Sequence record: OZ035728.1
From: Phapecoctavirus 536P1
DNA length: 64,000 bases
Direction: 5' to 3' (one strand)
In this document: positions 1 to 64,000 of the stretch, in pieces
Layout: the number at the start of each line of letters is the position of its first letter
Position numbering within the stretch: position 1 is the stretch's first letter
Position numbers and translations under genes: made by a program
Notes under the pieces: generated by a model
What the model was told of the DNA's origin: nothing
Databases searched by the model: none
Seen by the model: the letters and a program-made list of their open reading frames with translations, nothing else

Positions 1-2
1 GT

Positions 3-2345
3 TTGTTAGATGATGAGGTGGCTTACGCAACAGCAGGTCAATCGTTAACAGGGATTAAAGCTCTGTATGATCCAGTAGCACAGTCTTCCTACACATTACC
101 TCCTAACATCACAGGAACTTTAACATCCTTGTCTGTTTCTGGAGTAATGACTTATTCTGGGGGGTCTGTAGATCTTTCTGCACTAGCTGTTGAACGTGGA
201 CAGTTTGTTCATTTGCCTACAAGCTTTGGTAATAACGTAACTCTGACAGCTAAAAATCAAACGATTGGACGTGGTGCTGGTCGTTATCGTTGGGCTGGAA
301 GTTTACCAAAAAGTATTTTGGCCTCCGATACATTGGAGACAAGCGGTGGATTAGGTCCAAATGCATGGGTTCTGACCAATACAGAAGGACTGTTAACCCC
401 TCGTGGTGGAACATACAACGATTTATTCGATGTTGTCTACTTGTCAGAATTTGCTAACAACACAACAACATATACCACACCAGAGGCAGCTTTCCAAGCG
501 GCACTGTTAGCAGCAAAAGCTTCGAAAAGCAAGATTCTCGATGCTTACGGTTGCGATATGACTTTCACGACAAGCTCTTTTGATATTCAAGGTATCACTT
601 TGCGTGGGGGTGTGTTCCGTGGTCAACGCGACTATCGTGTGCAAAATGCTACAGTAGAAGGCACAACTTTCCGTAACTCTCGTGTTATGTATTGGGGTGG
701 TGCTGTGCGCATGTTCGATTGTTTGTGGGACGGTGCTCCTCGCGCAGGTCAAGTTGGTAGCTTGGTATTCCAAGGCAACCCAATATCAGGTACTTTTGAA
801 ATTGATAACTGTACTTTTAAAAACGGGTTGTATGGCATCCTTCAACAAGGAACAGGGGAACCAGTAACACGTGGTGTCTTCCGTAACCTTACCTTCATGG
901 ACATGCAAGGTGATGCAATAGAACTGAACGTCATCAATAAACATTATGACGATGGTTGTGTGATTGAGAATATTTACCTGTCTAATATCGATGGGACTAA
1001 CGCTCCTATTCCTCTGTCCAACTGGGGTATCGGTATCGGTGTAGCTGGTAAAGGACCATATGGTTACGGAATCCCTGATGATCAATATTGCAAGAATATT
1101 ACAATTCGTAACGTTTTTGCAAAACGTTGTCGTCAGATTGTCCACGTAGAAGTTGGTCGTAATATCTCTATCGAAAACATTCATGGCGATCCAGACCAGA
1201 CCGTATCTGTTGGGACAGGTTTGGCAACTGGCGCAGTTGTAATGTATGGAAGTAAAGATTTTACGATTGACGGTGTTTACGGAGAGCCTAAAACAGACGG
1301 TAGCACACTTGCAAGTAATATCCGTATGATTTATTTGGAGTGGGGAACTAACGCAGTTCTGGACGGAGAGGGTAATCCGGTAGTTCCGGCACAGGGCAGA
1401 CCTTCAAATCCATGCTTTAACTATTCTGTTCGTAACATTCACACCAAAACTGGGCGTGTTTTTGCAGGAGTTTCCGCTGGGCCAGGTTATGAAAACAGAG
1501 TTAGCTTTGAAAATATTCGTTGCGCTGCATTGCAGTTGTTCGGTATAGCTTCTTGGCTTTCAATGTCTAACATCACCTGTAATATCTTCGATTGTGTTGG
1601 TCAACCTGAATCTGGTCCAGGGACATTTTATGATGGATTCTTCCGTAGAGAAAAATCTGTTCTTGAAATGGTTAACGTAAACTGTTACCCAGATGGCAAG
1701 ACGATGGTTACTGGTCGTCCACAGTGGAGCCGTTGCCGTTACTCGGATATTCATCGTGTCAACTGTAATGTTGAAGCTAATATGTATACCAATATCGCAG
1801 GTGGTATTGGAGCTATTGTAGGGACAACGGGCAAAGTTTATTACTTAGAGCCTAATCCTAGTCGAAACATTGATGGAATGCATTTCCCAACAGGGAAAGA
1901 GTTTGACAAAGGTGATATGATAGTCAAGGCGGATAATACGTTCTTCCTTGTAACAACAAGTGGGGCATATATTCCAGATATCCCAGCTTTCGGTATTCGA
2001 GCTACACAGGCAGGAGATACCTTCCTGACACAGAACTTGACTCCTAACGGGACAGCAACAAATGCTTCTTGGTTGTATCATTACCCTCTATCAGCAGGGA
2101 CACGTATCCGTATTCCTGGTGCTGGCGTAGGTGGAGCAGATTTGGACACAGTTATTACTCGTGCACCTTATCAAGATAATGATACGTGGACTAACCCAGT
2201 TAAAATAGACATTGCAGATCCAATTGTAACGCCTACAAGTGCTGGAGTTAGAATTAAAACCATACCTAATGATTCCAGTAATGTTTCTGTAGGTAATACT
2301 GCGGTTATTCGCCCAACGCCAGTAGTAGATGTGCCAACAACCTAA
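3..2345 (+). CDS. tail fibre / tailspike protein, 5' end cut by window edge
   Basis: 780-codon ORF open to window start; Gly/Thr/Asn-rich with beta-helix-like repeats; first of three consecutive fibre-like genes. Confidence 0.6.
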   Translation: MLDDEVAYATAGQSLTGIKALYDPVAQSSYTLPPNITGTLTSLSVSGVMTYSGGSVDLSALAVERGQFVHLPTSFGNNVTLTAKNQTIGRGAGRYRWAGSLPKSILASDTLETSGGLGPNAWVLTNTEGLLTPRGGTYNDLFDVVYLSEFANNTTTYTTPEAAFQAALLAAKASKSKILDAYGCDMTFTTSSFDIQGITLRGGVFRGQRDYRVQNATVEGTTFRNSRVMYWGGAVRMFDCLWDGAPRAGQVGSLVFQGNPISGTFEIDNCTFKNGLYGILQQGTGEPVTRGVFRNLTFMDMQGDAIELNVINKHYDDGCVIENIYLSNIDGTNAPIPLSNWGIGIGVAGKGPYGYGIPDDQYCKNITIRNVFAKRCRQIVHVEVGRNISIENIHGDPDQTVSVGTGLATGAVVMYGSKDFTIDGVYGEPKTDGSTLASNIRMIYLEWGTNAVLDGEGNPVVPAQGRPSNPCFNYSVRNIHTKTGRVFAGVSAGPGYENRVSFENIRCAALQLFGIASWLSMSNITCNIFDCVGQPESGPGTFYDGFFRREKSVLEMVNVNCYPDGKTMVTGRPQWSRCRYSDIHRVNCNVEANMYTNIAGGIGAIVGTTGKVYYLEPNPSRNIDGMHFPTGKEFDKGDMIVKADNTFFLVTTSGAYIPDIPAFGIRATQAGDTFLTQNLTPNGTATNASWLYHYPLSAGTRIRIPGAGVGGADLDTVITRAPYQDNDTWTNPVKIDIADPIVTPTSAGVRIKTIPNDSSNVSVGNTAVIRPTPVVDVPTT

Positions 2346-2351
2346 TGGAAT

Positions 2352-2376
2352 AGAGGGGGATTCCCCCTCTTCTTCC
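2352..2376 (+). terminator. GC hairpin AGAGGGGGA-TT-CCCCCTCT after fibre gene 1, weak T tract
   Basis: 9-bp inverted repeat directly after stop codon; near-identical palindrome recurs at 21546. Confidence 0.4.
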
Positions 2377-2406
2377 AATAGAATGGTCTAATGATAGGAG
2401 AGATAA

Positions 2407-4431
2407 ATGAATTTAACAAGACCTAATAGTGCGATAGCCGATCTGGTAGAAGCTACTTATCGAAAACGTCGCAGCTTTGAGGCAGGTTTTACATTACGTA
2501 ATTCCCGTGAAGTTTTGCTGTTAGCAGCAGAAGGGAATTATTACCAATGGAAAGGAACTTTTCCTAAAGTAGTTCCAGCAAACTCTACGCCAGCCACCAC
2601 AGGTGGTATTTCTTCCCTTGCATGGCAAAGTGTTGGGACCGCTGATGATATAGCAATTATCAATGCCAAGTTTACGGCAATGCAGCAACAGATTGATGAT
2701 CTGTCGGAAACAATACCTGAAGCTGGTAAATCGGCTTATCAGATCGCACTTGATAATGGTTTTGTTGGAACAGAAGCACAATGGCTTGCTTCTTTGAAAG
2801 GGGACACTGGTGCTCAACTTAATATTAAAGGATCATTAGCAAGCACTAGTGAACTACCATCCACAGGTAACGTTGCAGGGGATGGTTATATCGTAGGTGA
2901 TGTAATCTACGCTTGGGATGGTTCTGTTTGGAAACTTATTTCTTCTCTTGGACCAGAAGGGAAATCAGCTTATGAGGTATGGTTGGCAGATGGTAATACA
3001 GGATCTGTTTATGATTTTCTTACCTCTATAAAAGGTGATAAAGGTGATGTTGGTCCTACAGGGCCACAGGGAGCACCTGGTGTTAACGCCAACGGTTTTG
3101 ATTATCGTGGGGATTTGCCTTCTACAAGTAACTTACCACAACCTAACTCTGAAAACGTAAGCCAAGCTTATTCTATCAATGGTAATCTTTATGTCTCTAA
3201 CGGGACAGCTTGGGTCAACATGGGTAATATTGTTGGTCCTCAAGGTCCACAAGGTGAGGCAGGTAAAGACGGTCTTGATGGAACAGATGGAGATGAAGGG
3301 AAATCTGCATATCAAAGTTGGCTGGATGCTGGTAATGAAGGGACAGAAGTAGATTTTATTGCCTCACTTAAAGGTCCAAAAGGAGACAAGGGTGATCAAG
3401 GAGAGCGAGGTCCACAAGGTGAACTAGGTCCACAAGGACCAGTGGGTGCAACAGGATCAGGCTTAGAGATTATCGGGGTTCTGAACAGTGAAGCTGAACT
3501 TCCTCCTACTGGAGAAGTAGGCGATGCATATAAAATTAATAATGATTTGTATGTTTGGGTTCAAGATGCTACGGAATGGATGAATGTTGGCAGTCTTGGA
3601 GGAACATCAATTACAGCTAAAGGTCATGTTCCGAACAGTGAAGCTCTCCCTGTTTACAATAACTATGGCGATGCCTACTTAACTGAAGACACCAGTAATC
3701 TTTACATCTATACCTACGATCAAGACACCAATTCCGCATCTTTTGTTGACATGGGAAGTATTAAAGGCGACAAAGGTGAAAAAGGGGATAAAGGAGATAA
3801 GGGTGATCCTGGAACAAACGGAACCAACGGTACTGATGGAACCAACGGTAAGGACGGCGCACAGTGGTTTGTAGCAACAACTAATCCAGTCGCAGGTGAT
3901 GGTGTTATCAATGATTACGCTTTCAATACTACCACTGGAGCAGTGTTTAAGAAAACAGATTCTTCTGCATGGACACTTATAGGAACTCTTCCTAGTATAC
4001 CAGAAGCACCTCAAGACGGCTTGACGTATGGTCGTTCTGATGGGAACTGGATCGAAATATCAGGATCAGATCCTACAGAAGCTATAACACCAACTAGAGT
4101 TACAGCAGGTTTCATGGAACTTGAAACAACTACTGCCAACTCTGGAGCATCTTGGACTCCTTCTGGAACTTCCAATATGTATGTTGTTACAGTAACTGAC
4201 GCTCTGACAGTTGGAGCATGGCCTGGTGTCACTGGATCTACAAAACCTAAAGCATTTTCAGCAATGATTTATTTGATTCAAGATACAACGGGACACACGG
4301 TTACACTAGATGCGTCTTATGGAGCACTGAATGATACAGAAATAGCAACTACTGCTAACGCAGTAACAATTTTGCAATTAACGTATCCTGGTGTGGGTAA
4401 TATCGTGGACATGGTTGTTGTAACACGATAA
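2407..4431 (+). CDS. tail fibre protein with collagen-like G-X-Y repeats
   Basis: 674 aa; runs such as GDKGDVGPTGPQGAPG, GPKGDKGDQGERGPQGELGPQGPVG, GDKGEKGDKGDKGDPGTNGTNGTDG; SD AGGAGAG upstream of ATG. Confidence 0.75.
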   Translation: MNLTRPNSAIADLVEATYRKRRSFEAGFTLRNSREVLLLAAEGNYYQWKGTFPKVVPANSTPATTGGISSLAWQSVGTADDIAIINAKFTAMQQQIDDLSETIPEAGKSAYQIALDNGFVGTEAQWLASLKGDTGAQLNIKGSLASTSELPSTGNVAGDGYIVGDVIYAWDGSVWKLISSLGPEGKSAYEVWLADGNTGSVYDFLTSIKGDKGDVGPTGPQGAPGVNANGFDYRGDLPSTSNLPQPNSENVSQAYSINGNLYVSNGTAWVNMGNIVGPQGPQGEAGKDGLDGTDGDEGKSAYQSWLDAGNEGTEVDFIASLKGPKGDKGDQGERGPQGELGPQGPVGATGSGLEIIGVLNSEAELPPTGEVGDAYKINNDLYVWVQDATEWMNVGSLGGTSITAKGHVPNSEALPVYNNYGDAYLTEDTSNLYIYTYDQDTNSASFVDMGSIKGDKGEKGDKGDKGDPGTNGTNGTDGTNGKDGAQWFVATTNPVAGDGVINDYAFNTTTGAVFKKTDSSAWTLIGTLPSIPEAPQDGLTYGRSDGNWIEISGSDPTEAITPTRVTAGFMELETTTANSGASWTPSGTSNMYVVTVTDALTVGAWPGVTGSTKPKAFSAMIYLIQDTTGHTVTLDASYGALNDTEIATTANAVTILQLTYPGVGNIVDMVVVTR

Positions 4432-4435
4432 CAGA

Positions 4436-4459
4436 AGCCCCGAAAGGGGCTTTCTTTTT
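4436..4459 (+). terminator. intrinsic terminator
   Basis: AGCCCC-GAAA-GGGGCT hairpin followed by TTTCTTTTT immediately after stop of collagen-like fibre gene. Confidence 0.75.
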
Positions 4460-4472
4460 ATGGAGGGTTTAA

Positions 4473-7145
4473 ATGTTTCCAATTCCAATATTTACTATTA
4501 TGACCAGCACTGGTGTCGTTCCTCTGCCAGCAGGTATTGTTAAAAAAGTAATTACTTTAGATTACCCAGATAATGCTGGTAATTCTAACAGTAGTTTAGC
4601 AATTTTGCTTAATGATGGTAGATTGTTTACTCAAGGCGCAAACCTCTTTGGTGAGATTGCAGATGGAACTCGTAGTGCACGATTCAATAATTTCCACTTA
4701 GCTTCTACTGTAGTAGCGGATGTGTTTACCGCAGATCGTTGTTTTGTTATTAAAACTAACAGTGGGGGATGGCAATATTCAGGATTGACAGCAGGGTTGG
4801 TAGGATCTATAGCAGCAGGTGGTACGGATGCATGTGTAACTACTTGGACCAGCTTTCCATCTGTAATAACAGGGACTATTTCTTTAGCCAATCTTAAAGA
4901 GGTTAAAGGAGGGTATAACAATACTCTCTGGTTAATGAATAGCGGTGTTCTTTATGGATCGGGTCAAAACACAGTAGGCAGTTTAGGTGCAAGCACTACT
5001 AACGAAGTTTCTACTCCTCGTCAGATAACAAGCGCAGCAGTTGCTTTTGATGCAGGTTACAACCAATGCTCTTATGTCAACAATGTGGGAACCTTGCGTG
5101 TTTGTGGAGCTAGTAAAGGTTTAGCAGGTAATAATAACACAACAACCGCTTTTGTCAATGCCAAGATATCCACTACTGAAACAGTGTATGTCAAAGATTA
5201 CATCAATACAGTTTCCCAGACAATAGTTGTAGGAGATACCTCCGGTGGTACGGGTACGGTAAACTACTTGTATGTTAGGTCTAATACAGAAACAACCTAC
5301 ACTAAACTGGATACCTTTGCAGCAGGTTTCTCAACATGGAAGTTTCCACCAAGCCGCCACTCTTTTTTCGTTGGTATTAATAATTCCTTGTGGGCTATTG
5401 GTAAGAACTATACGGCAAACTTAGGTTTGGGGTATGATTCTGCGAGCGGAGATCCACTTCAAGTGGGAAAACCAGTTAAACCTGAAGGAGTGGGTTCCTG
5501 GGATATAAACAAGCTCACAAGCGTTCATACGCTGAATATGGATGTTACTAACCAATTAGGTTATCAAGGAACCTTTTTCGTTTATAATGGAGATATGTAT
5601 TATTCCGGTATTTGGAAAGATGGGAAAGCCTCGTATCTGTTCAATAGTGGTCTAAACTATAATAAATTCACACCAATAGCAAGCTCCGTGATTACGGGTG
5701 ATATTCTGGCAACTGGCTTAACTACAGATTCTTTAGGAATTTGTATTGTAGGTGGAACTAAACAGTTGACACATTCTGTTAGCCCAGAAGGAGGTAAACT
5801 TTTCAATATTAAATACACTTCTTCTGCCCCTGCAAACATGACAATATCATCTACTGGTTTAATGACTTTCCATGCAGAAGGTGGTTTTGATGCAGGTATG
5901 ACAGCCTTAAACGCTGAAGGAACAACTTTATCAGATACCTCTGGAGGATATGCTTCAACATTGAGTGTTTACACCCCTAGCTTATCTGCGATGGATGTAG
6001 GAACAACACAAACAATGGTAGCAGAAATAACGCCAACAGGAGCAGCAAGCTTACCTGGTATGGTTGTTGAGTATACAACTACAGATCCTAATGTTGCTAC
6101 AGTAGATCCTACAACTGGTGTAATAACTGGTGTTGGTGATGGTGGTTGTAGAATTGGTTGCACAGCTACGTATCAAGGTGTTGTTACCGCTTCTGATAGT
6201 TCTTATTTAACGGTGAATGCTGTTGCGGGAAAGGAGTTAGCTCCATCTCCGAGTAGTAGCTTAACGGTTCTAAACGGATATTTCAACCACTCGGCAGATG
6301 GGGCAATTACATTCCCAATTTTATCGGGTACTGTCACACCAGCTAACTTTGTAGTTAAGGTGGATGACGTTGTAATACCTTCAAATAAAGTAATATTTAG
6401 AAATAAAGCTTTCTCTACAGTGGATAGTTATCCAGCAGGAGAATATAGACTGGCTATTGAATTTGCAAGTGCTTCAGTAGTGAATAGTGTTGATGTGTCT
6501 ATGGAAGCAAATCCAGATCTTTTAGAATTATGGGGCGGCAACAGAATTGGTTATTCTACAAGCCCAGCCTCACAATTCTTAAAAGGTTGTGCTAACTTAA
6601 GACGAATAACTTCTGATTGTTTTAGTAACACATCTTACACCGGAACATCTATAAGTGGTATCTTCTCTGGCTGTACAAGTTTGACAGCTATCCCTGAAGG
6701 ATTATTCAGTGATGCTTTATTTCCTTCAATGACAACAATGTCAAGCACGTTTGAAGGCTGTACATCTTTAACATCTATTCCTTCAGATTTATTTAAGAAT
6801 CTATCAAAAGTTACAAGATATTCTTACACCTTTAAAGATTGCACCTCTCTTGCAGAAGTTCCAGCAGGAATGTTTGATAATATTCCAACGAAAGTGACCT
6901 CCTTAACAGCTACATTCCAAGGTTGTTTAGCACTTACAGATTTTAATAAAATCTTTAATGACAATCCAGGGTTAACTGTTTGTGGTAAACGTGGAGCATT
7001 ATCTTCTTTCTTTAGTGGATGCACAAATCTTACAGGAACAGGAACAACATTAACAAATACATTAGGCGGAGTAGCTAATAGTTACCTATTCAGGTATTGC
7101 ACAAAACTTTCTGATTATAACAACATTCCTTCGGGTTATAAATAA
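4473..7145 (+). CDS. tail fibre / receptor-binding protein with Ig-like (Big_2-type) domain and C-terminal BspA-type leucine-rich repeats
   Basis: 890 aa; Ig-like segment (TTDPNVATVDPTTGVITGVGDGG) and repeated GCTSLTxIP units near C-terminus; SD GGAGGG upstream. Confidence 0.6.
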   Translation: MFPIPIFTIMTSTGVVPLPAGIVKKVITLDYPDNAGNSNSSLAILLNDGRLFTQGANLFGEIADGTRSARFNNFHLASTVVADVFTADRCFVIKTNSGGWQYSGLTAGLVGSIAAGGTDACVTTWTSFPSVITGTISLANLKEVKGGYNNTLWLMNSGVLYGSGQNTVGSLGASTTNEVSTPRQITSAAVAFDAGYNQCSYVNNVGTLRVCGASKGLAGNNNTTTAFVNAKISTTETVYVKDYINTVSQTIVVGDTSGGTGTVNYLYVRSNTETTYTKLDTFAAGFSTWKFPPSRHSFFVGINNSLWAIGKNYTANLGLGYDSASGDPLQVGKPVKPEGVGSWDINKLTSVHTLNMDVTNQLGYQGTFFVYNGDMYYSGIWKDGKASYLFNSGLNYNKFTPIASSVITGDILATGLTTDSLGICIVGGTKQLTHSVSPEGGKLFNIKYTSSAPANMTISSTGLMTFHAEGGFDAGMTALNAEGTTLSDTSGGYASTLSVYTPSLSAMDVGTTQTMVAEITPTGAASLPGMVVEYTTTDPNVATVDPTTGVITGVGDGGCRIGCTATYQGVVTASDSSYLTVNAVAGKELAPSPSSSLTVLNGYFNHSADGAITFPILSGTVTPANFVVKVDDVVIPSNKVIFRNKAFSTVDSYPAGEYRLAIEFASASVVNSVDVSMEANPDLLELWGGNRIGYSTSPASQFLKGCANLRRITSDCFSNTSYTGTSISGIFSGCTSLTAIPEGLFSDALFPSMTTMSSTFEGCTSLTSIPSDLFKNLSKVTRYSYTFKDCTSLAEVPAGMFDNIPTKVTSLTATFQGCLALTDFNKIFNDNPGLTVCGKRGALSSFFSGCTNLTGTGTTLTNTLGGVANSYLFRYCTKLSDYNNIPSGYK

Positions 7146-7147
7146 GA

Positions 7148-7174
7148 AAAGGAGCCATTTGGCTCCTTTCTTTT
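7148..7174 (+). terminator. intrinsic terminator, probably bidirectional (ends fibre operon; faces end of minus-strand block)
   Basis: AAAGGAGCC-ATTT-GGCTCCTTT hairpin with TTCTTTTATT tail. Confidence 0.7.
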
Positions 7175-7209
7175 ATTCAGCGTTCAACCTCACACACTTG
7201 AAACAAACC

Positions 7210-8142
7210 TTAGAAGCAATGCAGGAAGTTTCGACCATATTGCAGTCCAATAGGAGCAAATGGAATATCATCGTCGAAGTCCATTGGAGGTTCTTCTTGA
7301 TTACTTGGAGTTGGTTCTGGTTGTGGTTCAGGCTTCTTAACTTCTTTCTTCTCTTCTTTCTTAGGTTGTTCTGCGGAACCACGAATGGCAGCAGCAACTT
7401 TATCAGACAGAGCCAGAACTTTACGAGCAGAATCAATCAGATCTTCTACAGAGACAGTCTTAATGGTATGGTCTTTACAAGCATTGAGAATAGCGTGACC
7501 AACAGATGCCCCAAGATCATAATCATTAATATCAACGCCACGAGATTCAGCAATTTCCGATTTCAGCGTGACAGTTGCAGATTGAACAACCCCAGCGATA
7601 TCGAAAGCATCGCCTTTAACACCATTACGAATCAGTTCCAGTGCACCATTTACTGCGTGACCAGTTTCCAGACCTACAGTATCACGTTTTTTATAGGGTT
7701 GCTTAGGAGCAGCATCGTTGGAACCCTTATTGCCAGAAGCTTTGTTAGACTTCTGAACACCATCGGTAGACAATACTGTAATACGAGATTTTTTAGTATT
7801 GTAGTAAGTTTTACCGCCTTTATTGTCAACGCGATCAATATCAATACTTACTTCTACACCTTTTTCAATAGTGATCCAGTTATCACCTTCTTTGACTTGC
7901 AGGTTTTCATAACCCTCTTTCAGTTCAATGTCACCAAGAGAAATCCAAACACCTTTCTCCTCTGGTTTAGCACCTTTCTCTTTCAGAACAAGAGAAGCTC
8001 GGTGAGTTGAAACAATCGTTTTTCCTTCCCAATGAAAAGTTTTAGGTTCAGCGAATTTATCCAGTTTAACGTAGTCTACGATACCAGTTGCATAAGTTAC
8101 GGTTTTGCCTTTACGATCAGTTTCAGTATTAATTACGGACAT
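7210..8142 (-). CDS. ssb: single-stranded DNA-binding protein with E. coli SSB-like acidic C-terminal tip (DFDDDIPF)
   Basis: 310 aa; C-terminus ...PMDFDDDIPF matches SSB C-terminal tip; Pro/Glu/Lys-rich linker; SD GAGGAG. Confidence 0.6.
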   Translation of the reverse strand: MSVINTETDRKGKTVTYATGIVDYVKLDKFAEPKTFHWEGKTIVSTHRASLVLKEKGAKPEEKGVWISLGDIELKEGYENLQVKEGDNWITIEKGVEVSIDIDRVDNKGGKTYYNTKKSRITVLSTDGVQKSNKASGNKGSNDAAPKQPYKKRDTVGLETGHAVNGALELIRNGVKGDAFDIAGVVQSATVTLKSEIAESRGVDINDYDLGASVGHAILNACKDHTIKTVSVEDLIDSARKVLALSDKVAAAIRGSAEQPKKEEKKEVKKPEPQPEPTPSNQEEPPMDFDDDIPFAPIGLQYGRNFLHCF

Positions 8143-8158
8143 TATTATCTCCTCTATA

Positions 8159-8551
8159 TTACATTAATTTTGCACAGAAAGAGCGGAGTCTTTCCATATC
8201 ATCTTGCTCTAACAGGTATTTACCTTTACCTATTCCAACTCCAATTTCACCGTTAGGGAAATGAACTATTTGCACTGGGAAACCTCCGAGTTTAATTGTG
8301 GCAGCTTTGCCTTCTTCGTCTATAACGTTTCGGATTGTATCTTGCAGTGAAATGAATTCTTTGTTTGTAACAGTGGTTTCAATTATTTCAGATGTTTCGA
8401 CACGAGCAGTTAGCTTCTTGTTTCCACCTTGAATAACCAAAATTTGAAAATAAAAAGAGTTGTCAAGACCTACAACATTTTTCTCAACTAGTGTCAAACT
8501 GGTATAGTTTCCATAAACAGTTTCAACAGCTATCTTAGAACGTTCAGTCAT
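8159..8551 (-). CDS. hypothetical protein
   Basis: 130-aa ORF in operon frame between ssb and nucleotidyltransferase; no motif recognised. Confidence 0.55.
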   Translation of the reverse strand: MTERSKIAVETVYGNYTSLTLVEKNVVGLDNSFYFQILVIQGGNKKLTARVETSEIIETTVTNKEFISLQDTIRNVIDEEGKAATIKLGGFPVQIVHFPNGEIGVGIGKGKYLLEQDDMERLRSFCAKLM

Positions 8552-8596
8552 TGAATGCTATCCTATCATAAAATGTTTAATATTGTCAAGCTTTAA

Positions 8597-9190
8597 TTAC
8601 CAAGGAATATCATCTTCTTCCAATCTGGTATCTACTTGAGGTGGACGTGGAACCTTAACCTCTTTCACAAAACGAAGATATGGGAAACGTGTAGCAATTT
8701 TAATAACATGTTTGGCATCTTCTCTAACATCTTTGTGCAAGAAGCAGATCCCTGTTTCCAAGGTTGTTTCAAAATCTTTAGAATAATAACAGTCCTTCCC
8801 ATCAAATGCAGCCTGGCAGATGGACAGATCGAACTCATTTAGAAAGGTTGTCATTACGCTTGGTTCCATAATCATAAGGTTGCAAAGCTGACCATCACGT
8901 TCAAACTCAAAAACGTGTTTAAGACCAGTAACACCTTCATAATTGTCAGAAGCCTCTTTGTTTCCTAGTTTACGAATATTGGTTCCCATTAAAGCAGATG
9001 CAATTAATCCTTGTATTTGTTCTTCAGTCCGATGTGCAGGAAGGGACGTATAGAAATCCAGATCACGTCCAGCAATATCAAGAATACGCCAATCACGAAC
9101 AGCACCGCCAGCCAAGACAGAATTAGGATCAGCGATCTTTAATACGGTAAGAATTTCTTTGGCAATATTGATTTGTTTTGATTTAGTCAT
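8597..9190 (-). CDS. minimal nucleotidyltransferase (Pol-beta superfamily, tRNA CCA-adding-enzyme head-like) with SSB-tip-like C-terminus
   Basis: 197 aa; motif LAGGAVRDW...DIAGRDLDF (G[SG]xVRD ... DxD); C-terminus ...LEEDDIPW resembles SSB tip. Confidence 0.55.
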   Translation of the reverse strand: MTKSKQINIAKEILTVLKIADPNSVLAGGAVRDWRILDIAGRDLDFYTSLPAHRTEEQIQGLIASALMGTNIRKLGNKEASDNYEGVTGLKHVFEFERDGQLCNLMIMEPSVMTTFLNEFDLSICQAAFDGKDCYYSKDFETTLETGICFLHKDVREDAKHVIKIATRFPYLRFVKEVKVPRPPQVDTRLEEDDIPW

Positions 9191-9401
9191 TGATACGCTC
9201 CACAGTTACTTTTACAACATCGTCCATATTAATCTCATCCCCCAAGACCTCAATAACACCTTCCTCATAAAGTCGAGCACATTCTTCCCACACTTCAGCT
9301 TCCGTCATTCCACCTGCAATCTTATTTGCAAGACCTTTAATAACATCTTCATTTTGTTCATCAACAAGAATTGAAACATTAAAGCTCACTAATTTACGCA
9401 T
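9183..9401 (-). CDS. hypothetical small acidic protein
   Basis: 72 aa, SD AAGGAG 6 nt upstream of ATG. Confidence 0.55.
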   Translation of the reverse strand: MRKLVSFNVSILVDEQNEDVIKGLANKIAGGMTEAEVWEECARLYEEGVIEVLGDEINMDDVVKVTVERIND

Positions 9402-9411
9402 TGTTTTCTCC

Positions 9412-9579
9412 TTATACTTCTAAACGGAAAGTTTCTTTAGATACAAAATCGTATCCACCTTTTTCAAGCCAATCATTGTAAACCTCATCAGCTTGAGACT
9501 CTATCATAAAATACCGAGTGGTAACTTCGTCTCCGACAATACGCACAATTTTATAGCAAATCATGATACCATTTCCCAT
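9412..9579 (-). CDS. hypothetical small protein (55 aa)
   Basis: ATG overlaps stop of upstream gene (TAATG); ends just before SD of next gene; below ORF-track size cutoff. Confidence 0.35.
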   Translation of the reverse strand: MGNGIMICYKIVRIVGDEVTTRYFMIESQADEVYNDWLEKGGYDFVSKETFRLEV

Positions 9580-9770
9580 TAATCTTCCTCCAGATCAATT
9601 TCATTATAACAATGTATACAGAAACCATCATTGTGCATATGTTGTTCATAAGACATATCTTTACCACAAGACCAACAACGGATATCCCCATCGTCCCATT
9701 CACGTTCTTCTTCGCCTTCAAATTCATTTGGTAGGTAAGGCATACCAAAATAATCTAAATCGTAACTCAT
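9579..9770 (-). CDS. small acidic zinc-ribbon-like protein
   Basis: CWSCG...CIHC pattern; start placed at internal ATG with SD AGGAG (track ORF begins at upstream GTG 9791). Confidence 0.5.
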   Translation of the reverse strand: MSYDLDYFGMPYLPNEFEGEEEREWDDGDIRCWSCGKDMSYEQHMHNDGFCIHCYNEIDLEED

Positions 9771-9778
9771 ATCTTCTC

Positions 9779-10357
9779 CTACCGAGTCCACTCCTTACGT
9801 TGTTCAATATGTTCAAGCATATCGTTATACAATGTTTTAAGATGTGGAACAACTCTTTGATCTTCTGTTTCAAAAAACTTTGTAAGCTGTTCTGCTTTAG
9901 CTTTCAACCAACAAAGATGTGCTTGGAGTTCCGTATCGAAACGACCGAGTGTTATGATACGTCCTCCGATTTTAATATGGGCCTTATACTTCTTACGATC
10001 CTTCTCATAATTACATCCTACCATTTGACCTGACTTCTTTCTGTAGGCTAAAAACTTATTAAGATTTCCAGAAATCATTAAGCAAGTATCAGGGGAGTAG
10101 ACTCCCCCTCCCATAAGATCCTTATCGAGTTCCGAGTTTTCCCAGTCGTCCCAAGTTTCCAACCAAGAGTAGAAGTTGGAAAACAGCTTCCACTCTTCAC
10201 AAACCGTCACTCCATGATAAACGACATCTCTTGCCTGTTGGCAAGATGAATAACACCTTCCCAACATTGCCATCCATTTCATATAAGCAGGGTGCATAAC
10301 CCCTTCAGGAGATCTTGCAGTAATGCTCCCATCAAAAACACCGTGACCATAAACCAT
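9779..10357 (-). CDS. HNH-family homing endonuclease-like protein with AP2-like DNA-binding domain
   Basis: 192 aa; YMKWMAMLGRCYSS...YHGVTVCEEWKLFSNF pattern typical of phage HNH_3 endonucleases; C-terminal KAHIKIGGRIITLGRFDTELQA resembles AP2; lies directly downstream of DNA polymerase. Confidence 0.5.
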   Translation of the reverse strand: MVYGHGVFDGSITARSPEGVMHPAYMKWMAMLGRCYSSCQQARDVVYHGVTVCEEWKLFSNFYSWLETWDDWENSELDKDLMGGGVYSPDTCLMISGNLNKFLAYRKKSGQMVGCNYEKDRKKYKAHIKIGGRIITLGRFDTELQAHLCWLKAKAEQLTKFFETEDQRVVPHLKTLYNDMLEHIEQRKEWTR

Positions 10358-10386
10358 AAAAACTCCTTAATAAGTAATAGGTTAGA

Positions 10387-13300
10387 CTAATGGCAACTGG
10401 CCCAGGAATTCCCTACATCATATCCAGCAGTAAGCTGAACATTAAGATTGTAAAATTCTCCAGCCTTAGTAACAGCTAAGGCAGCAAGTTCACCTGCCCG
10501 ACTATAGGCTGTAAACCATCCACCTTTGGGAGATTCATGAATGTTAGCCCAAATTTGCCCTGTCTCTTTTTCCTTATTATGCTTCCATTCTTCGACTTTA
10601 GCAAGGCATTCTTTATCAATTTTCTTTTGTTCTTCAGGATCGTCTACTTTCTTCCAACCTAATGATTCAGGTGAAAACCATTTAAATTCTACAAGGTTAC
10701 GAGAAACTTCAAGCTGGGCTTCATCGTGATATGCAATCATTTGTTGCACGAAATCTTTATTCTTCCAGTCATCTTTAAAGAAGTCAACACTTAGTCCTTC
10801 TTCTTCGATCATGTCGTCATAAATAACCATTGCACGTTTAGCACAGATAACCCCACCACTTTGGAACAGAGAGTTAAGAATCGCGTGAGCAGAACGAGTA
10901 GGAACCTTACGACCGTCAATACCCAAAACATATTGTTTACCAGTCTTAACCCAAAAGTCGTTTAAACGTTCTTTAAGACGCGCCAATGGGAATGCAGCTT
11001 CCCAGAAAGCATCAAACACCAATTGACCTGTAAACTTATCGCTACCAATTGTTTTAGCAACCTTGTCGGCTTGTGCACCATAGGTAATACCATACTTAAC
11101 AGATTTAGCAGGACTACGTTCAAATTTACGTCCAATAGTTTCAGTGATACGTTTTGCCATCATTGTGTGAACATCGTTAGGTTTCTCTAACAACAGAGCG
11201 TTACAATACTCGTGTGGCTCCGGCTCGTACCGCCAACAGTTTCCTGTGATGGTAATGCAGTCTTTCTGACGCATGACCCACGTACCAAGTTCTGTTTGTG
11301 GACACCAAACATCCTCTACACCCCACTCTTCAATAGTCAAACTTTGAACAGGAATGTGAGAGCGGTTAGTCAATGTTGCCACTTTTACTTTCTGCTCTTT
11401 TGTATTGAAAGCTACAGAGATATTGCCTCCATGCACCAGGTACGAGGCAGTTAAAGCTGCTTCAAAAAGTTCACCTGGGTTCTGCGCCCAACGCCAAACA
11501 GGTTTTTGTTTATGTTCATGCCAGTAACCATCTGCAATCAAGAAACCTTCCAAGAAAGCTACACGCTCGGCATGAGACATATTAACTACACGCTCTACCC
11601 ACGGAACATCCCATTTACCTTGTTGAACAGAAGTTAAACTATTTACCTGATCTTGTTCCATGTTAAATGGAGCATTACAAATAATATTATCTCCTGTGCA
11701 AAGCTCGGCAGTTGTTCTGACTTTAGGCACATAAGTATTCCCTTTACTACGGGTATTAACATACCAACGGTGATCTGCTGTTGCACGGTAAGTGTGTGAT
11801 TTCCCTTTAATCTCAAACGTCTTACTATTTTTATAGAAGACCTTACCTTTTACTTTAGTCCATTCTTTCATACCTGTTTCAGCATTGTACCCTAAAATCT
11901 CATCCCCTTCCTTCAGGTCGTGATATCCTACCCAACCTTTACGAGTCAAAGCTTGAGCATCCATCGGCACACAGTAATGCGACTCAATCTTTGCTTCCAA
12001 AGAGTCGAAGTCATAACCGATCTGGAAGTATTTAGGAACTTCTACACCAAACAAGTTACGCATCTCCCATCCAAACAAAGATGTGACACGAGGAATATTA
12101 GCTACAGATCTATGCTTCATACGAGAGGTTGCAGCATCACATGTAGCGGCTGGGGTAGGAATACGCCCATCAGCCCTTACTGCGGCTAAGAAACCTTTAT
12201 CGTATTCTTGATCTTCTTCATCTTCTTCCCAATCAGCACCGCCACCTAAAATAGAGTTCCTACGATGCTTATACGTTAAGTATTCTACAATCTGTGTAGC
12301 ATAAGGAAACTTCTCACCCAAAGCTTGCAGGTTAGGACAAATTTCTTTTTCCTGACCTTTGGTAAAACACGGGTTAGTCAATACTTTAAGACCGCGACCT
12401 TTACCTTTTGCTATACGCTCTTGAATCTTCCTTTCCAAGGTTTCCGGTGTGCACTCCAGATGATCACAACGATCCTGACAAAAATTAGAAGATAGAGTTT
12501 GCTCAACGTAAGCTCGAATACCTTTCTGAAGTTCTTCCTCGCTCTTTTTAATTTTGGTGCCAGATTTAAGCGTCAAGTCTTTATCTTTATATTCAGACGG
12601 TACCCAACCTAATCCTACAAGCCAGTTTTTAATATGGGTTGTATCGTTCAATGTTGCAGGGATATTAGGATCACATAGAGGCTCATCTGCTGCAACTGGC
12701 AGTTTCCACTCTTTCCCCAACATAACTAACCACCAATCGCCATCCCTCTCTTCCAAATGACCATCATGTTTCTTAGCAAAATTGATCATATGGTTAGTTG
12801 GCTCTAAGTTCTTTTTAATTTGCAACTTAGGTGGAATAAAAGCTTTAAGATAACCTTTTGTTGCTGGTTTAGGTGGCAAAATAGGCTCAACGAGTAAACG
12901 AAGACGCTCCATTTCTGCATCCAAAAAAGCAAGGTTCTCTTCTGCTTGTTTCATGTTAAAAGCAAACCCACGGTGTTCCTGGCGTGTAATAATGTCTGCT
13001 ACACGTTGTTCAAGTTCAAATGGACCTTCCCATTTATCATAATCACCCCATTCTTCCATAAGGTAATTATATACGCTCGTATTGGCTTTGTTGTCATAGA
13101 TACAGTAATAAAGCATATCCGCAGCAAAAGTCTTAAATCGATCTTCTTCTGGAATCTCTTTACGGAAATCTATTTTTACATCACCACCTGCTTTTCGAGA
13201 AAGTGCTGCCAAGCTATGTCCTGATTTGCCCTCAATCTTTCGATCTGGGTTTAACACTTTACTCAAAATCAAGGAGTCAATAAGTTTTACCTTATTTTTG

Positions 13301-13719
13301 CCCCACGTATTATATTTAACACTGTAATCTAATCCATAAAACAGTTTTGTAGCCAACCAGTCGTAGTTGATACCGTTGTGAGCCACAGCCATTTCAACCA
13401 GATATTCAGGCTTGTCTTTAAAATAACCTTCATGATTAATAAAATCTGGGAAATCTTTTAGTTGAAAATGTGTGTAATCTTGCGCCACATACTCTTTAAG
13501 AACATATGTGTATTTACCATCTGACTCTTCATAAGGACGCCCATCAAAGATGTATTTAGGGCCATCGTGGAAAGCTACTATTTCTCCTGTTTCATGGTTC
13601 TCTAAGACAATACAGTGCATTTGAAATGTGTCTTTGAGACGATAAGGACTAGCTAAATAATCAATAGTGTCATTATTCAACAATCCGTTTGCTTCAATAT
13701 CCCATGTAAACTTACTCAC
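10387..13719 (-). CDS. DNA polymerase, family A, with 3'-5' exonuclease domain, interrupted by an in-frame intein
   Basis: 1110 aa; exo motif WDIEANGL; pol motif A DFDSLEAKIESHY, motif B RSPAKSVKYGITYG, motif C YHDEAQLEV; GTG start with SD AGGAGG. Confidence 0.85.
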   Translation of the reverse strand: MSKFTWDIEANGLLNNDTIDYLASPYRLKDTFQMHCIVLENHETGEIVAFHDGPKYIFDGRPYEESDGKYTYVLKEYVAQDYTHFQLKDFPDFINHEGYFKDKPEYLVEMAVAHNGINYDWLATKLFYGLDYSVKYNTWGKNKVKLIDSLILSKVLNPDRKIEGKSGHSLAALSRKAGGDVKIDFRKEIPEEDRFKTFAADMLYYCIYDNKANTSVYNYLMEEWGDYDKWEGPFELEQRVADIITRQEHRGFAFNMKQAEENLAFLDAEMERLRLLVEPILPPKPATKGYLKAFIPPKLQIKKNLEPTNHMINFAKKHDGHLEERDGDWWLVMLGKEWKLPVAADEPLCDPNIPATLNDTTHIKNWLVGLGWVPSEYKDKDLTLKSGTKIKKSEEELQKGIRAYVEQTLSSNFCQDRCDHLECTPETLERKIQERIAKGKGRGLKVLTNPCFTKGQEKEICPNLQALGEKFPYATQIVEYLTYKHRRNSILGGGADWEEDEEDQEYDKGFLAAVRADGRIPTPAATCDAATSRMKHRSVANIPRVTSLFGWEMRNLFGVEVPKYFQIGYDFDSLEAKIESHYCVPMDAQALTRKGWVGYHDLKEGDEILGYNAETGMKEWTKVKGKVFYKNSKTFEIKGKSHTYRATADHRWYVNTRSKGNTYVPKVRTTAELCTGDNIICNAPFNMEQDQVNSLTSVQQGKWDVPWVERVVNMSHAERVAFLEGFLIADGYWHEHKQKPVWRWAQNPGELFEAALTASYLVHGGNISVAFNTKEQKVKVATLTNRSHIPVQSLTIEEWGVEDVWCPQTELGTWVMRQKDCITITGNCWRYEPEPHEYCNALLLEKPNDVHTMMAKRITETIGRKFERSPAKSVKYGITYGAQADKVAKTIGSDKFTGQLVFDAFWEAAFPLARLKERLNDFWVKTGKQYVLGIDGRKVPTRSAHAILNSLFQSGGVICAKRAMVIYDDMIEEEGLSVDFFKDDWKNKDFVQQMIAYHDEAQLEVSRNLVEFKWFSPESLGWKKVDDPEEQKKIDKECLAKVEEWKHNKEKETGQIWANIHESPKGGWFTAYSRAGELAALAVTKAGEFYNLNVQLTAGYDVGNSWASCH
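11239..11973 (-). mobile_element. intein with degenerate LAGLIDADG homing-endonuclease block inside DNA polymerase (residues about 583-827)
   Basis: 245-aa insertion directly after pol motif A; begins with Cys, ends ...ITITGN followed by Cys; internal block ERVAFLEGFLIADGY resembles LAGLIDADG; extein without insert about 865 aa. Confidence 0.6.
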
Positions 13720-14513
13720 TATTCCTCCTTTCTAATGTTCTCCAGAACCCACTGAAGTTCTTTTAAACTTAAACTTCTTACTCCCGCAGTTTTACTAGCT
13801 TCAGCTTTAAGTAACGGGTAAGCCTCAATGATACGCGTTTTAAGATCAGAAGTCAAGGCTTTTAAAAAATAGGTGGATGCTTCAGATAAAGAATCTTCTT
13901 CTGATAACACTTTACCTGCACTTGCTCCCGCTCTCCTAACGGCTATATCGTAGTCTTTACTGTTACCTAATACGAATAGTCGATTCTCTCCTAAAACAAC
14001 GGGAGAACGCTTCTCATTGCGTTTAATCCATATCTGGAATACACAAGGAACATCCCAAGGTTCTCCATGAAGAATAAAAGATCCTTTTGGACATTCTTCT
14101 TCGTAAAGAAGATGCATGTGGGGATTTAGTTTGTGTGCAAAAAAGATTTTTTGAAATGTGCGAGGCAAGATAAAACAAATACCACCTTCGTTATCCAACA
14201 TTTCAGCACAATGGTTAAAGAACTTAATGGCAAGACTAGCATTTTTTCCAAATGGAGGATTACCGACAAAAGCAGTTACACTACCAACAGACTCAACAGA
14301 TTGAGCTAAAAAATCTGCCTCAATACAATCTTCAAACTTAGGGTCAATATCAAAAGAAGTTATGTTTTTAAAACAAGAAGAGAAAGCTCCTTCTCCCGCA
14401 GATGGTTCTACGTAGTTAGCTTCCTCTCCAAAAATTTCTTTGATCTTATCACATAAGAACCCCGCATAAGCGGGGTTAGTGTAATATTGATCAAGTGTGT
14501 TCAACTTGCTCAA
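13719..14513 (-). CDS. DNA N6-adenine (or N4-cytosine) methyltransferase
   Basis: 264 aa; AdoMet motif EPSAGEGAF and catalytic VGNPPFG; TTG start with SD AAGGAGG. Confidence 0.7.
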   Translation of the reverse strand: MSKLNTLDQYYTNPAYAGFLCDKIKEIFGEEANYVEPSAGEGAFSSCFKNITSFDIDPKFEDCIEADFLAQSVESVGSVTAFVGNPPFGKNASLAIKFFNHCAEMLDNEGGICFILPRTFQKIFFAHKLNPHMHLLYEEECPKGSFILHGEPWDVPCVFQIWIKRNEKRSPVVLGENRLFVLGNSKDYDIAVRRAGASAGKVLSEEDSLSEASTYFLKALTSDLKTRIIEAYPLLKAEASKTAGVRSLSLKELQWVLENIRKEE

Positions 14514-14522
14514 TAGTCCTCC

Positions 14523-14954
14523 TTAGTTGTTAGCGAACTCAATAGTGAGGTCAACTTTACCATCATCAGAAATAACCATGTTTTTAGTATTTTTAAAGAT
14601 GATATCTACTTTACCTTCACTTACACGACAGAAGGCAACACCATCTGCAACTTTATCGATATAATATTTGTAAGAAAGAATACCCACTTTACTACGACCA
14701 GCACCTTTTGTGAAAGAAGGGCTTACATCGAAACGGAAACCTTTAGAAGAAACAACACGGTAAGAACGTCCAGTTGGGATATGTTCAATAACAGAAACAT
14801 TGTTCTCAACAACTTTTACAGCAAACTCTTCAGGATGATCCTCAACAATCATATGTGGGATGGCAAATGCCAACGCTTGTTTGTGTTTAATAACACCAGC
14901 ACCCAGAGCACCAGCAGCTTTAACTTTTGCATTCAGATCGATTGTCATACGCAT
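14523..14954 (-). CDS. hypothetical protein
   Basis: 143 aa; SD GAGGAG; first gene after terminator that ends primase gene. Confidence 0.55.
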   Translation of the reverse strand: MRMTIDLNAKVKAAGALGAGVIKHKQALAFAIPHMIVEDHPEEFAVKVVENNVSVIEHIPTGRSYRVVSSKGFRFDVSPSFTKGAGRSKVGILSYKYYIDKVADGVAFCRVSEGKVDIIFKNTKNMVISDDGKVDLTIEFANN

Positions 14955-15021
14955 TTTTACTTCTCCTCTTGTTTGGTTGATGAGACAAGTATAAGTCCCT
15001 TCCGCAAAGTTGTCAACAGGT

Positions 15022-15048
15022 ATTTTTAATAAAAGGGCCGAAGCCCTT
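15022..15048 (-). terminator. intrinsic terminator after primase-helicase
   Basis: minus-strand reads stop codon then GGGCTTCGGCCC hairpin followed by TTTTATTAAAAATA. Confidence 0.7.
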
Positions 15049-16825
15049 AATAGTTGCTATCCGTAGGCAAATTAGCAGGATTGTTGAAATACTGCTCTTT
15101 GTCATGCAGAGTTGCAGTTCTAATATCATAGTAAAACTGCCCTGCTGGACCAGTTTCCGAGAACTCACGGTTTTTTAGGATAAAGCAATGAGTCGTATTG
15201 CGTTCTACAGGGTCTTCAGCGGCTTTATCTCGTTCCAAAGCCAAGGTAATACCAGCACCTTTAGCCAAGAAACTACTACCCATTGCATCGTCCTCTGTTA
15301 AGTGTTCATTGCCACCATTAGCCGATTTCTTAACGTGTGAGATGACGATAATAGTTATAGCATACTCTTTCATAATGCGCTTCAACCATGTTGCTAACTC
15401 TTCTTGGGCTTGAACATCCATACCAGAAAGCAAATCAGAATAAGGGTCGATAACAAGAATTGTTACTCCAAAATAGATGATCATTTCCAAAACTTTTTCT
15501 TTAATAGACTCCACATCTGCTCCACGATCATCACATACATAAAAACGTGGTGATCCATCTTCTCTTTCGTAAAAATCTAGGATTTTTTCTTTATTCTCTT
15601 CCAAGATTTGAAATTTCTCTTCCGGTGTTTTCCTGTGTAGAGGAATATGCAGGAACGAGGACAACAGGTTACGAGAATATTTCTTATAAGTTGCTTCCAA
15701 GGACAGGATACCTAGGGTATGTTCTGGGTGCGCAACAATAATATGTTTGGTGATCTCGTTCACCATCAAAGTTTTACCGATACTGGTCTTTGCCAGGATG
15801 ACTGTAATCTCTTCCTCTACTAAACCACCACCCAGCATGTTTGCAGCTACACGCATAAAAGGAGGCAAGGTAATCATCTTGGATTCCAAGCATTCTAATG
15901 CAGCTTCATACAAGACATTAGAAGCATAAACACCTGCTGGGGTGTATAGACGAGCACTCCAAAAAGCTTTTACGAAATCTTTTGCACGACCTTCTTCCAG
16001 ATATTGATTGGCATCCTTAAGATCCATCTGCATACGGTAGACTTTGTTACGAGGCAGCACCTTAACAATATTTTCAAATGCCTCATTACCTGCTTTATCA
16101 TTATCCATGCAAACAATAATCTTCTTAAATTTTTCAAAGAAAGGATATTGTGCCTGAACTTGTTTATACATACTGGTTTCACCAGTTGTGCCACTAACTA
16201 CTGCTGGAAGTTCATATTTGTTGTCCAAGTTTTCAGACAGCATTTGATAAGCTGCCAGAGCATCGTGTTCACCACCTGTAATTACCACAGTATGAGAACG
16301 GTCTGCAAAACGAATTTGTCCAAAAAGATCTACATCTTTACCTACTTGACCAATAGGTTTACTGAAATCTTTAGGATGAATACGACGCTTAAAACCAACC
16401 AATTCTTTACCGATAGTAGTTGGATATAAACAACTTTCTACTACCATCTGATCCCCTTCCTGACGGTATTCATAACGAACACCATAGAAAGATGAAACTT
16501 TTTCTTTAATGCCTCGATAACCACGTGGGTTGGTTGATGTTTCTTGAACAATTTTACGATGAATCTGTTTATTAAATTCCGAACCCACAATCTCCTCCTC
16601 TTCTTCTAAAACTTCACCATTTTCTCGTAACCATTCTACACTAGGAATAGTATATTCACACGCAAAGCACTTAGCACCTTTATGCTCTCCATTAGAATCT
16701 AATCCATAAACCATCAGGTTATTACGAGAGCGATCCTTGCCATTTTTCATGCAGCGCGGACAACCTGTATGTCCTTCCTTGCTAAGATCAACATCAAATC
16801 CATATTTAGTTATAATGTGCGACAC
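15047..16825 (-). CDS. T7 gp4-like primase-helicase
   Basis: 592 aa; N-terminal Zn-finger (CPRC...CFAC), TOPRIM motif IIVCMDNDKAGNEA, helicase Walker A AKTSIGKT; GTG start with SD AGGAG. Confidence 0.85.
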   Translation of the reverse strand: MSHIITKYGFDVDLSKEGHTGCPRCMKNGKDRSRNNLMVYGLDSNGEHKGAKCFACEYTIPSVEWLRENGEVLEEEEEIVGSEFNKQIHRKIVQETSTNPRGYRGIKEKVSSFYGVRYEYRQEGDQMVVESCLYPTTIGKELVGFKRRIHPKDFSKPIGQVGKDVDLFGQIRFADRSHTVVITGGEHDALAAYQMLSENLDNKYELPAVVSGTTGETSMYKQVQAQYPFFEKFKKIIVCMDNDKAGNEAFENIVKVLPRNKVYRMQMDLKDANQYLEEGRAKDFVKAFWSARLYTPAGVYASNVLYEAALECLESKMITLPPFMRVAANMLGGGLVEEEITVILAKTSIGKTLMVNEITKHIIVAHPEHTLGILSLEATYKKYSRNLLSSFLHIPLHRKTPEEKFQILEENKEKILDFYEREDGSPRFYVCDDRGADVESIKEKVLEMIIYFGVTILVIDPYSDLLSGMDVQAQEELATWLKRIMKEYAITIIVISHVKKSANGGNEHLTEDDAMGSSFLAKGAGITLALERDKAAEDPVERNTTHCFILKNREFSETGPAGQFYYDIRTATLHDKEQYFNNPANLPTDSNY

Positions 16826-16837
16826 TTTGTTCTCCTG

Positions 16838-17116
16838 TTAAAATGGTTCGTTAGTCTCCATCATATATTCTGCTTCTAGTTCTTCCATGTGCTTTCTAAA
16901 TTGGAAAGCAATTTCTGCTACAGTTACATTTAAATCTTTTTCAAAAACTTCTGTAGATCCTTCATAAAAACGAATACCGTCAATTAAAAGCCCTCCGTGG
17001 TAATCCCAATCGCTTTCACGAGAAAGTGGATTAGGTTCTTCATAATAGTAATCCACCTCCACGACCAAGGCTTTCCCGTTACGAGTGGTGTATTCAAAAT
17101 CAAAAGTGTTAATCAT
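16838..17116 (-). CDS. hypothetical protein
   Basis: 92 aa; SD GAGGAG; stop overlaps next start. Confidence 0.55.
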   Translation of the reverse strand: MINTFDFEYTTRNGKALVVEVDYYYEEPNPLSRESDWDYHGGLLIDGIRFYEGSTEVFEKDLNVTVAEIAFQFRKHMEELEAEYMMETNEPF

Positions 17117-18060
17117 TATAGCTCCTCAAATAAAAGTCTACGACGCTCATTCAACACATCAATGTGATAATGAGTCCTGACATACTTAGCTAATGCTAAT
17201 CCTTTCTCCATGCAAACATCGGGAGCACTTAATAAGTATTCCGTAATATCTTTCCACTCGGAAGGTGTTTCAGCAAAGAATAACAAATCTTTAAACTCTT
17301 GTGTATGATAATTCTCACGAGGAGAGCAGATTAAAGGTAAACCCTTAGCACCTGCCTCAAGAATTTTAAGATTGCTTTTTGCATTATTAAACACGTTATC
17401 GATCAATGGTGCAAGACTGATTTGATGACCATCGTAAGATTCCATGTAGTTGGCATATGGTCTTACACCTTCATAAACACAAGTTGGTGCTACATTTTCT
17501 CTGATTAAAGACCATTCACGACTACTTAAAACTTCAGAATCCCTACGAAAACCACATATTGTAAGATCTTTACCAAAATCGGGTAAGATAGCCAAATCTT
17601 GTTTATGTGTTTCACTTCCAGCCCAGACTAATGGAGTTTTGGAGTAGCGATCACGGGTCAACACAAATTGACCTTCATCGTAAGGAAGTCCATTAGGGAT
17701 TATGTGCACATTATCATTGTATTGTGAAAGTTCAACTTGCAAGGCAGGTGTCGTAGTTGTAACAAGATCACTGTGCTCTAAAAACCATTTTAAATGTTCA
17801 CGAATACCTGATTCAAAAATACCTTCTAACATGTGTCCTTTTGGAATAACTAAAGAGTCATCCAAATCCATAACCATTTTAAAGCCTAGGTTTTTAAGGG
17901 CTAAAAAGCCCTCTTTACCTTTTGTTGGCACTCCGTTAAAAACGAAAACGTTGTGTTTAGGTTGTGAAGAGAACTGCCTTGAGTAAGGCAGCACTACCCT
18001 ATGGAAATCGCAGACACTATAATTGATTCCGTTACGATTGTCAAGAATTATTTGTCCCAT
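17116..18060 (-). CDS. glycosyltransferase-like protein (GT-B-type C-terminal motif), paralogue of 18068..19015
   Basis: 314 aa; conserved KSNLKILEAGAKGLPLICS and VWAG blocks shared with neighbouring paralogue. Confidence 0.5.
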   Translation of the reverse strand: MGQIILDNRNGINYSVCDFHRVVLPYSRQFSSQPKHNVFVFNGVPTKGKEGFLALKNLGFKMVMDLDDSLVIPKGHMLEGIFESGIREHLKWFLEHSDLVTTTTPALQVELSQYNDNVHIIPNGLPYDEGQFVLTRDRYSKTPLVWAGSETHKQDLAILPDFGKDLTICGFRRDSEVLSSREWSLIRENVAPTCVYEGVRPYANYMESYDGHQISLAPLIDNVFNNAKSNLKILEAGAKGLPLICSPRENYHTQEFKDLLFFAETPSEWKDITEYLLSAPDVCMEKGLALAKYVRTHYHIDVLNERRRLLFEEL

Positions 18061-18067
18061 ACTTCAC

Positions 18068-19015
18068 CTACAAACTTTCAATAACCTGGCGTCGCAATTC
18101 GTTTGCATCTGCCAGATTATAATGTGTTCGAACATGTTCCGCTAAGAACAAGCCGCGATCTTCCCGATAGTTCGGATTGCGAAGAAGCTTAACAATTTCG
18201 TAATGCCATTCTGCTTTATTCTCTGCATAAGCAACAGCGCGAGCATCTACAGGGTTAAAATAAGGTAATACCTTAGAACAAACAATCGGAATACCTTTTG
18301 CCCCAGCTTCAAGGATTTTGAGATTACTTTTACAATTATTAAAATCATTATCTACCAAAGGAGCTATAGCAATAGCATGACTTTCGTAAACACTCATGTA
18401 ATTATCTAAATCTTTTACAGCAGCTTTATATTTGGCGTTTGGTAAATTTCTACGGATCTTAATCCACTCTTGACCTGTGATACTCTGCGATGCTTCATAT
18501 CCTGCAATAGTAAGAAGTTCATCATCGAAAGTATTAGAGACTAGTCGTAAATCGGGTTCGTGACTAGCACCGCCAGCCCATACAACAGGGGTACCGGATG
18601 AACGATCATTTGACAAAGTGAATTGTCCGCTATCAAAAGGAAGTGCATTTCGGATCACAACAACATTTCTATTTAAATGACGGATTTTATATGCCAAATA
18701 TTCCGTAGTCACAATGACCACATCAGCAAGCTTAACCATAGCCACAATAGCGTGAGTGTTTGACTCATATAAACTTGCTAAATAATGTTCTGGATTAAGT
18801 TGGTAGAAATCATCTAAATCTACAACAATCTTAACACCTTGACGTTTCAGGGACAGAACATATTCTGCACCTTTAGAATGAATACGGTTAAACACGACAA
18901 CATCTTTCTTAGGCTGAAAATTATTGTTGTTAAATGGCATAACAATACGATGATAATCACAACCACTGTGAGGTTTTGCATCAATTTTCAGTTTAGTCCA
19001 TTTTTTATTTGACAT
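18068..19015 (-). CDS. glycosyltransferase-like protein, paralogue of 17116..18060
   Basis: start placed at internal ATG with SD GAGGAGG (track ORF extends to 19054); shares CDYHRIV, VWAG, KSNLKILEAGAKGIPIVCS, HVRTHY blocks with paralogue. Confidence 0.5.
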   Translation of the reverse strand: MSNKKWTKLKIDAKPHSGCDYHRIVMPFNNNNFQPKKDVVVFNRIHSKGAEYVLSLKRQGVKIVVDLDDFYQLNPEHYLASLYESNTHAIVAMVKLADVVIVTTEYLAYKIRHLNRNVVVIRNALPFDSGQFTLSNDRSSGTPVVWAGGASHEPDLRLVSNTFDDELLTIAGYEASQSITGQEWIKIRRNLPNAKYKAAVKDLDNYMSVYESHAIAIAPLVDNDFNNCKSNLKILEAGAKGIPIVCSKVLPYFNPVDARAVAYAENKAEWHYEIVKLLRNPNYREDRGLFLAEHVRTHYNLADANELRRQVIESL

Positions 19016-19688
19016 GTGCCAGTGCCTCCTCATAAGAAATTCGGATTTTCCCATTTTTAATATCTTCTAAAGACGCTTTATATTCTTCCCAGTTAATGCC
19101 AATAGCAGCTTCTTTCTCTTCTTTTGTCAGATTAGCAAAAGGCATAGGATTGTTTCCAAAAACATCGTCTGGGTGGATATAAGCCATGATACGAAGTGGA
19201 CAAGGTATTGCCTGAATACCCTGATTCAAACCAGCAGCTTTCAAACGGTGTACCCATTCAGCATCTTCAAAACCATAGCCGTGAGTGTAAGGGCGGAAAT
19301 AACCCATCTTCTCAACAACGGCACGAGAATACATTGCAAATTGACACATTGCAAGTTCCCAGAGAATAACTTCTCCTTTACTCCCAACAACTTTATCTTT
19401 GAAATACTCCGGCATACCAAAGAAATCCCATCCTCCAGAGACAGCTTGATCTACAAAATATGTTTCCCATCCCTCCATGATTGGGTAGCAATCGTCGTCA
19501 AAAATAAACCAATAATCATAACCTTCTTCATAAAACTGGTGCATAAGTTCATTCCTGGCGTAAGCTACACCTTTACGATCTGGATCGTTGAATACTCGAA
19601 AATCTGCACGTGGATCTGTTACAAGGTAATCTTTAAGTGGACGGACACCTACAGTGATAACACCAACTCCGATTTTAATATTTTCCAT
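19005..19688 (-). CDS. glycosyltransferase (GT-A-like, DxD-type)
   Basis: 227 aa; acidic DDD in WFIFDDDCYP; SD AGGAGAG. Confidence 0.45.
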   Translation of the reverse strand: MENIKIGVGVITVGVRPLKDYLVTDPRADFRVFNDPDRKGVAYARNELMHQFYEEGYDYWFIFDDDCYPIMEGWETYFVDQAVSGGWDFFGMPEYFKDKVVGSKGEVILWELAMCQFAMYSRAVVEKMGYFRPYTHGYGFEDAEWVHRLKAAGLNQGIQAIPCPLRIMAYIHPDDVFGNNPMPFANLTKEEKEAAIGINWEEYKASLEDIKNGKIRISYEEALAHVK

Positions 19689-19696
19689 TTTCTCTC

Positions 19697-20260
19697 CTAA
19701 ATAGTTTTACTGTGATCATGACAGTGTAATAAATGATGTATAGACCGTTGAGGATTTGTTTGACCTAATCTGTAAATGTGAAACAGATACATTCCCCGCA
19801 TCAATCCTAACCTCTTTCCTTTTTCATGTAAAGTGCGAGAGAAAATTAAGTCGAATTGGATAGATTTTTCTTCGAAAGGAATTTCATTCCACAATGATTT
19901 TCTAAAAAGCAAAAAGAAACCTGCCAGAGGTATTCCGAAAGGAACTTCTTCAACACTCACTTTATGATGTTCTCTTGCAACCTTAGCATATTCTATATGA
20001 TTTAGAATATCTGGGTCATCGTTAATTTGGTTAGAGAAAAGCTGATAACCACTACCTAACCTGTTACAAGTTGCACCTATTACATCAAAAGGTGGGTTTG
20101 ACATAACAAGTTCTTCAAGCATAGATGGTTGATCAGGCAGAAGGAACATTGTATCGGTATCTCTTAAACACACCCAACTATCATCTGGAAGAACGGCAAT
20201 AGCTTCATTGATAGCCTTGCCGATATTTCCTGTCAGATAGGGAGTAATATAATAAATCAT
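19697..20260 (-). CDS. glycosyltransferase-like protein (GT-A-like)
   Basis: 187 aa; CLRDTDTMF DxD-like motif; SD GGAGGGGGA. Confidence 0.4.
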   Translation of the reverse strand: MIYYITPYLTGNIGKAINEAIAVLPDDSWVCLRDTDTMFLLPDQPSMLEELVMSNPPFDVIGATCNRLGSGYQLFSNQINDDPDILNHIEYAKVAREHHKVSVEEVPFGIPLAGFFLLFRKSLWNEIPFEEKSIQFDLIFSRTLHEKGKRLGLMRGMYLFHIYRLGQTNPQRSIHHLLHCHDHSKTI

Positions 20261-20277
20261 TCTCCCCCTCCGTCATA

Positions 20278-20469
20278 TTAGCTGTCGGCTACAATTCCAC
20301 GTTTAATCATTTCTTGTTGGATCTGAATGACACGATCTCGTGCTTCCATATATTCTTTAAAAGATTCTTGGAGATGGTCACGAGCTACATCTCGTAGTTT
20401 AATCAGTTTGTCGTTTGTCACTTCTTGAAGAGAGATTTCGCCAGTTTCATTGGTCCCAAGCGTTTTCAT
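20278..20469 (-). CDS. hypothetical small protein
   Basis: 63 aa ORF in operon. Confidence 0.45.
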   Translation of the reverse strand: MKTLGTNETGEISLQEVTNDKLIKLRDVARDHLQESFKEYMEARDRVIQIQQEMIKRGIVADS

Positions 20470-20677
20470 TTACAACCTCCTTAATAGCTACTGCACAGTT
20501 CTTACAGATACATTGACCTTTGTTCTTAGAAATTTCAATGTAAGGTTCATTTTCGTTTTCCCCGCGTCGTGAGTCGTATATTACCGTATTGAAGCAGACA
20601 ACGCAAATGTTTTTAATAACGACATATTTTTGCACTTTTTGTTTAGTGCGAAAATTAACTTCAATGATTTCTCCCAT
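20447..20677 (-). CDS. hypothetical small Cys-rich protein
   Basis: start at internal ATG overlapping upstream stop; contains CVVCF...CICKNC. Confidence 0.45.
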   Translation of the reverse strand: MGEIIEVNFRTKQKVQKYVVIKNICVVCFNTVIYDSRRGENENEPYIEISKNKGQCICKNCAVAIKEVVNENAWDQ

Positions 20678-20961
20678 CAGTGAATCTCCCCTAAAATGTT
20701 GTTTTGAGACATTACTGCGGAGCATTCTACAGCATCATGAGTTCTTGCAAAACGCTCCCACAACACAGCATCTACTTTAAGAACCATACAAGGATAAATA
20801 CTATCGTTGATCATATCAATACTATATTTATCTACATCTTTTTCATCTTCCATAAACAAAGTAGCGTATGCTTCCAAATGCTTACGGGTGTAGTATACGT
20901 CCTCTTCGGTAAGACCAACAACCAGGTAACTTGCTACAACAACAGTATTATCTTCTTGCAT
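20677..20961 (-). CDS. hypothetical protein
   Basis: 94 aa from internal ATG with SD AGGGGAG. Confidence 0.5.
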   Translation of the reverse strand: MQEDNTVVVASYLVVGLTEEDVYYTRKHLEAYATLFMEDEKDVDKYSIDMINDSIYPCMVLKVDAVLWERFARTHDAVECSAVMSQNNILGEIH

Positions 20962-20962
20962 T

Positions 20963-21484
20963 TTAACTCCCCTTTGGTAGATAGAAACCATGCACTTTAT
21001 CTCGGTAAACAAGACGCATATCACGTTCCCAGTGTGTCCTTATATTCCGTTTCTTGAAGTATAGAGCACCTTTAGTAACATCTAAAACAGACCGCAATTC
21101 AGGAAAATGTTTCTCTAAATAAAGTAAACGTTCCGCTATTGCTTTTGCTTCCTGCCACTTATCTTTCTCTGTCACGTTAAAAGTTTTCGCATATGAAAAT
21201 TGCCCTTTCTGGAGCAAGACTCCCCTGACTGTGTTAGGGAAGTAGGCATCATTTCTTCTGTTGATTACCACATTCCCAACGGCATTCATTCCTTTTTTAC
21301 CCAGACCGCGACCTTCTGCGTAAATTGCACAAGCTAATAGAATTTTATCATTATATTGCTTTGTACATTTGTGAACTACTTTAGCGGTTTTTACGTTTGC
21401 AGCTTCGGCTTTCGCCACAACAGGTGTAAATGTAAAAGCAGTTAAGGATAGTAACGCAACTGTTACAAAGTTTTTTATCAGCAA
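20963..21484 (-). CDS. secreted cell-wall hydrolase (SleB/Hydrolase_2-like), possible lysis enzyme
   Basis: 173 aa; N-terminal signal-like hydrophobic segment ending AKAEA; TTG start with SD AGGAGG. Confidence 0.45.
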   Translation of the reverse strand: MLIKNFVTVALLSLTAFTFTPVVAKAEAANVKTAKVVHKCTKQYNDKILLACAIYAEGRGLGKKGMNAVGNVVINRRNDAYFPNTVRGVLLQKGQFSYAKTFNVTEKDKWQEAKAIAERLLYLEKHFPELRSVLDVTKGALYFKKRNIRTHWERDMRLVYRDKVHGFYLPKGS

Positions 21485-21545
21485 ATTTTGCCTCCTTTTT
21501 AAGTTAACGAACTTCTAGTATAACACGATAGAGGCTTTATTGCAA

Positions 21546-21565
21546 GAGGGGGATTTCTCCCCCTC
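21546..21565 (-). other. GC palindrome GAGGGGGA-TTTC-TCCCCCTC between terD and hydrolase gene (no U-tract)
   Basis: perfect 8-bp arms; same core as hairpin at 2352. Confidence 0.4.
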
Positions 21566-21583
21566 AAAATCATTTGTTAATTA

Positions 21584-22186
21584 TTATGGACATTCATACC
21601 ATTCTTTTTTACCACCGAAGGCCATCACCACATCACAAATATCCAGACCAGCTTTACCTACACCATATGCTTTCAGCTTCCATTCCCCATCTTCACGAAC
21701 CAAGGAAGCCACGTGGCAGATTGTGTTGCCAGCTACTTCAGGAGCCAGGAAGTCAAAATCCAGAATTTCCACATTACGCTCGGAGTCGAAGATTTTAAGC
21801 ATACCTTCAGAAGCATGACCGAAACGTTTCAGACCTGTATCATCATCAATAGTCAGAACAAAGGCAATCTCTTGTGCATCAGGAGAGATTTTAGCCAGAG
21901 TAATATCAATCTGCTCCATGCTGCCAGTTCCATCACGAACATCGTCACCAGCGAAGGTAGAACGTTCAGGATCAAACTTGTTAGCATAGCAAACCAGATG
22001 ACGTGCAGACAGCATTTCAGGATTGCCAGCGGCATTGTGACGACAAACCAGTGCACTTACATCCAGATCCAGTTTAGAATCAGATTTCCAAGAGAACTCC
22101 AGGCGTAGTTCTTTCAGAGCCGGAGCAACTTTCTTCAGGGAAATTTTTTCGCTAGAGCCTTTTTTCAGGGAAATTTTATCAGTCAT
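21584..22186 (-). CDS. terD: TerD-family protein
   Basis: 200 aa; N-terminal ISLKKG...ISLKK repeat, DLDVSAL, GDDVRDGTG, EWKLKAYGVGKAGL blocks match E. coli TerD layout. Confidence 0.8.
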   Translation of the reverse strand: MTDKISLKKGSSEKISLKKVAPALKELRLEFSWKSDSKLDLDVSALVCRHNAAGNPEMLSARHLVCYANKFDPERSTFAGDDVRDGTGSMEQIDITLAKISPDAQEIAFVLTIDDDTGLKRFGHASEGMLKIFDSERNVEILDFDFLAPEVAGNTICHVASLVREDGEWKLKAYGVGKAGLDICDVVMAFGGKKEWYECP

Positions 22187-22201
22187 CTTTTGTCTCCTCT
22201 A

Positions 22202-22471
22202 TTATTTAAGTGTAATACCAGTTACAGTCAATTCTACTTCCAAAAGCTTAGATGTGTTTTGGATTGATACTAATTGTGCATGATGGTTTAGTTCTACAGC
22301 AGAATAATCATTTTCCCCATCATCTACTTTTAAATAAACAATGATTTCACTAAGGTCTAAACCATTTTCGTCAAATGCATTTTCATAGACGAAAGTATCT
22401 CCTACATCCAAATCTTTAATGGTAAGGCATCGTTTATTTACTTTTTGCTCATCAATTTCGAAGTTTAACAC
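22202..22471 (-). CDS. hypothetical protein, paralogue of 23493..23771
   Basis: 89 aa; GTG start with SD AGGAGG; shares DVGDTF and VTGITLK-type blocks with paralogue. Confidence 0.5.
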   Translation of the reverse strand: MLNFEIDEQKVNKRCLTIKDLDVGDTFVYENAFDENGLDLSEIIVYLKVDDGENDYSAVELNHHAQLVSIQNTSKLLEVELTVTGITLK

Positions 22472-22700
22472 TTCTTCCTCCTAATATTATCTCCGGTTTA
22501 TATATACGAAGAATTATAGCATTTTCATTTTCTTTGTCAACCCATTCTTCATAATCAGGCCATACATGAATCTCTACTCTACTTACAATATCTTCCATTC
22601 GCACAGTCCCAATGAAATACTCTTTGAGACTGCACATAATGAAAGCTTCTCTCTCGCGCCAATAATTTTCTATGACTTGAGAGGCAAGCTCGTCGATCAT
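22452..22700 (-). CDS. hypothetical protein
   Basis: 82 aa; start overlaps stop of vWA gene (ATGA). Confidence 0.45.
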   Translation of the reverse strand: MIDELASQVIENYWREREAFIMCSLKEYFIGTVRMEDIVSRVEIHVWPDYEEWVDKENENAIILRIYKPEIILGGRSVKLRN

Positions 22701-23491
22701 TTTTTAGCACCTACTTTAACAACCCACTCTCCGAACTCTTCAGATAAGAGTTTGTCATAAAGCTCTGAATCTGTCAAGTCTAAATCTTTAATGCCAATAA
22801 AACCAACATTATCATAAGCATTTGCCAGTTCTTTCAGGAAGCCAAACTTCTCATTACCAACGCCAACCATGAACCAATAAATAGGTTTATTCTTATTCTC
22901 TTCAATAAGACGACGAACAGCACTAGGATCACCATTCTCACCATCCGTCTGGAAGAATACAACACCAGGGGTAACGTCAGCACCTGGTTCAGACACAGCT
23001 ACAACCTTTTCACGCTCTACAGATACTGTTTCAGTTTTACCAAGCAGACGATTAAAGAAGCCTTTCTTTGGAGCCTCTTCTTGTACCACTTGTTTAGTGG
23101 TAATATATTTGGTAACAGTGCCAAAATACTCATCGTAGATATCTGCCATTACAGGGGCGTAATTTGTTCCACCTCCGATACGAACATTACGCATACATTT
23201 ACCAACATAGTCATCGTAAACGTCTGCTGTTGCTGGAGTAAGCTCTTGGGAACTCGTATTGAAGGCCCACATATCAATTTGTTGATTATCGTCGAACAGC
23301 ATACCAAAAGGAAGCAGTTTACCTACAAAATCACTCACTACCCCACTAGAATATAGACCATGCATACTACCAGAAATATCTAGAGCACATGCTACACGAA
23401 GAACAATCTTACCTTCATTCAGGTTCTTATTCTTTTTCAGAGAGAAAGCAAGGTTTTCTTGACGTTTTTTCAGGCTGATTTTATCGGACAT
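22697..23491 (-). CDS. von Willebrand factor A domain protein (TerY-like)
   Basis: 264 aa; MIDAS motif DISGSM; N-terminus SDKISLKK echoes TerD N-terminus; SD AGAAGGAG. Confidence 0.7.
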   Translation of the reverse strand: MSDKISLKKRQENLAFSLKKNKNLNEGKIVLRVACALDISGSMHGLYSSGVVSDFVGKLLPFGMLFDDNQQIDMWAFNTSSQELTPATADVYDDYVGKCMRNVRIGGGTNYAPVMADIYDEYFGTVTKYITTKQVVQEEAPKKGFFNRLLGKTETVSVEREKVVAVSEPGADVTPGVVFFQTDGENGDPSAVRRLIEENKNKPIYWFMVGVGNEKFGFLKELANAYDNVGFIGIKDLDLTDSELYDKLLSEEFGEWVVKVGAKK

Positions 23492-23492
23492 A

Positions 23493-23771
23493 TTATTTCT
23501 CCTTCTTAAGTGTAATGTTGGTAACTTCTAAATCTACTTCCACCACGTTTGTATCTGGTGCGATACAATGTGTATAACCTCGTTGTGCCATTCCCCCATT
23601 CATGCAGATTGCGCTATTTAGGGAACTTTTAATGAATACTAAATGAACGTAAGGGTCCAATCCTGCGTCTTGATAGGCAGCATAATACATAAATGTGTCC
23701 CCTACATCAAGATATTCAAAAGGAACAAATAAATCTTGACACTTTTCTTCTTGAATATTGAATCTAAACAC
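23493..23771 (-). CDS. hypothetical protein, paralogue of 22202..22471
   Basis: GTG start with SD GAGGAGG chosen (track ORF extends to 23837). Confidence 0.45.
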   Translation of the reverse strand: MFRFNIQEEKCQDLFVPFEYLDVGDTFMYYAAYQDAGLDPYVHLVFIKSSLNSAICMNGGMAQRGYTHCIAPDTNVVEVDLEVTNITLKKEK

Positions 23772-24327
23772 GCATACCTCCTCTACCAATTTTGAAGCCC
23801 AAATCGTAAGCTTCCTTAGTGATCTTTTGTAACTCACTTATAGGAAGTGTTACAAGAGGATCATCTTCTTCAATTTCCATCTTGTCATCTTCTGTTTCAA
23901 TGAGAGTATTATGCACTTTGTGATAAGGGTTGTCAACACGTTTAAACTTATTCTTTTCTGTGCTGAAAAAACAATCTGGATCTTCTTCACCATCACCCCA
24001 ACCTTGGTTAGGATCTCCGTCAGATTGTTCTGTAGGGATTTCACCTGTAAAGTACTCTTCCAGCACCATAGCGATACCGTCCCTTGGATTTGAGGAATGC
24101 ATCAAATCACAAACCTTACCCCAATCCATAGCCCATTCGAACCGTTCACGAACGCCATTTTCATCCTCTTTTCCAGAGAAAACACAACCATAACTATCAT
24201 AGTTGCCATACATCTCTTCAATAACAACACCGTCTTTCAAAAGAAAGAGGTAGCAAGGTGATCCGTCGAAAGAAGTAGAAAGGGCAGCTTTGCCCGATTC
24301 TTTGCACAAAAAACTAAAACAACCCAT
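23764..24327 (-). CDS. hypothetical acidic protein
   Basis: 187 aa; SD AGGAGGG. Confidence 0.55.
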   Translation of the reverse strand: MGCFSFLCKESGKAALSTSFDGSPCYLFLLKDGVVIEEMYGNYDSYGCVFSGKEDENGVRERFEWAMDWGKVCDLMHSSNPRDGIAMVLEEYFTGEIPTEQSDGDPNQGWGDGEEDPDCFFSTEKNKFKRVDNPYHKVHNTLIETEDDKMEIEEDDPLVTLPISELQKITKEAYDLGFKIGRGGMRV

Positions 24328-24530
24328 TACAAACCCTCCTTCAGATTATCAAGAGCTACAGTGGTTTCACAAAATTCTCCATAAGCTTTATGATGTTCCA
24401 GAAAAGCTTCGGGTCCACCCCAGTCATTATCTTGTGTATTCCAACCATCAATAAAAGCATCTTCAATGATTGTGATCAGTTCTTGTCGGGTTAACTGGAT
24501 AATATTAGGATCGTTATCGTAGTTAAACAT
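24327..24530 (-). CDS. hypothetical small protein
   Basis: 67 aa; SD GAGGAGG. Confidence 0.5.
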   Translation of the reverse strand: MFNYDNDPNIIQLTRQELITIIEDAFIDGWNTQDNDWGGPEAFLEHHKAYGEFCETTVALDNLKEGL

Positions 24531-24696
24531 CTTCTTCCTCCTCTAAAATATGAAACCCGTAATTACAATAGTCCTGAAAGGTTTCGTGCGCAAGATCTTC
24601 TATATCCTCTTGAGACATATCATCTTCAATTTCGATATCCACAACCTCATTGCATCCACACCAAGCAGTTTCAATATTCACTCGTAATATTTTCAT
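24526..24696 (-). CDS. hypothetical small Cys-containing protein (56 aa)
   Basis: SD GAGGAGG; start overlaps upstream stop and stop overlaps downstream start. Confidence 0.4.
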
Positions 24697-24890
24697 TACT
24701 CCTCCTCATTGAAGTCAATATCTGCAAGGAGTTGGAATTTACGGAAGTTACGACAACCTTCATAAATATAACAATCACGACAAACTGCTAGAACACTTGG
24801 GGGATATATGCCTCCCATCGGTGCGAATCGTTTTTCGTCATCATAACGGACACCAATGTCTTCATCAATTATATAGATACGGATTCTCAT
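24696..24890 (-). CDS. hypothetical small protein
   Basis: 64 aa; start overlaps stop of TelA-like gene. Confidence 0.45.
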   Translation of the reverse strand: MRIRIYIIDEDIGVRYDDEKRFAPMGGIYPPSVLAVCRDCYIYEGCRNFRKFQLLADIDFNEEE

Positions 24891-25999
24891 TTACCAAGCC
24901 CTCGTTTCACAGCAGCTACCATCCCGTCTTCCAGAGATTGAACTTCATTAATATAATCAACACGAGCAGCACGGGCTTCCGTATTGATGCGGTTAGTTTC
25001 TTCTAACATCTTAACCAAGTTTTCCTGATCGTGACGCAGAGTTTCAATATCGAGCACTTGACGGTTAGCCAGGGCTGCTGCTTCGATCTGATTCTGTGTG
25101 GCAAGATCGCTACCCAGTTTAATTGCCAGGTTAAATTCATCAAGAACGTTATTCTGCGTCTCTGCTGCTTTCATTTGACGTAAGCTCTCGATATACATTG
25201 AGAAGTTAGCAGAGTAAGCAGGAATAACATTATTTACTATGTTACGCGCAGATCGCATTAAGCTTGCAGAAACTTTTTGCATACCTTGTACACGCGGTCC
25301 CATTTGGACACACAGTAGGCGCAATGCCTTTAAATCTGCAATACGAATCTCCAGAAGATCCAAAGTGTCTCGGATCACTTGTCGCTGTTCTACTGCATCT
25401 TCTGGAAGAGCAGCCAAAGCTTGTTCTTCTTTTTCATAGGTTGCTGTTAGAAGCTGCATATCTCGGTTCAAACTTGCAGCATATTGTCCAATAGCTTGAT
25501 GTAGTTTTTCAAGATATACCAAGGAATCTTCTTCTTTGCGAATATCCGTTTGAAGGTTCTTTACCAACTCTTCAATACGGTTATTAACATTATCAAACTC
25601 CCCAAACAGGTCTTCTTTCATACCCATAACTTTTTTAATGAGTTTAGTAATACCTTTGCTTTGTTTAATAGAGTTTGGATCAAGTTGTTTTGCCTGTTTA
25701 ATCAAAGCTGTGAGTCGTTCACTCATCTGATCGCCTTGATTACTACGTTGATGTTTTAATACCTCGGCATTCAAGGAACGCAAGGTTGTTCCTGCCTCTG
25801 CCCCAATCTCTTCGATCTCTTGTCGGGTCATAGAAGGTAAAACTGGAACTTCTTGCGGTGCTGCTGGTGCATAAACAGGACTGGCATCTAACACGCTTGG
25901 AGCGAATACAGATTTACTTGCATCTGTTGTTGCAGCAAATACGCTCATTTCAGGCTTCTTCTGACCACCAGTAGCTGCTTTTAAAAATGGACTTGTCAT
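24887..25999 (-). CDS. TelA-like (toxic anion resistance family) coiled-coil protein, tentative
   Basis: 370 aa, long heptad-like helical segments; size and context beside TerD/vWA/TerC; assignment by context, not by a clear motif. Confidence 0.4.
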   Translation of the reverse strand: MTSPFLKAATGGQKKPEMSVFAATTDASKSVFAPSVLDASPVYAPAAPQEVPVLPSMTRQEIEEIGAEAGTTLRSLNAEVLKHQRSNQGDQMSERLTALIKQAKQLDPNSIKQSKGITKLIKKVMGMKEDLFGEFDNVNNRIEELVKNLQTDIRKEEDSLVYLEKLHQAIGQYAASLNRDMQLLTATYEKEEQALAALPEDAVEQRQVIRDTLDLLEIRIADLKALRLLCVQMGPRVQGMQKVSASLMRSARNIVNNVIPAYSANFSMYIESLRQMKAAETQNNVLDEFNLAIKLGSDLATQNQIEAAALANRQVLDIETLRHDQENLVKMLEETNRINTEARAARVDYINEVQSLEDGMVAAVKRGLGK

Positions 26000-26586
26000 T
26001 CTTCATTCTCCTCTTCTGCATCTCTTATATATGGTGAAACACCGTACTCTTTAGCTACTTTAACCCAATCATCCCATTTATACAACCATAATTTTCCTTC
26101 AGTTCCTTCTTTATCTGATTTCAACCACATATTAGGTTGCTTACCTGGGTACATGCGATTAGGTTTACGATTATAACCTCTAACACATCTTGTCGCAAAC
26201 CTATCTACCAGAACAAGAACATATTTATACTCGTGGTTCAACGGCTCTTTGGAAGTGGCTTTAGGATTAGCCCCTAACTCTGCTGCCAGTTTTTGCCAAT
26301 GAGCACCGTGCCTACTAAACTTACCCATACAACCATCAATAGCATGAGCAATTTCGTGCTTCATTGTATCCACGATCATATCTCTTGTAGAGTTCTTATG
26401 CAAGTGCCAATTTACAACAACAATTTTATCTCGGTAGTTGCACCAACCGAAAGAGTTATTAACTTTGTTTCTAACACAAGCTTTATATCCTGCTTCACGT
26501 AACATGTTGTAGTAAACAGGAAAATCTTCTTTTATTTCCTGCATCACTTCCCACCACAAGAGTTGCAAGTCTCTCTCGGTATACAT
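25996..26586 (-). CDS. SprT-like zinc metallopeptidase domain protein
   Basis: 196 aa; HEIAH...HGAHW (HExxH plus third His). Confidence 0.5.
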   Translation of the reverse strand: MYTERDLQLLWWEVMQEIKEDFPVYYNMLREAGYKACVRNKVNNSFGWCNYRDKIVVVNWHLHKNSTRDMIVDTMKHEIAHAIDGCMGKFSRHGAHWQKLAAELGANPKATSKEPLNHEYKYVLVLVDRFATRCVRGYNRKPNRMYPGKQPNMWLKSDKEGTEGKLWLYKWDDWVKVAKEYGVSPYIRDAEEENEE

Positions 26587-26589
26587 AAC

Positions 26590-27183
26590 TTACACCTTAA
26601 AAGTGAAATGCGTGGTCGTGGCTTCAAAATCAAGGCCAGATAAACGTGCACTGAAATCTGAAATATTTGTAATTAAAAAGCTTTTATGCATACCTAACAC
26701 AGCCACGCTTTCAATATCTTCTACTAACATTTCAATCATGTTAGAAACATGGCTGAACGTAGAGTTTTGTTTTTTGATGGTGTAGAAAGAAAGATTCCCA
26801 CCTGCTGTATAAGATACCTCTTCAAAATCTTTAATCGTATATTGTGTGCCATCAGTAAAGAAAATGGTAGCTTTATTAGTAGCACGTTTCTTGTTTTTTG
26901 GTCCTTTTTTACGTTTACTGCGAGTAGGCAAACCGTTTGGAAATACCGTAGCTACAAATTCTTCAGGAGAAACCTCCTTACCGAAATCATAACCGTAAGA
27001 AACAGCGTCTATAAACTCGTCGTCTTCATTTTTAAAATAATGAAAATAGGGCCAATTTGAGAGATTATCGAGCATCTTATGCTCATCCACAGCAGAGAAC
27101 GTATCCCTCAAAGCACGTGTGATTTGCAAAGCATTAGGCAAACTTTTAACACCTGTAATGGAAGTACGAATAGAAATTGTCAT
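26590..27183 (-). CDS. hypothetical protein
   Basis: 197 aa; SD AAGGAG. Confidence 0.55.
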   Translation of the reverse strand: MTISIRTSITGVKSLPNALQITRALRDTFSAVDEHKMLDNLSNWPYFHYFKNEDDEFIDAVSYGYDFGKEVSPEEFVATVFPNGLPTRSKRKKGPKNKKRATNKATIFFTDGTQYTIKDFEEVSYTAGGNLSFYTIKKQNSTFSHVSNMIEMLVEDIESVAVLGMHKSFLITNISDFSARLSGLDFEATTTHFTFKV

Positions 27184-27197
27184 TGTTTTTCTCCTTA

Positions 27198-27635
27198 TTA
27201 ACGTCGCTTGCTACGAGATGAACTCTTTTTACTTAAAGGGCTATTGTAAGATTTACGAGTTGTATAGCTACTATTTGTTTTAAAAGTTTGTCTCGGCTTT
27301 TCATAAGTTTTTATCTCTTGTTTAGGCTTACTATAAAAATTAGTTTTCGGTTTAGGTGTATTATAATGCTTATTAATAATCGTTCTGTTATCGTTATAAT
27401 CCCCACTGCTACGATTACTACCGCCACTCATCATATGCCCTAACAACATACCTGTAGCAAACTCACCAACACCGCTACTACTAGAACCGCCACCATTGTT
27501 GATAATAGTTGTATCTCCGTCAGATCCTTGTTGAGCGTATTGTTGAGGAGGTTGTTGGTATTGTGCAGGATTTGTTTCATCCTCGCAAGCTGTTAAAAAG
27601 ATACAACCAATTAAAATCAGGGCTAGTTTTTTCAT
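27198..27635 (-). CDS. lipoprotein with Gly/Ser-rich and basic C-terminal regions
   Basis: start at internal ATG giving MKKLALILIGCIFLTAC lipobox signal. Confidence 0.55.
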   Translation of the reverse strand: MKKLALILIGCIFLTACEDETNPAQYQQPPQQYAQQGSDGDTTIINNGGGSSSSGVGEFATGMLLGHMMSGGSNRSSGDYNDNRTIINKHYNTPKPKTNFYSKPKQEIKTYEKPRQTFKTNSSYTTRKSYNSPLSKKSSSRSKRR

Positions 27636-27818
27636 ATTTGCTTTCCTCGTTTTGGCTATTAATACATCTGTGTTTGAAATCTCCAGAGAAGCAATAAAGT
27701 TGCTCTCCATCTCGGTATAAACTCACTTTACTGCCGTTGATTACGCTTGTCAATACAAAAATTACAACAAACAACCCTATTGCAAAACAAATATTTTCAA
27801 ACACAACCAACAAGTATT

Positions 27819-28169
27819 TCATTTTAAAAATACCTCATCATCAGTTTCATTATCCCAGAAGAACAAGTCCCAACCATTCGGATCATTCCATTTAGCTGCT
27901 GGAGAAGTCCATATTTGCTCGATATCAATATTCAAAACTTCACCGTTTCGTTTTGAAACAGCTTTAGTTAATTCCCAACGGGATACAGGCTCCACTTCCC
28001 CTGAACCACTCCCACAACAAGCTACCACATTAGGAGGCAAATTAATTGGATCTTTGGTCACAATCATAACGCTTACCCCAGGGTAAACTTTTGAAAGATA
28101 ATCTGAAACGTAATCAACATCATCAGGTAAATCCCAAACAAGTTTTTGAATTTCATCAAAATTACTCAT
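27819..28169 (-). CDS. hypothetical acidic protein
   Basis: 116 aa; SD AGGAGAG. Confidence 0.55.
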   Translation of the reverse strand: MSNFDEIQKLVWDLPDDVDYVSDYLSKVYPGVSVMIVTKDPINLPPNVVACCGSGSGEVEPVSRWELTKAVSKRNGEVLNIDIEQIWTSPAAKWNDPNGWDLFFWDNETDDEVFLK

Positions 28170-28211
28170 AAGTCTCTCCTATAAAATAGCCTCCCGAAGG
28201 AGGCTCATCTA

Positions 28212-29186
28212 TTAAACAGCAGCTTCTTCTTTTTCAGGGAAGATAAAGCTTGCAATAACACCAAGAGCTAATGTGCCTAGAACAATCATCAGACTTACGT
28301 TAGGGGAAATATCATGCGGGAGGAATGACCACTTGGCATGAAGTGTTTCACCGAACGGGTGATACATAAGTTTAGCACCAACAAACACCAGAACCACAGC
28401 AACAGCTTTCTCTAAGTGAACCAGATATTTCACAGCTACACTTAACACAAAGAAAAGTGCACGTAAACCAAGAACAGCCATCAGCATTGCAGAATAAACT
28501 AGCAGAGGTTCTTGTGTCACACCAATAACAGCCGGAACTGAATCAAAAGAGAACACAATATCTGTAAGCTCAATAACAAACACACAAAGAAGAGCAGGAG
28601 TTGCATATTTAATACCATTCTTAATGGTAATGAACTTTTCACCATCCAGTGCGTTGTGCACAGGCAGAACTTTACCTACTAAACGAACAGCCCAATGTTT
28701 AGAGTAATCAATATCTTCTTCTTCGTCACCACCTTTGATAATAGCAACGGCAGACCAAGCTACAATCAGACCGAACAACACTTGGACCGACCAATGCAGG
28801 TTAAACAAAGCTGTCCCTGCTGCAACAAAAACACCTCGGAAGACAATGGCACCTGCAATACCCCAAAGTAAAATCTTATGTTGGAGATGTGTGCTCTTAA
28901 TTCCAAAGCTTGCAAAAATTGCCATGAACACCATTAGGTTATCTACAGAAAGACTCTTTTCCAACACATATCCACTTAGGAAAAGTGCGGCAAACTCTTT
29001 ACCATGCTCTACCCAAATGAATGCGTAATATCCTAAAGCTAAAGCAATCCAAAAAACAGACCAAAGCAAAGCAGATTTAATTCCAATTTCTTTATTCTCT
29101 TTATGACCAAAGAAATCGATACCAATAGACAATGCCAAAATACCAACTAAAACAACTACATCAATAATTGGGAAACCGAGTTGCAT
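28212..29186 (-). CDS. terC: TerC-family integral membrane protein
   Basis: 324 aa, multiple TM segments; duplicated TerC motifs VLEKSLSVDNLMVF and IELTDIVFSFDSVPAV. Confidence 0.8.
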   Translation of the reverse strand: MQLGFPIIDVVVLVGILALSIGIDFFGHKENKEIGIKSALLWSVFWIALALGYYAFIWVEHGKEFAALFLSGYVLEKSLSVDNLMVFMAIFASFGIKSTHLQHKILLWGIAGAIVFRGVFVAAGTALFNLHWSVQVLFGLIVAWSAVAIIKGGDEEEDIDYSKHWAVRLVGKVLPVHNALDGEKFITIKNGIKYATPALLCVFVIELTDIVFSFDSVPAVIGVTQEPLLVYSAMLMAVLGLRALFFVLSVAVKYLVHLEKAVAVVLVFVGAKLMYHPFGETLHAKWSFLPHDISPNVSLMIVLGTLALGVIASFIFPEKEEAAV

Positions 29187-29213
29187 TCTTTTCTCCTCTC
29201 TTTGCGGGGAACT

Positions 29214-29262
29214 ATTCCCCGCTTCATGTGATATATCTTACTCTTTTTAAGAACTATGTCAA
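29214..29262 (-). promoter_or_regulatory. promoter-hairpin cassette upstream of terC (same architecture as the 51-60 kb array)
   Basis: minus strand reads TTGACA-N16-TAAGAT, then GCGGGGAA-TAG-TTCCCCGC stem-loop, then AAAGAGAGGAG leader and terC ATG. Confidence 0.6.
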
Positions 29263-29265
29263 CAC

Positions 29266-29487
29266 TTATTTTGTTGAATGAGAGGAAAAGATTCCTCGTA
29301 ATACCGCCAGAATAAACGAAACACAAACCACGGTCCAGAAGGTTACTGGGACAGTGATATCTGCATGACCCATAACTTCAGCAACATAGTTGTAAGCCAG
29401 CAACAGTAACCAAGCTGGAATCAAACTAAGCATAAAAGCAATAACAAAAAAGCTTACCACTGCAACAATACCTGCAAAAACACCCAT
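29266..29487 (-). CDS. small membrane protein
   Basis: 73 aa, two hydrophobic helices; SD AGAGGAG. Confidence 0.55.
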   Translation of the reverse strand: MGVFAGIVAVVSFFVIAFMLSLIPAWLLLLAYNYVAEVMGHADITVPVTFWTVVCVSFILAVLRGIFSSHSTK

Positions 29488-29499
29488 ACTAATCTCCTC

Positions 29500-29973
29500 T
29501 TAAAGTTTATAAATAGTCACATCGTGACCTGTTTTTACTAAAGTTTCTTCAATCATCACTTGGATGATAGCCCAATTACCTCCAGCATATCCAGCGCCAA
29601 TCATAGGTAAGCCGATCTTACATTTTTGGTCACGGAGAAGCAAATCATTAGCCATAGCTATTAGTGCATCGTAAAGTGCATCATAGTCCAACTGACGACC
29701 TTTAGCATTGTATCCGTAACGGTATTGTCCGTATAGATTATATACCAAAGGGTCTGATTGTTCGTCTGGCACCCCTAAACTAAAAGAACCTAACTTACTT
29801 TGATCACCAGCCATTGTGTCTAAATCTGCCGCATATGCATAAGGGAATGCTCGTTTAATTTGCGGAGCAATTCCTGCTCCCATATTACACATACAATTGC
29901 AACAATGAGCAATAACAGTTACTTCTCCTGCTTTAGCGGCATCAATAAGATTACCTGTTTTCATTTTAAGCAT
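29500..29973 (-). CDS. macro domain protein (ADP-ribose binding/processing)
   Basis: start at internal ATG with SD AAGGAG (track ORF extends to 30078); VIAHCCNCMCNMGAGIA and LPMIGAGYAGG macro-like blocks. Confidence 0.55.
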   Translation of the reverse strand: MLKMKTGNLIDAAKAGEVTVIAHCCNCMCNMGAGIAPQIKRAFPYAYAADLDTMAGDQSKLGSFSLGVPDEQSDPLVYNLYGQYRYGYNAKGRQLDYDALYDALIAMANDLLLRDQKCKIGLPMIGAGYAGGNWAIIQVMIEETLVKTGHDVTIYKL

Positions 29974-29986
29974 TTTTAGCTCCTTA

Positions 29987-30814
29987 TTACAGAATATGTT
30001 GTTTTGTGTAACGATCCAAGAATTCAAAGTTTTCAGCATACTTTGAAATTCGGTTGTAACCTTCTCCCAAACATCCAAAGAAAAGTTGCTCTACATAGTA
30101 GTGTGGCAATTGGCTAAGAATGATTTTGAAGTCTTCGTGATTTTGGCCCATAAGATACTTAATAGGACGAACAAGGCACTGTGCATCACGTTCTTCATTA
30201 ATCATTTTAACAAACGCTTCTGGTGTATTAATGTAGTTAAAATTCAGTTTAGCTTCGGTATCTGCTTGATTACCTTCGTATTTTGCAAAATACAAGAAGT
30301 AAACATCATTTTTAACTTGATTTTCATCAAGGATCTCAATCAGTTTGTCTTCATGCGTTCCAGTGATATTTACATCATCAATGAATACAAGCTTCTTATC
30401 ACCCCAGAATTCTTTGTTGCAGTAGAATGTATCACCATCAATAAGTTTCTTACGACTAGCTTTATCCAAGAAACCATAATCGTTGATATAGCTAACTTTA
30501 CGATGAATAATGTCCAGTTCTGCTGAACGACCTTGATCATATTGTGATTGCAACATATTAAAATAATTAATAAAATGATCTGTCATCATTGTTGCAGCAT
30601 TATGCACATGGTTATAAGGAGAAGGAATGATAACAAATTGTTCCCCAATATGTTTCATTGCCACTTGAGCAAAAAACTGAAGTGCCAATTCTTTACCCAT
30701 ACGACGCGCAGCCTGGTTACTACCAAATTTCAATTTTGAATAATCTTGGATATCAAAAGTAGCAGTTTCCAAGTCATCAAATTTATTTGCAAAAATTTGA
30801 GTTTGATTACGCAT
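29987..30814 (-). CDS. type I phosphoribosyltransferase-family protein
   Basis: 275 aa; PRPP-binding-like KKLVFIDDVNITGTH; SD GAGGAG. Confidence 0.55.
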   Translation of the reverse strand: MRNQTQIFANKFDDLETATFDIQDYSKLKFGSNQAARRMGKELALQFFAQVAMKHIGEQFVIIPSPYNHVHNAATMMTDHFINYFNMLQSQYDQGRSAELDIIHRKVSYINDYGFLDKASRKKLIDGDTFYCNKEFWGDKKLVFIDDVNITGTHEDKLIEILDENQVKNDVYFLYFAKYEGNQADTEAKLNFNYINTPEAFVKMINEERDAQCLVRPIKYLMGQNHEDFKIILSQLPHYYVEQLFFGCLGEGYNRISKYAENFEFLDRYTKQHIL

Positions 30815-31463
30815 TTACAATTTCTCCTCTTTTAAGTTTCTCTAGTAAGTCGTTAGGGTTCTTAATATGACAAAAGTTAAATCCTAAGTCAACACATTTT
30901 CCATCATATTCTTCACTATCGCCTACGTGCAACACTTCGTGCCCTAATAGAGGGATCGGAGAATACGTGAGCGTGCGAGCAAAGAATCGCGGGTCTGGTT
31001 TACAAAGTAAAGCTTCATCCGAGAAATGGGTGAACTCAAAACAATTCCAACTATCAAACTTACAAGCACGACGCAGGATATCCCCTGATATGAAGTTGGT
31101 GTTGCTCTTAATACTCAAATCATAACGCCCCGAAAGATACAGCAAGTACATCGGCAGATCTACGGCTACGTGTGGTGGAAACTTAAGGAACCACTGTTCA
31201 CACTCGAAACGAAGCTTTGCAGACTTCCAAGGCGTTATCCCAAGTTCAGAACCAAGTCTTTCCCAGGCGTATGCTGCACACTCGGCTTTGCCTTGAAGTG
31301 CTGCATTATCCAGTTCCTTTTTGATCTTTTTATAAGCTGCTCTTGCTTCCACTTCCGTAATATCTCCATATTTTGCGATAGTCCAGGCTCGCATGTCTGC
31401 GTAATTGGAGTTTGCTGTGATCAGTGTGTTCCATACATCAAAAGAGATATGTTTAATAGTCAT
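30807..31463 (-). CDS. HAD-superfamily hydrolase/phosphatase-like protein
   Basis: 218 aa; motif I-like ISFDVWNTLI and motif IV-like HVGDSEEYD. Confidence 0.5.
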   Translation of the reverse strand: MTIKHISFDVWNTLITANSNYADMRAWTIAKYGDITEVEARAAYKKIKKELDNAALQGKAECAAYAWERLGSELGITPWKSAKLRFECEQWFLKFPPHVAVDLPMYLLYLSGRYDLSIKSNTNFISGDILRRACKFDSWNCFEFTHFSDEALLCKPDPRFFARTLTYSPIPLLGHEVLHVGDSEEYDGKCVDLGFNFCHIKNPNDLLEKLKRGEIVNA

Positions 31464-31464
31464 A

Positions 31465-32070
31465 TTAAGCCCACCATGCGTCTAAGTTAAGATTACTGTC
31501 CACTACTACTTGTTCTATGTGGTAGCCTTTTATCTGTATCCCACTGTTCAAGAGCATATCATACGCTTCATTGAAACGCAACTTATCTTCTGCGGAATAT
31601 AAGCGAGCATTATAAAATCGGTAATCAATTTCTTCAGCATTAGAAGAAATACGGAAGAAGTTTGTTTCTACTTCGGGATCACTTGCTGAAGTCTTAATGT
31701 GAACTTCTCCATAATTTTCTTTACTTAGATCCATGAAAAGAACACAGGCGACATGTTTAAACATTCGTTCCAGTTTGTAACGAACAACATTGAAACCTGC
31801 ATTCTCAAGTTTTTCTACACACTGCAACATTAAAGTAGTGTCGAGATCGCTTTGATATTTTGTTAACATACGATCACGTTGAGATTTTGTATCCCGATGT
31901 AAATCAATTGTTGTGCATTTGGCACCAATAATCTTAGCTGCTTTCATCAACTCTTCAGAACTAACGTTAGATAAAGTAAGATGAAAATGGGCTTTCCACA
32001 CTTTTTTAGCAGGGACACCAAAAGATTTATCCCCGCTATTTGGCATGTTAACTACTACACTATGTTGCAT
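31465..32070 (-). CDS. hypothetical protein
   Basis: start at ATG after SD GAGGAG (track begins at adjacent GTG). Confidence 0.55.
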   Translation of the reverse strand: MQHSVVVNMPNSGDKSFGVPAKKVWKAHFHLTLSNVSSEELMKAAKIIGAKCTTIDLHRDTKSQRDRMLTKYQSDLDTTLMLQCVEKLENAGFNVVRYKLERMFKHVACVLFMDLSKENYGEVHIKTSASDPEVETNFFRISSNAEEIDYRFYNARLYSAEDKLRFNEAYDMLLNSGIQIKGYHIEQVVVDSNLNLDAWWA

Positions 32071-32085
32071 CACTTATCTCCTCAC

Positions 32086-32277
32086 TTAAAATGGAAGTCT
32101 TTGAAGTTCATCTCCTCCGATATCAAGTAATTTAGCAACATCTCGATCAGAAAGCAACTCTTTTCTTTGTAAAATATCCACAAGGGTTGCAAGAATGTCC
32201 TTAACGTCCCGATCACTGTTCTTCAAAAGTTCTCCTGCCGTCCCTACTCTATCTCCTACAGCAAAATATGTAACCAT
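32086..32277 (-). CDS. hypothetical small protein
   Basis: start at internal ATG with SD AGGAGG (track ORF extends to 32310). Confidence 0.45.
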   Translation of the reverse strand: MVTYFAVGDRVGTAGELLKNSDRDVKDILATLVDILQRKELLSDRDVAKLLDIGGDELQRLPF

Positions 32278-32290
32278 GAAACCTCCTAAG

Positions 32291-32761
32291 TTAATCTGAT
32301 TGCCAACCACTTGCCGTTTTGGTCCATAATCTTTGATTATCTGACCCTCTGAAAGGTTTTGTAGTTGGATTGTTTATTTCATACTTTCCGTCTACAATAA
32401 TGTCAACAAGATTTTTAATATACAAAGGCACTTCCTCAAAAGTATATCCTGTATACACCATTATATCTTTGCTTGACCCATAAACGTCTCTAACCTTTTC
32501 TATAAGGTTTTTAACATTGTAAATATTCTGCGGATCTAATGGCTCTCCTCCTAAAATTGTTAAACCTTTTACAAACGGTCTTGACAAATCTTTTAAAACT
32601 TGCTCTACATTTTCGTGAGTAAATGGTTTCCCATAAGAATAAGACCAGGCTTTTTGGTTAAAACAGCCACGACAACCGTGGCTACAACCACTAACCCAGA
32701 GGGAGCACCTAACTCCCTCGCCATTAATAAGATCTACAGGTTCATATCCTGCAAAATTCAA
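32291..32761 (-). CDS. nrdG: anaerobic ribonucleotide reductase activating protein (radical SAM)
   Basis: 156 aa; YEPVDLINGEGVRCSLWVSGCSHGCRGCFN matches NrdG N-terminus with CxxxCxxC cluster; TTG start overlapping nrdD stop. Confidence 0.85.
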   Translation of the reverse strand: MNFAGYEPVDLINGEGVRCSLWVSGCSHGCRGCFNQKAWSYSYGKPFTHENVEQVLKDLSRPFVKGLTILGGEPLDPQNIYNVKNLIEKVRDVYGSSKDIMVYTGYTFEEVPLYIKNLVDIIVDGKYEINNPTTKPFRGSDNQRLWTKTASGWQSD

Positions 32762-33729
32762 AGATGTTTCTCCCTTTGCAAAACTTCCTGCATTTTACCT
32801 TTGTTGTAAGGGCGTGAATTAGGGGCAGAAAGATACCCTGACACACGTCTAACTACAGAAATAGTTTCTTCTTCATGGTTGCCACAATCAGGACACTCAA
32901 ACCCTTTAGCCGTTGCCTTAAATTCTCCATGAAAACCACACTTAAAGCATTGATCCACGGGCTGATTAATACCAAAATAGTGAATATGTTCATAAGCGTA
33001 GTCTACTAAAGTCTCCAAAGCTTCTAAGTTATTCTTTAAGTTTGGTGTTTCTACGTAACTTATGTTACCACCATTACTAATCTGTGCAAAACCTGCTTCA
33101 TAATCCCATTTTTCAAAAGGATTTGTTACCAACCATACAGGTTGATGAAAAGAGTTAGTAAGATAGTCTCTTTCTACCAAACCTGGGTATTTTTCATTTA
33201 AAGCTGTTGCAAACTTATAGCACAAGGATTCTGCTGGAGTTCCATAGAGACTAAACGCCAGCTTAGATCGCTCTTTAAACACAGCACACACATCTTTCAT
33301 ATGTTGCAGAATGTTTTTACCAAGTTCCTTTTTATCTTTTTCTTCTGGATAAAGGATTTCCAAAGCTTCAGCAAGACCTACATAACCAATACTAATAGAA
33401 GCATAACCACCTTCAAACAAAACACCAATTTCATCATTGGCATTTAAACGCGCTAAAGCCCCTTCCATGAAAAGAATAGGGTTTTCAGATGCTTTGGTAT
33501 GTCTGATACGGTTTACACGTAGCATGTGAGCATCGTAGGCTATCTCCATATGTTTATTAAGAAGATCGGTGAAAGATTCTCCTTTACTTCTCGCTTCCGC
33601 AGCAATCAGAGGCAAGTTGATAGAAACTACTCCAAGGTTGAATCGTCCATCATATTTTTCTCCTTGCTCTGTTGCATAGTATGACAAGAAACTTCTACAC
33701 ATTATGTTCAAAGTGGCTCGCAAGGCCAC
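32758..33729 (-). CDS. nrdD: anaerobic ribonucleoside-triphosphate reductase, C-terminal part (downstream exon/fragment)
   Basis: Zn-ribbon CFKCG...CPDCG and glycyl-radical motif RRVSGYL at C-terminus; first residues of the ORF are probably insertion-derived. Confidence 0.75.
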   Translation of the reverse strand: MALRATLNIMCRSFLSYYATEQGEKYDGRFNLGVVSINLPLIAAEARSKGESFTDLLNKHMEIAYDAHMLRVNRIRHTKASENPILFMEGALARLNANDEIGVLFEGGYASISIGYVGLAEALEILYPEEKDKKELGKNILQHMKDVCAVFKERSKLAFSLYGTPAESLCYKFATALNEKYPGLVERDYLTNSFHQPVWLVTNPFEKWDYEAGFAQISNGGNISYVETPNLKNNLEALETLVDYAYEHIHYFGINQPVDQCFKCGFHGEFKATAKGFECPDCGNHEEETISVVRRVSGYLSAPNSRPYNKGKMQEVLQREKHL

Positions 33730-34520
33730 TCCCGCACCATTACGTGCTGCTGCATGTCACCATGCAGATCAGACTATATCTTCATGCTTAAAGCATGTCT
33801 ACCATTTGGGGTGTCATAGGCTTACACCCTACGCTGCTACATTCATCACAGCTAGTCGTTAGGCATTTCGTAACAGAACTCATAATCATAATTATTTGGT
33901 GCTCCTTGTTTTAAGATTGCAGATATTCTTTTTCTGTCCAACCCTAAAGCGTCAGCACAACATCTCAGACTTTTAAAGTAAAAAACTTCACCAGTAGCCT
34001 TATGAGTAGCTTTTACACTGTGACACCTTGTGTAGAAAGCATAACAGTTATTATCGTAACCCTCTTGCGTGTTGTCTGGACAAGATCCCCACTCAAGATT
34101 GTATACACTGTTGTCTTTCCTATTGTCACCTTTATGCTTCACATAAGGTAAATTGTCTGGATTGGGTAAAAACGCTTCAGCTACAAGTCTGTGCACCCGA
34201 AAGCAAACAGTTTTCTTGTTTTTACGTATTCTGACAAGTTGGTATCCTGTGTTTATTTCTTCCCACGAGCGAAGGATTCTTTCATCCTTATACCTGGTAC
34301 AATAAACATTTCCAAGCTCGTCAATTTCATACCCTTCAAAATCACGAATTTGTTTTCTCATATCAGTACCCCCCTTCTTCTGTGTTGGGAGTTCTGTTAC
34401 GTTTAGCACGGGATTGTCTCTGTTGAGAGTTCCCCCGTTTAGGCAGATTTTACATGAGCAGTTATAGTTTACCCATACTCGTAACAGTGCCATCTGCTGA
34501 TCCCGTAACTTCTTTGTTCA
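33730..34520 (-). mobile_element. insertion splitting nrdD: putative group I intron carrying an HNH homing endonuclease ORF (boundaries approximate)
   Basis: nrdD reading frame broken into 293-aa and 323-aa pieces that together give about 600 aa; about 120 nt of GC-rich, hairpin-rich non-coding sequence lies between HNH stop and downstream nrdD piece. Confidence 0.45.
33852..34361 (-). CDS. HNH homing endonuclease (intron-encoded candidate)
   Basis: start at internal ATG (MRKQIRDFEGYEIDELGNVY); VHRLVAEAF and KHKGDNRKDNSVYNLEWGS HNH-type blocks. Confidence 0.6.
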   Translation of the reverse strand: MRKQIRDFEGYEIDELGNVYCTRYKDERILRSWEEINTGYQLVRIRKNKKTVCFRVHRLVAEAFLPNPDNLPYVKHKGDNRKDNSVYNLEWGSCPDNTQEGYDNNCYAFYTRCHSVKATHKATGEVFYFKSLRCCADALGLDRKRISAILKQGAPNNYDYEFCYEMPND

Positions 34521-35343
34521 AAGGAACAGAAATAAAATCTGGATAAATACGATCAGCACAACATGCCAAAGCTTGTTGCTTAAGGTCATAGTTAGGATCA
34601 CTAGGTTTCATGTTAACACCTTCTTGTAAAAAGAAAATAACTTTAGGGAATACAGGCGTTACATGATCTTTGCCTAGACCGTTACTATGCACTTTAAGAT
34701 AGTTAGCTGTAATCATTCTGCCAAAAACAGAGGTATCCAGACCCATACTGATTGTAATAAAAGGAGATTGTCCATTAACACTCATTAAAGTATTAACCTG
34801 ATACAAGAGAGTTTGCATAGCATCATATACATCTTGTTCGGTCATTTCTAGGGCTTCTTTCCTTGCATAACAACCGTAGCGACGTTTGGTTATCTCCATG
34901 TTTTTAAGGAAACTAGCTTCAACATAAGGACTAAGACCTTTATCAATGTGCGCACACGTCTGACCTCCATACTGACTGGAGGCAACAGCTTGGATAATTT
35001 GAGTTAGCACTGTGGTAGCTACCCCAATAGATTTTGGTTTTTCTATCTGTGCGGCTCCGATCTTAAAACCATTCTCTAACATATCTTGATAATTAACAAG
35101 ACAACAGTTTGTAAGAGGAGAGAGTAGATAATCCAAGTCGTGAATATGTCCAAAACCTTCTGTATGCCATTCTGACAAGTTTTTTGGCAGTATCTGTGTC
35201 ATTGCCATATGTTTGCTTAAAATCCCCGCCAAGAGATCCCTATGCGTGTTAACGAGGTGGGAAGGTTTGTTTGCATTCTCTCTAGTGTATGTTTCTGAAG
35301 TGCGATCTAAAAAAGAAAAAACATCTTGGTACAAATCTTTCAT
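34462..35343 (-). CDS. nrdD: anaerobic ribonucleoside-triphosphate reductase, N-terminal part (upstream exon/fragment; 3' end of ORF runs into insertion)
   Basis: 293-aa ORF upstream of and co-linear with C-terminal nrdD piece; SD AAGGA. Confidence 0.6.
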   Translation of the reverse strand: MKDLYQDVFSFLDRTSETYTRENANKPSHLVNTHRDLLAGILSKHMAMTQILPKNLSEWHTEGFGHIHDLDYLLSPLTNCCLVNYQDMLENGFKIGAAQIEKPKSIGVATTVLTQIIQAVASSQYGGQTCAHIDKGLSPYVEASFLKNMEITKRRYGCYARKEALEMTEQDVYDAMQTLLYQVNTLMSVNGQSPFITISMGLDTSVFGRMITANYLKVHSNGLGKDHVTPVFPKVIFFLQEGVNMKPSDPNYDLKQQALACCADRIYPDFISVPLNKEVTGSADGTVTSMGKL

Positions 35344-35418
35344 TATTAATCCTTATTTTGTGAGTAGAACTATTATTCTACCTCTTCCAACCGAAAAAAG
35401 CTTTGAGGAAAATCAAAA

Positions 35419-35439
35419 AAGGCGCAAAGTGCGCCTTTA
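35419..35439 (-). terminator. intrinsic terminator after the 448-aa gene
   Basis: AAAGGCGCACTTTGCGCCTTT hairpin followed by TTTTTGATTTT on minus strand. Confidence 0.6.
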
Positions 35440-35443
35440 AGTT

Positions 35444-36790
35444 TTATTGTTTGGAGAGGAATTGTCTTCCCATAATCTTACCGTTCTTTACAGCGGTCCC
35501 ATCATGTCCATTATAATCCCAAGTTCCGTCGATATTACGCAAGAAGCTATCACGAACAGTGTAGGCTTTACCGTTCTCTACTTTACTTTCTTCCACAATG
35601 ATCGCCATAACAAGCTTATTTTCAATTTCGGTAGTAACCGATTCTTTGATACCCTCTGTAACTTCACGATCATATTGGATATAAACTCGCTCCTCGGTTA
35701 CTTGCACGTCTACCACATTTTTAAATGTGTAGGTCTGTTGTGTAGTGTAGAGGACACGAACGACACTCTTCTTACCTACTGGCGGCTTCTGACGACGTTT
35801 GCGGTAACGTGGAGATGGGTTAAGTTTAATATAACCTACAATATCTGATCCATCTCCAGAGTGGCTCCAATAAAATGTCTCTGCCAAACCTTTTCCTTGG
35901 TCCCCATTTCGAAAAAGAACATTAACAGGACCATCACAAGGGCGTCTACCTCCGATGTGTGCTTGGTATTTTGCTGTTCTTGGGAGAACAAAATATTCTT
36001 CAATCTGCCATTCACTATCGTATTTCTCCCATTCGAAGTGGTTGGCTTTACATACTTCTAAAACACCATTTTTGTAACGGACTTGAACAAAGTCTTCACA
36101 AGGTTGAATACCTGTATTAGGAATATAGGTAGGCTCTGTGTCTTCTGGTTCAAAAGTCTCTTTTTGTTGTTCCACATCTTCCACTTTTCTTACATGCTTA
36201 GTATAAAACATATCTTTAAACTCCTGCGCTTCAACCTCAACTGCAAATTCATGTTCTCTGACAGCCGGAGGCACAAGGCTTCCACACTCAAGATGCAGCG
36301 CATCCAGACCTGCCATTTTATCGTAAAAGATAACTTTTCGATACTTCTTACCGTCTTCTGGAATAGCAGGGTCTACTCGTTTAAGACGGGAAGCATCGCT
36401 TTTAGTCCAAAAACTCTTCCCTGTTGTATTATTGAAAGTAGTAATCATTTCTTCAATTTCTTCTTCAGAAAGGTTACTAGTGTCTGTGTAAACATCTTCA
36501 ATTTTTAGCATTTTAGTTTTCTTAAGAATTAAATCTAGCATTGCATCTCCTGTAAAACGTAGCTCATTATCTCCTACTGTCGGCTCTCCAGAAAATTCAT
36601 TGGTCCCGACTGTATGACAGATGTATGGAAAATTTGTGCAACCGTGTAAAAGAGCATATTGTCCTGTAAGTTTAGGATCTGTCTCTTTAGTCCAACCATA
36701 TGCAATTTCAATAGCTTTGCAAAGCCTATCGAACAAGCCCCGATTGTTTGCCGCTGTTACCAAATCTTGCTTATGTGTATATACATTCAT
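35444..36790 (-). CDS. hypothetical protein (448 aa)
   Basis: long ORF with SD GAGGAGGG; no motif recognised. Confidence 0.65.
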   Translation of the reverse strand: MNVYTHKQDLVTAANNRGLFDRLCKAIEIAYGWTKETDPKLTGQYALLHGCTNFPYICHTVGTNEFSGEPTVGDNELRFTGDAMLDLILKKTKMLKIEDVYTDTSNLSEEEIEEMITTFNNTTGKSFWTKSDASRLKRVDPAIPEDGKKYRKVIFYDKMAGLDALHLECGSLVPPAVREHEFAVEVEAQEFKDMFYTKHVRKVEDVEQQKETFEPEDTEPTYIPNTGIQPCEDFVQVRYKNGVLEVCKANHFEWEKYDSEWQIEEYFVLPRTAKYQAHIGGRRPCDGPVNVLFRNGDQGKGLAETFYWSHSGDGSDIVGYIKLNPSPRYRKRRQKPPVGKKSVVRVLYTTQQTYTFKNVVDVQVTEERVYIQYDREVTEGIKESVTTEIENKLVMAIIVEESKVENGKAYTVRDSFLRNIDGTWDYNGHDGTAVKNGKIMGRQFLSKQ

Positions 36791-37341
36791 AATAACCCTC
36801 CTCGTTTTATTGCAATAGATGCCCTAGGCTCTGCGATACCAGTGGCGTATAAATACGGATGACCTTGTGGAGAAGTTCTCATCCCAAACGAACCTAATTC
36901 TAACCCATACATATCTTCCACGTCAAGACCAATATCTGTCTCTATGATTTGAGTTTGAACTTTGTAATACGTCCAAAAGAAATAGCGCATAGTTTCGGCA
37001 TATTCTTTGATGGATGCTCCTGGATAAAACTCAATAATTTCCAACTTCAAGAAAATGTTAAAATGAACATCATCTAACTCTTCTTCTGTTCGGTAGCAAG
37101 GTGTTAGAGCCATATAAGGATGATCTGTTGAAAATTCAAACCCGTCTTTCTCCATCTGGAGGAAAGACTGCTCTGCACTGGCTACGTAGAACTTACCATT
37201 AGGATGCCCCAAGGGGCAATCCTCTTTACCTTCTGGTAATGTATATGCAAGGATATCCGCATCTACAAGATAAGGGACTTCCAACATCTCCGCAAATCGC
37301 CCATAGTAATCAATAGCTTGAGCAATAACAGCTACGTTCAT
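36787..37341 (-). CDS. class II aminoacyl-tRNA synthetase-like / AsnA-like catalytic-core protein, tentative
   Basis: 184 aa; YVASAEQSF, ALTPCYRTEEE and GLELGSFGMR resemble class II aaRS motifs; SD GGAGGA. Confidence 0.35.
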   Translation of the reverse strand: MNVAVIAQAIDYYGRFAEMLEVPYLVDADILAYTLPEGKEDCPLGHPNGKFYVASAEQSFLQMEKDGFEFSTDHPYMALTPCYRTEEELDDVHFNIFLKLEIIEFYPGASIKEYAETMRYFFWTYYKVQTQIIETDIGLDVEDMYGLELGSFGMRTSPQGHPYLYATGIAEPRASIAIKRGGLL

Positions 37342-37589
37342 GATCTTCCTCCTGTGCGGAAAGCACGTTTAGTAATGTTGGACATAACGATTAAATCTTG
37401 TAAAGTCATGTCTGGGAACTGTTGTTCTAAAACTCCCTCAACAGCACCTATAATATCTGATAATTCAACAAGTTGCATTATTTTGCAATCCTGTTCAACA
37501 GCATCAAAAAGTTCTTCTACTTCCTCTTTAATCTTTTCTATGCTGCCATAAGGTTGTTTCTTAATGTCTGTTATGTGATACCCTGCCAT
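37338..37589 (-). CDS. MazG-like nucleotide pyrophosphohydrolase, tentative
   Basis: 83 aa all-helical; EEVEELFDAV...ELSD pattern; start abuts helicase stop. Confidence 0.35.
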   Translation of the reverse strand: MAGYHITDIKKQPYGSIEKIKEEVEELFDAVEQDCKIMQLVELSDIIGAVEGVLEQQFPDMTLQDLIVMSNITKRAFRTGGRS

Positions 37590-39182
37590 TTAACGATCCT
37601 CTCTGATTTGATTAATCTTACGAGCAAGGGCAGCTATAAGTTTATCTTCTTCGGATATAGGAGCCGTGCTCTTACCTAAACGATGCATGTCTAGAATCTC
37701 TTGAACAGTCCGGTTCCATTGTAGACATTTAATACAACGTGTATGTGCAACATACAGAAGATTTCGTTCTGATTCTTCAAGACCTACCCACTCACCCTTC
37801 TTATCATAATTAGAAGGAAAGTCATTTGCAACAATAACCTGATCCCACTCCAAACCTTTTGATTTATGGGCCGTAGTTAAAGTAACTTTAGCCGTTGGAG
37901 AGTTACGGTGCATACGTAAAGTGTATGCAATATTATTAGCTTTACCAGAAACAACAATGTTTAAAAGTCGTTTTGCATCAGGATCTGATTCTGCACACTC
38001 TACAAATTCTTCCCAAGAAGTGTAAGGTAGAACTGTCTCATGCTTAACTTTGTCCAAATCACCTCTACGTAAAGCATTAACACTATCAACCATAGAAATG
38101 AAATCTTTGGTATCTACGTTAATAATAATCTCTTCTCCGTTAGCGATTCGGTCCATAGCTTCGAGCAACAGGGTCAAATTCTTACGGAAAATAATGGTGT
38201 AAGGTTTACTATAATCTACCACATCAGAATGAAAACTTCCAGTGACAGTATCATAACCTTTCCCTACCAGCGGATGCTTCAGAGGTGAGCGATCAGAAAG
38301 GATCGCATTAGCAATGTCCGCAACTTTAGGACCAAAGCGAAAACAAGCTGTCAGAGGCAACTCAACCCCATATGTAGCCGTTTGCTTCATCATGTTCTGG
38401 CTTCCACGGAACTGATAAATACTCTGAAACTCATCACCCACAACAACAATACGTTTAGCCGATTTAGCATTGCGAAGGATAGACAGGAATGCAGGGTTAA
38501 CATCCTGGAATTCATCTCCAAAAATAATATCGTATCCTAAATCTTCTTTACTCAATTCAAAGAGTTTCACATAGGTGTCATGAGTCATAATGGTTTCTGA
38601 TTTAGGATCAATACGCTCACGCCAAAGTTGCTTCGCATATTTAACAACTTCGTTAATAAGTTTTTGTTCGTTGATGTTCTTACGTTTAAGATCTGACATA
38701 TGCACTTTAGGAAAATGTTTATGTCCAATATGTTCATCGTCAGAAAACTCGTATTTAGCTAAAGTTTGTTTTACCATTAACCCGATCATTGCACGAGTCA
38801 GTAGCACTTTACCATTCTTATCAATCAAGTTCTGAATCTTGAATTTTTTGGCAATCTCACTACCAGTTCCAGCTACGTTAACATATTGACCTTCTGGACG
38901 AGACAATTTGTGTCGAAGGTTTTGTGGAAGACGCTGGTAACAGATTGAATGTAGCGTTCGGCACATAACATTAGGCGGCATTTTACGTCGAGCTTCCTCT
39001 GCCATACTTTTGTTAAACGCCAAGTATAGAATACTATCATTTGTGCCATTAGCCAACATATACAGTGTTGACGTTTTACCTGATCCAGATTTAGCTTGAA
39101 TTGTAACGAAACGATTTTCTTGATACCCACTTTCAATAGCGTATTGTTCATCGGTAGGTGTAAAACTCAATTGTGTAGACAC
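37590..39182 (-). CDS. UvrD/PcrA-like superfamily 1 DNA helicase
   Basis: 530 aa; Walker A QAKSGSGKTSTL and DExQ-type box IIFGDEFQD; GTG start with SD AGAGGAG. Confidence 0.8.
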   Translation of the reverse strand: MSTQLSFTPTDEQYAIESGYQENRFVTIQAKSGSGKTSTLYMLANGTNDSILYLAFNKSMAEEARRKMPPNVMCRTLHSICYQRLPQNLRHKLSRPEGQYVNVAGTGSEIAKKFKIQNLIDKNGKVLLTRAMIGLMVKQTLAKYEFSDDEHIGHKHFPKVHMSDLKRKNINEQKLINEVVKYAKQLWRERIDPKSETIMTHDTYVKLFELSKEDLGYDIIFGDEFQDVNPAFLSILRNAKSAKRIVVVGDEFQSIYQFRGSQNMMKQTATYGVELPLTACFRFGPKVADIANAILSDRSPLKHPLVGKGYDTVTGSFHSDVVDYSKPYTIIFRKNLTLLLEAMDRIANGEEIIINVDTKDFISMVDSVNALRRGDLDKVKHETVLPYTSWEEFVECAESDPDAKRLLNIVVSGKANNIAYTLRMHRNSPTAKVTLTTAHKSKGLEWDQVIVANDFPSNYDKKGEWVGLEESERNLLYVAHTRCIKCLQWNRTVQEILDMHRLGKSTAPISEEDKLIAALARKINQIREDR

Positions 39183-39196
39183 GTATTTCTCCTCTC

Positions 39197-39706
39197 TTAA
39201 TAAAAACTCTTGACAATCCTCATCATTTCCTTAGCTCTGCTGGCGTAAGGTTCTTTTAGATTAGGTGGCAAATGTGCATTAATGTACCCCATTTGTTTTT
39301 CCCATGTCCACTTATCTTTAAATCTTGGCATGGTGTCTCCTGCTAAACTGTTTTCTTTTCGTGTTTGAATAATCCAATTACATGGAAAATGCACACCACC
39401 TTTACGGAAGGGAATATAATGTCCCAATGTGAATGCCTTATTATTCTTTAAACGTCCAGCTAAATTAAGATTAACAATAAGACTACGAAACACGTAGTAT
39501 TGATAAAGATTGTCAACAGTATATACAGAGTAGTATGCTCTAAGTGCATTATCTCGACTAAGATTACCAACATCCAAACTGCACCAGTTTAAATTACTTG
39601 GATCGTAGTTGTGATTATCAATCCATTCTTCTCTTTCCTCAAATTCTGCATTAACAGCAGACTGCCCTGCTGTAGATACAAAAAGAGAATTTGCATCAAA
39701 GAACAT
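39197..39706 (-). CDS. hypothetical protein
   Basis: start at ATG after SD AAGGGGGA (track begins at GTG 39712). Confidence 0.55.
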   Translation of the reverse strand: MFFDANSLFVSTAGQSAVNAEFEEREEWIDNHNYDPSNLNWCSLDVGNLSRDNALRAYYSVYTVDNLYQYYVFRSLIVNLNLAGRLKNNKAFTLGHYIPFRKGGVHFPCNWIIQTRKENSLAGDTMPRFKDKWTWEKQMGYINAHLPPNLKEPYASRAKEMMRIVKSFY

Positions 39707-39719
39707 ACTCACTCCCCCT

Positions 39720-40073
39720 TTAGTTTACATCGTTTAGAGCATTACCAATCTTTAAGATAATAACATCGTTAAGAGCTTCTTCTCCATTAAGGCCAGAGAA
39801 AGCAGGAGTAACGAAAGTTACCATGTAATAATGGTCTTCTTGTAGGATTGCGATAACGCCGTCTAGTTTAACATCTCCTGTGAAACGAAAAACTTTCAAC
39901 TTTTGTTCTAAAGGAAGATCTCCTTCAACATTTAAAACCATATCTCCAACACCAAACTTTTCTGCCCCGATGTAGATGTAAGCTTGGTCCTCTTTTTTAT
40001 GATAATACAGTGTTGCTTGTTTGTCTTGTAGTGTTGTGATACCAAACACATCTACATCAATAATATTTTTCAA
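39720..40073 (-). CDS. hypothetical protein
   Basis: 117-aa ORF. Confidence 0.5.
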   Translation of the reverse strand: MKNIIDVDVFGITTLQDKQATLYYHKKEDQAYIYIGAEKFGVGDMVLNVEGDLPLEQKLKVFRFTGDVKLDGVIAILQEDHYYMVTFVTPAFSGLNGEEALNDVIILKIGNALNDVN

Positions 40074-40085
40074 AAAATTCTCCTC

Positions 40086-40628
40086 TTATTTTGTGTTGAC
40101 CTTATTTCGCATTAACCTGTGGGATACAGAGTTGCGAGATCTGTTTAGAACCTTACCAATCCCTGCATGACTATACCCTTCACTATTTAACTTTTCAAGA
40201 ATCTGGTCTTCTTCCTCTGTCCAGTAGCGGCGTTTAGCTTGTCTATCATCCACACCATACATGATAGGTTGCTTTACATCCATCACTTTTAGCAATCTGA
40301 CAGCCTCTTCCGCTTTCTCTTTTTTGAAACGGAGATAAGGGATTAAATTCTCAAGCAATCTTATCACACTTTCTCTGCTGCTAACATTGATATTATACAT
40401 CAAATTATCATATTTTTCAGCCCAAGCTACGCGCGATGTGAAAGAGACAGTATATCCATAACTTTCCAACTCTTTAGCCAAATCGGTCATTTCTTCTGCC
40501 GATCTCTCGTGTTGTGTAAGGTTTACTGTGTAGGAGTCTGAAGTCTCCCTGTTTCTGCTTATAATAGACCCATCACAATCTATGCAACCTGCGTAGTAAG
40601 CATAAAACAGTTGTTCTTTTATGTCCAC
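40086..40628 (-). CDS. LAGLIDADG-like domain protein fused to C-terminal helix-turn-helix
   Basis: YYAGCIDCDGSI resembles LAGLIDADG; C-terminal WTEEEDQIL...GKVLNRSRNSV HTH-like; GTG start. Confidence 0.45.
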   Translation of the reverse strand: MDIKEQLFYAYYAGCIDCDGSIISRNRETSDSYTVNLTQHERSAEEMTDLAKELESYGYTVSFTSRVAWAEKYDNLMYNINVSSRESVIRLLENLIPYLRFKKEKAEEAVRLLKVMDVKQPIMYGVDDRQAKRRYWTEEEDQILEKLNSEGYSHAGIGKVLNRSRNSVSHRLMRNKVNTK

Positions 40629-40632
40629 AATA

Positions 40633-40995
40633 TTAACCTAAACACATACGTGCGATCAGACCCTGGATGAGTTTATCTGCTTCTTCACGATCATAGTCGG
40701 TATCTTCTATACCACCATCTTCGTCACGATAAACTTTACCTTCCAGGTACCCAGCATCGATCAAACCAATAATCAAATCGAACTGCCAGCAAGAGTTACC
40801 GAAAGGGCGTTTTCCACTGAAACTATCTTCTTCTTCCCAAAGTGTAGAGAGCAGTCGTCTGAAATATTCACGCACAGTAACAGTGCCAAGATCATCGTCT
40901 TCAAAAACAACATCTAAAGCGTCTGGTTCAGCTTTCTCTACAACAGGTACATAACGTTGACCATTAATAACAACATCTACAATCGTTTCTCTCAT
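40633..40995 (-). CDS. hypothetical acidic protein
   Basis: 120-aa ORF, start overlaps upstream stop. Confidence 0.5.
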   Translation of the reverse strand: MRETIVDVVINGQRYVPVVEKAEPDALDVVFEDDDLGTVTVREYFRRLLSTLWEEEDSFSGKRPFGNSCWQFDLIIGLIDAGYLEGKVYRDEDGGIEDTDYDREEADKLIQGLIARMCLG

Positions 40996-41354
40996 TTTTC
41001 CTCCTTCTTGTATTCTAAGAACATGTCAACTTCATAAGCTGTCCGTTCATTAAATTTACTAGGATCTACTAAAATAAAAAGTTGTTTATTTATATCTTGA
41101 AACTCTTTTACTACAATGTAAAGGTGTTTCTTACAAGAGAAGCCTGTTGCTTGATAAGCATCGCCCCAATCATCCACACCTTTTAATGTTTCTACATACT
41201 TACATTTTATTTTATCTTTACCGTCTTGGTAAAGTGCTTCACCTCCGAACCATGTGAAGAACTTAGTGCGATCTGCCCCAACCTTAAAGCCGTCACGAGC
41301 AAAAACACCAGTAGAGGCTAATAACAGCAAGGCAAACAGCACTTTTCTCATCAC
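40992..41354 (-). CDS. secreted/periplasmic protein
   Basis: signal peptide MMRKVLFALLLLASTGVFA. Confidence 0.55.
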   Translation of the reverse strand: MMRKVLFALLLLASTGVFARDGFKVGADRTKFFTWFGGEALYQDGKDKIKCKYVETLKGVDDWGDAYQATGFSCKKHLYIVVKEFQDINKQLFILVDPSKFNERTAYEVDMFLEYKKEEK

Positions 41355-41659
41355 ATCTCCTCGTCGGACTTCAAGGCTTTAGAGAATACTACATTAAACA
41401 TTTCACCGCAACCATTATTAACATAATACATGATGTAATTATCATCTTCGTCTACAGGCGCACGATACTCCAATTCATAACTATATAGATTAGAATTACT
41501 TGTGCAACCTTGTGGAAACCAAAAGTAAAGTTCACCACAAGATTCTACCCATTTAAGACCAGTCCGATCTTCAAATACTAATGTAGATGGATTTTCTGAA
41601 TCTTTTACAGCTTCTTCGTAATACTGGTGCACCGTAACTGCTAATGATAATGTACTCAT
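41351..41659 (-). CDS. hypothetical protein
   Basis: start at ATG after SD GGAGG (track begins at adjacent GTG 41662). Confidence 0.5.
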   Translation of the reverse strand: MSTLSLAVTVHQYYEEAVKDSENPSTLVFEDRTGLKWVESCGELYFWFPQGCTSNSNLYSYELEYRAPVDEDDNYIMYYVNNGCGEMFNVVFSKALKSDEEM

Positions 41660-41832
41660 CACGCCTCCAAATAGTGTTTACAAATGACAAAACGCCATGT
41701 TTGTTTATAATAGTCTCTTTTTTCAAGAGCCTCTTTGTAAGAGGGTATACGTTGCGACAGAAGCATCCATTCACAATCTGCACCCATTCTTCCATAAAGC
41801 GCGTAACGGATGTTACTTTGTTTATCTCCCAT
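41659..41832 (-). CDS. hypothetical small protein (57 aa)
   Basis: strong SD AAGGAGG 5 nt before ATG; stop overlaps next start; replaces out-of-frame track ORF 41571..41795. Confidence 0.4.
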   Translation of the reverse strand: MGDKQSNIRYALYGRMGADCEWMLLSQRIPSYKEALEKRDYYKQTWRFVICKHYLEA

Positions 41833-41875
41833 AAATGCCTCCTTAATCTTGTTTACAAGTATACCCTCTAATTAG

Positions 41876-42073
41876 TTACACTTTTTCCCAAGTACCAAAA
41901 GCACAGGAAGGGTAGATCCCAACTTGAGGGTTTCCGTTATCATCTTTGAAAGTAAAACTGTTGTTGTCTTTATCAAGAACTGTAGAATAAATCTTACCAA
42001 CAGTAACGCAGTTGGAAGCTTGACCCAGTTCAGTGAGAGTAAGACATTTCATTTTCTGTTTCTTTGTAGCCAT
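41876..42073 (-). CDS. hypothetical small protein
   Basis: 65 aa; SD AAGGAG; promoter upstream. Confidence 0.55.
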   Translation of the reverse strand: MATKKQKMKCLTLTELGQASNCVTVGKIYSTVLDKDNNSFTFKDDNGNPQVGIYPSCAFGTWEKV

Positions 42074-42103
42074 TTATAAAATCTCCTTAGTAAGTGAATC
42101 TTT

Positions 42104-42133
42104 ATTCTACACAAAGAGCTTTGCACATGTCAA
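42104..42133 (-). promoter_or_regulatory. sigma70-like promoter (TTGACA-N18-TAGAAT)
   Basis: consensus hexamers about 25 nt upstream of ATG 42073; -35 embedded in an inverted repeat. Confidence 0.5.
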
Positions 42134-42155
42134 GTAGCTCTTTATCAGATTAGTC

Positions 42156-42425
42156 TTAATGATTGGTGATGTTGATGACAATCTTAGTTTCAACCTTAGC
42201 CCAACAGGAGTCTGCTTCATTAAAACGACTATTCACAATGTATTCTCCTGCACGAGAACCTGTTAAGCACACTGCACCTGTATCTGTAGCCAAATAGTAT
42301 TCCCGTTCTTGTTCATCTACTTCTGCAATGTAATAGTAGAAAACAGACATAGGTTCAATTTCAGATAAACGGTATAACTTTGGAACAGGGGATTTCTCGA
42401 TAAACTCAACAGAAGTTTTACTCAT
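42156..42425 (-). CDS. hypothetical protein
   Basis: 89 aa; SD AGGAG; ATGA overlap with upstream gene. Confidence 0.55.
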   Translation of the reverse strand: MSKTSVEFIEKSPVPKLYRLSEIEPMSVFYYYIAEVDEQEREYYLATDTGAVCLTGSRAGEYIVNSRFNEADSCWAKVETKIVINITNH

Positions 42426-42619
42426 TTGTTTTCTCCTAGATCTAAACTAATTAAGAAGTCACGAAGGATGATCATTTGTTCTGTAGACAATGATAATACA
42501 CCTTCTCCATAAATATCACCAGACCATTCAGCAGTAAGATCTAACACACCAGTACCAGGGAACCAGTCTACTGTGATCTGATTACCATTAGAATCAGGTA
42601 GTACACCATTAACTAACAT
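42422..42619 (-). CDS. hypothetical small protein
   Basis: start moved to internal ATG with SD AGGAGAG because a TTGTTC-N17-TAAGAT promoter lies inside the longer track ORF. Confidence 0.45.
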   Translation of the reverse strand: MLVNGVLPDSNGNQITVDWFPGTGVLDLTAEWSGDIYGEGVLSLSTEQMIILRDFLISLDLGENK

Positions 42620-42645
42620 AACACACTCTCCTATTATTGTTCTTG

Positions 42646-42674
42646 ATCTTACGATCATCTACCGATAAGAACAA
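42646..42674 (-). promoter_or_regulatory. sigma70-like promoter (TTGTTC-N17-TAAGAT)
   Basis: hexamers positioned about 25 nt upstream of revised ATG 42619. Confidence 0.4.
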
Positions 42675-42795
42675 GTACTTAAATCTCTGTTCTTCGAACA
42701 TCTGACGATAGAGATTAATCTATTACATAATCTATACTCGCTATCGCTCGACCCTTCGGGGTTAGGGTAGCATATTTTTTGAAAAAAGTCAACAC

Positions 42796-43146
42796 TTATT
42801 TTTTGGTAAGTAGATAAATCAATTGTTCACCTGCTTCTGGTGCATATAGTGCTTTAGTATCGAAGTCAAAGAAGTGAGTGACTCCTGTTACTTTGGATGT
42901 ATGAATAGATAATCGTGCAAGCTTAAGCAGATTATCCATTTCCGCAATCTTTGCACGAAATACTGCACGTGTAGCGTCAAAAGCTGCATGTGGCATGTAT
43001 TTACGATTTAGACTACTACGTTTAAATTTACGATAATCTGCAATGATCCTGTTACGTTCTTTGTTCAAGTGCTTTACCAGTGCAGTATATACATGTGGTT
43101 CTTTGTTAGCCATTGTTAATCTCCTCTTCATATATTGGTAGTGCAT
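42796..43146 (-). CDS. hypothetical basic protein
   Basis: 116-aa ORF. Confidence 0.5.
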   Translation of the reverse strand: MHYQYMKRRLTMANKEPHVYTALVKHLNKERNRIIADYRKFKRSSLNRKYMPHAAFDATRAVFRAKIAEMDNLLKLARLSIHTSKVTGVTHFFDFDTKALYAPEAGEQLIYLLTKK

Positions 43147-43318
43147 GGTATGCGATCACAGGTGCCAAGTCAAAATAAAAATGACCATTGATAACAGCTA
43201 TCGTGCCATTGCGTGTTTTGTTAACTTCACAGAATCCCTTCTTGCCGTTTGCCATGATTACAAGCCACTCTCCGATAGGAACATCCTCGGTACCAGATAC
43301 TTTAATCCATCCACTCAC
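43106..43318 (-). CDS. hypothetical small protein
   Basis: 70-aa ORF overlapping neighbours at both ends. Confidence 0.4.
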   Translation of the reverse strand: MSGWIKVSGTEDVPIGEWLVIMANGKKGFCEVNKTRNGTIAVINGHFYFDLAPVIAYHALPIYEEEINNG

Positions 43319-43575
43319 TTTACTTCCCCTTTGTAATCGGACACTATACCAGGTCTTACTTTTGCCTTAAGATGTTTCAACTCTGCCATAGGAGTTGCCA
43401 CTTGTATAAGGTTAATAATTTCAACCTCGTAGATAGTATACTCATAACCCGCATACTTCCCAATGGAATGCAGGTATTTGATAGCATGTTCAGGTGAATC
43501 TGCTTCAACATACCCCAAATCTTTTGTAGTGCGGCCTTCACAGTCGCCTTCTGTAGTTACGTGATAAAGTGTCAT
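43315..43575 (-). CDS. hypothetical protein
   Basis: 86 aa; SD GAGGAGG. Confidence 0.55.
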   Translation of the reverse strand: MTLYHVTTEGDCEGRTTKDLGYVEADSPEHAIKYLHSIGKYAGYEYTIYEVEIINLIQVATPMAELKHLKAKVRPGIVSDYKGEVK

Positions 43576-43721
43576 AAAACCTCCTCATAGTAAGGTAAAG
43601 CCTTGATCAGTTGTTCTGAAGTGCCATTTTGCACCCACGTAACACCCTTGTCAAGAGAAACATACCCTTTCTTATTGATAAATTTACGGAGACAACCAGT
43701 GAACTTGTTTTTGTAGATCAT
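43572..43721 (-). CDS. hypothetical small basic protein (49 aa)
   Basis: ATGA overlaps at both ends link it translationally to neighbours. Confidence 0.35.
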   Translation of the reverse strand: MIYKNKFTGCLRKFINKKGYVSLDKGVTWVQNGTSEQLIKALPYYEEVL

Positions 43722-44152
43722 TTCTTCTTTCCTTTCTTTAATTTGTTGTGACCTTTACCCTTATAAAGCTTGTGATTACGAGCAGACGGGTTATTTTGGT
43801 TCTCCAGACGGCTAACAGGTGTATTCCAAAGGTTTCCTACTACAAAAGATGCTGCCACAAGTTCTTCCAGGTATACAAAATCCAAAGCAGGTATCTTTGT
43901 TTCCCTCATCTCGCGTTCTACATTAGACAACACGCCTTCTTCCTTACTGTCTTCTTTTTCAATTACAGACCAACCCTCTTCCTGCCAAGCTTCCCCTCTG
44001 AACCAAGTTTCCATGTTATAACCTTGTTCGTCGAGAATAACACCATCTCGCATCTCAAACCATTCGCCACCACAAAAATGGCGGTGCTCAACACGTCTAC
44101 CTTCCTTCATTGCTTCTTTAGCTTCGGGCCAAGTCAGTTTGATGTTTTGCAT
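43718..44152 (-). CDS. hypothetical protein, first gene of minus-strand block
   Basis: 144 aa; SD AAGGAG; promoter immediately upstream. Confidence 0.6.
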   Translation of the reverse strand: MQNIKLTWPEAKEAMKEGRRVEHRHFCGGEWFEMRDGVILDEQGYNMETWFRGEAWQEEGWSVIEKEDSKEEGVLSNVEREMRETKIPALDFVYLEELVAASFVVGNLWNTPVSRLENQNNPSARNHKLYKGKGHNKLKKGKKK

Positions 44153-44182
44153 TTGTTTTCTCCTTTTGTTTGGTAGGAGTTG

Positions 44183-44210
44183 ATCTTAACAAGATTAAAA
44201 AGTATGTCAA
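44183..44210 (-). promoter_or_regulatory. sigma70-like promoter (TTGACA-N16-TAAGAT) for minus-strand block
   Basis: consensus -35 with recurrent TAAGAT -10 about 30 nt upstream of ATG 44152. Confidence 0.55.
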
Positions 44211-44213
44211 TAC

Positions 44214-44241
44214 TTGATCTGAAATTATTTTCAGGTATCAT
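44214..44241 (+). promoter_or_regulatory. divergent sigma70-like promoter (TTGATC-N16-TATCAT) for plus-strand early genes
   Basis: back-to-back with minus-strand promoter; about 25 nt upstream of ATG 44267. Confidence 0.45.
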
Positions 44242-44266
44242 GTATGAACATTAACAAGAGAGGTAG

Positions 44267-44560
44267 ATGATGAACATTACTTTAGCAACTAAGAATATTT
44301 CTGAAACAATTAACGGTTTTGGTGTGATTGTAGCCTTGCACGGTAACAATGAGAAATGGTTGGCTTCTTTTGAAGAGGATCGTCAACACAACATTATTTT
44401 AGATGCCCCTATAAAAGTTATGCATATCGTTGGTGAAAGCAAAGTGCTCACTTCCTCCCGTTCAAAAGAACAAATTACAAATGAATTAGTAAAACTGCTT
44501 GACAATGTTCTTAACATGTTTGATAATGCACCCATCGATACAAAACGTGTCTTAATGTGA
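44267..44560 (+). CDS. hypothetical protein
   Basis: 97 aa; SD AAGAGAGG. Confidence 0.55.
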   Translation: MMNITLATKNISETINGFGVIVALHGNNEKWLASFEEDRQHNIILDAPIKVMHIVGESKVLTSSRSKEQITNELVKLLDNVLNMFDNAPIDTKRVLM

Positions 44561-44572
44561 GAGGAGAACAAA

Positions 44573-44710
44573 ATGTACTATTCACAAGACGAAGTAGCAA
44601 ACATTAAACTGGCAGTGGGAGATCTTATTGTGTCACCTAACTACTATTGGGATAACAGAGATTTGGTTGAAGTAGTAACCCATGTTGGAGTTGAAGGTAT
44701 TGTGCTCTAG
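44573..44710 (+). CDS. hypothetical small protein (45 aa)
   Basis: SD GAGGAG 7 nt before ATG. Confidence 0.4.
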   Translation: MYYSQDEVANIKLAVGDLIVSPNYYWDNRDLVEVVTHVGVEGIVL

Positions 44711-44856
44711 ATACTAGGTGGAGGTGTTGTTGGGGAAATGGAACGTTATACGACAACGAAGAAACTGGTAAGCTCTTATCACATGTTTTTACACCAAGGT
44801 TCGGAAGAGTATACAGCTTTCTTGTTGAAATTAGATGCAGATCGGGAGAAGGCACG

Positions 44857-45213
44857 ATGAAAATTGTACACGATGAAATTCAAATAGAAGAAAGTGACCT
44901 GATGGATTTGGATGCAGTTTTGGGGGAGGTAATCTATGCAGGAATTAAAGCCTTCCGTGAGAAGGCAAACAATAGCACGTTTGTCATGATCCCCACTAAA
45001 CTGATGCGTGTTTTGTATCCAAATAGAAGTGCGCCGTATACAGATGAAGAAGAGGAGACAGGTAGAAGAGAGTGGTTAAATATTTTAGAAAAGATGGAGA
45101 ATGCTTTTATTGATAGTGGTAATCCAGAAATCGTGTATGCTGAAGATCAAAGGAAGGCACGGTTAGAGGGCCGTCTTTTATTCGCTAGTTATTTTGATAA
45201 TCTTTGGAGCTAA
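44857..45213 (+). CDS. hypothetical acidic protein
   Basis: 118-aa ORF. Confidence 0.55.
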   Translation: MKIVHDEIQIEESDLMDLDAVLGEVIYAGIKAFREKANNSTFVMIPTKLMRVLYPNRSAPYTDEEEETGRREWLNILEKMENAFIDSGNPEIVYAEDQRKARLEGRLLFASYFDNLWS

Positions 45214-45215
45214 AT

Positions 45216-45392
45216 ATGTCTGAATTCTTCACAATGGCTTTCTTAGGGATCTATCTGATTATTAGTGCTGTTGGCTTAATCATGTCTCTAATAGAGGAAA
45301 TGGGAATTAAGTGGAATTGTGCATTCGGTATAGCTCTTATGCTCACTCCAGTTTGGATCTACATTTGCAAATCGGTTGAACTAATTGGTTAA
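45216..45392 (+). CDS. small membrane protein
   Basis: 58 aa from internal ATG with SD GGAG; two hydrophobic segments. Confidence 0.5.
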   Translation: MSEFFTMAFLGIYLIISAVGLIMSLIEEMGIKWNCAFGIALMLTPVWIYICKSVELIG

Positions 45393-45402
45393 TGGAGGTA
45401 AT

Positions 45403-45741
45403 ATGTTTAGTAAAGAAATGAGAGAGGTGATCGCTACTCTGGTAGTTGATCATGGTGTTGAAGTTGAGCGTCACGTTTGGAAAGACGAGCCTCCTTTCTT
45501 TGATTTGGCATCACGGGCTAAAAGTCACATGTATCTCCTTGAAGATGATAAGGATTTTATTCTGCGTATGCGTTATGATCGAGAGTTTAGAATTCCTCTT
45601 GACACAGATCCTGATGATGTAGTATTGTGGTTGGCAGAGCATTTCGCATTTAACGCTCTACATGGAAGAAGTTTTGGTAATGAACGTTGGGATACCATTT
45701 GTCGTAAACATAATATTGAACCAGAATACGGGAGTATGTAA
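45403..45741 (+). CDS. hypothetical protein
   Basis: start at ATG after SD GGAGG. Confidence 0.55.
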   Translation: MFSKEMREVIATLVVDHGVEVERHVWKDEPPFFDLASRAKSHMYLLEDDKDFILRMRYDREFRIPLDTDPDDVVLWLAEHFAFNALHGRSFGNERWDTICRKHNIEPEYGSM

Positions 45742-45992
45742 TGTTAAGTATCAAACCTAAAATGATTACTGAAGATCAAAAAGATTACATTTATAAATGT
45801 GGTCGGGTGTGGAAAGAATACACTAAAGGTAATGAAGTTATTGTAGTTACGGAACATGCTATTTCTTTATCAGATCTTTTTGGTGATTATTTGCAAGTCA
45901 TTAAAATTGGTATTGACAGAGGTTTGGTGCAGGTGTTAACATTATCCCAAGTTGAAGCAGAACACTTAGACAAAATCATTGTCGAGTTCTAA
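45741..45992 (+). CDS. hypothetical protein
   Basis: 83 aa; TAATG overlap with upstream gene. Confidence 0.55.
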   Translation: MLSIKPKMITEDQKDYIYKCGRVWKEYTKGNEVIVVTEHAISLSDLFGDYLQVIKIGIDRGLVQVLTLSQVEAEHLDKIIVEF

Positions 45993-46005
45993 GAGGAGAA
46001 AGAAT

Positions 46006-46170
46006 ATGATCTCTTTAGAATCAATAGCTTTTAAGAAAGGGTATACCGCAGGGTTCAAGTTTGGTATGTTTAATAAAGTAAATCCATATTGTCCAATGAC
46101 ACACAAAAAGGAATTCGAAGAATGGGAAGATGGATTTTCTAAAGGCTATCAGGCAAAGGGTTGGTTGTAA
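46006..46170 (+). CDS. hypothetical small protein
   Basis: 54 aa from ATG after SD GAGGAG. Confidence 0.45.
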   Translation: MISLESIAFKKGYTAGFKFGMFNKVNPYCPMTHKKEFEEWEDGFSKGYQAKGWL

Positions 46171-46179
46171 GGAGAGAAT

Positions 46180-46344
46180 ATGATTTTAAACTTCATCATC
46201 AACTTGTGTTTGACATTGGGACTACTTTGTGCAATAGTATCTCCTTTGGTTGGTGAATATTGTTCTGAATTGGCGATGTTTATAGTTCTTGGTGCGGCTA
46301 TTGCTAATATGTTTGTCGCTGCGATTTGTATGTTGTGGGAATAG
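46180..46344 (+). CDS. small hydrophobic membrane peptide (54 aa)
   Basis: SD AAGGAGAG; two predicted TM helices. Confidence 0.45.
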   Translation: MILNFIINLCLTLGLLCAIVSPLVGEYCSELAMFIVLGAAIANMFVAAICMLWE

Positions 46345-46355
46345 GAGGGAAGTTT

Positions 46356-46712
46356 ATGAAAAAATTAATCTTAGCCACATTGCTGGCTACCGTAAGCTTC
46401 ACCACTTACGCTCAAAAATTTGTAGCAGTTAAAACGAATATTGGTAAAGATGTTGTGATCACAGGCAACAAGTTTTACTATACACTTGGGAATGGTGTTC
46501 TAGAAGAGTGCAAAGATGTTGAGGCATATACAGGAAAAGAAGATAACACGGAACGTCCTTTTTATTCGATTATAGCTACTTGCAAAAATGAAATAGTAGC
46601 TATTAAACAATACAAAGATGCACCTGGAGGAGAGTACTTATTAATCAAGAATATTAAGAGTGAAAAAACTGCAAAGTTTACAGTAATTATTTTAAAAGGA
46701 GAAACGTTCTAA
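46356..46712 (+). CDS. secreted protein
   Basis: start at ATG after SD AGGAGG; signal peptide MKKLILATLLATVSFTTYA. Confidence 0.6.
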   Translation: MKKLILATLLATVSFTTYAQKFVAVKTNIGKDVVITGNKFYYTLGNGVLEECKDVEAYTGKEDNTERPFYSIIATCKNEIVAIKQYKDAPGGEYLLIKNIKSEKTAKFTVIILKGETF

Positions 46713-47851
46713 TGAAATACACTATTTTTGGAGATGTGGCTGTTGTAAATAAGGAATATGGTGTTGAAGCTAATAAACTTCCTGCTGGAGTTTGGGTTGT
46801 CAACTGCGATCCGCACGGTAACTACTCTTTAGTGCGTGGCGAAAGTTTCTCTCTTCCAAACACTCTTTATGGGGAAACTAAAGACCGCGCCGCACATGTT
46901 ATTAAAACATTTGCTCGTCGTAGCAAAGAAGGTAAAAATACTGGAGTGTTACTGACAGGGACAAAGGGCAGTGGTAAGACGATGTTAGCTAAACTGATTA
47001 GCATGTCCCTAATGTCCACAGAAGGTTTAGGTATTCCAACCATTTTGGTGACACAGCCTTACACAGATGCTGGATTCTTAGAATTTATGAGTAAAATTAC
47101 AGATCGTGCTGTTGTTTTATTTGACGAGTTTGATAAAGTGTACGCTAAGAAAGAAGATCAGGAAGCACTGTTGACCTTGTTGGATGGAACAGGAAGTGGA
47201 AATAAACTTTACATCCTCACTAAAAATAGCGGCTATATCTCGGAATATTTTGTAAACCGTCCTAGTCGTATCTATTACAGTTTCAATTACGATAAACTGT
47301 CTAGTGAAACTATGTTAGATTACTTGGATAAGAACTTGGTAAATAAAAAACACGTAGATAACTTCCAACGTTTATGGGATGTTAGCACAGAGTTGTCTTT
47401 CGATGTTATTCAAGGCATTGTAGAAGAATTGAATTTCTATCCAAAAATGACTTTTAAAGAATGCCTTGAAATGATGGGTATTTCTTTAGGCAATGATGCT
47501 AAATGGAATGTGGCTTCTATCGTAGCTAATGGCAAAACTCTGAAGGTGAATTGGATCAATAACTGGCACGACTTCACCCCTACTAAGTTTTTGTCGGGTG
47601 CTTGTTCCTTGAACATCTATCTGCAAAGCTTGAAAGATGATGAAGTTGAAGCAATGGAAACCAACAGTTATGTTATCCTGGATGAAGATGGTGATCCACA
47701 TATTGATCTATGTGCAACGACGGATGGTCTAACTTGTGATCTGATTGAAGGTGGTAAGATTCTGGTTATGAGCACCACACCAGGAAACACTCTGCGAGTG
47801 GTGCTGGAGCCTGTAACACAACGTTCCACCACACTAGGTAGCGTGTTCTAA
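46712..47851 (+). CDS. AAA+ family ATPase
   Basis: 379 aa; Walker A GTKGSGKT, Walker B VVLFDEFDK. Confidence 0.7.
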   Translation: MKYTIFGDVAVVNKEYGVEANKLPAGVWVVNCDPHGNYSLVRGESFSLPNTLYGETKDRAAHVIKTFARRSKEGKNTGVLLTGTKGSGKTMLAKLISMSLMSTEGLGIPTILVTQPYTDAGFLEFMSKITDRAVVLFDEFDKVYAKKEDQEALLTLLDGTGSGNKLYILTKNSGYISEYFVNRPSRIYYSFNYDKLSSETMLDYLDKNLVNKKHVDNFQRLWDVSTELSFDVIQGIVEELNFYPKMTFKECLEMMGISLGNDAKWNVASIVANGKTLKVNWINNWHDFTPTKFLSGACSLNIYLQSLKDDEVEAMETNSYVILDEDGDPHIDLCATTDGLTCDLIEGGKILVMSTTPGNTLRVVLEPVTQRSTTLGSVF

Positions 47852-47866
47852 TAAGGCTCCCTTATT

Positions 47867-47890
47867 AAACCCGCTTCGGCGGGTTTTGTT
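47867..47890 (+). terminator. intrinsic terminator
   Basis: AAACCCGC-TTCG-GCGGGTTT hairpin followed by TGTT after ATPase gene. Confidence 0.65.
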
Positions 47891-47928
47891 ATATTGATTT
47901 CAGTTTAATAGGAAGAGAATTGTTAGAT

Positions 47929-48921
47929 ATGCCAGTAAAGAAGAGTATTGAAACATATATGGAAGAATGTAAGCCGATAGCTGAGGCTAAAGGGATTACC
48001 ATTCTCGGCACGTATGGAGAAGATAAAGGTGTGCATACGAAGATGATCAATCGTTGTGAACATGGTCATGAATGGAACACTACAACCTTTAATAAATTTA
48101 AGTCTGGTCGTGGTTGCCCTGTTTGTAGGTATGAGAGAGCAGGACAAGCTAAAACTATTCCAGATGATCAGCACATACAAGATTTTATGAATACAGGCAA
48201 GTTTAAACCTGGGACTATCTTCACTAATACAGGAAAACGAGCTAAAGGAGGGCGCAATATTTTATGGTGTGTAGAGTGTCCTGTTTGTAGTGTTGATGAA
48301 TATGTTCAAGCGGGTGTCTGCAATGGTAAATTTTACTCTACAGGGAGTAGCCTTAAAAAAGGGCAAACCCCTTGCCGTTGTGCAACTAACTATCACCACA
48401 CAGAAGAACAGATCACCTACAGAACAAAGAAGGAAGTAGAGAGTAAAGGATACATTTGGATAGGATGGATCGGGAAACCTTTTGCACATGGTAAGTTTAA
48501 ATATGGATGTAAGGAGCACGGAGAGCAGATAGGACGTGCAAGGGATTTATTACACCAGGGTAGTGGTTGTCCTGGTTGCGCTGGCAAGAATCAACAACAG
48601 GCATACATTAACAACGTCTATGATGAACAAGGTGTTCTTTGTGCATTGAAGTTTGGCATTGCCAATAATAGCGATCAGCGTATTAAGATCCAGAACTACA
48701 ACAATGTGTTTACGATGAAACAAACCCAAGTGTGGCGCTTCCCTACTGTGAAGCAATGCAAAGATGCAGAAAAGCGTTGTAAGCGTGTCCTTCACACGGA
48801 AGCAGTGAGCAAATATTCTATGCCAGATGGCTACACAGAGACAGTGGAGTTATCTTGCATGGCATCAATACAAAATATTTATAAACTTTATGGTGGAACA
48901 TTACAGGAGGAAACATGTTAG
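47929..48921 (+). CDS. zinc-ribbon repeat protein (possible nucleic-acid-binding / endonuclease-like)
   Basis: 330 aa; three spaced CxxC-type clusters (GCPVC, ECPVC, GCPGC), each preceded by His-rich segment. Confidence 0.5.
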   Translation: MPVKKSIETYMEECKPIAEAKGITILGTYGEDKGVHTKMINRCEHGHEWNTTTFNKFKSGRGCPVCRYERAGQAKTIPDDQHIQDFMNTGKFKPGTIFTNTGKRAKGGRNILWCVECPVCSVDEYVQAGVCNGKFYSTGSSLKKGQTPCRCATNYHHTEEQITYRTKKEVESKGYIWIGWIGKPFAHGKFKYGCKEHGEQIGRARDLLHQGSGCPGCAGKNQQQAYINNVYDEQGVLCALKFGIANNSDQRIKIQNYNNVFTMKQTQVWRFPTVKQCKDAEKRCKRVLHTEAVSKYSMPDGYTETVELSCMASIQNIYKLYGGTLQEETC

Positions 48922-49280
48922 TTGACGTTCAAATTATGCGCAACGAAAGAATGGACTTCTTTGAAGCAGTAGAGAAACATCTGATCCGATGGGACTATGA
49001 ATTTGTTCCTGCTGGATGTGGACCAGTAGAGCATTTAGCGGAAGACGACGATGTATACATGATCATTCGTCAAGCGTACCAGACAGACCAGTGTGAAGAA
49101 ACTCCCGAACTGATTTTGTTTGAGTGTAAAGATCTTGCAAAATATTTTGACTATGGTGGAAAAGAGGGTCATAATCTCTCCAGATACAATAAACGTCTAC
49201 TTATCTTAGACTACATGCGGAACAACAAACACAAACTCATCGACGCAGACGCAGTTTATGGCTACTGGTGGATGGACTAA
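48915..49280 (+). CDS. hypothetical acidic protein
   Basis: 121 aa; SD AGGAGG. Confidence 0.55.
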   Translation: MLVDVQIMRNERMDFFEAVEKHLIRWDYEFVPAGCGPVEHLAEDDDVYMIIRQAYQTDQCEETPELILFECKDLAKYFDYGGKEGHNLSRYNKRLLILDYMRNNKHKLIDADAVYGYWWMD

Positions 49281-49293
49281 CAAAGGAGAAACT

Positions 49294-49473
49294 ATGGCAC
49301 GTTTAGCAGACCATGAAATCTTTAAACCTATTCTGAACCACTATGATGAACTTAAGGCAGTGTTGGATTGTTATAGAGAGGATGAAGAACGTTTGGAAGT
49401 GAATCTTAAGATAGTTCTGATGAAAGCTTTTCAAGACGGGCAAGCTGAAGTCTTAGGAGGCATGAAAAAATGA
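49294..49473 (+). CDS. hypothetical small protein
   Basis: 59 aa from ATG after SD AAGGAG. Confidence 0.45.
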   Translation: MARLADHEIFKPILNHYDELKAVLDCYREDEERLEVNLKIVLMKAFQDGQAEVLGGMKK

Positions 49474-50012
49474 GAATAACTGATGAATATGTATTCTTCT
49501 TTTCACATAAAGATGTGTTTAGTAATTGGTATATTGCACCCTTTACAGAAACCGAACCAGGTTACAATCAGACATTTAATTGTGTCGAACAATACATGAT
49601 GTGGCGTAAAGCTTTGCTTTTTAATGACCACAACACGGCACAGGCTATTCTGACTCATAGTTTGATACGAAAAGATGAGAAGATCCAAGCTTATTACAAA
49701 CGTATGGGTAGGGCAGTGTCGGATTTTGATAACAACGTATGGGAAGAGAACCGTGAGCGTATTGTTATGCGAGGTTTATGTTTGAAATATGTACAGAATC
49801 CAGATTTGTATGCAGACTTACACCTTTACCAATACAAAACGTTTGTTGAAGCAAGCCCTTACGATAAGGTTTACGGAATTGGAATGGGGATGTATGAACC
49901 AGGGGTGCTAAACCCTGCTACCTGGAAAGGGCAGAATCTTTTAGGCAAATATCATAATAAACTGATCGAAATACTTTTCCCAGACAAAATACCGCAAAGA
50001 CGATATTTGTGA
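49470..50012 (+). CDS. NADAR-domain protein (YbiA-like N-glycosidase family)
   Basis: 180 aa; FFFSHKDVFSNWY and EQYMMWRKALLF blocks parallel E. coli YbiA FYS...FSNF and EHYFQAxKF; SD AGGAGG. Confidence 0.65.
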   Translation: MRITDEYVFFFSHKDVFSNWYIAPFTETEPGYNQTFNCVEQYMMWRKALLFNDHNTAQAILTHSLIRKDEKIQAYYKRMGRAVSDFDNNVWEENRERIVMRGLCLKYVQNPDLYADLHLYQYKTFVEASPYDKVYGIGMGMYEPGVLNPATWKGQNLLGKYHNKLIEILFPDKIPQRRYL

Positions 50013-50066
50013 TATTTTAACTTTTTTCATTTTTAGAACAAAGGTGTCACTTTGTAGCACAGAAAT

Positions 50067-50103
50067 AAGGCTCCTACAGCACCGTAGAGAGCCTATTATT
50101 TTG
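50067..50103 (+). terminator. probable intrinsic terminator after NADAR gene
   Basis: imperfect GGCTCCTAC...GTAGAGAGCC hairpin followed by TATTATTTTG. Confidence 0.45.
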
Positions 50104-50255
50104 TCCTATACAAACACTTGTCTTTTTCAGTTGGCATTGCTAGGATTCGATCTGGGTGGGTTCCTGAAGGTCTACCAATAAGATTAAAGGTTATCTCAAA
50201 TTCCCACTACCTGTTATCTCAAAAATCCCTCAAATTATTTAAACTTTTTAAGAAT

Positions 50256-50302
50256 TTACAAAAGTGAAAGTTGAAAACCAAAATTTAAAGTTTAGGAAAA
50301 TT
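50256..50302. repeat. 47-bp A-rich direct repeat, copy 1
   Basis: TTACAAAAGTGAAAGTTGAAAACCAAAATTTAAAGTTTAGGAAAATT; about 42/47 identical to copy 2. Confidence 0.6.
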
Positions 50303-50393
50303 ATCTTAAAATGTTAGATACAAAACAAAACTCAAAAGTCAAGGAAAATTTTAAAAATTTTGCGCGCCCACAGTATTTAAAGTTTTTTTGCTT

Positions 50394-50440
50394 TTACAAA
50401 AATGAAAGTACAAAAGCAAAATTTAAAGTTTACAAAAATT
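50394..50440. repeat. 47-bp A-rich direct repeat, copy 2
   Basis: TTACAAAAATGAAAGTACAAAAGCAAAATTTAAAGTTTACAAAAATT. Confidence 0.6.
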
Positions 50441-50455
50441 TTTATGCAGGTGAGA

Positions 50456-50472
50456 ATGAGAAGAGTTCTCAT
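50456..50472. promoter_or_regulatory. perfect palindrome ATGAGAAGAGTTCTCAT (operator-like)
   Basis: 7-bp arms around GAG; shares TTCTCAT half-site with Fur-box-like sites. Confidence 0.4.
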
Positions 50473-50480
50473 GTGGAAAT

Positions 50481-50503
50481 GCAAATGATAATGATTCGCA
50501 TTT
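50481..50503. promoter_or_regulatory. Fur-box-like site (weaker)
   Basis: AAATGATAATGATTCGCATTT; shares TGATAAT core with Fur consensus GATAATGATAATCATTATC. Confidence 0.3.
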
Positions 50504-50540
50504 AAGTTTATAAATGAGATTGATTCTTATTCAATAAGGT

Positions 50541-50569
50541 AAATGATAATCATTCTCATTTAGAGAATG
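50541..50569. promoter_or_regulatory. Fur-box-like palindromic operator
   Basis: TGATAATCATTCTC matches Fur consensus core TGATAATCATTATC at 13/14; continues into palindrome TCATTCTCATTTAGAGAATGA. Confidence 0.45.
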
Positions 50570-50819
50570 ACGCGCAGGGGTGGTGTTTATCTCGCGCTCC
50601 CGTGTCCCCTCGCCATGTAATAAGAATAACAGATCCAGCCAGGAAAGCAAGCGATTATTTTTATCTTTACATTTCTTTACAAATTTATTTTAGACGAGCT
50701 ACCGGCGATCAACCTTCCAACCAGCGCCCTGGTATGTTAGCCCCGCCTTTACGCCGTGGGGTGGCGCTTCCTCTTCTGTATGTAAAACAGTATAAGCCCG
50801 ATCCCTGGGCTTGTCAAGA

Positions 50820-51086
50820 TTATTTTTTGTTTTCTTGCCAGGATAGGACACCTAACCAAAAATGCATATCGCCCCGCGCCCCTGGTGGGATCTTGCTTTC
50901 CCCGCCGCCACTGCAAGCCCATAAATAACCATCAGCGAACGGATCAAAGTTTTCTATTTCTTCCACCTTATGATCGCCCAGGTTGAGAACTGTTTCAGCC
51001 TTTAAGCCCGTTGCGCTTGCTACCTGGTGCACCGTGCCGCCTTGCCAGCCCAATGAGTGCATAAGGTGTAATGTAGTATTTGTCAT
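50820..51086 (-). CDS. hypothetical protein in GC-rich island
   Basis: 88-aa ORF with GC-rich codon usage unlike surrounding genes; weak SD. Confidence 0.35.
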   Translation of the reverse strand: MTNTTLHLMHSLGWQGGTVHQVASATGLKAETVLNLGDHKVEEIENFDPFADGYLWACSGGGESKIPPGARGDMHFWLGVLSWQENKK

Positions 51087-51195
51087 GGTGTCGCCCTTTC
51101 TTTGTTGTGCGCCCTGGTTGGCGCGGTAGAAAGATGATAGCCTTTTCCTTTATATATAGCAAGCAAAAAGAAAATAAAAAAGATTGAAAAAGTGG

Positions 51196-51224
51196 TTGAC
51201 GTTCCTCACCTGGTAGCGTAGTAT
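51196..51224 (+). promoter_or_regulatory. sigma70-like promoter (TTGACG-N17-TAGTAT) heading the cassette array
   Basis: hexamers about 135 nt upstream of ATG 51360. Confidence 0.45.
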
Positions 51225-51359
51225 TCATCTTGTCGAGGGGGGCGAGGCACAACGACAATAAACAACAGGAGGGCGCAATGTAGGACGGGCAAAGGTGAGG
51301 ATCTCCATAATCCACCGTCAACCAACAAAAAACATCATTCATCACCTGGAGTTAAAATC

Positions 51360-51557
51360 ATGGCAACATTGCACATTGTGGCGAAAGCTGGACAAATCAA
51401 CGTAATAGTAAACGGTTTTACTGAGTTCAGTCATCCCCAGGATGATCATGAAACGGTTTTATCTTTCATTGATTCCCTGTTAGAAATGGGAGTCATTACA
51501 GAAGACCAGCACGCTACAAAATGCAAGCGCGTTAATCAAATTGCAGGAATAGAATAA
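51360..51557 (+). CDS. hypothetical small protein
   Basis: 65 aa; first ORF of array. Confidence 0.55.
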   Translation: MATLHIVAKAGQINVIVNGFTEFSHPQDDHETVLSFIDSLLEMGVITEDQHATKCKRVNQIAGIE

Positions 51558-51563
51558 AAACTA

Positions 51564-51626
51564 TTGACAACAAACAACAACCTGATAAGATGTGTCACAT
51601 AGGGCGGCGGAATGGTCCAGCCGCTC
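51564..51626 (+). promoter_or_regulatory. promoter-hairpin cassette A
   Basis: TTGACA-N16-TGaTAAGAT then GGGCGGCGGAATGGTCCAGCCGCTC stem-loop starting about 3 nt after predicted +1. Confidence 0.6.
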
Positions 51627-51649
51627 ACAACAGAAGAGAGATTATAATC

Positions 51650-51922
51650 ATGGCATCATATAGCGCAACAATGATCGTAGCTGGCACCACTGGTAAACCT
51701 ATGAGCGGTGGCGGATCTTTCGCAAATATCAACATTGACGGGCGTTTATCCCTGGACGCAGCGATCACCGTGGCGCGGGAAACATTTAAGAAAGAATGTA
51801 AATTCAATAAACAAGATTATCTCGGTTTTGCTATTGAAAAAACCGCGCGCTTTGTTGATTATAAAAGCCCGAAAATGGTTGATACTACACTAAAAGCGCA
51901 AGATGTAGCGTTTTTGCTTTAA
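51650..51922 (+). CDS. hypothetical small protein
   Basis: 90 aa from ATG after purine-rich leader AGAAGAGAG. Confidence 0.6.
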   Translation: MASYSATMIVAGTTGKPMSGGGSFANINIDGRLSLDAAITVARETFKKECKFNKQDYLGFAIEKTARFVDYKSPKMVDTTLKAQDVAFLL

Positions 51923-51925
51923 GGC

Positions 51926-51980
51926 TTGACATTAACGAATAATTTGTTAATATGTTACATAAAGCGGGAATAGTTCCCGC
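51926..51980 (+). promoter_or_regulatory. promoter-hairpin cassette B
   Basis: TTGACA-N16-TAATAT then GCGGGAA-TAG-TTCCCGC. Confidence 0.6.
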
Positions 51981-51998
51981 TATTTGTAAGGTGGTAGA

Positions 51999-52256
51999 AT
52001 GTTTTACATCAAATTAAAAGGTCACGTGATCGCGTTCAAAGATAACGCTTTTTACAGATTAGCAAAATATGCGTTAATACATCCCCACTATGTTTATATA
52101 AGGGGGCGTGATGAAATAAATATCTTTGATCAAACAACATGCGAGAACATCGAGATCCGCAAGGTTGGCGTACGTGATTATCGTACATCTTTCTACCCTT
52201 GCAAGGATTCAGCAAGTCTTTTTAAAGTATGCCAATTGTTGAAAAAAGGTGGTTAA
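51999..52256 (+). CDS. hypothetical small protein
   Basis: 85 aa. Confidence 0.6.
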   Translation: MFYIKLKGHVIAFKDNAFYRLAKYALIHPHYVYIRGRDEINIFDQTTCENIEIRKVGVRDYRTSFYPCKDSASLFKVCQLLKKGG

Positions 52257-52257
52257 T

Positions 52258-52815
52258 ATGGGCCGCGAATATGTGATCCAGTCTTGGGTAAAACATGAAG
52301 CAGATGATCCGCGCATCATTCCCGATCATCTTATCGATGAATCCACGGGATATAGCGGTGAGCAAATAGGTAACAGATTAGCACGTAGTAACGGCAACGT
52401 AAAAGCGCGTTATGTGCGCCCTGGCTGGCTGGCAAATGGTAACGCTGATTTATCCAGTGCGGAAGATGCGAGCGACGGCGCGAAAGATAATCCTTTGTAC
52501 AAAATTGATCCGGCTTTTCGTGTCCTGGATGAATACCCCAGCAAGATAGCGGCGCTCGATCAGGCCCTGGAAAGTAAGCGCATCACCTGGACCGCTTACA
52601 ACATGGCAAAAAACGTACTTGATGGTAAATTGATTCAAGCTGAAAGGAAATTAGCCAAAATTGCAGCCATAGCCCAGGAGGAAGACGAGGAGACAACGGA
52701 AGAGGAAGAGTACGAAGAGATCCCGCCGTTGTTGTGTGTTGATGCTTTTCCTGATTATCAGCCGACAGAGGAAGAAAAAAGGATTGCACTAGAAAACTTT
52801 GAAAATAGTCTTTGA
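52258..52815 (+). CDS. hypothetical protein with acidic C-terminus
   Basis: 185 aa from ATG after SD AGGTGG. Confidence 0.6.
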   Translation: MGREYVIQSWVKHEADDPRIIPDHLIDESTGYSGEQIGNRLARSNGNVKARYVRPGWLANGNADLSSAEDASDGAKDNPLYKIDPAFRVLDEYPSKIAALDQALESKRITWTAYNMAKNVLDGKLIQAERKLAKIAAIAQEEDEETTEEEEYEEIPPLLCVDAFPDYQPTEEEKRIALENFENSL

Positions 52816-52869
52816 CATATCGCCGCCACTGGCATAATATTTACCACGTAGGGCGGCAATGGTGCCGCT
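52812..52869 (+). promoter_or_regulatory. promoter-hairpin cassette C
   Basis: TTGACA-N17-TAATAT then GGCGGCA-ATGG-TGCCGCT. Confidence 0.6.
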
Positions 52870-52897
52870 CATAGTGAAATTATGCAAGAGGTTTACA

Positions 52898-52993
52898 ATG
52901 ATTAATAAAGAAAATAGCTTGACGGTTGGAACGATTAACGCTATCATTTTCGCCGTTCCATTTTGGGTTGTAGTAGCGGCTATTATTTTCTAA
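52898..52993 (+). CDS. small hydrophobic peptide (31 aa)
   Basis: SD AGAGG; single predicted TM helix. Confidence 0.4.
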   Translation: MINKENSLTVGTINAIIFAVPFWVVVAAIIF

Positions 52994-53002
52994 AAAATAT
53001 TC

Positions 53003-53063
53003 TTGACAACGTTTTTTAATCTGATAAGATGTGTCACATAGGGCGGCGGAATACTTCCCCGCC
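53003..53063 (+). promoter_or_regulatory. promoter-hairpin cassette D
   Basis: TTGACA-N16-TGaTAAGAT then GGCGGCGGAATACTTCCCCGCC. Confidence 0.6.
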
Positions 53064-53084
53064 AAAACAAAAAAGGGTAACACA

Positions 53085-53447
53085 ATGAGCAAGCAAATCA
53101 ATACTATCATGTTTAATCTGGTATCTTTCCGCGATGATATGAAAAATTTACCACGTGAAACGGTTGATATTCATGTTTCAGCTTATCGCGCCCTTATTGA
53201 TATGTTACCGCTAAAACGTGATCAACATGCCGCTAATATGATGCTTAATGCTATGCTTAAAAAGATGATTCAAACGGATCTCACCCTGGCGTATGAGTAT
53301 CAAGGGCGCTTATATGCAACTTACAACAAGGCGGTACCTGGTCTGGGAAGTACCGAAGAGTTGCACGGCTTAAACCTGGATCAAAACACTTGGGATAGTA
53401 TGCGCCGCGTTATGATATGGGCCGAAAGCGGTAAAATTTACGAATAA
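53085..53447 (+). CDS. hypothetical protein
   Basis: 120 aa from ATG after leader AAAAAAGGG. Confidence 0.6.
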   Translation: MSKQINTIMFNLVSFRDDMKNLPRETVDIHVSAYRALIDMLPLKRDQHAANMMLNAMLKKMIQTDLTLAYEYQGRLYATYNKAVPGLGSTEELHGLNLDQNTWDSMRRVMIWAESGKIYE

Positions 53448-53452
53448 AAACG

Positions 53453-53512
53453 GTTGACACTGTTTAAACTTCTGGTATAGTTTACCACATAGGGCGGGAA
53501 GTGGTTTCCCGC
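53453..53512 (+). promoter_or_regulatory. promoter-hairpin cassette E
   Basis: TTGACA-N16-TGgTATAGT then GGCGGGAA-GTGG-TTTCCCGCC. Confidence 0.6.
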
Positions 53513-53535
53513 CAACAATGAAAAAGGTTATCATC

Positions 53536-53901
53536 ATGGCTATTAATATTAATGTTTCCGCTTATGCTACCCTGGCTAACACGGCTAAAATTGAATTATC
53601 CAGCATTGAGGCGGTGCATATTAGCGCCCGTCGCTGGTTTCAACGGTCCTACGGTAACACATATTTTTCTTTAATGGTTGACGTTGAGATCGGCGGTAAA
53701 CTGATCGAGGTGGTTAACGTTCCGTTTCAATATGGCTATGGTGATCATTTTGATACCGTCGCCCTGGAAGAGTTTAGCAAGGTTATCAACCTGGAAGGTA
53801 AAGAGTTTTCAAATTATGCCTACCTTTCCCGTTTTTGCCGTGACAATGGGATCACTGTATACAGTCATGCAAGCGATGTTAAACGTAAAAAAGATCTATA
53901 A
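53536..53901 (+). CDS. hypothetical protein
   Basis: 121 aa from ATG after AAAAAGG leader. Confidence 0.55.
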   Translation: MAININVSAYATLANTAKIELSSIEAVHISARRWFQRSYGNTYFSLMVDVEIGGKLIEVVNVPFQYGYGDHFDTVALEEFSKVINLEGKEFSNYAYLSRFCRDNGITVYSHASDVKRKKDL

Positions 53902-53907
53902 AAAGCA

Positions 53908-53969
53908 TTGACAGCACGAATAAAAAGAGTAAACTGTATTACATAGAGAGCGGGAATACTTCCCGCCTC
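53908..53969 (+). promoter_or_regulatory. promoter-hairpin cassette F
   Basis: TTGACA-N16-TAAACT then GCGGGAA-TAC-TTCCCGC. Confidence 0.55.
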
Positions 53970-53990
53970 ACTGAAAAAGAGATTAATATC

Positions 53991-54230
53991 ATGGCTAAAT
54001 CAAAAATGTTCTTAGGTCACAAAAATAAAACCCATTGGAATGTAAGCCTCTGGATTAATAACGATGAATCATTATATCGGTTGGCGAAAGAATTTATCGC
54101 CGCTAATACTAATCGTAATGATGCTGCGCGGGATATGATGCTTTTTCTGGAACAAACTGGACAAGATAAAACGCCAGACGGTTTCAAATATAGCACTACT
54201 GCGATCCGTGCCGCGATGGTTGGAATGTAA
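53991..54230 (+). CDS. hypothetical small protein
   Basis: 79 aa. Confidence 0.6.
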   Translation: MAKSKMFLGHKNKTHWNVSLWINNDESLYRLAKEFIAANTNRNDAARDMMLFLEQTGQDKTPDGFKYSTTAIRAAMVGM

Positions 54231-54239
54231 TAAAAACAG

Positions 54240-54299
54240 TTGACAACGTTTAAAATTAGTGTAAGATGTATCATATAGGGCGGGAAGTGGTTTCCCGCC
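54240..54299 (+). promoter_or_regulatory. promoter-hairpin cassette G
   Basis: TTGACA-N16-TGTAAGAT then GGCGGGAA-GTGG-TTTCCCGCC. Confidence 0.6.
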
Positions 54300-54320
54300 A
54301 AAACAGAGAGATTAAAGATT

Positions 54321-54548
54321 ATGGCTATCAATATTGTTCGCGTATCCGGCACCGTTGGCACTTCCCAGGTTATTGCAGTTGTAACAAACAAAAAGATTAA
54401 TGATGTATGTGAGATCTTGAATAAGTGGGCTGTTGCTAATTTTGGGGAATATGCAAGCGTCGAGTACATCGAATCCTACCAGGTGCCAACCATCAGCCTA
54501 ACCGATCTCAACGTTGATCGCCTGTTATGCCTGGATGAATTAATCTGA
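54321..54548 (+). CDS. hypothetical small protein
   Basis: 75 aa. Confidence 0.6.
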   Translation: MAINIVRVSGTVGTSQVIAVVTNKKINDVCEILNKWAVANFGEYASVEYIESYQVPTISLTDLNVDRLLCLDELI

Positions 54549-54557
54549 AAAAGATTG

Positions 54558-54620
54558 TTGACACGGGAAAGAAAAAGAGTAAACTGTATTACATCAAGGC
54601 GGCGGAATGGTCCACCGCCT
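54558..54620 (+). promoter_or_regulatory. promoter-hairpin cassette H
   Basis: TTGACA-N16-TAAACT then GGCGGCGGAATGGTCCACCGCC. Confidence 0.55.
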
Positions 54621-54643
54621 AACAAAGAGAAGAGGAAAACACC

Positions 54644-54811
54644 ATGATCACTTTCGCTACCCGTGAAGCCGCTCGCAATGTTGCCCGTAAAGTTAACGCC
54701 GCCAACCTGGGTGCTACGTTTAAAGCACCTGTAAAAGATGAATCAGGAAAATGGATCTTCCCTGGTCTGCGTCACGCTGATAAGCTAGGCACTTTAAGCC
54801 TTAAAAAATAA
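54644..54811 (+). CDS. hypothetical small protein (55 aa), N-terminus MITFA shared with next gene
   Basis: SD-like AGAGAAGAGG leader. Confidence 0.45.
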   Translation: MITFATREAARNVARKVNAANLGATFKAPVKDESGKWIFPGLRHADKLGTLSLKK

Positions 54812-54814
54812 TCG

Positions 54815-54854
54815 TTGACTTTTCGTTATAGCGCCCATCATAAGGCGCTATAGA
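54815..54854 (+). promoter_or_regulatory. atypical cassette I (TTGACT then ATAGCGCC-loop-GGCGCTAT palindrome)
   Basis: -35-like hexamer but hairpin sits where -10 is expected; different stem sequence. Confidence 0.35.
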
Positions 54855-54885
54855 GAAGAGAAACCACTACTAACAAGGAAACATC

Positions 54886-55107
54886 ATGATCACTTTCGCT
54901 ATTGTCGCCGTTGTTGCTGGTCAGGTTTACATAAACGATACATTCACCACAGAAGACAAGGCCGCAGGAGACATAACCGCCGTTTACAATGAGTGCAAGG
55001 CAGTAGAAAGGATGTTAGCGCCTTGTATGCTAATGAGTGAACGCCAGGACGGGATAACAGTATTTACTAACATTGAAACAGGGTACCAAATGGTAGTAAC
55101 AAAATAA
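54886..55107 (+). CDS. hypothetical small protein
   Basis: 73 aa. Confidence 0.55.
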   Translation: MITFAIVAVVAGQVYINDTFTTEDKAAGDITAVYNECKAVERMLAPCMLMSERQDGITVFTNIETGYQMVVTK

Positions 55108-55110
55108 AGC

Positions 55111-55167
55111 TTGACACGGATTTAATTTTCAGTAAACTGTTACACGTAGGGCGGGAATAGTTCCCGC
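55111..55167 (+). promoter_or_regulatory. promoter-hairpin cassette J
   Basis: TTGACA-N16-TAAACT then GCGGGAA-TAG-TTCCCGC. Confidence 0.6.
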
Positions 55168-55185
55168 TAAAAAGAGAGAAAGACC

Positions 55186-55539
55186 ATGAAAGCACAAAAT
55201 ACAATTAAAGAGTACATCCTTGCCGCTATCGATTTTAATGATTATGGTATTACAACCGAAAAAGAGAAGATCGCGGAATTGATGCGCCGTTTTAATTCCG
55301 AGTACTGGTACCCTGATAACCAATCACGTTTTAATTATAGTATTGTTAAAGCACTTGCATCATGGTTACAAGGTTTGCCATCAGATATCAATATCGCTTT
55401 CGAATATTGGGAAATTGATCGCTTGTTAACATCCTGGGGATACATTAAAGAGAATAGCAGCGATGATAAAATCCAACGAGAAAGGGAAAATTATTGGCTT
55501 TATATTGCAGGAGTGATCCTTGCTTGCTCTTATGAATGA
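55186..55539 (+). CDS. hypothetical protein
   Basis: 117 aa. Confidence 0.6.
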   Translation: MKAQNTIKEYILAAIDFNDYGITTEKEKIAELMRRFNSEYWYPDNQSRFNYSIVKALASWLQGLPSDINIAFEYWEIDRLLTSWGYIKENSSDDKIQRERENYWLYIAGVILACSYE

Positions 55540-55545
55540 TAAACC

Positions 55546-55600
55546 TTGACAATTTTACAAAACAGTTTAAATTAACAATATAGCGGCAATGGTGCCGCTC
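55546..55600 (+). promoter_or_regulatory. promoter-hairpin cassette K
   Basis: TTGACA-N16-TAAATT then GCGGCA-ATGG-TGCCGC. Confidence 0.5.
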
Positions 55601-55618
55601 ATATGAAGAGGAAACAAA

Positions 55619-55765
55619 ATGAAGACATCTAATCGCGCAGAAAAAATTCAATCTTCCAAGATCCGCAAGGCCTGGAACGAGGAAGTGATCCGCAAAGGCG
55701 ACAAGCGCAATAAAACAAAGCGCGGGAAGAGTGACAAATATAATTGGATGGATTTAGAGGATTAA
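55619..55765 (+). CDS. small basic protein (48 aa)
   Basis: Lys/Arg-rich; followed directly by terminator. Confidence 0.45.
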   Translation: MKTSNRAEKIQSSKIRKAWNEEVIRKGDKRNKTKRGKSDKYNWMDLED

Positions 55766-55772
55766 CATAACA

Positions 55773-55799
55773 AGGGCGCACCAAGCGCCCTTTCTTTTT
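55773..55799 (+). terminator. intrinsic terminator (GGGCGC-ACCAA-GCGCCC + T tract), copy 1
   Basis: identical hairpin and T tract recur at 60792. Confidence 0.75.
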
Positions 55800-55820
55800 A
55801 TATGTAGAGGATAAACAAAG

Positions 55821-56006
55821 ATGACTTTAAGCGAGCTTAAAACAGCCTACAACGCAACATTAAAAATAGCCGTGCGTTACCGTGATGCGTATGGTTTTAT
55901 CGCGCAGGGCGTGATCCTGGGCTTTTCTGACGATGGTTTGATCTATGTTGATGCACATCATAACAAGGTAAAACCTGAAAACGTCATTAGCATAAAATAT
56001 CTTTAA
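55821..56006 (+). CDS. hypothetical small protein
   Basis: 61 aa; SD GAGGA. Confidence 0.55.
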   Translation: MTLSELKTAYNATLKIAVRYRDAYGFIAQGVILGFSDDGLIYVDAHHNKVKPENVISIKYL

Positions 56007-56012
56007 AAGTGG

Positions 56013-56072
56013 TTGACACCATAACCGGACCTGTTAAACTGTATTACATCAGGCGGGGAATAGTTCCCCACC
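56013..56072 (+). promoter_or_regulatory. promoter-hairpin cassette L
   Basis: TTGACA-N16-TAAACT then GGCGGGGAA-TAG-TTCCCCACC. Confidence 0.55.
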
Positions 56073-56091
56073 ATACAAAAAGGTAAATATT

Positions 56092-56298
56092 ATGATCACC
56101 GCAAAACAAGAGAAAATCATTATCGACGTTGCAGCCGTTGCCGCTATTGCTATTATTGGATCTTATTATGATACCCGTTTCCCGTCGGCTATGCATGAGG
56201 TCGCCGCCGTTGCATCAGTTGGCGTACTGTTTTACGTTGGTAAACGCTATTTATCACCAATGATTAACAAGCTGACACCGTGGAAAAATAAAGGTTGA
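56092..56298 (+). CDS. small membrane protein
   Basis: 68 aa with hydrophobic segment. Confidence 0.55.
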   Translation: MITAKQEKIIIDVAAVAAIAIIGSYYDTRFPSAMHEVAAVASVGVLFYVGKRYLSPMINKLTPWKNKG

Positions 56299-56353
56299 TC
56301 CTGTTTTATATTGTGTTATAGTTATCGTGTAGGGCGGCAATGGTGCCGCGCCC
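56295..56353 (+). promoter_or_regulatory. promoter-hairpin cassette M
   Basis: TTGATC-N16-TATAGT then GGCGGCA-ATGG-TGCCGCG. Confidence 0.5.
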
Positions 56354-56369
56354 CTTTGAGGATGCAATC

Positions 56370-56654
56370 ATGAGTAAAGCTAACACCGTGCTAATGTTTT
56401 CCCTGATTAATGATCCCGCTTACTTGTCCAACATGACGCAGGAGGGTAACACATTAACGGCAACATTCACCAATAAGCTTGACCGAGTGATCATCATCTC
56501 ACTGAAAACAGTTAGTAAAGGCTTTTACTCGTTAGCTTATCATTGGATCACCGATACCGATGAGACAAGCCAGGACTATAGCGCCCCTTTCCCTGAATCA
56601 ATGGCACGGGAGATCATCGCCGCCGTTGTAAATGATGGTTTGTTTACTGAATAA
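56370..56654 (+). CDS. hypothetical protein
   Basis: 94 aa from ATG after SD GAGGA. Confidence 0.55.
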   Translation: MSKANTVLMFSLINDPAYLSNMTQEGNTLTATFTNKLDRVIIISLKTVSKGFYSLAYHWITDTDETSQDYSAPFPESMAREIIAAVVNDGLFTE

Positions 56655-56672
56655 AATAATTTAGAAAAAGGC

Positions 56673-56729
56673 TTGCAATCATTTTGAGATAGTGTATATT
56701 TAATTCATAGGGCGGCGGGAATAGTTCCC
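56673..56729 (+). promoter_or_regulatory. promoter-hairpin cassette N
   Basis: TTGCAA-N16-TATATT then GGCGGCGGGAA-TAG-TTCCC. Confidence 0.5.
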
Positions 56730-56752
56730 AAAGCAAACGAGAGGATTACACG

Positions 56753-56872
56753 ATGAGCAAGTACACAGTAGAATACACGGTAGAAAATCCGGCAGTATCC
56801 GAAGGTAAAAAGATGACATTTGCCATCAATATAATCGCTTTCGTTGTCACTATCTTATCAATCATCTTATAA
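56753..56872 (+). CDS. small hydrophobic peptide (39 aa)
   Basis: SD GAGAGGA; C-terminal TM helix. Confidence 0.45.
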   Translation: MSKYTVEYTVENPAVSEGKKMTFAINIIAFVVTILSIIL

Positions 56873-56882
56873 GGTGCACACC

Positions 56883-57044
56883 ATGAAAACAACAGATATT
56901 ATCAAAGAGATCGCCCTTGCCGCTGGCGTTGAGATCGAGGAAGTGATCGCGCTCAATCTTACAGAAAACGATCTGCGCAACTATGAAGCGGAAAGCGTGA
57001 AAGCAAGCGGCGCGGTCCTGGTATATGATCCGGCTAACAAGTAA
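56883..57044 (+). CDS. hypothetical small protein (53 aa)
   Basis: ATG 10 nt after stop of preceding peptide gene. Confidence 0.45.
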   Translation: MKTTDIIKEIALAAGVEIEEVIALNLTENDLRNYEAESVKASGAVLVYDPANK

Positions 57045-57053
57045 GGGGATAAC

Positions 57054-57203
57054 ATGAATCCGAAAGATATGCAAGCATGGAAAGGGTACGACGATCTAAG
57101 CGCCTTGCGCAATAAGTCAAGCCGTAACTTTAGACGGTTGGAAGCAAAGAAAAAGAAAAATAGTTTGACAAGTCCGCCTAGTCTGATAATATATATCTTG
57201 TAG
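57054..57203 (+). CDS. hypothetical small basic protein (49 aa)
   Basis: SD AAGGGGA; 3' end overlaps cassette O promoter. Confidence 0.35.
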   Translation: MNPKDMQAWKGYDDLSALRNKSSRNFRRLEAKKKKNSLTSPPSLIIYIL

Positions 57204-57222
57204 GGCGGCAATGGTGCCGCTC
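57165..57222 (+). promoter_or_regulatory. promoter-hairpin cassette O
   Basis: TTGACA-N16-TGaTAATAT then GGCGGCA-ATGG-TGCCGCT. Confidence 0.6.
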
Positions 57223-57241
57223 ACAAGAAGAGAGAAAAATC

Positions 57242-57526
57242 ATGAAAATCACAAAAAGCCTAACTAATTATGCAGCACGTCGCGGATTATGTTTAACCGT
57301 TGAAAACTTAGGGAAAGAAGACTTTTTGTGTTTTTGGGAGCTTGAAAATGATTGCGAGTGGATGTTTTCTTATTCTATCTGCGAAGATCAAAACGGTTGT
57401 TTGTTAACCTGGCGCGGTAATATCTGTTTACCGGAAGAAATTAAAGAAGAGTTACCAGGTACGATCATGACAGAGAGACAGCTTAAGGAAGTGATCAATT
57501 TTGTAGGGCAAAACATTAAAAAATAA
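57242..57526 (+). CDS. hypothetical Cys-containing protein
   Basis: 94 aa. Confidence 0.6.
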   Translation: MKITKSLTNYAARRGLCLTVENLGKEDFLCFWELENDCEWMFSYSICEDQNGCLLTWRGNICLPEEIKEELPGTIMTERQLKEVINFVGQNIKK

Positions 57527-57527
57527 T

Positions 57528-57590
57528 TTGACAGTAGGCAAACAACGTAGTAAAGTTTATTACATAGAGCGGCGGAATGGTCCACCGCTC
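57528..57590 (+). promoter_or_regulatory. promoter-hairpin cassette P
   Basis: TTGACA-N17-TAAAGT then GCGGCGGAATGGTCCACCGC. Confidence 0.55.
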
Positions 57591-57611
57591 ACAACAGAAG
57601 AGAAACAAATC

Positions 57612-57782
57612 ATGATCCCGACTATGTTTTATGTATCGCGCAAAGGTCACAATATTTTTTGGTCTGAAGATTTAAATGAAGCTATGACGTTTGCCCGTGA
57701 TCGTGTTGCTATCGGTGGCGTTAACATCACCGTAACCGATGAAAATGGCATTGAATACTATAACGGCGACGATGAAGAATAA
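57612..57782 (+). CDS. hypothetical small protein (56 aa)
   Basis: ATG after leader AGAAGAGAAACAAATC. Confidence 0.5.
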   Translation: MIPTMFYVSRKGHNIFWSEDLNEAMTFARDRVAIGGVNITVTDENGIEYYNGDDEE

Positions 57783-57788
57783 TTAATG

Positions 57789-57813
57789 AGGCGGGGGGAG
57801 TATTCCCCGCCGT
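57789..57813 (+). promoter_or_regulatory. leader stem-loop Q without recognisable promoter
   Basis: GGCGGGGGGAG-TAT-TCCCCGCC directly upstream of SD of gene 57831. Confidence 0.4.
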
Positions 57814-57830
57814 CAATAAAGAGGTAAATC

Positions 57831-58100
57831 ATGAAAATATCATTGGACGTTGCAATCAAGGCCATCGAATCCGGTTACATCCTGGTAAAAGATGATAAGG
57901 CTAAAATAGTGCATCATGTTAACAAGGAAACAGGCGAAAGCATGATCACATATAAAGCCGCCTACTTTCTCCAATCAGTAGCAGATCCGCGCGTACAACG
58001 CCAGGTTACGGCGGCTATTGCTAAAAAATTATGTGCTTTACAGGGTGCAAGTTTTAACGAGATTGCCCCGTGTTTTGAGTGGTCAAGCTTGAAAAAATAA
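57831..58100 (+). CDS. hypothetical protein
   Basis: 89 aa; SD AGAGG. Confidence 0.6.
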   Translation: MKISLDVAIKAIESGYILVKDDKAKIVHHVNKETGESMITYKAAYFLQSVADPRVQRQVTAAIAKKLCALQGASFNEIAPCFEWSSLKK

Positions 58101-58101
58101 T

Positions 58102-58163
58102 TTGACAACAATTATAAATCGGGTAGAATGTATTTCGTAGGGCGGGGCAATAAGGCAACGCCC
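58102..58163 (+). promoter_or_regulatory. promoter-hairpin cassette R
   Basis: TTGACA-N16-TAGAAT then GGGCG...CGCCC stem with long loop. Confidence 0.5.
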
Positions 58164-58181
58164 ATTAATGAGGGTAGAATC

Positions 58182-58286
58182 ATGTTAGAGAAAATTTTCA
58201 CGGTCGTAGTAGTGGGCCTGGCGTTATCGGTTGGAGTAGTTGCAACTATGGCTAATATGATCCTATCTTCCCACGGTATCGGCTAA
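58182..58286 (+). CDS. small hydrophobic peptide (34 aa)
   Basis: SD GAGGG; single TM helix. Confidence 0.4.
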   Translation: MLEKIFTVVVVGLALSVGVVATMANMILSSHGIG

Positions 58287-58300
58287 AAGAGAGACACAAC

Positions 58301-58687
58301 ATGAAAACAGAAATCATTATTGAAATCATCAACGGCTATAAAGAAGCCTTTATTTTTGCTGAATCAGCAAGGGATCATGAAGGTAATTTTATTGATAACT
58401 TAGACGATTATGATTTTTCTCCTAGCGCGGACGAACGGATCGCCCAGGATGTAACAGCCTTTATTAATGCTAATCTTGCCGCTATCTCTGAGGCAATGAG
58501 CGACGGCGCAACAGCCATCCAGATCGGGAGTGATTTACATTTTACCCGTAACGGTCACGGCATAGGCTTTTGGAATCGCCCTGAAATATACACTACTAAC
58601 ACGGCGAACCGCCTAACAAATGCCGCTAAGTTTATGCCTATTGTGTCGGCTTACATTGGTGAAGATAATTTGATTTATATTGAATAA
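58301..58687 (+). CDS. hypothetical acidic protein
   Basis: 128 aa; leader AAAGAGAGACACAAC. Confidence 0.6.
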   Translation: MKTEIIIEIINGYKEAFIFAESARDHEGNFIDNLDDYDFSPSADERIAQDVTAFINANLAAISEAMSDGATAIQIGSDLHFTRNGHGIGFWNRPEIYTTNTANRLTNAAKFMPIVSAYIGEDNLIYIE

Positions 58688-58693
58688 AAAGTA

Positions 58694-58751
58694 TTGACAC
58701 AGATCGCCAGTGTGCTAATATTTACCACGTAGGGCGGCAATGGTGCCGCTC
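58694..58751 (+). promoter_or_regulatory. promoter-hairpin cassette S
   Basis: TTGACA-N16-TGcTAATAT then GGCGGCA-ATGG-TGCCGCT. Confidence 0.6.
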
Positions 58752-58770
58752 ACTGTAAAAGGTAAACATT

Positions 58771-58962
58771 ATGAAAACTATCACCTATCTGGAATCTAAT
58801 AACATGTTTTTCGCCCCCGTTGATGAAATCATCGAAGCATTAAACAACGAGGAAGGGATCAAAGGTTTATCTTATAGCCAACTTTTAGGAATGGTTGCAG
58901 CAAATGAGGAGCTTGCTTACTATATTGAAAATTTTGATGAAGCTGTAATCTTTACAAAATAA
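58771..58962 (+). CDS. hypothetical small acidic protein
   Basis: 63 aa. Confidence 0.55.
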   Translation: MKTITYLESNNMFFAPVDEIIEALNNEEGIKGLSYSQLLGMVAANEELAYYIENFDEAVIFTK

Positions 58963-58964
58963 TC

Positions 58965-59021
58965 CTTGATCTAATCTCTCAGATAACTTATATTTAATGC
59001 GTAGGGCGGCAATGGTGCCGC
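58965..59021 (+). promoter_or_regulatory. promoter-hairpin cassette T
   Basis: TTGATC-N16-TATATT then GGCGGCA-ATGG-TGCCGCC. Confidence 0.5.
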
Positions 59022-59040
59022 CGATAATGAGGAAAACAAA

Positions 59041-59340
59041 ATGGAAACTATCGCTATTGTTACCGTAGAAAAACTGGTTGTTGGTGATGTATTCGCGTTA
59101 ATGGTGCCTAACAGCAGCAAGCTGGGCGCTTATGAAGTAATGGATCATAAAAATGAATCATTTGGCGACGGTTGCACAATGGCGGTAAAATCTTTAAAGG
59201 ATGGAATCATCCGCCAGGCTAACTGGCACAAAGGGAATCAAGTCGGTTTAATATCAGCTAATTTCTTGCCAGAAGAGCAAACATTAGATCAACTATCAGG
59301 CGGTAAGACGTTAGCCGAACTACTGGAAACAGCGATCTAA
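59041..59340 (+). CDS. hypothetical protein
   Basis: 99 aa. Confidence 0.6.
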   Translation: METIAIVTVEKLVVGDVFALMVPNSSKLGAYEVMDHKNESFGDGCTMAVKSLKDGIIRQANWHKGNQVGLISANFLPEEQTLDQLSGGKTLAELLETAI

Positions 59341-59347
59341 TCGACAA

Positions 59348-59364
59348 GGGGCGGCAACGCCCCC
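59348..59364 (+). promoter_or_regulatory. leader stem-loop U (GGGGCG-GCAA-CGCCCC, GNRA-type loop)
   Basis: hairpin 30 nt upstream of ATG 59394; no promoter hexamers seen. Confidence 0.4.
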
Positions 59365-59393
59365 ATTAAACGCAATAGGAAGAGGATAGACAC

Positions 59394-59678
59394 ATGAAAA
59401 AGACGATCGCAGTAGTTGCCCTGGTTGTTGGTATTAACGCGCCTGTAATGGCGAAAGAGTTGCCAGAATCCATCACGTTAACCGATATTAACGCAGTGAA
59501 CCGGATCGGTGTTAATTATCGCCTATGCCTTGCCGCTAAAACTTTCCAGGACGGCACAACAGAGTACTACGGATTCGAGGGTGTTCGGTGCGGTGAGCTT
59601 GCACGCGACCTTAAGGAAGATCCAGACCTTGAGGCCATACCGATGACCGTAAACGGTAAAGCCCAGGTAAACCGCTAA
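59394..59678 (+). CDS. secreted/periplasmic protein
   Basis: signal peptide MKKTIAVVALVVGINAPVMA; SD AGGAAGAGGA. Confidence 0.6.
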   Translation: MKKTIAVVALVVGINAPVMAKELPESITLTDINAVNRIGVNYRLCLAAKTFQDGTTEYYGFEGVRCGELARDLKEDPDLEAIPMTVNGKAQVNR

Positions 59679-59680
59679 CC

Positions 59681-59815
59681 ATGAGAAAGGTAATCATCAC
59701 AATGGGGATCGTAGTAGCAACGCTGGCGCTTATTCCCTTCCTGGTTGAATATGTGCTGATTAATGTTGTCCTAGTAGTCAGTGACCTATTGGAAACGGTT
59801 GGCACCTGGTTTTAA
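59681..59815 (+). CDS. small membrane peptide (44 aa)
   Basis: ATG 2 nt after upstream stop; two hydrophobic stretches. Confidence 0.4.
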   Translation: MRKVIITMGIVVATLALIPFLVEYVLINVVLVVSDLLETVGTWF

Positions 59816-59823
59816 AAATAAAT

Positions 59824-59853
59824 AAACAGGACTTGTTTTTGTCCTGTTTTTTG
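59824..59853 (+). terminator. intrinsic terminator
   Basis: ACAGGAC-loop-GTCCTGT hairpin followed by TTTTTTG. Confidence 0.65.
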
Positions 59854-59991
59854 TTATACTTATTAAACGGGCGGCACTTGGGAGCAGGTGAAGATAATCA
59901 CCGGAAGATCCCGCTATATATCGATAGCTAATACCTATCAAACAACAAAACATCAAAGAGATAAACTATTAAATCTTTACAATCCTACATA

Positions 59992-60020
59992 TTGACCGAT
60001 AAATCACAACAGTTTAATAT
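59992..60020 (+). promoter_or_regulatory. sigma70-like promoter (TTGACC-N17-TAATAT), no leader hairpin
   Basis: about 50 nt upstream of ATG 60069. Confidence 0.45.
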
Positions 60021-60068
60021 TGTTTTCAGAGGTTAAAATATTCCCCAAACGAAAACAGGAAAAAGAAA

Positions 60069-60305
60069 ATGAAAGAAGTTATGATCCTCAAAAAATCACC
60101 TATTTTACGTGGTGGCTTTATCGCTTACTCTGATGATCTGTTAATTGCAACAGTTGCAAAAATACTAAAATCAGAAGATGACAGTAAAAACGGCGTTTAT
60201 CGTATCTGTTTCACCCGTGGAAAATTACAAGGTAAGATCGCTTATGCCTTTGACTTACAAGATGTAAACGATAAAATATGCGCTGTTATTGATTATGCAA
60301 AATAG
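60069..60305 (+). CDS. hypothetical small protein
   Basis: 78 aa; A-rich SD. Confidence 0.55.
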   Translation: MKEVMILKKSPILRGGFIAYSDDLLIATVAKILKSEDDSKNGVYRICFTRGKLQGKIAYAFDLQDVNDKICAVIDYAK

Positions 60306-60317
60306 TTAATTTTCTTA

Positions 60318-60358
60318 TTGACACCGGATCACGCTTGCATTATTATTTATCACGTAGG
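60318..60358 (+). promoter_or_regulatory. cassette V: promoter with degenerate leader (CACGTAGGGC retained, stem lost)
   Basis: TTGACA-N17-TATTAT then CACGTAGGGCAAATCATTTT. Confidence 0.45.
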
Positions 60359-60392
60359 GCAAATCATTTTAAACGGTAAACGAGGAATCACC

Positions 60393-60776
60393 ATGAGCAA
60401 TATCATCAACCTGGCAGCGACTGTAAACGGTAAAGACTTTAACGGCGCTGTAGACCGTGATCCTATGTGGTGCTTATCAGTGTTTAAAGGCGACCTGGTT
60501 GAAGTTAGAACAACCGAAGGGTATAGCGATGATTATAAATGTGAGATCCATTTGCATAACTGGTACACGGGTAAAACTTATGCGCTGAATCACGCGTTTA
60601 TCGGAAAAATCGAATATTGTGAGATGATTGACGAAGAAACGGGGCAAGATTTTAGCGAAAACGTTTATATTCGTTCAGAAACATTAGCCGAACGTTTGAT
60701 CGAGAAAATGAAAGCAAAAAATAAAATTAATTTATCTCATTGGATTGATATAACAAACGATCCAGCTTATCAATAA
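60393..60776 (+). CDS. hypothetical protein
   Basis: 127 aa from ATG after SD GAGGAA. Confidence 0.6.
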   Translation: MSNIINLAATVNGKDFNGAVDRDPMWCLSVFKGDLVEVRTTEGYSDDYKCEIHLHNWYTGKTYALNHAFIGKIEYCEMIDEETGQDFSENVYIRSETLAERLIEKMKAKNKINLSHWIDITNDPAYQ

Positions 60777-60791
60777 ATAACATTTCACACC

Positions 60792-60818
60792 AGGGCGCAC
60801 CAAGCGCCCTTTCTTTTT
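60792..60818 (+). terminator. intrinsic terminator (GGGCGC-ACCAA-GCGCCC + T tract), copy 2; closes cassette array
   Basis: identical to terminator at 55773. Confidence 0.75.
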
Positions 60819-60959
60819 GCCCGAACAATGTTGATAGCTTTCGCCTATGAAAAACCGACACAGAACAAAATTGAATAAATAGCGGTATCAAGCTAATCAA
60901 CCATTAAACGAATAACCATACCTCCCAGGGTAACAGGCTGTTAGAGAGCCATTTATAGC

Positions 60960-61320
60960 GGTTAAAATCGATCAACAACCAACAACAAACCATCAAAAAC
61001 ACCTTTTTACCTCCTTTCTAGTGCAATGATAACCATTATCATCTACCCATGATTATCTATGCAATATAAGCGCATAACTATAATGTTGATAATAGTTCGC
61101 AACAACTAACCAACAAACAACATAAAACAATAAGCAAACTAATCATAATCAAAGGAATAATAGCAAGATGATTGATAACGACAAACAATCAAACCATGAT
61201 AAATACTAAGCAAAATAACGATAACACGACAAAACAACCAACTAACGAACAATAACAAACGAAACCATTAAAATAATAACTATTAGCAAAATAGTGCATG
61301 AATGAAATCATTACAAAACG
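60960..61320. repeat. A/C-rich, G- and T-poor low-complexity tract without ORFs
   Basis: runs such as CAACAACCAACAACAAACCATCAAAAACACC and AACAACATAAAACAATAAGCAAACTAATCATAATC; strong strand asymmetry. Confidence 0.6.
61026..61043. promoter_or_regulatory. Fur-box-like site
   Basis: TGATAACCATTATCATC resembles 3' two-thirds of Fur consensus. Confidence 0.3.
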
Positions 61321-61882
61321 AATCATTCACAGAGTCATCATTAGCACGCTACGCCGGACACGTAGCGAGCTAATAATAAGCCAACTACACCCCAACAATC
61401 ATAACCATCGGTGACGGTTATTTCTTGTTACTGCGTAGCTTGCAATAATTGCAAGCGTAATGACGCTTACACTTATTGCGCTGGCTTATTATTAGCATTA
61501 TATGTAATTACCAAGATCATAACATTAGCGCAATAACAATAATCATTGTGGTAATTACAAGAGTTATCACTATCGTTCAGTGTGATCATCATTAGCAGGA
61601 TGAATAATTGCACGTAGCAACATGAGCGAATAGCGACAGGTTGCATAGTGTGCACATAGTGTATAAACATACAAGAAAATAAAGGCTAATCTTTTGGGGG
61701 CGAATACTATCGCGTAGCGATATGTTGAGCACTAAGAGAAGAGATAAACCTTAATCATGGGGGCGTAAATATCCGCAGGATTGCCAACGGCGATCCGGTA
61801 GGATGTTGAGCACCTTCTCTTAAACGTAAATAAAATCAGAAAATTCTTGATTTATTTTAGTTTTTATGTTAATAAACGTTTA

Positions 61883-61900
61883 AATAATAATCATTCTCAT
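61883..61900. promoter_or_regulatory. Fur-box-like site
   Basis: AATAATAATCATTCTCAT; 12/14 to TGATAATCATTATC core. Confidence 0.4.
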
Positions 61901-62061
61901 ATAAATAATAGTCCGTCTGTCATGAGCGGGATCAGTTGACAATGTTCCGTCATATGATGAAGTTGCCAAACCATTGATAAATAAGTGTTTGTGTGATTTA
62001 TAATCAGGTGGCCCACCTTGTCGCTATGTTGGCATGAGCCTTGCATAAGTCATTGAATACG

Positions 62062-62085
62062 AATGATAATTATTCTCATTCTCAT
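62062..62085. promoter_or_regulatory. Fur-box-like site
   Basis: AATGATAATTATTCTCATTCTCAT; 12/14 to Fur core with duplicated TTCTCAT. Confidence 0.4.
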
Positions 62086-62421
62086 GATATTTGGGAATTG
62101 TCGCTGCGTGGACCTGACGGCCCGAAAATTCGCGTTAAGCACTTCTTACGTATGCGCCATGATTTTTGCCATATCATATTGATTCTATTAGATATTCTTG
62201 CCATGATTGCCATGAAACAGGGTGTCCCGAAATAATCTCTCCCCGTAGATATTTTGGGTTACTTTTTATACAAGAGCGGGGTGTCAAAAATAATCGGTAT
62301 ATATGGGATAATTGATAGGAATCCCCTATGATAATTCGATTGTAATTCCCTAAGATTGATCGTATGATGTTGGTGATTGATGATTGCCATGAAAGATGGC
62401 TAACGATGAGAGGAGATTGTC

Positions 62422-62766
62422 ATGCAAGAGAGTAAAAATGTTCCGTTGAGTAGTTTACGTCTAATGAAGTTTTACAAAGCTTGGCTTGCTGGTGAGGTAG
62501 AAGGTCACACAACGAGTGGCTTGTGCATATGTTTGATTAAGTATGTAGAGGGAACATATCCTGATGAACTGTTACCTCGTCTACAACAGGAGATGAAATC
62601 ACAGTTTATTGGTGCAGGACTGGATTACAATTTCCCGTTTAATGAAGGTGGTTATGAGGAATACACCTTCGAACATAAAAAACATATTTGCCATAAAAAC
62701 AAACATCGTATACAATGGGTGCTAGATAGAATTCAAGATTACGAAGGAGAGAAAAATGACAAATAG
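62422..62766 (+). CDS. hypothetical protein, paralogue of 62756..63124
   Basis: 114 aa; SD GAGAGGAG; shares SSLRLMKFYKAWLA...TTSGLCICL pattern with next gene. Confidence 0.6.
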   Translation: MQESKNVPLSSLRLMKFYKAWLAGEVEGHTTSGLCICLIKYVEGTYPDELLPRLQQEMKSQFIGAGLDYNFPFNEGGYEEYTFEHKKHICHKNKHRIQWVLDRIQDYEGEKNDK

Positions 62767-63124
62767 TATTCCGTTGAGCAGTGCAACATTGCTTCGCTTC
62801 TATAAAGCATGGATTGCCAACTATCCTGCAATGAATCGCACAACGAGTGGCTTATGTGGTTGTCTGGTAGATTATGTAGATGATTTTGTTGGTGAGACAA
62901 CTAGAGAAGAAGATAGAAGATGGCGGGATAGTTTGTTGGACCGTTTGAAATATGAAATGAGGAAACAATTTACATGTGCAGGGCTGGACTATAATCTTCC
63001 GTTCAATGCAGATTGCATGGATTACCTTTCAGAGTGTATAAACTTGGCGTGTCATACCAACACGTTACGTCTTCAATGGGTGAAAGACAGAATTGAAGAT
63101 GCAAATAATGCTTGCATTGAATAA
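62756..63124 (+). CDS. hypothetical protein, paralogue of 62422..62766
   Basis: 122 aa; SD AGGAGAG; SSATLLRFYKAWIA...TTSGLCGCL. Confidence 0.6.
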   Translation: MTNSIPLSSATLLRFYKAWIANYPAMNRTTSGLCGCLVDYVDDFVGETTREEDRRWRDSLLDRLKYEMRKQFTCAGLDYNLPFNADCMDYLSECINLACHTNTLRLQWVKDRIEDANNACIE

Positions 63125-63173
63125 AAATGTCTGTATAGTGGATGACATAACAGATAGCCAATGAGGAGATGAA

Positions 63174-63383
63174 ATGAAGAATTTGAAAACTGTCACAATG
63201 TTCTTGACTGATCCTACACGTGTGCAAGCACTGGCTAAAGCCAGCCGTGTAGCTGTAGAATTCCAAAACTTTAAGCCGTCCGTTGTGACAGGCAGTGAAA
63301 CGTGTGTTATCGATTTCATTAACGAATACTTCCGAGGGAATCCGGTTAGTCGTTACTTCATTAAGGGTCTGAAGGATGCATAA
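63174..63383 (+). CDS. hypothetical small protein
   Basis: 69 aa; SD GAGGAG. Confidence 0.55.
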   Translation: MKNLKTVTMFLTDPTRVQALAKASRVAVEFQNFKPSVVTGSETCVIDFINEYFRGNPVSRYFIKGLKDA

Positions 63384-63384
63384 T

Positions 63385-63606
63385 ATGAAACGCATGAAAA
63401 TTCGTATTGAGAATGATGGTGGTTATAAAGGATTGGCACATGCAAAATTTCCACTTGTGTTGGAAGCTACGGTGGAATACAGTGGGCTTGCTCATGTGCG
63501 ATTCTCGAAGATGATGGAAGTGCAGGAATGGTTTTGGGACGAGATAGATGCACGAGAAGGAGAAGATTATGTTTTCTTTCCTCACGAATATAACATTGTC
63601 TATTAA
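63385..63606 (+). CDS. hypothetical small protein
   Basis: 73 aa from ATG after SD AAGGA. Confidence 0.5.
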   Translation: MKRMKIRIENDGGYKGLAHAKFPLVLEATVEYSGLAHVRFSKMMEVQEWFWDEIDAREGEDYVFFPHEYNIVY

Positions 63607-63618
63607 AGGTTGTGTGCA

Positions 63619-63858
63619 ATGATCACACCACAACAGAATGAAGCCGCAATGGATCTTCTTGATAGTTTGTATTTCGATAATTGGTACTCTGAATGTGAAT
63701 GGATGAATATGCAAACTCTGAAAGAGAAGACAAAAGCGTTGATTACAGTAGATCAATTTCTTGCAGAGACGGAAAGAATGAATTATGATATGGCATCTCG
63801 CGCACGACGCGTTTCCATTTTCAATAAAATGTTAGCATTATGGGGAGGTAGAAAATGA
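63619..63858 (+). CDS. hypothetical small protein
   Basis: 79 aa from internal ATG. Confidence 0.5.
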   Translation: MITPQQNEAAMDLLDSLYFDNWYSECEWMNMQTLKEKTKALITVDQFLAETERMNYDMASRARRVSIFNKMLALWGGRK

Positions 63859-64000
63859 GACAATTCACTATACTGGCAGCTTATGTGCAATGTGTTCACG
63901 ATTATGTTAGTGCTCATACAGGTTTGCTGGAAGTTACCAGTAAAATTGAAGGTAATATGGGTACTGTCTGTGTGCAACATACTTTATCCAATGTGCCGTT
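63855..64000 (+). CDS. hypothetical protein, 3' end beyond window
   Basis: ATGA overlap with upstream stop, SD GGGGAGG; ORF open to window end. Confidence 0.45.
   Translation, partial: MRQFTILAAYVQCVHDYVSAHTGLLEVTSKIEGNMGTVCVQHTLSNVP

Follow-up and report, generated by a model that had tools for sequence, protein, structure and literature searches.

Plasmid-borne ter operons give bacteria phage inhibition and colicin resistance (PMC7824862, PMC8386662, PMC12054061), bacterial Ter proteins guard against pore-forming colicins (cited in PMC8386662, PMC12054061), and terC of Klebsiella influences Zn and Mn resistance (PMC12054061). Bacterial ter loci are also predicted to include a phosphoribosyltransferase (PRTase)/HAD biosynthetic module, as summarised in PMC7824862 and correctly stated in the initial annotation of the present locus. 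In phages, Ter systems with PRTase and HAD were described by Iyer et al. (2021; PMC7824862), who proposed a role in superinfection exclusion, and virulent phages with Ter clusters have been noted (PMC8386662, PMC9796965). In the literature, functional data were found for none of the phage Ter genes, and PMC9796965 calls the function unknown.

The window, i.e., the whole stretch of 64,000 nucleotides that was analysed, was shown to be Phapecoctavirus DNA with 98.6% identity to published genomes. All ORFs named by the initial annotation were found on the minus strand within 21584–32073. In published near-identical genomes, most of the module genes already bear such family names in GenBank ('tellurite resistance', 'TerC', 'TelA-like', 'VWA', 'phosphoribosyltransferase', 'HAD', 'macro'), and modules of this type have previously been reported from other large phages, so that the novelty implied earlier could not be sustained. 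The module was shown to consist of a minimal Ter 'hub' (a predicted TerC/Alx-type membrane cation exporter, TelA, a TerF-type vWA protein and TerD) and a two-gene HAD-PRTase_3 cassette, and to belong to the long leftward arm of genes in a phAPEC8-like virulent E. coli phage, where it is conserved and evolves under purifying selection. Classical ter operons contain TerB and TerZ/A/E paralogues, whereas the phage module does not. The features of the locus are listed below in window coordinates.

21545–21564, minus: terminator-like GC-rich hairpin just past the TerD stop, GAGGGGGA-GAAA-TCCCCCTC, read from the sequence
21584–22186, minus: TerD-domain protein, 200 aa (Pfam TerD 3.2e-28, 98.9 bits, cut-off 25.3)
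22202–22471, minus: small 89-aa ORF, no Pfam family
22513–22540, minus: putative sigma-70-type promoter, TTGACA-16-TG-TATAAT, 12/12 consensus, upstream of 22202–22471 and TerD
22697–23491, minus: TerF-type vWA protein, 264 aa (Pfam vWA-TerF-like 1.6e-37)
23493–23837, minus: small 114-aa ORF just before the vWA gene, no Pfam family
23764–24327, minus: conserved 187-aa protein, no Pfam family
23908–23936, minus: putative sigma-70-like promoter, TTGACA-17-CATAAT, 11/12, upstream of 23493–23837 and vWA
24887–25999, minus: TelA-family protein, 370 aa (Pfam TelA 1.2e-33)
25996–26586, minus: predicted SprT-like zinc metallopeptidase (Pfam SprT-like 4.2e-9; HEIAH at residue 77)
26590–27183, minus: fast-evolving 197-aa protein (phrog_27550; no Pfam family)
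27198–27635, minus: predicted lipoprotein (lipobox LTAC)
27577–27822, minus: small 81-aa single-pass membrane protein, hydrophobic N-terminus
27819–28169, minus: 116-aa protein, only in Phapecoctavirus and the relative L013
28188–28205, minus: terminator-like hairpin directly 3′ of TerC, AGCCTCCTTCGGGAGGCT
28212–29186, minus: TerC/Alx-family integral membrane protein, 324 aa (Pfam TerC 3.2e-40)
29204–29222, minus: hairpin in the TerC 5′-UTR
29235–29262, minus: TerC promoter-like site, TTGACA-16-TAAGAT, at the place of a 'host dependent promoter' annotated in phAPEC8
29266–29487, minus: small multi-pass membrane protein, 73 aa, hydrophobic sequence, encoded between macro and TerC
29500–29973, minus: macrodomain protein, 157 aa (Pfam Macro 22.7 bits, barely over the cut-off of 22)
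29987–30814, minus: type I phosphoribosyltransferase, PRTase_3 (ComF-like), 275 aa (Pfam PRTase_3 2.2e-41)
30807–31463, minus: HAD-superfamily hydrolase, 218 aa (NCBIfam HAD-IA matches; phrog_14393)
31465–32073, minus: 202-aa protein with tandem ferredoxin-like fold, no Pfam family; left undescribed by the initial annotation, although inside its reported span

Profile searches confirmed the TerD, vWA, TelA, TerC, PRTase, HAD and Macro assignments, including placement of 21584–22186 in TerD and of 28212–29186 in TerC. Besides, TerD matched the PDB TerD structure 2kxt (1.5e-15), TelA matched phrog_5890 'tellurite resistance' (7e-140), and the PRTase keeps the PRPP loop and a ComF-like fold. The HAD ORF scored under the Pfam HAD cut-off (21.2 versus 26.4), but NCBIfam HAD-IA matches, Pfam HAD matches of its homologues and conserved motifs I–IV still place it in the superfamily. 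Its motif I (DVWNT) retains the nucleophile Asp, and the D+2 residue is Trp family-wide; since this general acid is lacking, phosphatase chemistry is only assumed. The vWA protein was found to have the intact MIDAS motif reported for it (DxSxS as D38-I-S-G-S42, D38xS40xS42). Its supposed TerD-like N-terminus proved to be only a short shared motif (MSDKISLKK versus MTDKISLKK, 8 of 9 residues, then a second xSLKK), and a TerD domain was rejected.

The gene order (202-aa)-HAD-PRT-Macro-TerC-...-TelA-...-vWA-TerD-endolysin was found to be kept in phi92, Klebsiella phage KP2025 and IMG/VR contigs, with 48–88% amino acid identity across these syntenic loci, so that the genes are neither scattered nor non-conserved in relatives. 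TerD showed 81–91% and the vWA protein 66–74% identity to relatives. Together with the profile E-values, this conserved synteny excludes chance. Each of 25 phage loci has HAD immediately upstream of PRTase, and 7 out of 16 divergent phage loci have the pair within 10 kb of TerD, vWA, TelA or TerC, in varying orders (e.g., TerC-x-TerD-x-vWA-HAD-PRT). Bacterial HAD-PRT pairs adjoin TerD arrays in Bacteroidales, a Peribacteria MAG and Pedococcus, some with TelA, vWA or TerC as well, and among the genes near the pair in 38 loci, Ter genes recurred most often. TelA-like genes were found in 224 phage records. The recurrence of a fixed HAD-PRTase pair near Ter genes in divergent phages and in bacteria indicates that the two halves are probably linked in function. 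Thus, of the phosphoribosyltransferase-HAD-macro trio proposed earlier, HAD-PRTase stands as an invariant pair, whereas the macro gene adjoins PRTase only in Stephanstirmvirinae-type loci; elsewhere two loci have it at a distance of about 7–8 kb, and the flanks of the others lack it. Judged by these comparisons, the core excludes the macro, SprT-like and 202-aa genes, which neighbour it only in particular lineages.

Promoter-like sites at places equivalent to that upstream of TerD were detected in phi92 (L002 20050–20077) and KP2025 (L003 19861–19888). For vWA, phi92 showed identical hexamers and spacing (L002 18812–18840) and KP2025 a related site (L003 18734–18762), and for TerC equivalent sites lie 47–50 nt upstream of the gene in both phages. 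Promoter-like sites total 52, which exceeds the count in shuffled sequences (42.9 ± 4.6) by only about 2 sd, and the argument is therefore drawn from positional conservation alone. The sigma-70-like promoters of vWA, TerC and TerD keep their positions across three diverged genomes, which suggests early expression.

The reading that we favour, tentatively and at somewhat under even chances, is that the module acts early, with a nucleoside-like cofactor, to protect the envelope or to exclude other phages. Early in infection, host RNA polymerase would read TerC, TerD and vWA from three separate sigma-70-type promoters. TerC in the inner membrane would move divalent cations, e.g., Mn2+ or Zn2+. 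Beneath the membrane, a layer would be built from TelA and the vWA protein with its MIDAS, and TerD may act as a soluble adaptor binding a ligand or metal. The PRTase would couple PRPP to a base and HAD would then dephosphorylate the product, yielding a nucleoside-like small molecule as signal or cofactor for the hub. The envelope of the infected cell might so turn refractory to genome entry by superinfecting phages and to pore-forming toxins, which are the phenotypes of bacterial plasmid ter operons, here serving the resident phage. Intact family motifs (among them the five acidic TerC residues detailed below, MIDAS, the PRPP loop, and the HAD nucleophile with motifs II–IV), conservation, the linkage of the halves, promoter positions, bacterial Ter phenotypes and the published hypothesis argue for this reading; the absence of TerB and TerZ/A/E, the degenerate TerD motif, the HAD without the D+2 acid, and the occurrence of pair and hub apart from each other argue against it.

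It is unlikely, although the strongest alternative, that these are metal-homeostasis genes, in which case TerC would either export Mn2+/Zn2+ in the manner of Alx/MeeF or act as a chaperone that supplies secreted proteins with metal. Metal levels in the cytoplasm or periplasm would then be retuned to suit phage enzymes or envelope proteins, with TerD, vWA and TelA as metal-sensing accessories and no exclusion. TerC scored over the cut-off of the Alx/TerC subfamily model NCBIfam TIGR03718 (318.8 versus 246.4 bits), and its residues E76, D82, E206, D209 and D215 match the spacing of E86, D92, E213, D216 and D222 of Alx, all five of which Alx requires for Mn2+ export. The influence of Klebsiella terC on Zn and Mn resistance fits as well, as do the vWA MIDAS and TerD as metal-binding modules. 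However, the Ca2+-binding motif of TerD is degenerate (GDDVRDGT-GSME versus canonical GDNxTGxGDGDDE), three of its acidic residues being lost in this phage lineage; no riboswitch, including the Mn riboswitch, or other metal-responsive element was found upstream of TerC; and the tight association with the PRTase-HAD pair, or with TelA, is left unexplained.

Counter-defence is rather improbable. Here the hub would steady the inner membrane against depolarising or perforating abortive-infection effectors, while PRTase, HAD and macro would remodel or destroy nucleotide-derived immune signals or reverse ADP-ribosylation. Bacterial Ter protection against colicins and the apparently early expression are consistent with this, and the macrodomain is placed by sequence in the de-ADP-ribosylating SCO6735/BT1257/TARG1/DarG clade, with PDB matches to the SCO6735 macrodomain 5e3b (5e-13), TARG1 and DarG and a match to phrog_335. 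However, the positions of the catalytic Lys and Asp of TARG1 are not conserved in it, it scored 34 bits against a cut-off of 250 with the DarG model, and its gene is no conserved partner of the HAD-PRT pair. Moreover, matches to known anti-defence proteins were found for none of the components, and the Ter proteins gave 0 matches to PADLOC models. Host takeover or counter-defence, both put forward by the initial annotation, are possible, and nothing favours either over exclusion or envelope protection. The macro start was also revised: TTG at 30078 was replaced by ATG at 29973 as the most likely start, as annotated in relatives.

About equally improbable is a juxtaposition of two unrelated neighbours, in which HAD-PRTase and macro would belong to the nrdD/nrdG nucleotide block (base salvage or modified-nucleotide synthesis) and Ter would be independent. 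The pair does adjoin nrdG/nrdD in the window, and it was found without Ter genes within 10–15 kb in Rhizobium phages, XaC1, several contigs and CcrColossus, where 28 kb separate it from TerD; nucleotide, NAD or tRNA genes lie close by in the first two. Rhizobiaceae genomes likewise contain the pair without nearby Ter genes, and phiPsa374-type phages have the hub but gave no match in the PRTase search. Against this, the 7 divergent phage loci repeat the co-localisation in rearranged orders, and so do bacteria belonging to several phyla. PRT (156 records) and TerD (148 records) are distributed over nearly identical sets of phage groups, and a nucleotidase in direct tandem with a PRTase would cancel any salvage. 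Largely dispensable accessory genes with no joint role are very improbable, since, although small fast-evolving ORFs are interleaved and the SprT-like, 202-aa and 116-aa genes are present in some relatives and missing from others, both gene order and promoters are conserved, the core is under strong purifying selection (dN/dS 0.04–0.25, with dS at or near saturation; TerD 0.06–0.12, TelA 0.04–0.13), and TerD shows at least 99% protein identity in 64 phage records.

Among the interleaved genes, no SprT-like homologue was found in the phi92 locus, and the 197-aa protein showed 28–45% identity to relatives. The 187-aa protein showed 76% identity to its phi92 homologue (dN/dS 0.10–0.15). The 89-aa and 114-aa ORFs are paralogous, as a single phi92 ORF and a single HMM match both. 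The lipoprotein (MKKLALILIGCIFLTAC) probably starts at an internal Met (window 27635); it adjoins TerC across the subfamily, with homologues in L002, L003, L011, L012 and L022, and the 81-aa and 73-aa membrane proteins are kept in L002, L003 and L011–L013. The hairpin behind TerC has the same sequence in KP2025 (L003 14964–14981). The hairpin behind TerD directly precedes an endolysin promoter-like site at 21517–21545, and equivalent hairpins lie 3′ of TerD in phi92 and KP2025.

The region 21584-32073 was found in 64 phage records with at least 80% coverage (megablast). The best match was Escherichia phage vB_EcoM-Ro121c4YLVW (98.6% DNA identity), and phAPEC8 showed 97.2% identity, which identifies the window as belonging to a Phapecoctavirus; the taxonomy line of the phAPEC8 record places this genus in the subfamily Stephanstirmvirinae. 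It belongs to a long gene arm on the minus strand, which extends from a point of divergence near 44 kb (GC-skew switch and annotation of a relative) via nrdD/nrdG and the module to the endolysin and glycosyltransferase genes. All ORFs named in the initial annotation were present at their coordinates on the minus strand, and its overall observation of Ter-like genes close to genes for a phosphoribosyltransferase (PRTase), a HAD-type hydrolase and a macro domain protein was correct, with a reasonable interpretation. The span also includes a 202-aa gene (31465-32073) that had not been described. The following genes were assigned to families:

21584-22186, minus strand, TerD (Pfam 3.2e-28)
22697-23491, minus strand, vWA-TerF-like protein (Pfam 1.6e-37)
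24887-25999, minus strand, TelA (Pfam 1.2e-33)
25996-26586, minus strand, SprT-like protein (Pfam 4.2e-9)
28212-29186, minus strand, TerC (Pfam 3.2e-40; NCBIfam Alx/TerC, 318.8 bits versus a cut-off of 246.4)
29500-30078, minus strand, macro domain protein (Pfam 22.7 bits versus a cut-off of 22; PDB macrodomain matches)
29987-30814, minus strand, PRTase_3, "PRTase ComF-like" (Pfam 2.2e-41)
30807-31463, minus strand, HAD superfamily protein (Pfam 21.2 bits, under the cut-off of 26.4; NCBIfam HAD-IA matches)

The small ORFs interleaved with these genes showed no significant Pfam family. The best-supported reading of the block, to be held tentatively, is that an early-expressed, membrane-proximal hub of TerC, TelA, the vWA protein and TerD would work with a small molecule produced by the PRTase and the HAD protein, and that the infected cell would thereby become refractory to superinfection and to pore-forming insults. 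Family membership, motifs, synteny and linkage were observed directly, and the assembly of the hub, the metabolite and the phenotype are inferred.

Profile searches placed 21584-22186 in the TerD family and 28212-29186 in the TerC family, as had been proposed. TerD (PF02342) was matched over the whole domain (residues 5-179; 98.9 bits versus a cut-off of 25.3) and was similar to the TerD structure 2kxt in PDB (1.5e-15). Its Ca2+-binding motif, GDN(R/L)TG(E/A)GDGDDE, is degenerate and reads GDDVRDGT-GSME, with T, S and M at three Asp positions, whereas the acidic motif is intact in the other phage and bacterial TerD proteins of the alignment, in which the Klebsiella reference sequence is approximate; the HMMER alignment gave the same difference. 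TelA (PF05816) scored 117 bits versus a cut-off of 30 and covered model positions 13-327 of 332. The vWA protein matched the vWA-TerF-like family (PF10138; 130.1 versus 29.4 bits) and contains the MIDAS motif DxSxS as D38-I-S40-G-S42. The TerD-like N-terminus ascribed to this protein was reduced to a shared motif of approximately 20 residues (MSDKISLKK versus MTDKISLKK); no TerD Pfam match was found on it, so it lacks the N-terminal TerD fusion of full-length TerF.

TerC (PF03741; 138.2 versus 27.8 bits) resembles E. coli Alx and Bacillus subtilis MeeF/MeeY in matching TIGR03718 and retains all five acidic residues needed by Alx: E76-x5-D82 and E206-x2-D209-x5-D215 align with identical spacing to E86, D92, E213, D216 and D222 of Alx, transmembrane residues that are required for Mn2+ export (PMC10197570). 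Unlike these systems, the window TerC has no yybP-ykoY or pH-responsive leader, and is preceded instead by a phage sigma-70-type promoter and a short 5′-UTR hairpin; upstream of TerC, neither the yybP-ykoY Mn riboswitch nor another Rfam element was detected, whether the limit was set at the gathering threshold or relaxed to E <= 1. Metal homeostasis as the only function of a block that combines a TerC of this type with PRTase and HAD genes is rather unlikely, and it is the likeliest of the alternatives.

The four hub families are shared with the bacterial terZABCDEF operons (IncHI2 plasmid R478, E. coli O157 and Klebsiella) and telA/klaA, for which phage inhibition and resistance to pore-forming colicins, tellurite, Zn and Mn have been published. 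The window differs from these operons in being encoded by a lytic phage, in having a vWA protein that lacks a TerD domain, and in having TelA in the same block. It also differs from the classical make-up, since the Pfam scan of 20 ORFs of the block, not counting a 57-aa ORF (24523-24696) and an 81-aa ORF (27577-27822), detected no TerB, no TerZ/A/E paralogue array and one TerD-domain match. Tellurite resistance of the module cannot be inferred, and the same argument was made for phiPsa374, whose Ter cluster was described with "functions during phage infection unknown" (PMC9796965).

The PRTase matched the PRTase_3 profile (PF15610) and has a PRPP-binding loop and, in the structure model, a PRT fold. 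Compared to ComF-like type I PRTases, it is predicted to add a C-terminal helical domain of ~90 residues (helices from approximately residue 186), and it showed 9% identity to ComF. A further difference is that its gene is always paired with a gene for a DxWxT HAD enzyme. The HAD gene was located directly upstream of the PRTase gene in 25/25 phage loci and in 19/21 loci of bacterial genome assemblies, the two exceptions being a fragmented Rhizobiaceae PRTase copy without HAD (locus L041) and a fragmented pair with a short gap (locus L045). The HAD assignment was also backed by Pfam HAD matches recorded for homologues of 30807-31463, and motifs I-IV are present (the D9 nucleophile, an SNT motif, the K of CKPD, and GDSEEYD) and conserved over 24 homologues. 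The D+2 Asp, the general acid/base of phosphatases, is absent: motif I reads DVWNT, and the position is occupied by Trp in the bacterial homologues and, with one exception (Tyr), in every phage homologue of the alignment. The chemistry of this enzyme may therefore differ from that of standard HAD phosphatases. The biosynthetic module of Anantharaman (2012) reportedly also includes an ATP-grasp protein and a TIM-barrel lyase; neither was found among the scanned ORFs of the block.

In the window, the PRTase and HAD genes share their neighbourhood with the TerD, TerC, TelA and vWA genes, which fits a Ter system with a linked biosynthetic module as defined by Anantharaman (2012) and outlined in PMC7824862. 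At least two Ter genes were found within 10 kb of the pair, in differing orders, in 7 of 16 divergent phage loci, which include two near-duplicates. Two divergent contigs from metagenomes, both with genes of phage type (L008 and L009), were found to contain compact TerC-x-TerD-x-vWA-HAD-PRT clusters. The genes marked x (311-402 aa; 4603-5772 and 7094-8029 in L008, 5392-6600 and 7311-8486 in L009) showed no significant Pfam family, the sole match being sub-threshold (DUF6505, E 0.006), and no match to the TelA HMM built here; they could be unrecognised Ter partners. In bacteria, the pair was found to adjoin arrays of two to four TerD paralogues in Bacteroidales MAGs, a Peribacteria MAG and Pedococcus, the Pedococcus locus also containing TelA and vWA, and TerC was found in one MAG. 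All-against-all clustering of 38 non-redundant loci showed HAD to be the most recurrent neighbour of the PRTase, followed by TerD (14 loci), TerC (10), vWA (10) and TelA (8).

The link is recurrent but separable and not obligate. In XaC1, Rhizobium phages and a number of contigs, the 10-15 kb around the pair contained no Ter gene; no TerD was detectable in the Rhizobium phages carrying the pair, and in CcrColossus the pair and TerD are 28 kb apart. Pair loci on chromosomes and plasmids of Rhizobiaceae (Rhizobium, Sinorhizobium and Ensifer; L027-L038, L040 and the HAD-less L041) contained no Ter genes. Conversely, phiPsa374-like phages contain the hub, yet none was among the 156 phage records with a homologue of the PRTase. 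The phage groups with the PRTase and those with TerD (148 records) nearly coincide. Two unrelated functions, one for the hub and one for a pair that recurs beside it and also occurs alone, would be an improbable explanation. In one of the Rhizobiaceae loci (L036, 9286-11591), a ClpP-like protease gene comes directly after the pair, and a HipA toxin gene lies nearby.

A link of the pair to NAD salvage, considered on the basis of PnuC, NMNAT/Nudix and YqeY neighbours elsewhere, was rejected; the window contains no YqeY homologue, and none of the genes annotated further upstream in the arm was seen to belong to NAD salvage. A YqeY-like gene (GatB_Yqey, ~145 aa) was located within 9 kb of the pair in 8/38 loci (phi92, L002; Klebsiella phage KP2025, L003; and L004, L009, L012, L020, L022 and L023), in L009 directly downstream of it. 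Large phages commonly carry YqeY.

The macro gene had been described as part of a trio with the PRTase and HAD genes, a grouping that the neighbourhood analysis did not bear out: it was found near the PRTase in 7/38 loci, five of them of Stephanstirmvirinae type, and is not an obligate third member. Its most likely start is 29973 rather than 30078. The protein was similar to PDB macrodomains (SCO6735, 5e-13; also BT1257, TARG1 and DarG), and where TARG1 has "TKKR" and "GLDR" it has "GQYR" and "GYAG", in common with SCO6735 and BT1257. It is assigned to the SCO6735/BT1257 subgroup and appears to lack the catalytic Lys and Asp of TARG1 (K84 and D125). With the DarG equivalog it scored 34 bits, versus a cut-off of 250, and it lacks the DarT-binding C-terminal part. 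The 202-aa protein (minus strand) matched two PADLOC "AbiEi" models over residues 30-201 (4.8e-13), with no Pfam AbiEi match and no other Pfam or PDB sequence match. Its AF2 model (pLDDT 81) predicts a tandem ferredoxin/ACT-like fold, for which the PDB gave no significant structural match, compared to the winged helix plus C-terminal domain of AbiEi. All homologues detected were at least 54% identical, i.e., a narrow family, and the gene was found in Phapecoctavirus and Klebsiella relatives and is absent from the phi92 locus. The SprT-like, 202-aa and 116-aa genes are each missing from some relatives. Counter-defence as the function of the block is doubtful.

The gene order was conserved in phi92 (Justusliebigvirus), KP2025 and five IMG/VR contigs, with 48-88% protein identity for the main genes: (202-aa)-HAD-PRT-Macro-73-aa membrane protein-TerC-81-aa membrane protein-lipoprotein-197-aa-(SprT)-TelA-...-vWA-TerD-...-endolysin. 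TerD showed at least 99% protein identity in 64 phage records. The dN/dS values of the Ter, PRT, HAD and macro genes were 0.04-0.25, from comparisons in which synonymous sites were mostly saturated or nearly so. With order and sequence kept in this way, dispensable cargo is a very improbable description of the block. In a comparison of 28212-31463, TerC showed 88% identity to KP2025 and 72% to another relative (L013), although L013 is the closer to the window in most of the remaining genes. HAD showed 93% identity to L013 and 56% to KP2025, and the adjacent PRTase just 79% to L013. This unevenness suggests mosaic ancestry, with probable recombination between relatives inside the block.

Candidate transcription signals were located on the minus strand as follows:

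22513-22540, minus strand, perfect sigma-70 consensus with extended -10, upstream of the 89-aa ORF and TerD
23908-23936, minus strand, sigma-70-like site (11/12), upstream of the 114-aa ORF and the vWA gene
29235-29262, minus strand, TTGACA-16-TAAGAT, upstream of TerC, at the site of a host-dependent promoter in the phAPEC8 annotation
28188-28205, minus strand, GC-rich hairpin after TerC
21545-21564, minus strand, GC-rich hairpin after TerD

Promoter-like sites were found at equivalent positions in phi92 and KP2025 despite diverged intergenic sequence. As the total number of promoter-like sites was just ~2 sd above shuffles, it is this positional conservation that points to early expression of the module by the host polymerase. 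The 5′ UTR of TerC contains a perfect 8-bp hairpin, GCGGGGAA-TAG-TTCCCCGC (29204-29222, minus strand), between the -10 element and the ribosome-binding site, which could be a stabilising or regulatory stem-loop. The 89-aa (22202-22471) and 114-aa (23493-23837) ORFs are paralogous, lie on the minus strand just upstream of TerD and the vWA gene, respectively, and are each preceded by a strong sigma-70-like promoter; phi92 has one copy only of this family, ahead of its vWA gene.

The novelty of the locus was overestimated. Phage-borne Ter systems were described by Iyer, Anantharaman, Krishnan, Burroughs and Aravind in 2021, including those of the Acinetobacter jumbo phage vB_AbaM_ME3 (Ter genes with PRTases and HAD) and of Caulobacter jumbo phages; the authors also mention "certain other related smaller tailed phages", and competition with superinfecting phages is the role they propose (PMC7824862). 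In addition, GenBank records of the subfamily and of Klebsiella relatives already name tellurite resistance, TerC, TelA-like, VWA, phosphoribosyltransferase, HAD and macro genes. Like the window phage, the ME3 and Caulobacter phages are virulent and combine TerD, TerC, TerF-type vWA and TelA with a "signal-biosynthesis" PRTase/HAD; true homologues of the window pair and of TerD were found in Caulobacter and Brevundimonas phages, and ME3 was compared by its published description. The window phage differs from these in being a non-jumbo (~150-kb) E. coli phage of the Stephanstirmvirinae, with genes spread over ~10 kb, interleaved small genes, separate promoters and terminators, and just one PRTase_3; the Ca2+ motif of its TerD is degenerate, and its macro, SprT-like and 202-aa genes are neighbours specific to the lineage. 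The TerC-TerD-TerF(vWA)-TelA hub is shared with the virulent phiPsa374-like phages (PMC9796965) and with Klebsiella phage phiKp34, for which a Ter cluster was reported (PMC8386662). Neither of these phage groups was among the 156 records with a PRTase_3 homologue, and in the window the hub is accompanied by the HAD-PRTase cassette. No paper treating the Stephanstirmvirinae locus as a unit was found in the literature survey, outside which one Phapecoctavirus-tellurite paper fell, and from 2022 on no mechanistic advance on Ter was found except a terC study (Zn, Mn and phage phenotypes).

Ter genes occur widely, both in bacteria and among large virulent phages (TelA-like in 224 phage records, besides those with TerD and the PRTase), and how they protect against phages, colicins and tellurite, and why lytic phages carry them, is a standing puzzle. 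The locus brings no new concept to it; hub and pair form a core, selected and apparently early-expressed module. The strict HAD-PRTase pairing and the recurrent, separable link to Ter narrow the question to the identity of one small molecule and a possible response of TerD or the membrane complex to it. In a more far-reaching proposal, which is speculative and which we regard as unlikely, the product of the pair in early infection would be a dedicated nucleoside-like second messenger or cofactor that switches on a TerC-TelA-vWA-TerD membrane complex, so that a lytic phage would encode a small-molecule-controlled superinfection-exclusion or membrane-protection device. The main value of the locus is as a tractable E. 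coli system for the Ter machinery: the phage group has members isolated on E. coli K-12, so that deletion genetics, metabolomics and biochemistry are practical, and because close relatives (for example anhysbys, nepoznato and JohannJBalmer) infect this host, solving such a device would also expose the bacterial Ter mechanism, unexplained since at least 1995.

Upstream of the module, nrdD (32758-33729 and 34462-35343, minus strand) was found to be split by an insertion (33730-34493) containing a 213-aa ORF (33852-34493) with weak HNH_3 and I-HmuI NUMOD-like matches. Within the insertion, 33750-33989 matched the whole length of the Rfam group I intron model at 39.3 bits, under the gathering score of 50 (E 3.6e-7). 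In the relative EF1-1, nrdD is uninterrupted (1815 nt), and the phi92 annotation gives a spliced nrdD.

Follow-up and report, generated by a model that had tools for sequence, protein, structure and literature searches.

The question raised by this locus is why terC, a gene in the replication block of a coliphage, is preceded by an intergenic region that resembles the promoter-hairpin-leader cassettes of a distant array of small genes, and what such a cassette may do there. The window, that is, the whole stretch of 64,000 nt analysed here (Phapecoctavirus 536P1, record OZ035728.1), comes from a phAPEC8-like coliphage of the genus Phapecoctavirus (subfamily Stephanstirmvirinae, genome about 150 kb), and its nearest database records are 99.5-99.9% identical to it at terC. 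The product of the gene belongs to the TerC family (Pfam PF03741, 138.2 bits vs a cut-off of 27.8, E = 3e-40). The gene itself lies in a leftward replication and nucleotide-metabolism block, together with the genes for DNA polymerase, primase/helicase, UvrD helicase and ribonucleotide reductases. Our literature search found no paper on these cassettes in Stephanstirmvirinae and no transcript start, timing or half-life data for any phage of this subfamily. Among other database records, MG065650 (Campylobacter phage B15) and OP562383 (Acinetobacter phage ABPW7) are ~98-99% identical to the coliphage at terC, and OR584014 (Pseudomonas phage PsgM04F) shows about 75% identity; the host labels of these three records look doubtful.

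Read on the minus strand from 29262 to 29184, the region upstream of terC consists of TTGACA, a 16-nt spacer, TAAGAT, a hairpin, a leader and the ATG, just as a previous sequence-only reading had described (Table 1). That reading had the location right, but the span that it gave (29214-29262) ends in the middle of the hairpin, and the full element is longer at both ends. The start site in Table 1 was derived from sigma-70 promoter geometry. The gap between the stop codon of the upstream 73-aa ORF and the terC start is 79 bp. The hairpin has a folding energy of -13.1 kcal/mol, its stem lies 6 nt past the predicted start, and none of the 8 nt that follow it is a U. The leader as a whole is more stable than its shuffles (z = -2.5), and the hairpin dominates its fold; in the minimum-free-energy structure, part of the AGGAG is weakly paired to the first codons.

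Table 1 Features of the terC locus and of the cassette array in the window
Feature	Position	Strand	Details
73-aa membrane-protein ORF 5' of terC	29266-29487	-	stop codon 29268-29266
Full terC cassette element	29187-29270	-	A-rich tract through leader
A-rich tract AATAAGTG 5' of the -35	29263..29270	-	overlaps stop of the 73-aa gene; aligned to AAAAAnnn in the array copies
-35 hexamer TTGACA	29257..29262	-	
-10 hexamer TAAGAT	29235..29240	-	spacer to -35 of 16 nt
-10-to-hairpin segment ATATCACATGAA		-	12 nt, between TAAGAT and stem
Predicted transcription start	29227..29229	-	A at 29229 or 29227, 6th-8th nt past the -10
Hairpin GCGGGGAA-TAG-TTCCCCGC (RNA 3' arm UUCCCCGC)	29204..29222	-	perfect 8 bp, triloop
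A/G-rich leader AAAGAGAGGAGAAAAGA	29187..29203	-	Shine-Dalgarno AGGAG 29197-29193, 6 nt to ATG
terC ATG	29186-29184	-	17 nt past stem
terC CDS	28212..29186	-	324 aa
Terminator-like hairpin AGCCUCC-UUCG-GGAGGCU + AUUUUAU	28181..28205	-	begins 6 nt past terC stop
Cassette array, presumed early	51556..59043	+	18 strong paralogous promoter-hairpin-leader cassettes, each preceding a small ORF

On its downstream side, terC is followed by a terminator-like hairpin, not mentioned in the earlier reading, which is kept in phi92, in Klebsiella phages and in IMG/VR contigs with compensatory changes in the stem, and which is annotated as a terminator in the GenBank record of the relative ASO2A. The nearest strong same-strand terminator upstream of terC is at 35438-35418. 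With a terminator right behind it and a predicted promoter and leader of its own, terC therefore looks like an autonomous promoter-hairpin-gene-terminator unit. A scan of the leftward block revealed no further intergenic promoter-plus-hairpin unit besides that of terC, the other same-strand TTGACA matches falling within ORFs. The promoter at the head of the block (44210-44183, minus strand) carries hexamers identical to those of terC (TTGACA/TAAGAT) and no hairpin, which indicates that the hairpin is not required for promoter function as such. This promoter has an N16 spacer, an extended -10 TG and an unstructured leader, and it lies in a divergent promoter region (44150-44270) where minus-strand genes switch to plus-strand genes.

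To compare the terC region with the array, a profile HMM was trained on 17 array copies, with the terC copy left out, and both strands were scanned with it (nhmmer). This profile, together with RNAfold folding of each copy, was chosen because the hairpins vary in length and MAFFT misaligned their 3' arms, which made the alignment unsuited to a covariance model; hairpins were likewise parsed by RNAfold because a simple helix parser misread bulged stems. The terC copy scored 40.5 bits against this array-only profile (E = 1e-11), outscoring five of the 18 other strong matches, namely four of the training copies and a newly found copy at 58959. It also aligns in register with the array copies through the A-rich tract, -35, 16-nt spacer, -10, hairpin and leader, which bears out the claim that terC carries the array cassette in full. 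Its geometry fits as well: the distance from stem to ATG is 17 nt (9-23 in the array), and that from -10 to stem is 12 nt, 1 nt beyond the array range of 4-11. The pattern TTGACA-N15-18-TAAGAT occurs five times against 0.09 expected, and the exact hexamer pair of terC recurs in the array copies at 51564, 53003 and 54240. With up to three mismatches allowed, the 19-mer of the terC hairpin has just one other locus, in the array at 56053 (one mismatch; 0.00 expected). On the strength of these matches, the terC upstream region is evidently a true paralogue of the array cassettes.

The placement of the terC copy differs from that of the array copies: it lies on the minus strand and precedes a 324-aa gene instead of a small ORF. 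The array copies start at 51564 on the plus strand, in agreement with the earlier statement that the two are 22 kb apart on opposite strands. The same reading had proposed a search for further copies, and this yielded none outside the array besides terC. In the window outside 51.5-60.4 kb, the terC cassette is the sole significant profile match. In the complete ASO2A genome (151,660 bp), the same profile gave 23 matches, 22 of which form one contiguous plus-strand array wrapping the record ends, while the remaining one (44.8 bits) precedes terC; thus, terC is the sole out-of-array cassette gene in that genome. The array is itself presumed to be early, and the shared promoter sequence suggests that terC would be expressed with this class.

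Among known systems, the closest described class, which the sequence-only reading did not name, is the PeSL (promoter-early stem-loop) cassettes of the T4-type phages RB49/phi1, PST and nt-1 (Arbiol et al. 2010, PMC2839356; Comeau et al. 2014, PMC4122927), to which the terC and array cassettes are analogous. Both are composite intergenic elements of ~80-100 bp that combine an A/T-rich tract with a strong sigma-70-like promoter and a stable G-run/C-run stem-loop, ahead of a Shine-Dalgarno sequence and a start codon. Both are also repeated many times before small ORFans in a plastic early region (here the array), with indel junctions between close relatives falling within the elements (again, here in the array). 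However, the present lineage is Stephanstirmvirinae rather than a T4-like myovirus, and its cassettes contain no U-tract. Moreover, the stem-loop here always follows both the -10 and the predicted start, and hence lies in the 5' UTR, whereas it lies mostly between or over the hexamers in RB49/phi1 and upstream of the promoter in PST. The terC copy differs further in that it sits in a conserved replication/nucleotide-metabolism block and serves a conserved 324-aa gene, not an ORFan. The PeSL class also has experimental hallmarks, namely promoter and terminator activity in reporter assays and mini-circle formation. As a separate observation, the window contains a variant cassette at 54815-54888 (plus strand) with TTGACT and a hairpin, TATAGCGCC-CATCATAA-GGCGCTATA, that occupies the expected -10 position, a layout like that of the PeSL subclass whose stem-loop covers the -10.

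The position of the hairpin was then analysed in 39 cassettes parsed from the window and ASO2A, counting the 7th nt past the -10 as the predicted start. The stem begins 0-6 nt past this start (median 4), and the median hairpin dG is -13.1 kcal/mol. The distances from hairpin to promoter and from hairpin to ATG are both constrained, so that their variance does not discriminate between a hairpin tied to the promoter and one tied to the start codon. The 8 nt behind the hairpin contain 1.3 U on average, and five or more U in one of the 39 cassettes. Because the hairpins start so close to the predicted start and lack U-tracts, they are not canonical intrinsic terminators, and this interpretation was rejected for the terC hairpin as well. 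Instead, the cassette hairpins would be a distinct class that forms the 5' terminus of every mRNA initiated at the predicted start sites. The ASO2A GenBank record labels the terC hairpin and many array hairpins as rho-independent terminators, with WebGeSTer as the sole source, and the Paula record labels cassette hairpins in the same way, some of them on the wrong strand; the ASO2A paper counted 9 promoters and 55 terminators, and did not discuss the pairing of promoters with hairpins.

One cassette copy consists of a hairpin alone: at 57790-57815 (within 57783-57833, plus strand), GGCGGGGGGAGTATTCCCCGCC is followed by a leader and an ATG between two array genes, with no -35/-10 in front. This copy suggests that the hairpin works, or persists, also when it is not 5'-terminal. 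It fits the model proposed for PeSL stem-loops by Arbiol et al. (2010), in which the hairpin would be an attenuator or terminator that blocks or damps read-through from upstream, the cassette genes including terC using their own promoter only. A PeSL stem-loop placed between a promoter and lacZ reportedly lowered expression about as much as rrnB T1 did (PMC2839356), and the WebGeSTer calls on terC and many array hairpins in the ASO2A record point the same way. However, 38 of the 39 hairpins, that of terC among them, have no U-rich tail, and a hairpin 3' of the promoter would also hit the cassette's own transcripts. Where the phage does terminate, it uses a distinct design, namely the conventional T-run terminators at 55772-55792 and 60792-60810 (plus strand), both in the same early region, and the one behind terC. 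We thus regard attenuation as an unlikely role of the cassette hairpin. The two plus-strand terminators share a near-identical stem-loop, AGGGCGCACCAAGCGCCCT, and constitute a second repeated regulatory element.

Several other RNA-based functions were considered. An RNase III site was rejected, since the cassette stems, at most 10 bp long, would be too short for one. Antitermination of the lambda nut/boxB-like or put-like type was set aside: the array genes each have a promoter of their own, and the motif CUCACAACA, which follows some of the array hairpins, is absent from the terC leader. A riboswitch or other known RNA was likewise rejected, with no Rfam match at the gathering threshold in the window. 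Leaders with a yybP-ykoY Mn2+ riboswitch precede bacterial terC, alx and mntP genes, and are usual for terC and alx; phage terC is similar in having a structured 5' leader before a TerC-family gene. Nevertheless, its leader is only ~43 nt long with a simple hairpin, and neither yybP-ykoY nor any other Rfam family matched at up to E = 10 in 28900-29600. The short, simple hairpin and the lack of an Rfam match suggest that metal-sensing control may have been swapped for an early-promoter cassette in phage terC.

Having placed the terC copy in the family, we examined whether it is maintained in related phages. The same arrangement was found in phi92 and Paula (Justusliebigvirus), in KP2025 and phi1_175008, which infect Klebsiella, and in contigs of IMG/VR, where the search for further terC loci returned five contigs. 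The orthologous leaders have good hexamers, spaced by 17 nt or, in phi92, by 16 nt, and their 19-nt hairpins lie in the same register, while their stems diverge (GCGGAGGA/TCCTCCGC, GAGGGAG/CTCCCTC and GGGAGAG/CTCTCCC). In an alignment of the leaders of nine terC orthologues, taken from three phage groups, five of the eight stem pairs showed double compensatory changes, 94% of the cells were paired (53-65% in slid-partner controls), and the observed covariation score was reached by none of 500 shuffles. These results demonstrate that the hairpin pairing at terC is under selection. Against the Phapecoctavirus profile, the terC copy of Paula reaches only 19 bits, although this phage has 17 or more array cassettes that belong to the same family. 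The cassette occupies the same site in Phapecoctavirus, Justusliebigvirus and Klebsiella phages and has diverged there, indicating that its placement at terC is evidently ancient and vertically inherited, with no recent transposition. In another Klebsiella phage, KP13-16 (locus positions 1457-1486), terC lies 28 nt after the upstream gene, with no promoter or hairpin and with the post-terC terminator retained; this phage represents a natural cassette-less control.

The covariation is compatible with an RNA hairpin and a DNA palindrome alike. In a test meant to tell the two apart, sense-strand G.U and A.C mismatches numbered 5 vs 4, which favours neither; the orthologue alignment contains two sense-strand G.U pairs and no A.C, too few for a decision. 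The element might act as RNA, or as a DNA inverted repeat at +5 to +25, by binding a phage or host factor that switches the whole early regulon, terC included, off or on. Its fixed position just past the start site in about 20 promoters, the selected pairing, and a loop and closing region that are semi-conserved across the paralogues (GAAUAGUUC, GCAAUGGUGC and GGAAUGGUCC) would be in line with such binding. On the other hand, the stems vary widely within the genome and among terC orthologues (GCGGGGAA, GCGGAGGA, GAGGGAG, GGGAGAG), which argues against a single sequence-specific binder of double-stranded DNA. The loops are variable too (UAG, AUGG, UGG, UUG, AUAGG), and no candidate regulator was found. 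Taken together, we consider factor binding of this kind quite improbable. A more far-reaching idea, which we rate as a long shot, is that the 5' hairpin serves as a regulon-wide RNA tag through which a phage or host factor, such as a nuclease, chaperone or translation factor, jointly sets the lifetime or shut-off of all early transcripts, with terC as the sole non-ORFan enrolled subfamily-wide in this host-takeover regulon. If this were true, the manipulation of membrane or metal (Mn2+) physiology would be an immediate-early task of infection.

The sequence-only reading had also called the cassette a portable regulatory unit. For the array, this is consistent with the indel junctions found when the arrays of ASO2A, nieznany and ESCO13 were set against that of the window. 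Of the 18 breakpoint ends, nine lie within cassettes, although cassettes cover 22.6% of the region (binomial p about 0.01), and the alignments on either side of three events overlap, by 32-64 nt. Because the array events are few and one of them is common to two relatives, this enrichment is suggestive rather than conclusive, and the overlaps, too, are a suggestive signature of a "gene + cassette" unit joined within repeated cassette sequence. For the terC copy, in contrast, portability does not hold in the sense of a recent hop, its placement being old. At this locus, DNA homology to phi92-type phages starts within the promoter spacer, and an extra 82-aa gene, gp183, lies between the gp184 homologue and the cassette in phi92-type and Klebsiella phages. 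A replacement of the upstream gene at the cassette was rejected, since the 73-aa ORF is the homologue of phi92 gp184 and the difference between the genera is a one-gene indel of gp183 that adjoins the cassette.

These junctions raise the possibility that the element is mainly a DNA recombination substrate, and that the terC copy is a scar with no regulatory role, terC being transcribed by read-through. The breakpoints and overlaps in the array, the gp183 indel next to the terC cassette and the terC gene of KP13-16, which has no cassette, could all be accommodated by this explanation. Yet, despite about 25% DNA divergence across genera, the hexamers, spacer length, pairing and Shine-Dalgarno leader have been kept at terC, so the element is unlike a neutral scar; besides, a role in recombination is compatible with a regulatory one. 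We therefore find it very improbable that the terC copy is such a scar.

We propose, with a probability of roughly 0.6, that the terC intergenic region, a genuine member of the cassette family, is part of an autonomous unit comprising an early sigma-70 start, a 5' stabiliser or insulator hairpin and a UUCG-loop stop. The unmodified host sigma-70 RNA polymerase would initiate at ~29227-29229, and terC would be expressed within the first minutes after infection, at the same time as the array genes. The first ~25 nt of the transcript would fold into a stable G/C hairpin located 4-6 nt from the 5' end. Transcription would stop at the UUCG-loop terminator. The hairpin is also expected to isolate the A/G-rich Shine-Dalgarno leader from the upstream context, in promoter-initiated and read-through transcripts alike. 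An unpaired 5' segment as long as that predicted at terC is reportedly at the upper limit that still protects an mRNA (Bouvet and Belasco, in 1992). Single-stranded 5' termini are a requirement of RppH and RNase E alike, and this accounts for the stabilisation by 5' structure that has long been known (PMC3997798); a hairpin at this position should therefore prolong mRNA life, and that of terC may do so by shielding the 5' end from RppH and from 5'-end-dependent RNase E.

The 5' UTRs of ompA and papA provide precedents for such 5'-terminal stem-loop stabilisers (Emory, Bouvet and Belasco 1992, reviewed in PMC3997798). They resemble the predicted arrangement at terC in having a stable hairpin a few nt from the 5' end and then an accessible ribosome-binding site. 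The ompA leader, however, is longer and has two elements, whereas a single short hairpin module is found here on about 20 genes. Several points speak against a stabiliser: the 4-6 nt predicted to be unpaired at the 5' end of the terC transcript are at the upper limit given above; a promoter-less hairpin (57790-57815) and a hairpin-less promoter (44210) both exist; and a related PeSL stem-loop reportedly lowered the expression of a downstream reporter as a strong terminator would (PMC2839356).

As a unit, terC with its promoter-like and terminator-like elements in a larger co-oriented block also invites comparison with morons. In the classic definition, morons belong to temperate phages and are expressed from the prophage. 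In lambdoid phages, the moron gene is flanked by its own promoter and terminator (PMC2839356). The terC unit differs in that it belongs to a virulent phage, is co-oriented with its surroundings, old and conserved across genera, and takes its promoter from a repeated family.

The terC cassette does not overturn current understanding, but it may change how these genomes are read. For the about 150 sequenced phAPEC8- and phi92-like phages that are therapeutic candidates, roughly twenty features labelled "rho-independent terminators" more likely mark where early mRNAs begin, and these hairpins would belong to one reusable promoter-hairpin-leader module. With these cassettes, the PeSL concept reaches beyond T4-type phages. 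A testable hypothesis also follows, namely that TerC, a conserved auxiliary membrane/metal-homeostasis protein, is co-expressed with host-takeover genes from its own insulated unit. In addition, the compact 79-bp part, with its strong promoter, 5' hairpin and ribosome-binding site, is a possible synthetic expression cassette.

Two regions flanking the array were also noted. A GC-rich patch at 50500-51350 contains a lone minus-strand ORF (50820-51086) amid plus-strand genes, followed by a promoter, TTGACG-N17-TAGTAT at 51196, whose leader has a G-run and no array-type hairpin. Right after the array, the ORF-poor, AT-rich stretch at 60800-62420 (GC 0.36) contains three copies of AATRATAAYCATTNTCAT and several inverted repeats; it has no Rfam or tRNA match, corresponds to a ~1.5-kb unannotated gap in ASO2A (5151-6660), and could be a replication origin or another cis-acting region.

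Follow-up and report, generated by a model that had tools for sequence, protein, structure and literature searches.

A probable mobile group I intron with an HNH endonuclease gene interrupts nrdD next to the catalytic cysteine codon in a phAPEC8-like coliphage

The anaerobic RNR gene nrdD of Phapecoctavirus 536P1 (OZ035728.1) is interrupted, which raises the question of whether the interrupting sequence is removed from the RNA, separates two functional half-genes or has destroyed the gene. The window considered here is the whole 64,000-nucleotide stretch of DNA that was analysed. An earlier note, made from the letters of this DNA, had read nrdD as two ORFs with an HNH-type ORF between them, and this reading was borne out on the minus strand with Pfam NRDD matches on both sides: of the 562 positions of the profile, 1-263 are matched by the ORF at 35343..34462 (E 6.6e-69), while the ORF at 33729..32758 accounts for 263-562 and also matches Gly_radical (E 8.9e-88). 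The accompanying suggestion of a probable group I intron is supported by base-exact borders, a match to the RF00028 family and a P1-P10 model with covariation. The locus is very probably a mobile group I intron of subgroup IA2, located between codons 291 and 292 of nrdD in a phAPEC8-like coliphage (Phapecoctavirus), that bears an HNH endonuclease gene and spreads by homing.

Alignment to an intact NrdD, one of the checks proposed earlier, locates the exon junction to the base when the phAPEC8 allele is used. A block of 771 nt (34470..33700, minus strand) interrupts nrdD in the window, and the insertion is not a chance pattern because the uninterrupted phAPEC8 allele differs by exactly this block; no alternative register gives its junction GGGU|UGU. 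The extent assigned to the insertion in the earlier note, 33730..34520, was incorrect, since it followed the ends of the ORFs, which extend into the intron by a few codons. Exon 1 ends with ACG AGU AUG GGU (T S M G), and the first codon of exon 2 is UGU, the cysteine of GCRSF, which is equivalent to C290 of T4 NrdD. The exon 2 start sequence is UGUAGAAG and directly follows AUGGGU in the joined exons (34471|33699). The joined-exon junction of the window reads TGTAGAAGTTTCTTGTCA, and the junction of the intronless, phAPEC8-type allele reads TGTCGTTCCTTTTTGTCG. The string AGTATGGGT is present twice in phAPEC8 nrdD, as an uninterrupted copy in exon 1 besides the copy at the junction.

Joining of the two exons produces an in-frame CDS of 1815 nt for a NrdD protein of 604 aa, with 602 of the 604 residues identical to phAPEC8 NrdD. 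This protein can be aligned with T4 NrdD (1H78) over the entire length (E 1e-167), and in this alignment the break is found one residue ahead of the catalytic cysteine, inside a tightly conserved loop. Without splicing, the frame of exon 1 reaches a stop two codons into the insertion (GKL*). An intein was considered and rejected, given this early stop and an HNH ORF with a start and a ribosome-binding site of its own. The gene for the activating enzyme, nrdG, is intact, lies directly downstream and overlaps the nrdD stop. The features of the locus are compiled in Table 1, in which nucleotide n of the intron corresponds to window position 34471-n.

Table 1. Coordinates of nrdD, nrdG and the probable intron in the window, with the basis of each assignment.
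Feature	Position	Strand	Basis
nrdD exon 1 (codons 1-291)	34471..35343	-	Pfam NRDD profile positions 1-263; phAPEC8 alignment border
nrdD exon 2 (codons 292-604)	32758..33699	-	Pfam NRDD 263-562 and Gly_radical
Probable co-conversion tract, exon 2	33652..33699	-	Cluster of silent differences; identity to phi92/VEcB
nrdG (activating enzyme)	32291..32761	-	Pfam Fer4_12, Radical_SAM; annotated nrdG in relatives
Probable group I (IA2) intron	33700..34470	-	Absence from phAPEC8; RF00028 E 7.6e-8; covariation
P1 and P10	34454..34476	-	Read from sequence
P3 5' strand, J3/4, P4-P5-P5'-P4'	34409..34447	-	Covariation; cmscan on phi92
P6 (G64 C65) and P6a 5' strand CGUAACAGAACUC (nt 70-82)	34389..34407	-	13-bp helix
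Local hairpin over Shine-Dalgarno GGGGGG and AUG of the HNH gene	34359..34401	-	RNAfold
HNH homing endonuclease gene, 169 aa, I-HmuI-like	33852..34361	-	Homology; annotated in relatives
Ribozyme 3' half, P6a' to terminal G	33700..33881	-	Rfam alignment, covariation, RNAalifold
P6a' and P6'	33881..33863	-	
P7 GACUA	33857..33853	-	
P7.1 (nt 619-638), followed by GUA linker (nt 639-641)	33852..33833	-	
P7.2 (nt 642-662)	33829..33809	-	
P3'	33803..33798	-	
P8	33796..33784	-	
P7' UAGUC	33776..33772	-	
P9, GUGA loop	33767..33750	-	
P9.1	33747..33734	-	
P9.2	33729..33713	-	

The intron contains a 5' non-coding block of 109 nt (34470..34362) and a 3' non-coding block of 152 nt (33851..33700), the latter with a G+C content of 48% versus 39% for the window and composed of the hairpins P7.1, P7.2, P8, P9, P9.1 and P9.2. 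The description of about 120 nt of GC-rich, hairpin-rich non-coding sequence in the earlier note is apt for the 3' block, which had been counted only as far as an in-frame GTG, and overlooked that there are two non-coding blocks. The splice-site bases are a U at -1, the end of exon 1, and a G as the terminal base of the intron (33700). In a search with a covariance model, also proposed earlier, RF00028 matches the 3' core in the window with 39.3 bits (E 7.6e-8), which is below the curated gathering threshold of 50 because the 510-nt ORF splits the intron core. For the same reason, an Rfam scan of the whole window at gathering thresholds returned no family. In cmscan, the ORF-less copy of phi92, which is 279 nt long and 99.3% identical, reaches 70.6 bits against the threshold of 50. 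Among related introns that are contiguous, the one in nrdD of phage U5 scores 105 bits and the one in terL of an Aeromonas phage 85 bits. A search of the window for a further group I core, a paralogue of the HNH gene or a tRNA found none.

The secondary structure begins with P1, in which the exon sequence AUGGGU (34476..34471) pairs with the guide GCUCAU (nt 12-17, 34459..34454), including a wobble between U-1 and G12; this pairing is kept in five of six homologues. P10 combines the guide CUAUA (nt 4-8, 34467..34463) with the exon 2 start UGUAG (33699..33695) and co-varies with exon 2, as seen for UUGGCA/UGCCGA in F97 and CUCUAUA/UGUAGAG in JH2. The intron is devoid of P2. P3 is formed by UCUGCC (nt 24-29) and GGUAGA (nt 668-673, 33803..33798), P4-P5-P5'-P4' spans nt 34-62, and the loop that contains the ORF is closed by P6a, a perfect 13-bp helix between nt 70-82 and nt 590-602 (33881..33869), whose sequence is changed yet still paired in F97, JH2, U5 and the Aeromonas intron. 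For the window, cmscan placed P3-P6 inside the HNH ORF. This placement was rejected, as nt 24-82 provide a gap-free P3 and canonical P4-P6; in addition, this 5' core co-varies, and cmscan itself picks the nt 24-82 core in the ORF-less phi92 copy.

Compensatory changes are distributed over P3 (3/6 pairs), P4 (2/5), P7.1 (3/5), P7.2 (4/6), P8 (5/5), P9 (3/7) and P9.2 (4/5), and P7 is invariant in all introns compared and therefore uninformative for covariation. Among the six sequences of the covariation set, which are the same six from which the structure was drawn, pairing extends to 94.6% of the cells, with compensatory changes at 31 of the 73 pairs, a result that none of 500 shuffles reached; slid registers pair just 32-44% of the cells. 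RNAalifold independently recovered P1, P3-P6a, P7.1, P7.2, P8, P9 and P9.2. Subgroup IA2 is recognized by the extra elements P7.1 and P7.2 between P7 and P3', which are joined by G-U-A (PMC3428280), and the present intron fits this subgroup in its GUA linker at that place and in the absence of P2.

Contrary to its earlier description as free-standing, the HNH gene is part of the intron and occupies the P6a loop, with 34361..33852 as its most likely extent, and its final five codons with the stop (GAA AUG CCU AAC GAC UAG) double as P6, J6/7 and P7 of the ribozyme. A longer ORF of 213 aa that starts at ATG 34493 is regarded as an artefact, since part of it falls within exon 1 and the ORF annotated in relatives is the one of 169 aa, with its strong Shine-Dalgarno sequence. 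Residues 3-166 of the protein align to residues 4-172 of I-HmuI (PDB 1U3E; E 8.7e-9), which represents a full-length match, and PHROG 59 HNH endonuclease is matched with an E of 3.8e-34. The Pfam matches to HNH_3 and I-HmuI_NUMOD-like are both slightly under their cut-offs, the latter covering residues 166-195 of the extended ORF with 25.2 bits versus a cut-off of 27. The layout of about 170 aa in two domains, an N-terminal nuclease and a C-terminal NUMOD/helix-turn-helix, matches the I-HmuI type. Equivalents of His75, Asn87 and Asn96 of I-HmuI are kept in the window protein and four orthologues, and the position of Asp74 is occupied by Lys in the window, HMD-6, JH2 and JSE and by Cys in F97. 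In I-HmuI, Asp74 directly precedes the catalytic His and is a metal ligand. Given the change from Asp74 to Lys and the Pfam matches below their cut-offs, the HNH enzyme may work differently or weakly. Comparison with the HMD-6 orthologue yields 48 synonymous and 16 non-synonymous codon differences, a pattern that, at the level of codons, shows purifying selection on the HNH gene.

The Shine-Dalgarno sequence and the start codon of the HNH gene are part of a local hairpin with an RNAfold energy of -14.0 kcal/mol versus -5.8 +/- 2.3 for shuffles, which HMD-6 retains with altered bases (ACUCCU/AGGAGU). By analogy to the endonucleases of T4 introns (PMC2988022), burying of the ribosome-binding site and the start in this hairpin probably holds down endonuclease translation. 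The start-site hairpin and P6a use the same 5' strand, and it is a possibility that the pairing of the P6a 5' strand, either locally or with the end of the ORF, switches between endonuclease translation and ribozyme folding. A promoter and terminator scan of 32200..35600 detected no more sites than in shuffled controls and gave no support for an internal promoter of the HNH gene.

The distribution of the element bears on its mobility. Intronless, ORF-containing and ORF-less alleles are all present among near-identical phages, and the intronless alleles are about 98-99% identical in their exons. The full element is present in 10 records at an identity of at least 99%, about 19 records contain the ORF-less form, and the HNH ORF is intact in every ORF-containing copy. 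Between the window and phi92, which represent different genera, the identity of the ribozyme is 99.3% and that of the exons 72-78%. Relative to the phAPEC8 CDS, the window shows 34 nt differences, 10 of which are silent and located at +4..+48, and none is found in -1..-209. Exon 2 is 100% identical to phi92 and VEcB from +1 to +38, and the remaining exon 2 is 77% identical to phi92. The presence and absence of the alleles, the intron identity of 99% versus an exon identity of 72-78%, and the 38-nt tract indicate recent homing and, with it, a recent horizontal spread of the intron.

The following sequence of events is proposed for this element. One pre-mRNA would cover nrdD and nrdG, and the intron RNA would fold within this transcript, with P1 setting the U of exon 1 opposite G12 of the guide, the P3-P8 and P4-P6 domains forming the core, and P7.1, P7.2, P9.1 and P9.2 located at the periphery. 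Splicing, which membership in the group I family leads us to expect, would start with the attack of an external guanosine after the exon 1 U. Next, the freed exon 1 would attack after the terminal G, aided by P10, in which UGUAG of exon 2 is paired, and the product would be an uninterrupted mRNA that encodes the 604-aa NrdD. The gene in the P6a loop would give rise to the 169-aa I-HmuI-like HNH endonuclease, for which activity and target are predicted from its homologues. During homing, repair off an intron-bearing genome would transfer the intron and, along with it, a short piece of exon 2. A mobile group I intron with an HNH gene in a phage is a well-known type of selfish element.

Homing itself is the step on which a different view could be taken, namely that the ribozyme splices while the HNH protein has lost its homing function and is carried along as a domesticated or decaying passenger that heads to the ORF-less state of phi92. 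The Lys at the metal-ligand position and the scores of HNH_3 and NUMOD-like just below their cut-offs would agree with such a loss, as would the finding that ORF loss does occur and that about 19 ORF-less records keep an orphan Shine-Dalgarno sequence. However, Lys or Cys at this position is common to orthologues that are just 35-50% identical and represents a feature of the clade rather than a recent lesion. The excess of synonymous differences from HMD-6 and the intact ORF also argue against decay, and an element that is 99% identical between genera, in combination with the co-conversion tract, points to very recent mobility, which renders a passenger quite unlikely.

It is far less probable that nrdD is truly split and remains unspliced, so that each ORF yields its own polypeptide and the two fragments combine to form an active enzyme. 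Separate translation of the exon 2 ORF could occur in principle, as the intron offers, upstream of exon 2, a TTG or GTG that is in frame and accompanied by a GGAG motif, two nrdD CDSs are annotated in most GenBank relatives, and intronless split RNR genes with free-standing endonuclease genes between them are known from phages (PMC3653736). Against this stand a complete, covariation-constrained ribozyme around the ORF, which would be unexpected if never used, the position of the break one residue before the catalytic Cys in a tightly conserved loop, the exact restoration of the reading frame at the exon junction, and a close T-even relative that is an experimentally known self-splicing intron (PMC2988022). 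An nrdD pseudogene, inactivated by a selfish endonuclease cassette, is scarcely credible, even though the reading frame is interrupted and the anaerobic RNR is probably dispensable in laboratory conditions: the exons are intact, as they differ from the uninterrupted orthologue by just 2 amino acids and contain no frameshifts or stops, the same arrangement is kept in many independent phage lineages, and the downstream nrdG is intact.

As a mobile IA2 intron, the element can be compared with several known systems. The ORF-less nrdD intron of phi92 and other Justusliebigvirus and Phapecoctavirus members shares the insertion site and the ribozyme; it is without the HNH gene of about 490 nt, whose Shine-Dalgarno sequence it retains as the tip of P6a, whereas the window contains the full endonuclease form. 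For this ORF-less group, GenBank entry NC_023693 (phi92) annotates a 'spliced variant' of nrdD. The resemblance to the T4-type nrdD intron that had been pointed out earlier extends to a homologous ribozyme, but the site, the endonuclease and the loop that contains its gene are different. The T4/T-even nrdD (sunY) intron interrupts the same host gene with a homologous IA2 ribozyme that includes P7.1 and P7.2; the first 73 nt and the 3' core of the present intron are 77-89% identical to introns of T4-like phages, and the identical guide GCUCAU pairs with AUGAGU in T-even phages and with AUGGGU here. However, the T-even intron is inserted in codon 180 (phase 1), and the present one lies about 110 codons downstream between codons 291 and 292 (phase 0). 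The T-even ORF encodes the GIY-YIG enzyme I-TevII and is located after or near P9 (PMC2988022), whereas the HNH ORF described here is found in P6a. Subgroup IA2 also includes the introns in DNA polymerase genes of SPO1 (I-HmuI), SP82 (I-HmuII), Bastille (I-BasI) and Pf-WMP3 (I-PfoP3I), whose endonucleases are HNH nicking enzymes of the I-HmuI type. As observed here, the introns of Pf-WMP3, PhiI and W31 are without P2 and have an ORF that begins in P6a and extends into P7 (PMC3428280). Proteins of the I-HmuI type share the length and the two-domain layout, but differ in host gene and target site, and Asp74 is replaced by Lys in the window protein.

At the site of the present intron, homologous pairs of intron and HNH gene are also seen in Vequintavirinae, Felixounavirus, Krischvirus JSE and Vibrio phage F97. 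In the Vequintavirinae (HMD-6, JEP1 and others), Felixounavirus JH2, JSE and F97, the insertion point AUGGGU | UGY-Cys is identical, ribozymes and HNH proteins are homologous with 35-90% identity, and the ORF is located in P6a, usually ending with EMPND-stop over P7. These diverged introns of 742-819 nt supply the covariation data. In GenBank, these cases appear only as two nrdD CDSs with an HNH homing endonuclease in between, and none of these same-site nrdD introns is described in the searched literature. The same literature, which did not cover the phi92 genome paper, contains no prior description of this nrdD intron in Phapecoctavirus, rV5-like, Felix O1-like or phi92 phages; introns were reported as absent in the Felix O1 paper and are mentioned only in terminase or polymerase in the rV5 and LL12 papers.

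A wider and rather unlikely reading is that one ribozyme lineage moved within nrdD to a second guide-matching site, then captured an endonuclease independently and spread to at least six phage lineages. The shared guide GCUCAU, the related cores and the unrelated endonucleases in different loops would fit ectopic transposition, in which a site complementary to the guide might have been entered through reverse splicing or through illegitimate repair. The lineages of the element range from coliphages to Vibrio phages, and the T4 nrdD ribozyme lineage is present at a second position of nrdD in phages that differ widely. Although the current understanding of group I introns is unchanged, the life cycle of a homing endonuclease can be followed in one phage subfamily through the empty site, the intron with ORF and the intron after ORF loss. 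In addition, the locus represents a well-resolved case with a measurable one-sided co-conversion tract and an insertion exactly at the catalytic cysteine codon. The practical gain is in annotation: many genomes, among them nepoznato, nieznany and VEcB, have the locus filed as two 'NrdD-like' genes and a hypothetical protein, where one nrdD CDS with joined exons, an intron and a gene for a homing endonuclease should be entered. The annotators of phi92 and nepoznato placed a start with a GGAG ribosome-binding site for the exon 2 ORF inside P9.1-P9.2.

Alignment of the window with the uninterrupted nrdD of its sister phage phAPEC8 reveals a single extra block of 771 nt (34470..33700). Exon 1 ends in ...AGU AUG GGU (last base 34471) and exon 2 starts with UGU AGA AGU (first base 33699), while the intron itself opens with AAACUAUAAC and closes with ...CAUAAUG; no other border register in this comparison yields the intronless junction GGGU|UGU. 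The joined exons form an in-frame coding sequence of 1815 nt, whose 604-aa product is identical to phAPEC8 NrdD at 602 of 604 residues and aligns end to end with T4 NrdD (PDB 1H78, E 1e-167). Because the junction falls between the Gly and Cys codons of the conserved PMG-CRSF loop, the insertion is phase 0, between codons 291 and 292. Counted along the 1H78 alignment, this Cys corresponds to T4 Cys290, the catalytic thiyl-radical cysteine. An earlier note had read nrdD as two ORFs around an HNH ORF, which is borne out by the Pfam NRDD halves and by weak matches of the ORF between them to HNH_3 and I-HmuI NUMOD-like profiles. Its proposal to align the two ORFs to intact NrdD located the junction to the base, directly before the Cys290 equivalent, and its borders (33730-34520) miss the true ends by 30-50 nt on either side, since they were drawn from ORF ends that reach into the intron. 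The nrdD, nrdG and HNH-type ORFs all lie on the minus strand. The source is a phAPEC8-like coliphage: Escherichia phage nepoznato (Phapecoctavirus) is 98.9% identical to this region, and many sister phages, including phAPEC8, align in two pieces with about 770 nt skipped. Just upstream of nrdD, a perfect 9-bp GC-rich hairpin with a T run (35418-35438) resembles a terminator on both strands and matches Rfam STnc40 weakly, below threshold (26 bits, E 0.15); it probably terminates the gene upstream.

Features of the nrdD locus, of the intron RNA (nt n of the intron equals window position 34471-n) and of same-site introns in other phages (positions in the excerpt of the respective record)
Feature	Position or phage	Strand	Remarks
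nrdD first-half ORF	35343..34462	minus	Pfam NRDD profile positions 1-263/562, E 6.6e-69
HNH endonuclease ORF, 169 aa	34361..33852	minus	as annotated in relatives
nrdD second-half ORF	33729..32758	minus	Pfam NRDD 263-562, E 8.9e-88; also glycyl-radical domain
nrdG	32761..32291	minus	next gene after nrdD second-half ORF
P1	exon AUGGGU + guide GCUCAU (nt 12-17)	minus	U-1/G12 wobble; read from RNA sequence
P10	CUAUA (nt 4-8) + exon 2 UGUAG	minus	read from RNA sequence
P3	UCUGCC (nt 24-29) + GGUAGA (nt 668-673)	minus	
P4	nt 34-38 + 58-62	minus	
P5	nt 42-45 + 50-53	minus	
P6	G64 C65 + G607 C608	minus	
P6a	nt 70-82 + 590-602	minus	13-bp helix
P7	GACUA (nt 614-618) + UAGUC (nt 695-699)	minus	
P7.1	nt 619-638	minus	
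P7.2	nt 642-662	minus	GUA linker to P7.1
P8	nt 675-687	minus	
P9	nt 704-721	minus	GUGA tetraloop
P9.1	nt 724-737	minus	
P9.2	nt 742-758	minus	
Terminal G	nt 771	minus	
Same-site intron + HNH	Vequintavirinae HMD-6, JEP1 and others		~85% identity
Same-site intron + HNH	Felixounavirus JH2		
Same-site intron + HNH	Krischvirus JSE (NC_012740), 1501-2257		T4-related phage
Same-site intron + HNH	Vibrio phage F97		

Judged from its sequence, the insertion is classified as a group I intron of subgroup IA2. [quoted passage not shown] Covariation was assessed on the ORF-trimmed introns of the window, HMD-6, Vibrio phage F97 and Felixounavirus JH2 together with the U5 and Aeromonas introns. In this set of only six sequences, from which the fold model itself was derived, standard pairs fill 94.6% of cells (80.7% in shuffles) and 31 of 73 pairs are changed on both sides (14.8 in shuffles), with none of 500 shuffles attaining the observed value of any measure. 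When the 3' partners are shifted by 1-3 columns, pairing falls to 32-44%. All five pairs of P8 are changed, and compensatory changes are present in P3, P4, P6a, P7.1, P7.2, P9 and P9.2; P6 and P7 are uninformative because they are invariant. RNAalifold, which was not supplied with the model, returned the same P1, P3, P4, P5, P6, P6a, P7.1, P7.2, P8, P9 and P9.2, with P7 missing because it forms a pseudoknot with P3. The probable group I intron of the earlier note is thus supported by exact borders, a complete P1-P10 model, covariation and the Rfam score of the ORF-less copy in phage phi92.

The suggested covariance-model search did find the Rfam group I model RF00028 (33989..33750, minus strand), at 39.3 bits (E 7.6e-8). 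The match falls short of the gathering score of 50 because a 510-nt ORF inside the P6a loop splits the ribozyme core and leaves its 5' third 500 nt from the remainder; cmscan placed an improvised P3-P6 within the ORF. An ORF-less version of the intron occurs in about 19 records of the phage collection, including phi92, PD06, ECGD1 and Justusliebigvirus alia. The phi92 copy (NC_023693, 1501-1779; 279 nt) equals nt 1-100 plus 592-771 of the window intron, save for one indel, one mismatch and a G run one base shorter, and scores 70.6 bits (E 3.4e-17) with P3-P6 in the same place as in our model. Related contiguous introns of T-even phage U5 (nrdD) and Aeromonas phage 4L372D (terminase, unannotated) reach even higher scores, 105.3 and 85.3 bits, and ORF-interrupted homologues all score only 33-39 bits. 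The tip of P6a in the phi92 copy is the orphan Shine-Dalgarno sequence of the absent HNH gene, and since ORF-less copies retain this sequence, the ORF is more likely to have been lost by deletion than to have been absent ancestrally. The trinucleotide CUG is common to both borders of the missing block. In Aeromonas phage 4L372D (NC_048771, 2889-3131), the ORF-less intron separates two annotated CDSs that together make up the large terminase gene; it has a P2, and its core is similar to the window intron (68% identity).

A split nrdD expressed without splicing would agree with the TTG start and GGAG site that annotators placed within P9.1-P9.2, but this reading is disfavoured by a ribozyme that is intact and co-varying and by a break one residue ahead of the catalytic Cys. 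As the exons are intact, a pseudogene is excluded for practical purposes. An intein is ruled out by the reading frame, and splicing of a group I intron is the preferred reading.

The HNH gene, preceded by a strong Shine-Dalgarno sequence (AAGGGGGG), encodes a protein that aligns over its full length with I-HmuI (PDB 1U3E residues 4-172, E 8.7e-9) and with PHROG 59 'HNH endonuclease' (E 3.8e-34). His75, Asn87 and Asn96 of I-HmuI have conserved counterparts, whereas Asp74 is replaced by Lys, and by Cys in the F97 protein; given the Lys, the endonuclease may no longer be active. Relative to the HMD-6 orthologue, 48 codons differ synonymously and 16 non-synonymously, and the protein is therefore under purifying selection. 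Its final five codons and stop (E M P N D *) double as ribozyme P6'-J6/7-P7 and are conserved across the window, HMD-6, F97 and JSE. A local hairpin (34359-34401, minus strand) of -14.0 kcal/mol (shuffles -5.8 +/- 2.3) buries the ribosome-binding site and AUG, and HMD-6 retains it via compensating changes. It makes use of the 5' strand of P6a, which has two alternative partners, one in this hairpin and the other the distal 13 nt at the ORF end that complete the ribozyme; the choice might link translation of the endonuclease to folding of the intron.

Three allele states coexist within Stephanstirmvirinae: an empty site (phAPEC8 and most Phapecoctavirus records), the intron without the ORF, and the intron with it, at >=99% identity in 10 records (nieznany, nepoznato, DIJ07P2, VEcB, arall, phiWec187 and SD2, some present as duplicate records). 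Phi92 and the window represent different genera: exon 1 is 72% and exon 2 78% identical between them, against 99.3% for the ribozyme and 100% for the initial 38 nt of exon 2. The phAPEC8 nrdD CDS differs at 34 of 1815 nt; ten of these differences are silent and clustered at exon 2 +4..+48, and none lies within 209 nt upstream of the junction. Such a pattern looks like the signature of recent homing with one-sided 3' exon co-conversion. One silent change, CGU to AGA in exon 2, also improves P10.

Homologous intron and HNH pairs occupy the identical site (AUGGGU | UGY-Cys) in several phage lineages. Krischvirus JSE carries this Cys-codon intron and the homologous HNH gene instead of the classical T4 nrdD intron; a T4-family genome review credits JSE only with a possible relic intron-encoded endonuclease and mentions no intron other than that of gene 43. 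In Vibrio phage F97 (OZ195764, 35-4169), nrdD is apparently in four annotated pieces, with two distinct HNH genes, of which one (812-1741) is 930 nt long and the other (2512-3018) is the same-site homologue, and with an additional break without spacer at 3788/3789. As an RNA, the T-even nrdD intron is related to that of the window, with which it shares the guide GCUCAU and a similar P3-P9. The earlier analogy to it is right about the type of element and its host gene and wrong about site and endonuclease: U5 has an intact PMGCRSF motif, its intron follows the first base of codon 180 and the ORF lies 3' of P9, encoding in T-even phages the GIY-YIG enzyme I-TevII (PMC2988022). It seems unlikely that a single ribozyme lineage passed between two nrdD sites that match its guide and acquired different endonuclease genes; a six-base guide match alone is weak evidence for such a move. 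The context of the 5' splice site recurs, uninterrupted, as a second AGUAUGGGU in exon 1 (34746..34741, minus strand; codons I-S-M-G, then LDTS); P1 complementarity alone is therefore not what fixes the position of the intron.

No published description of the window intron was found in the literature on Phapecoctavirus, rV5-like, Felix O1-like and phi92 phages. The phi92 GenBank record already annotates an nrdD 'spliced variant', several records give the ORF as an HNH homing endonuclease, and the intron is a well-documented addition to a thoroughly known class. More than 12 UNVERIFIED 'Campylobacter phage' records (MG0656xx; A1xx/C2/C3), classified as Vequintavirus or Justusliebigvirus-like, contain the coliphage nrdD intron at 85-99% identity, and their host labels look doubtful, as does that of 'Acinetobacter phage ABPW7', which is 99% identical to coliphage nrdD.
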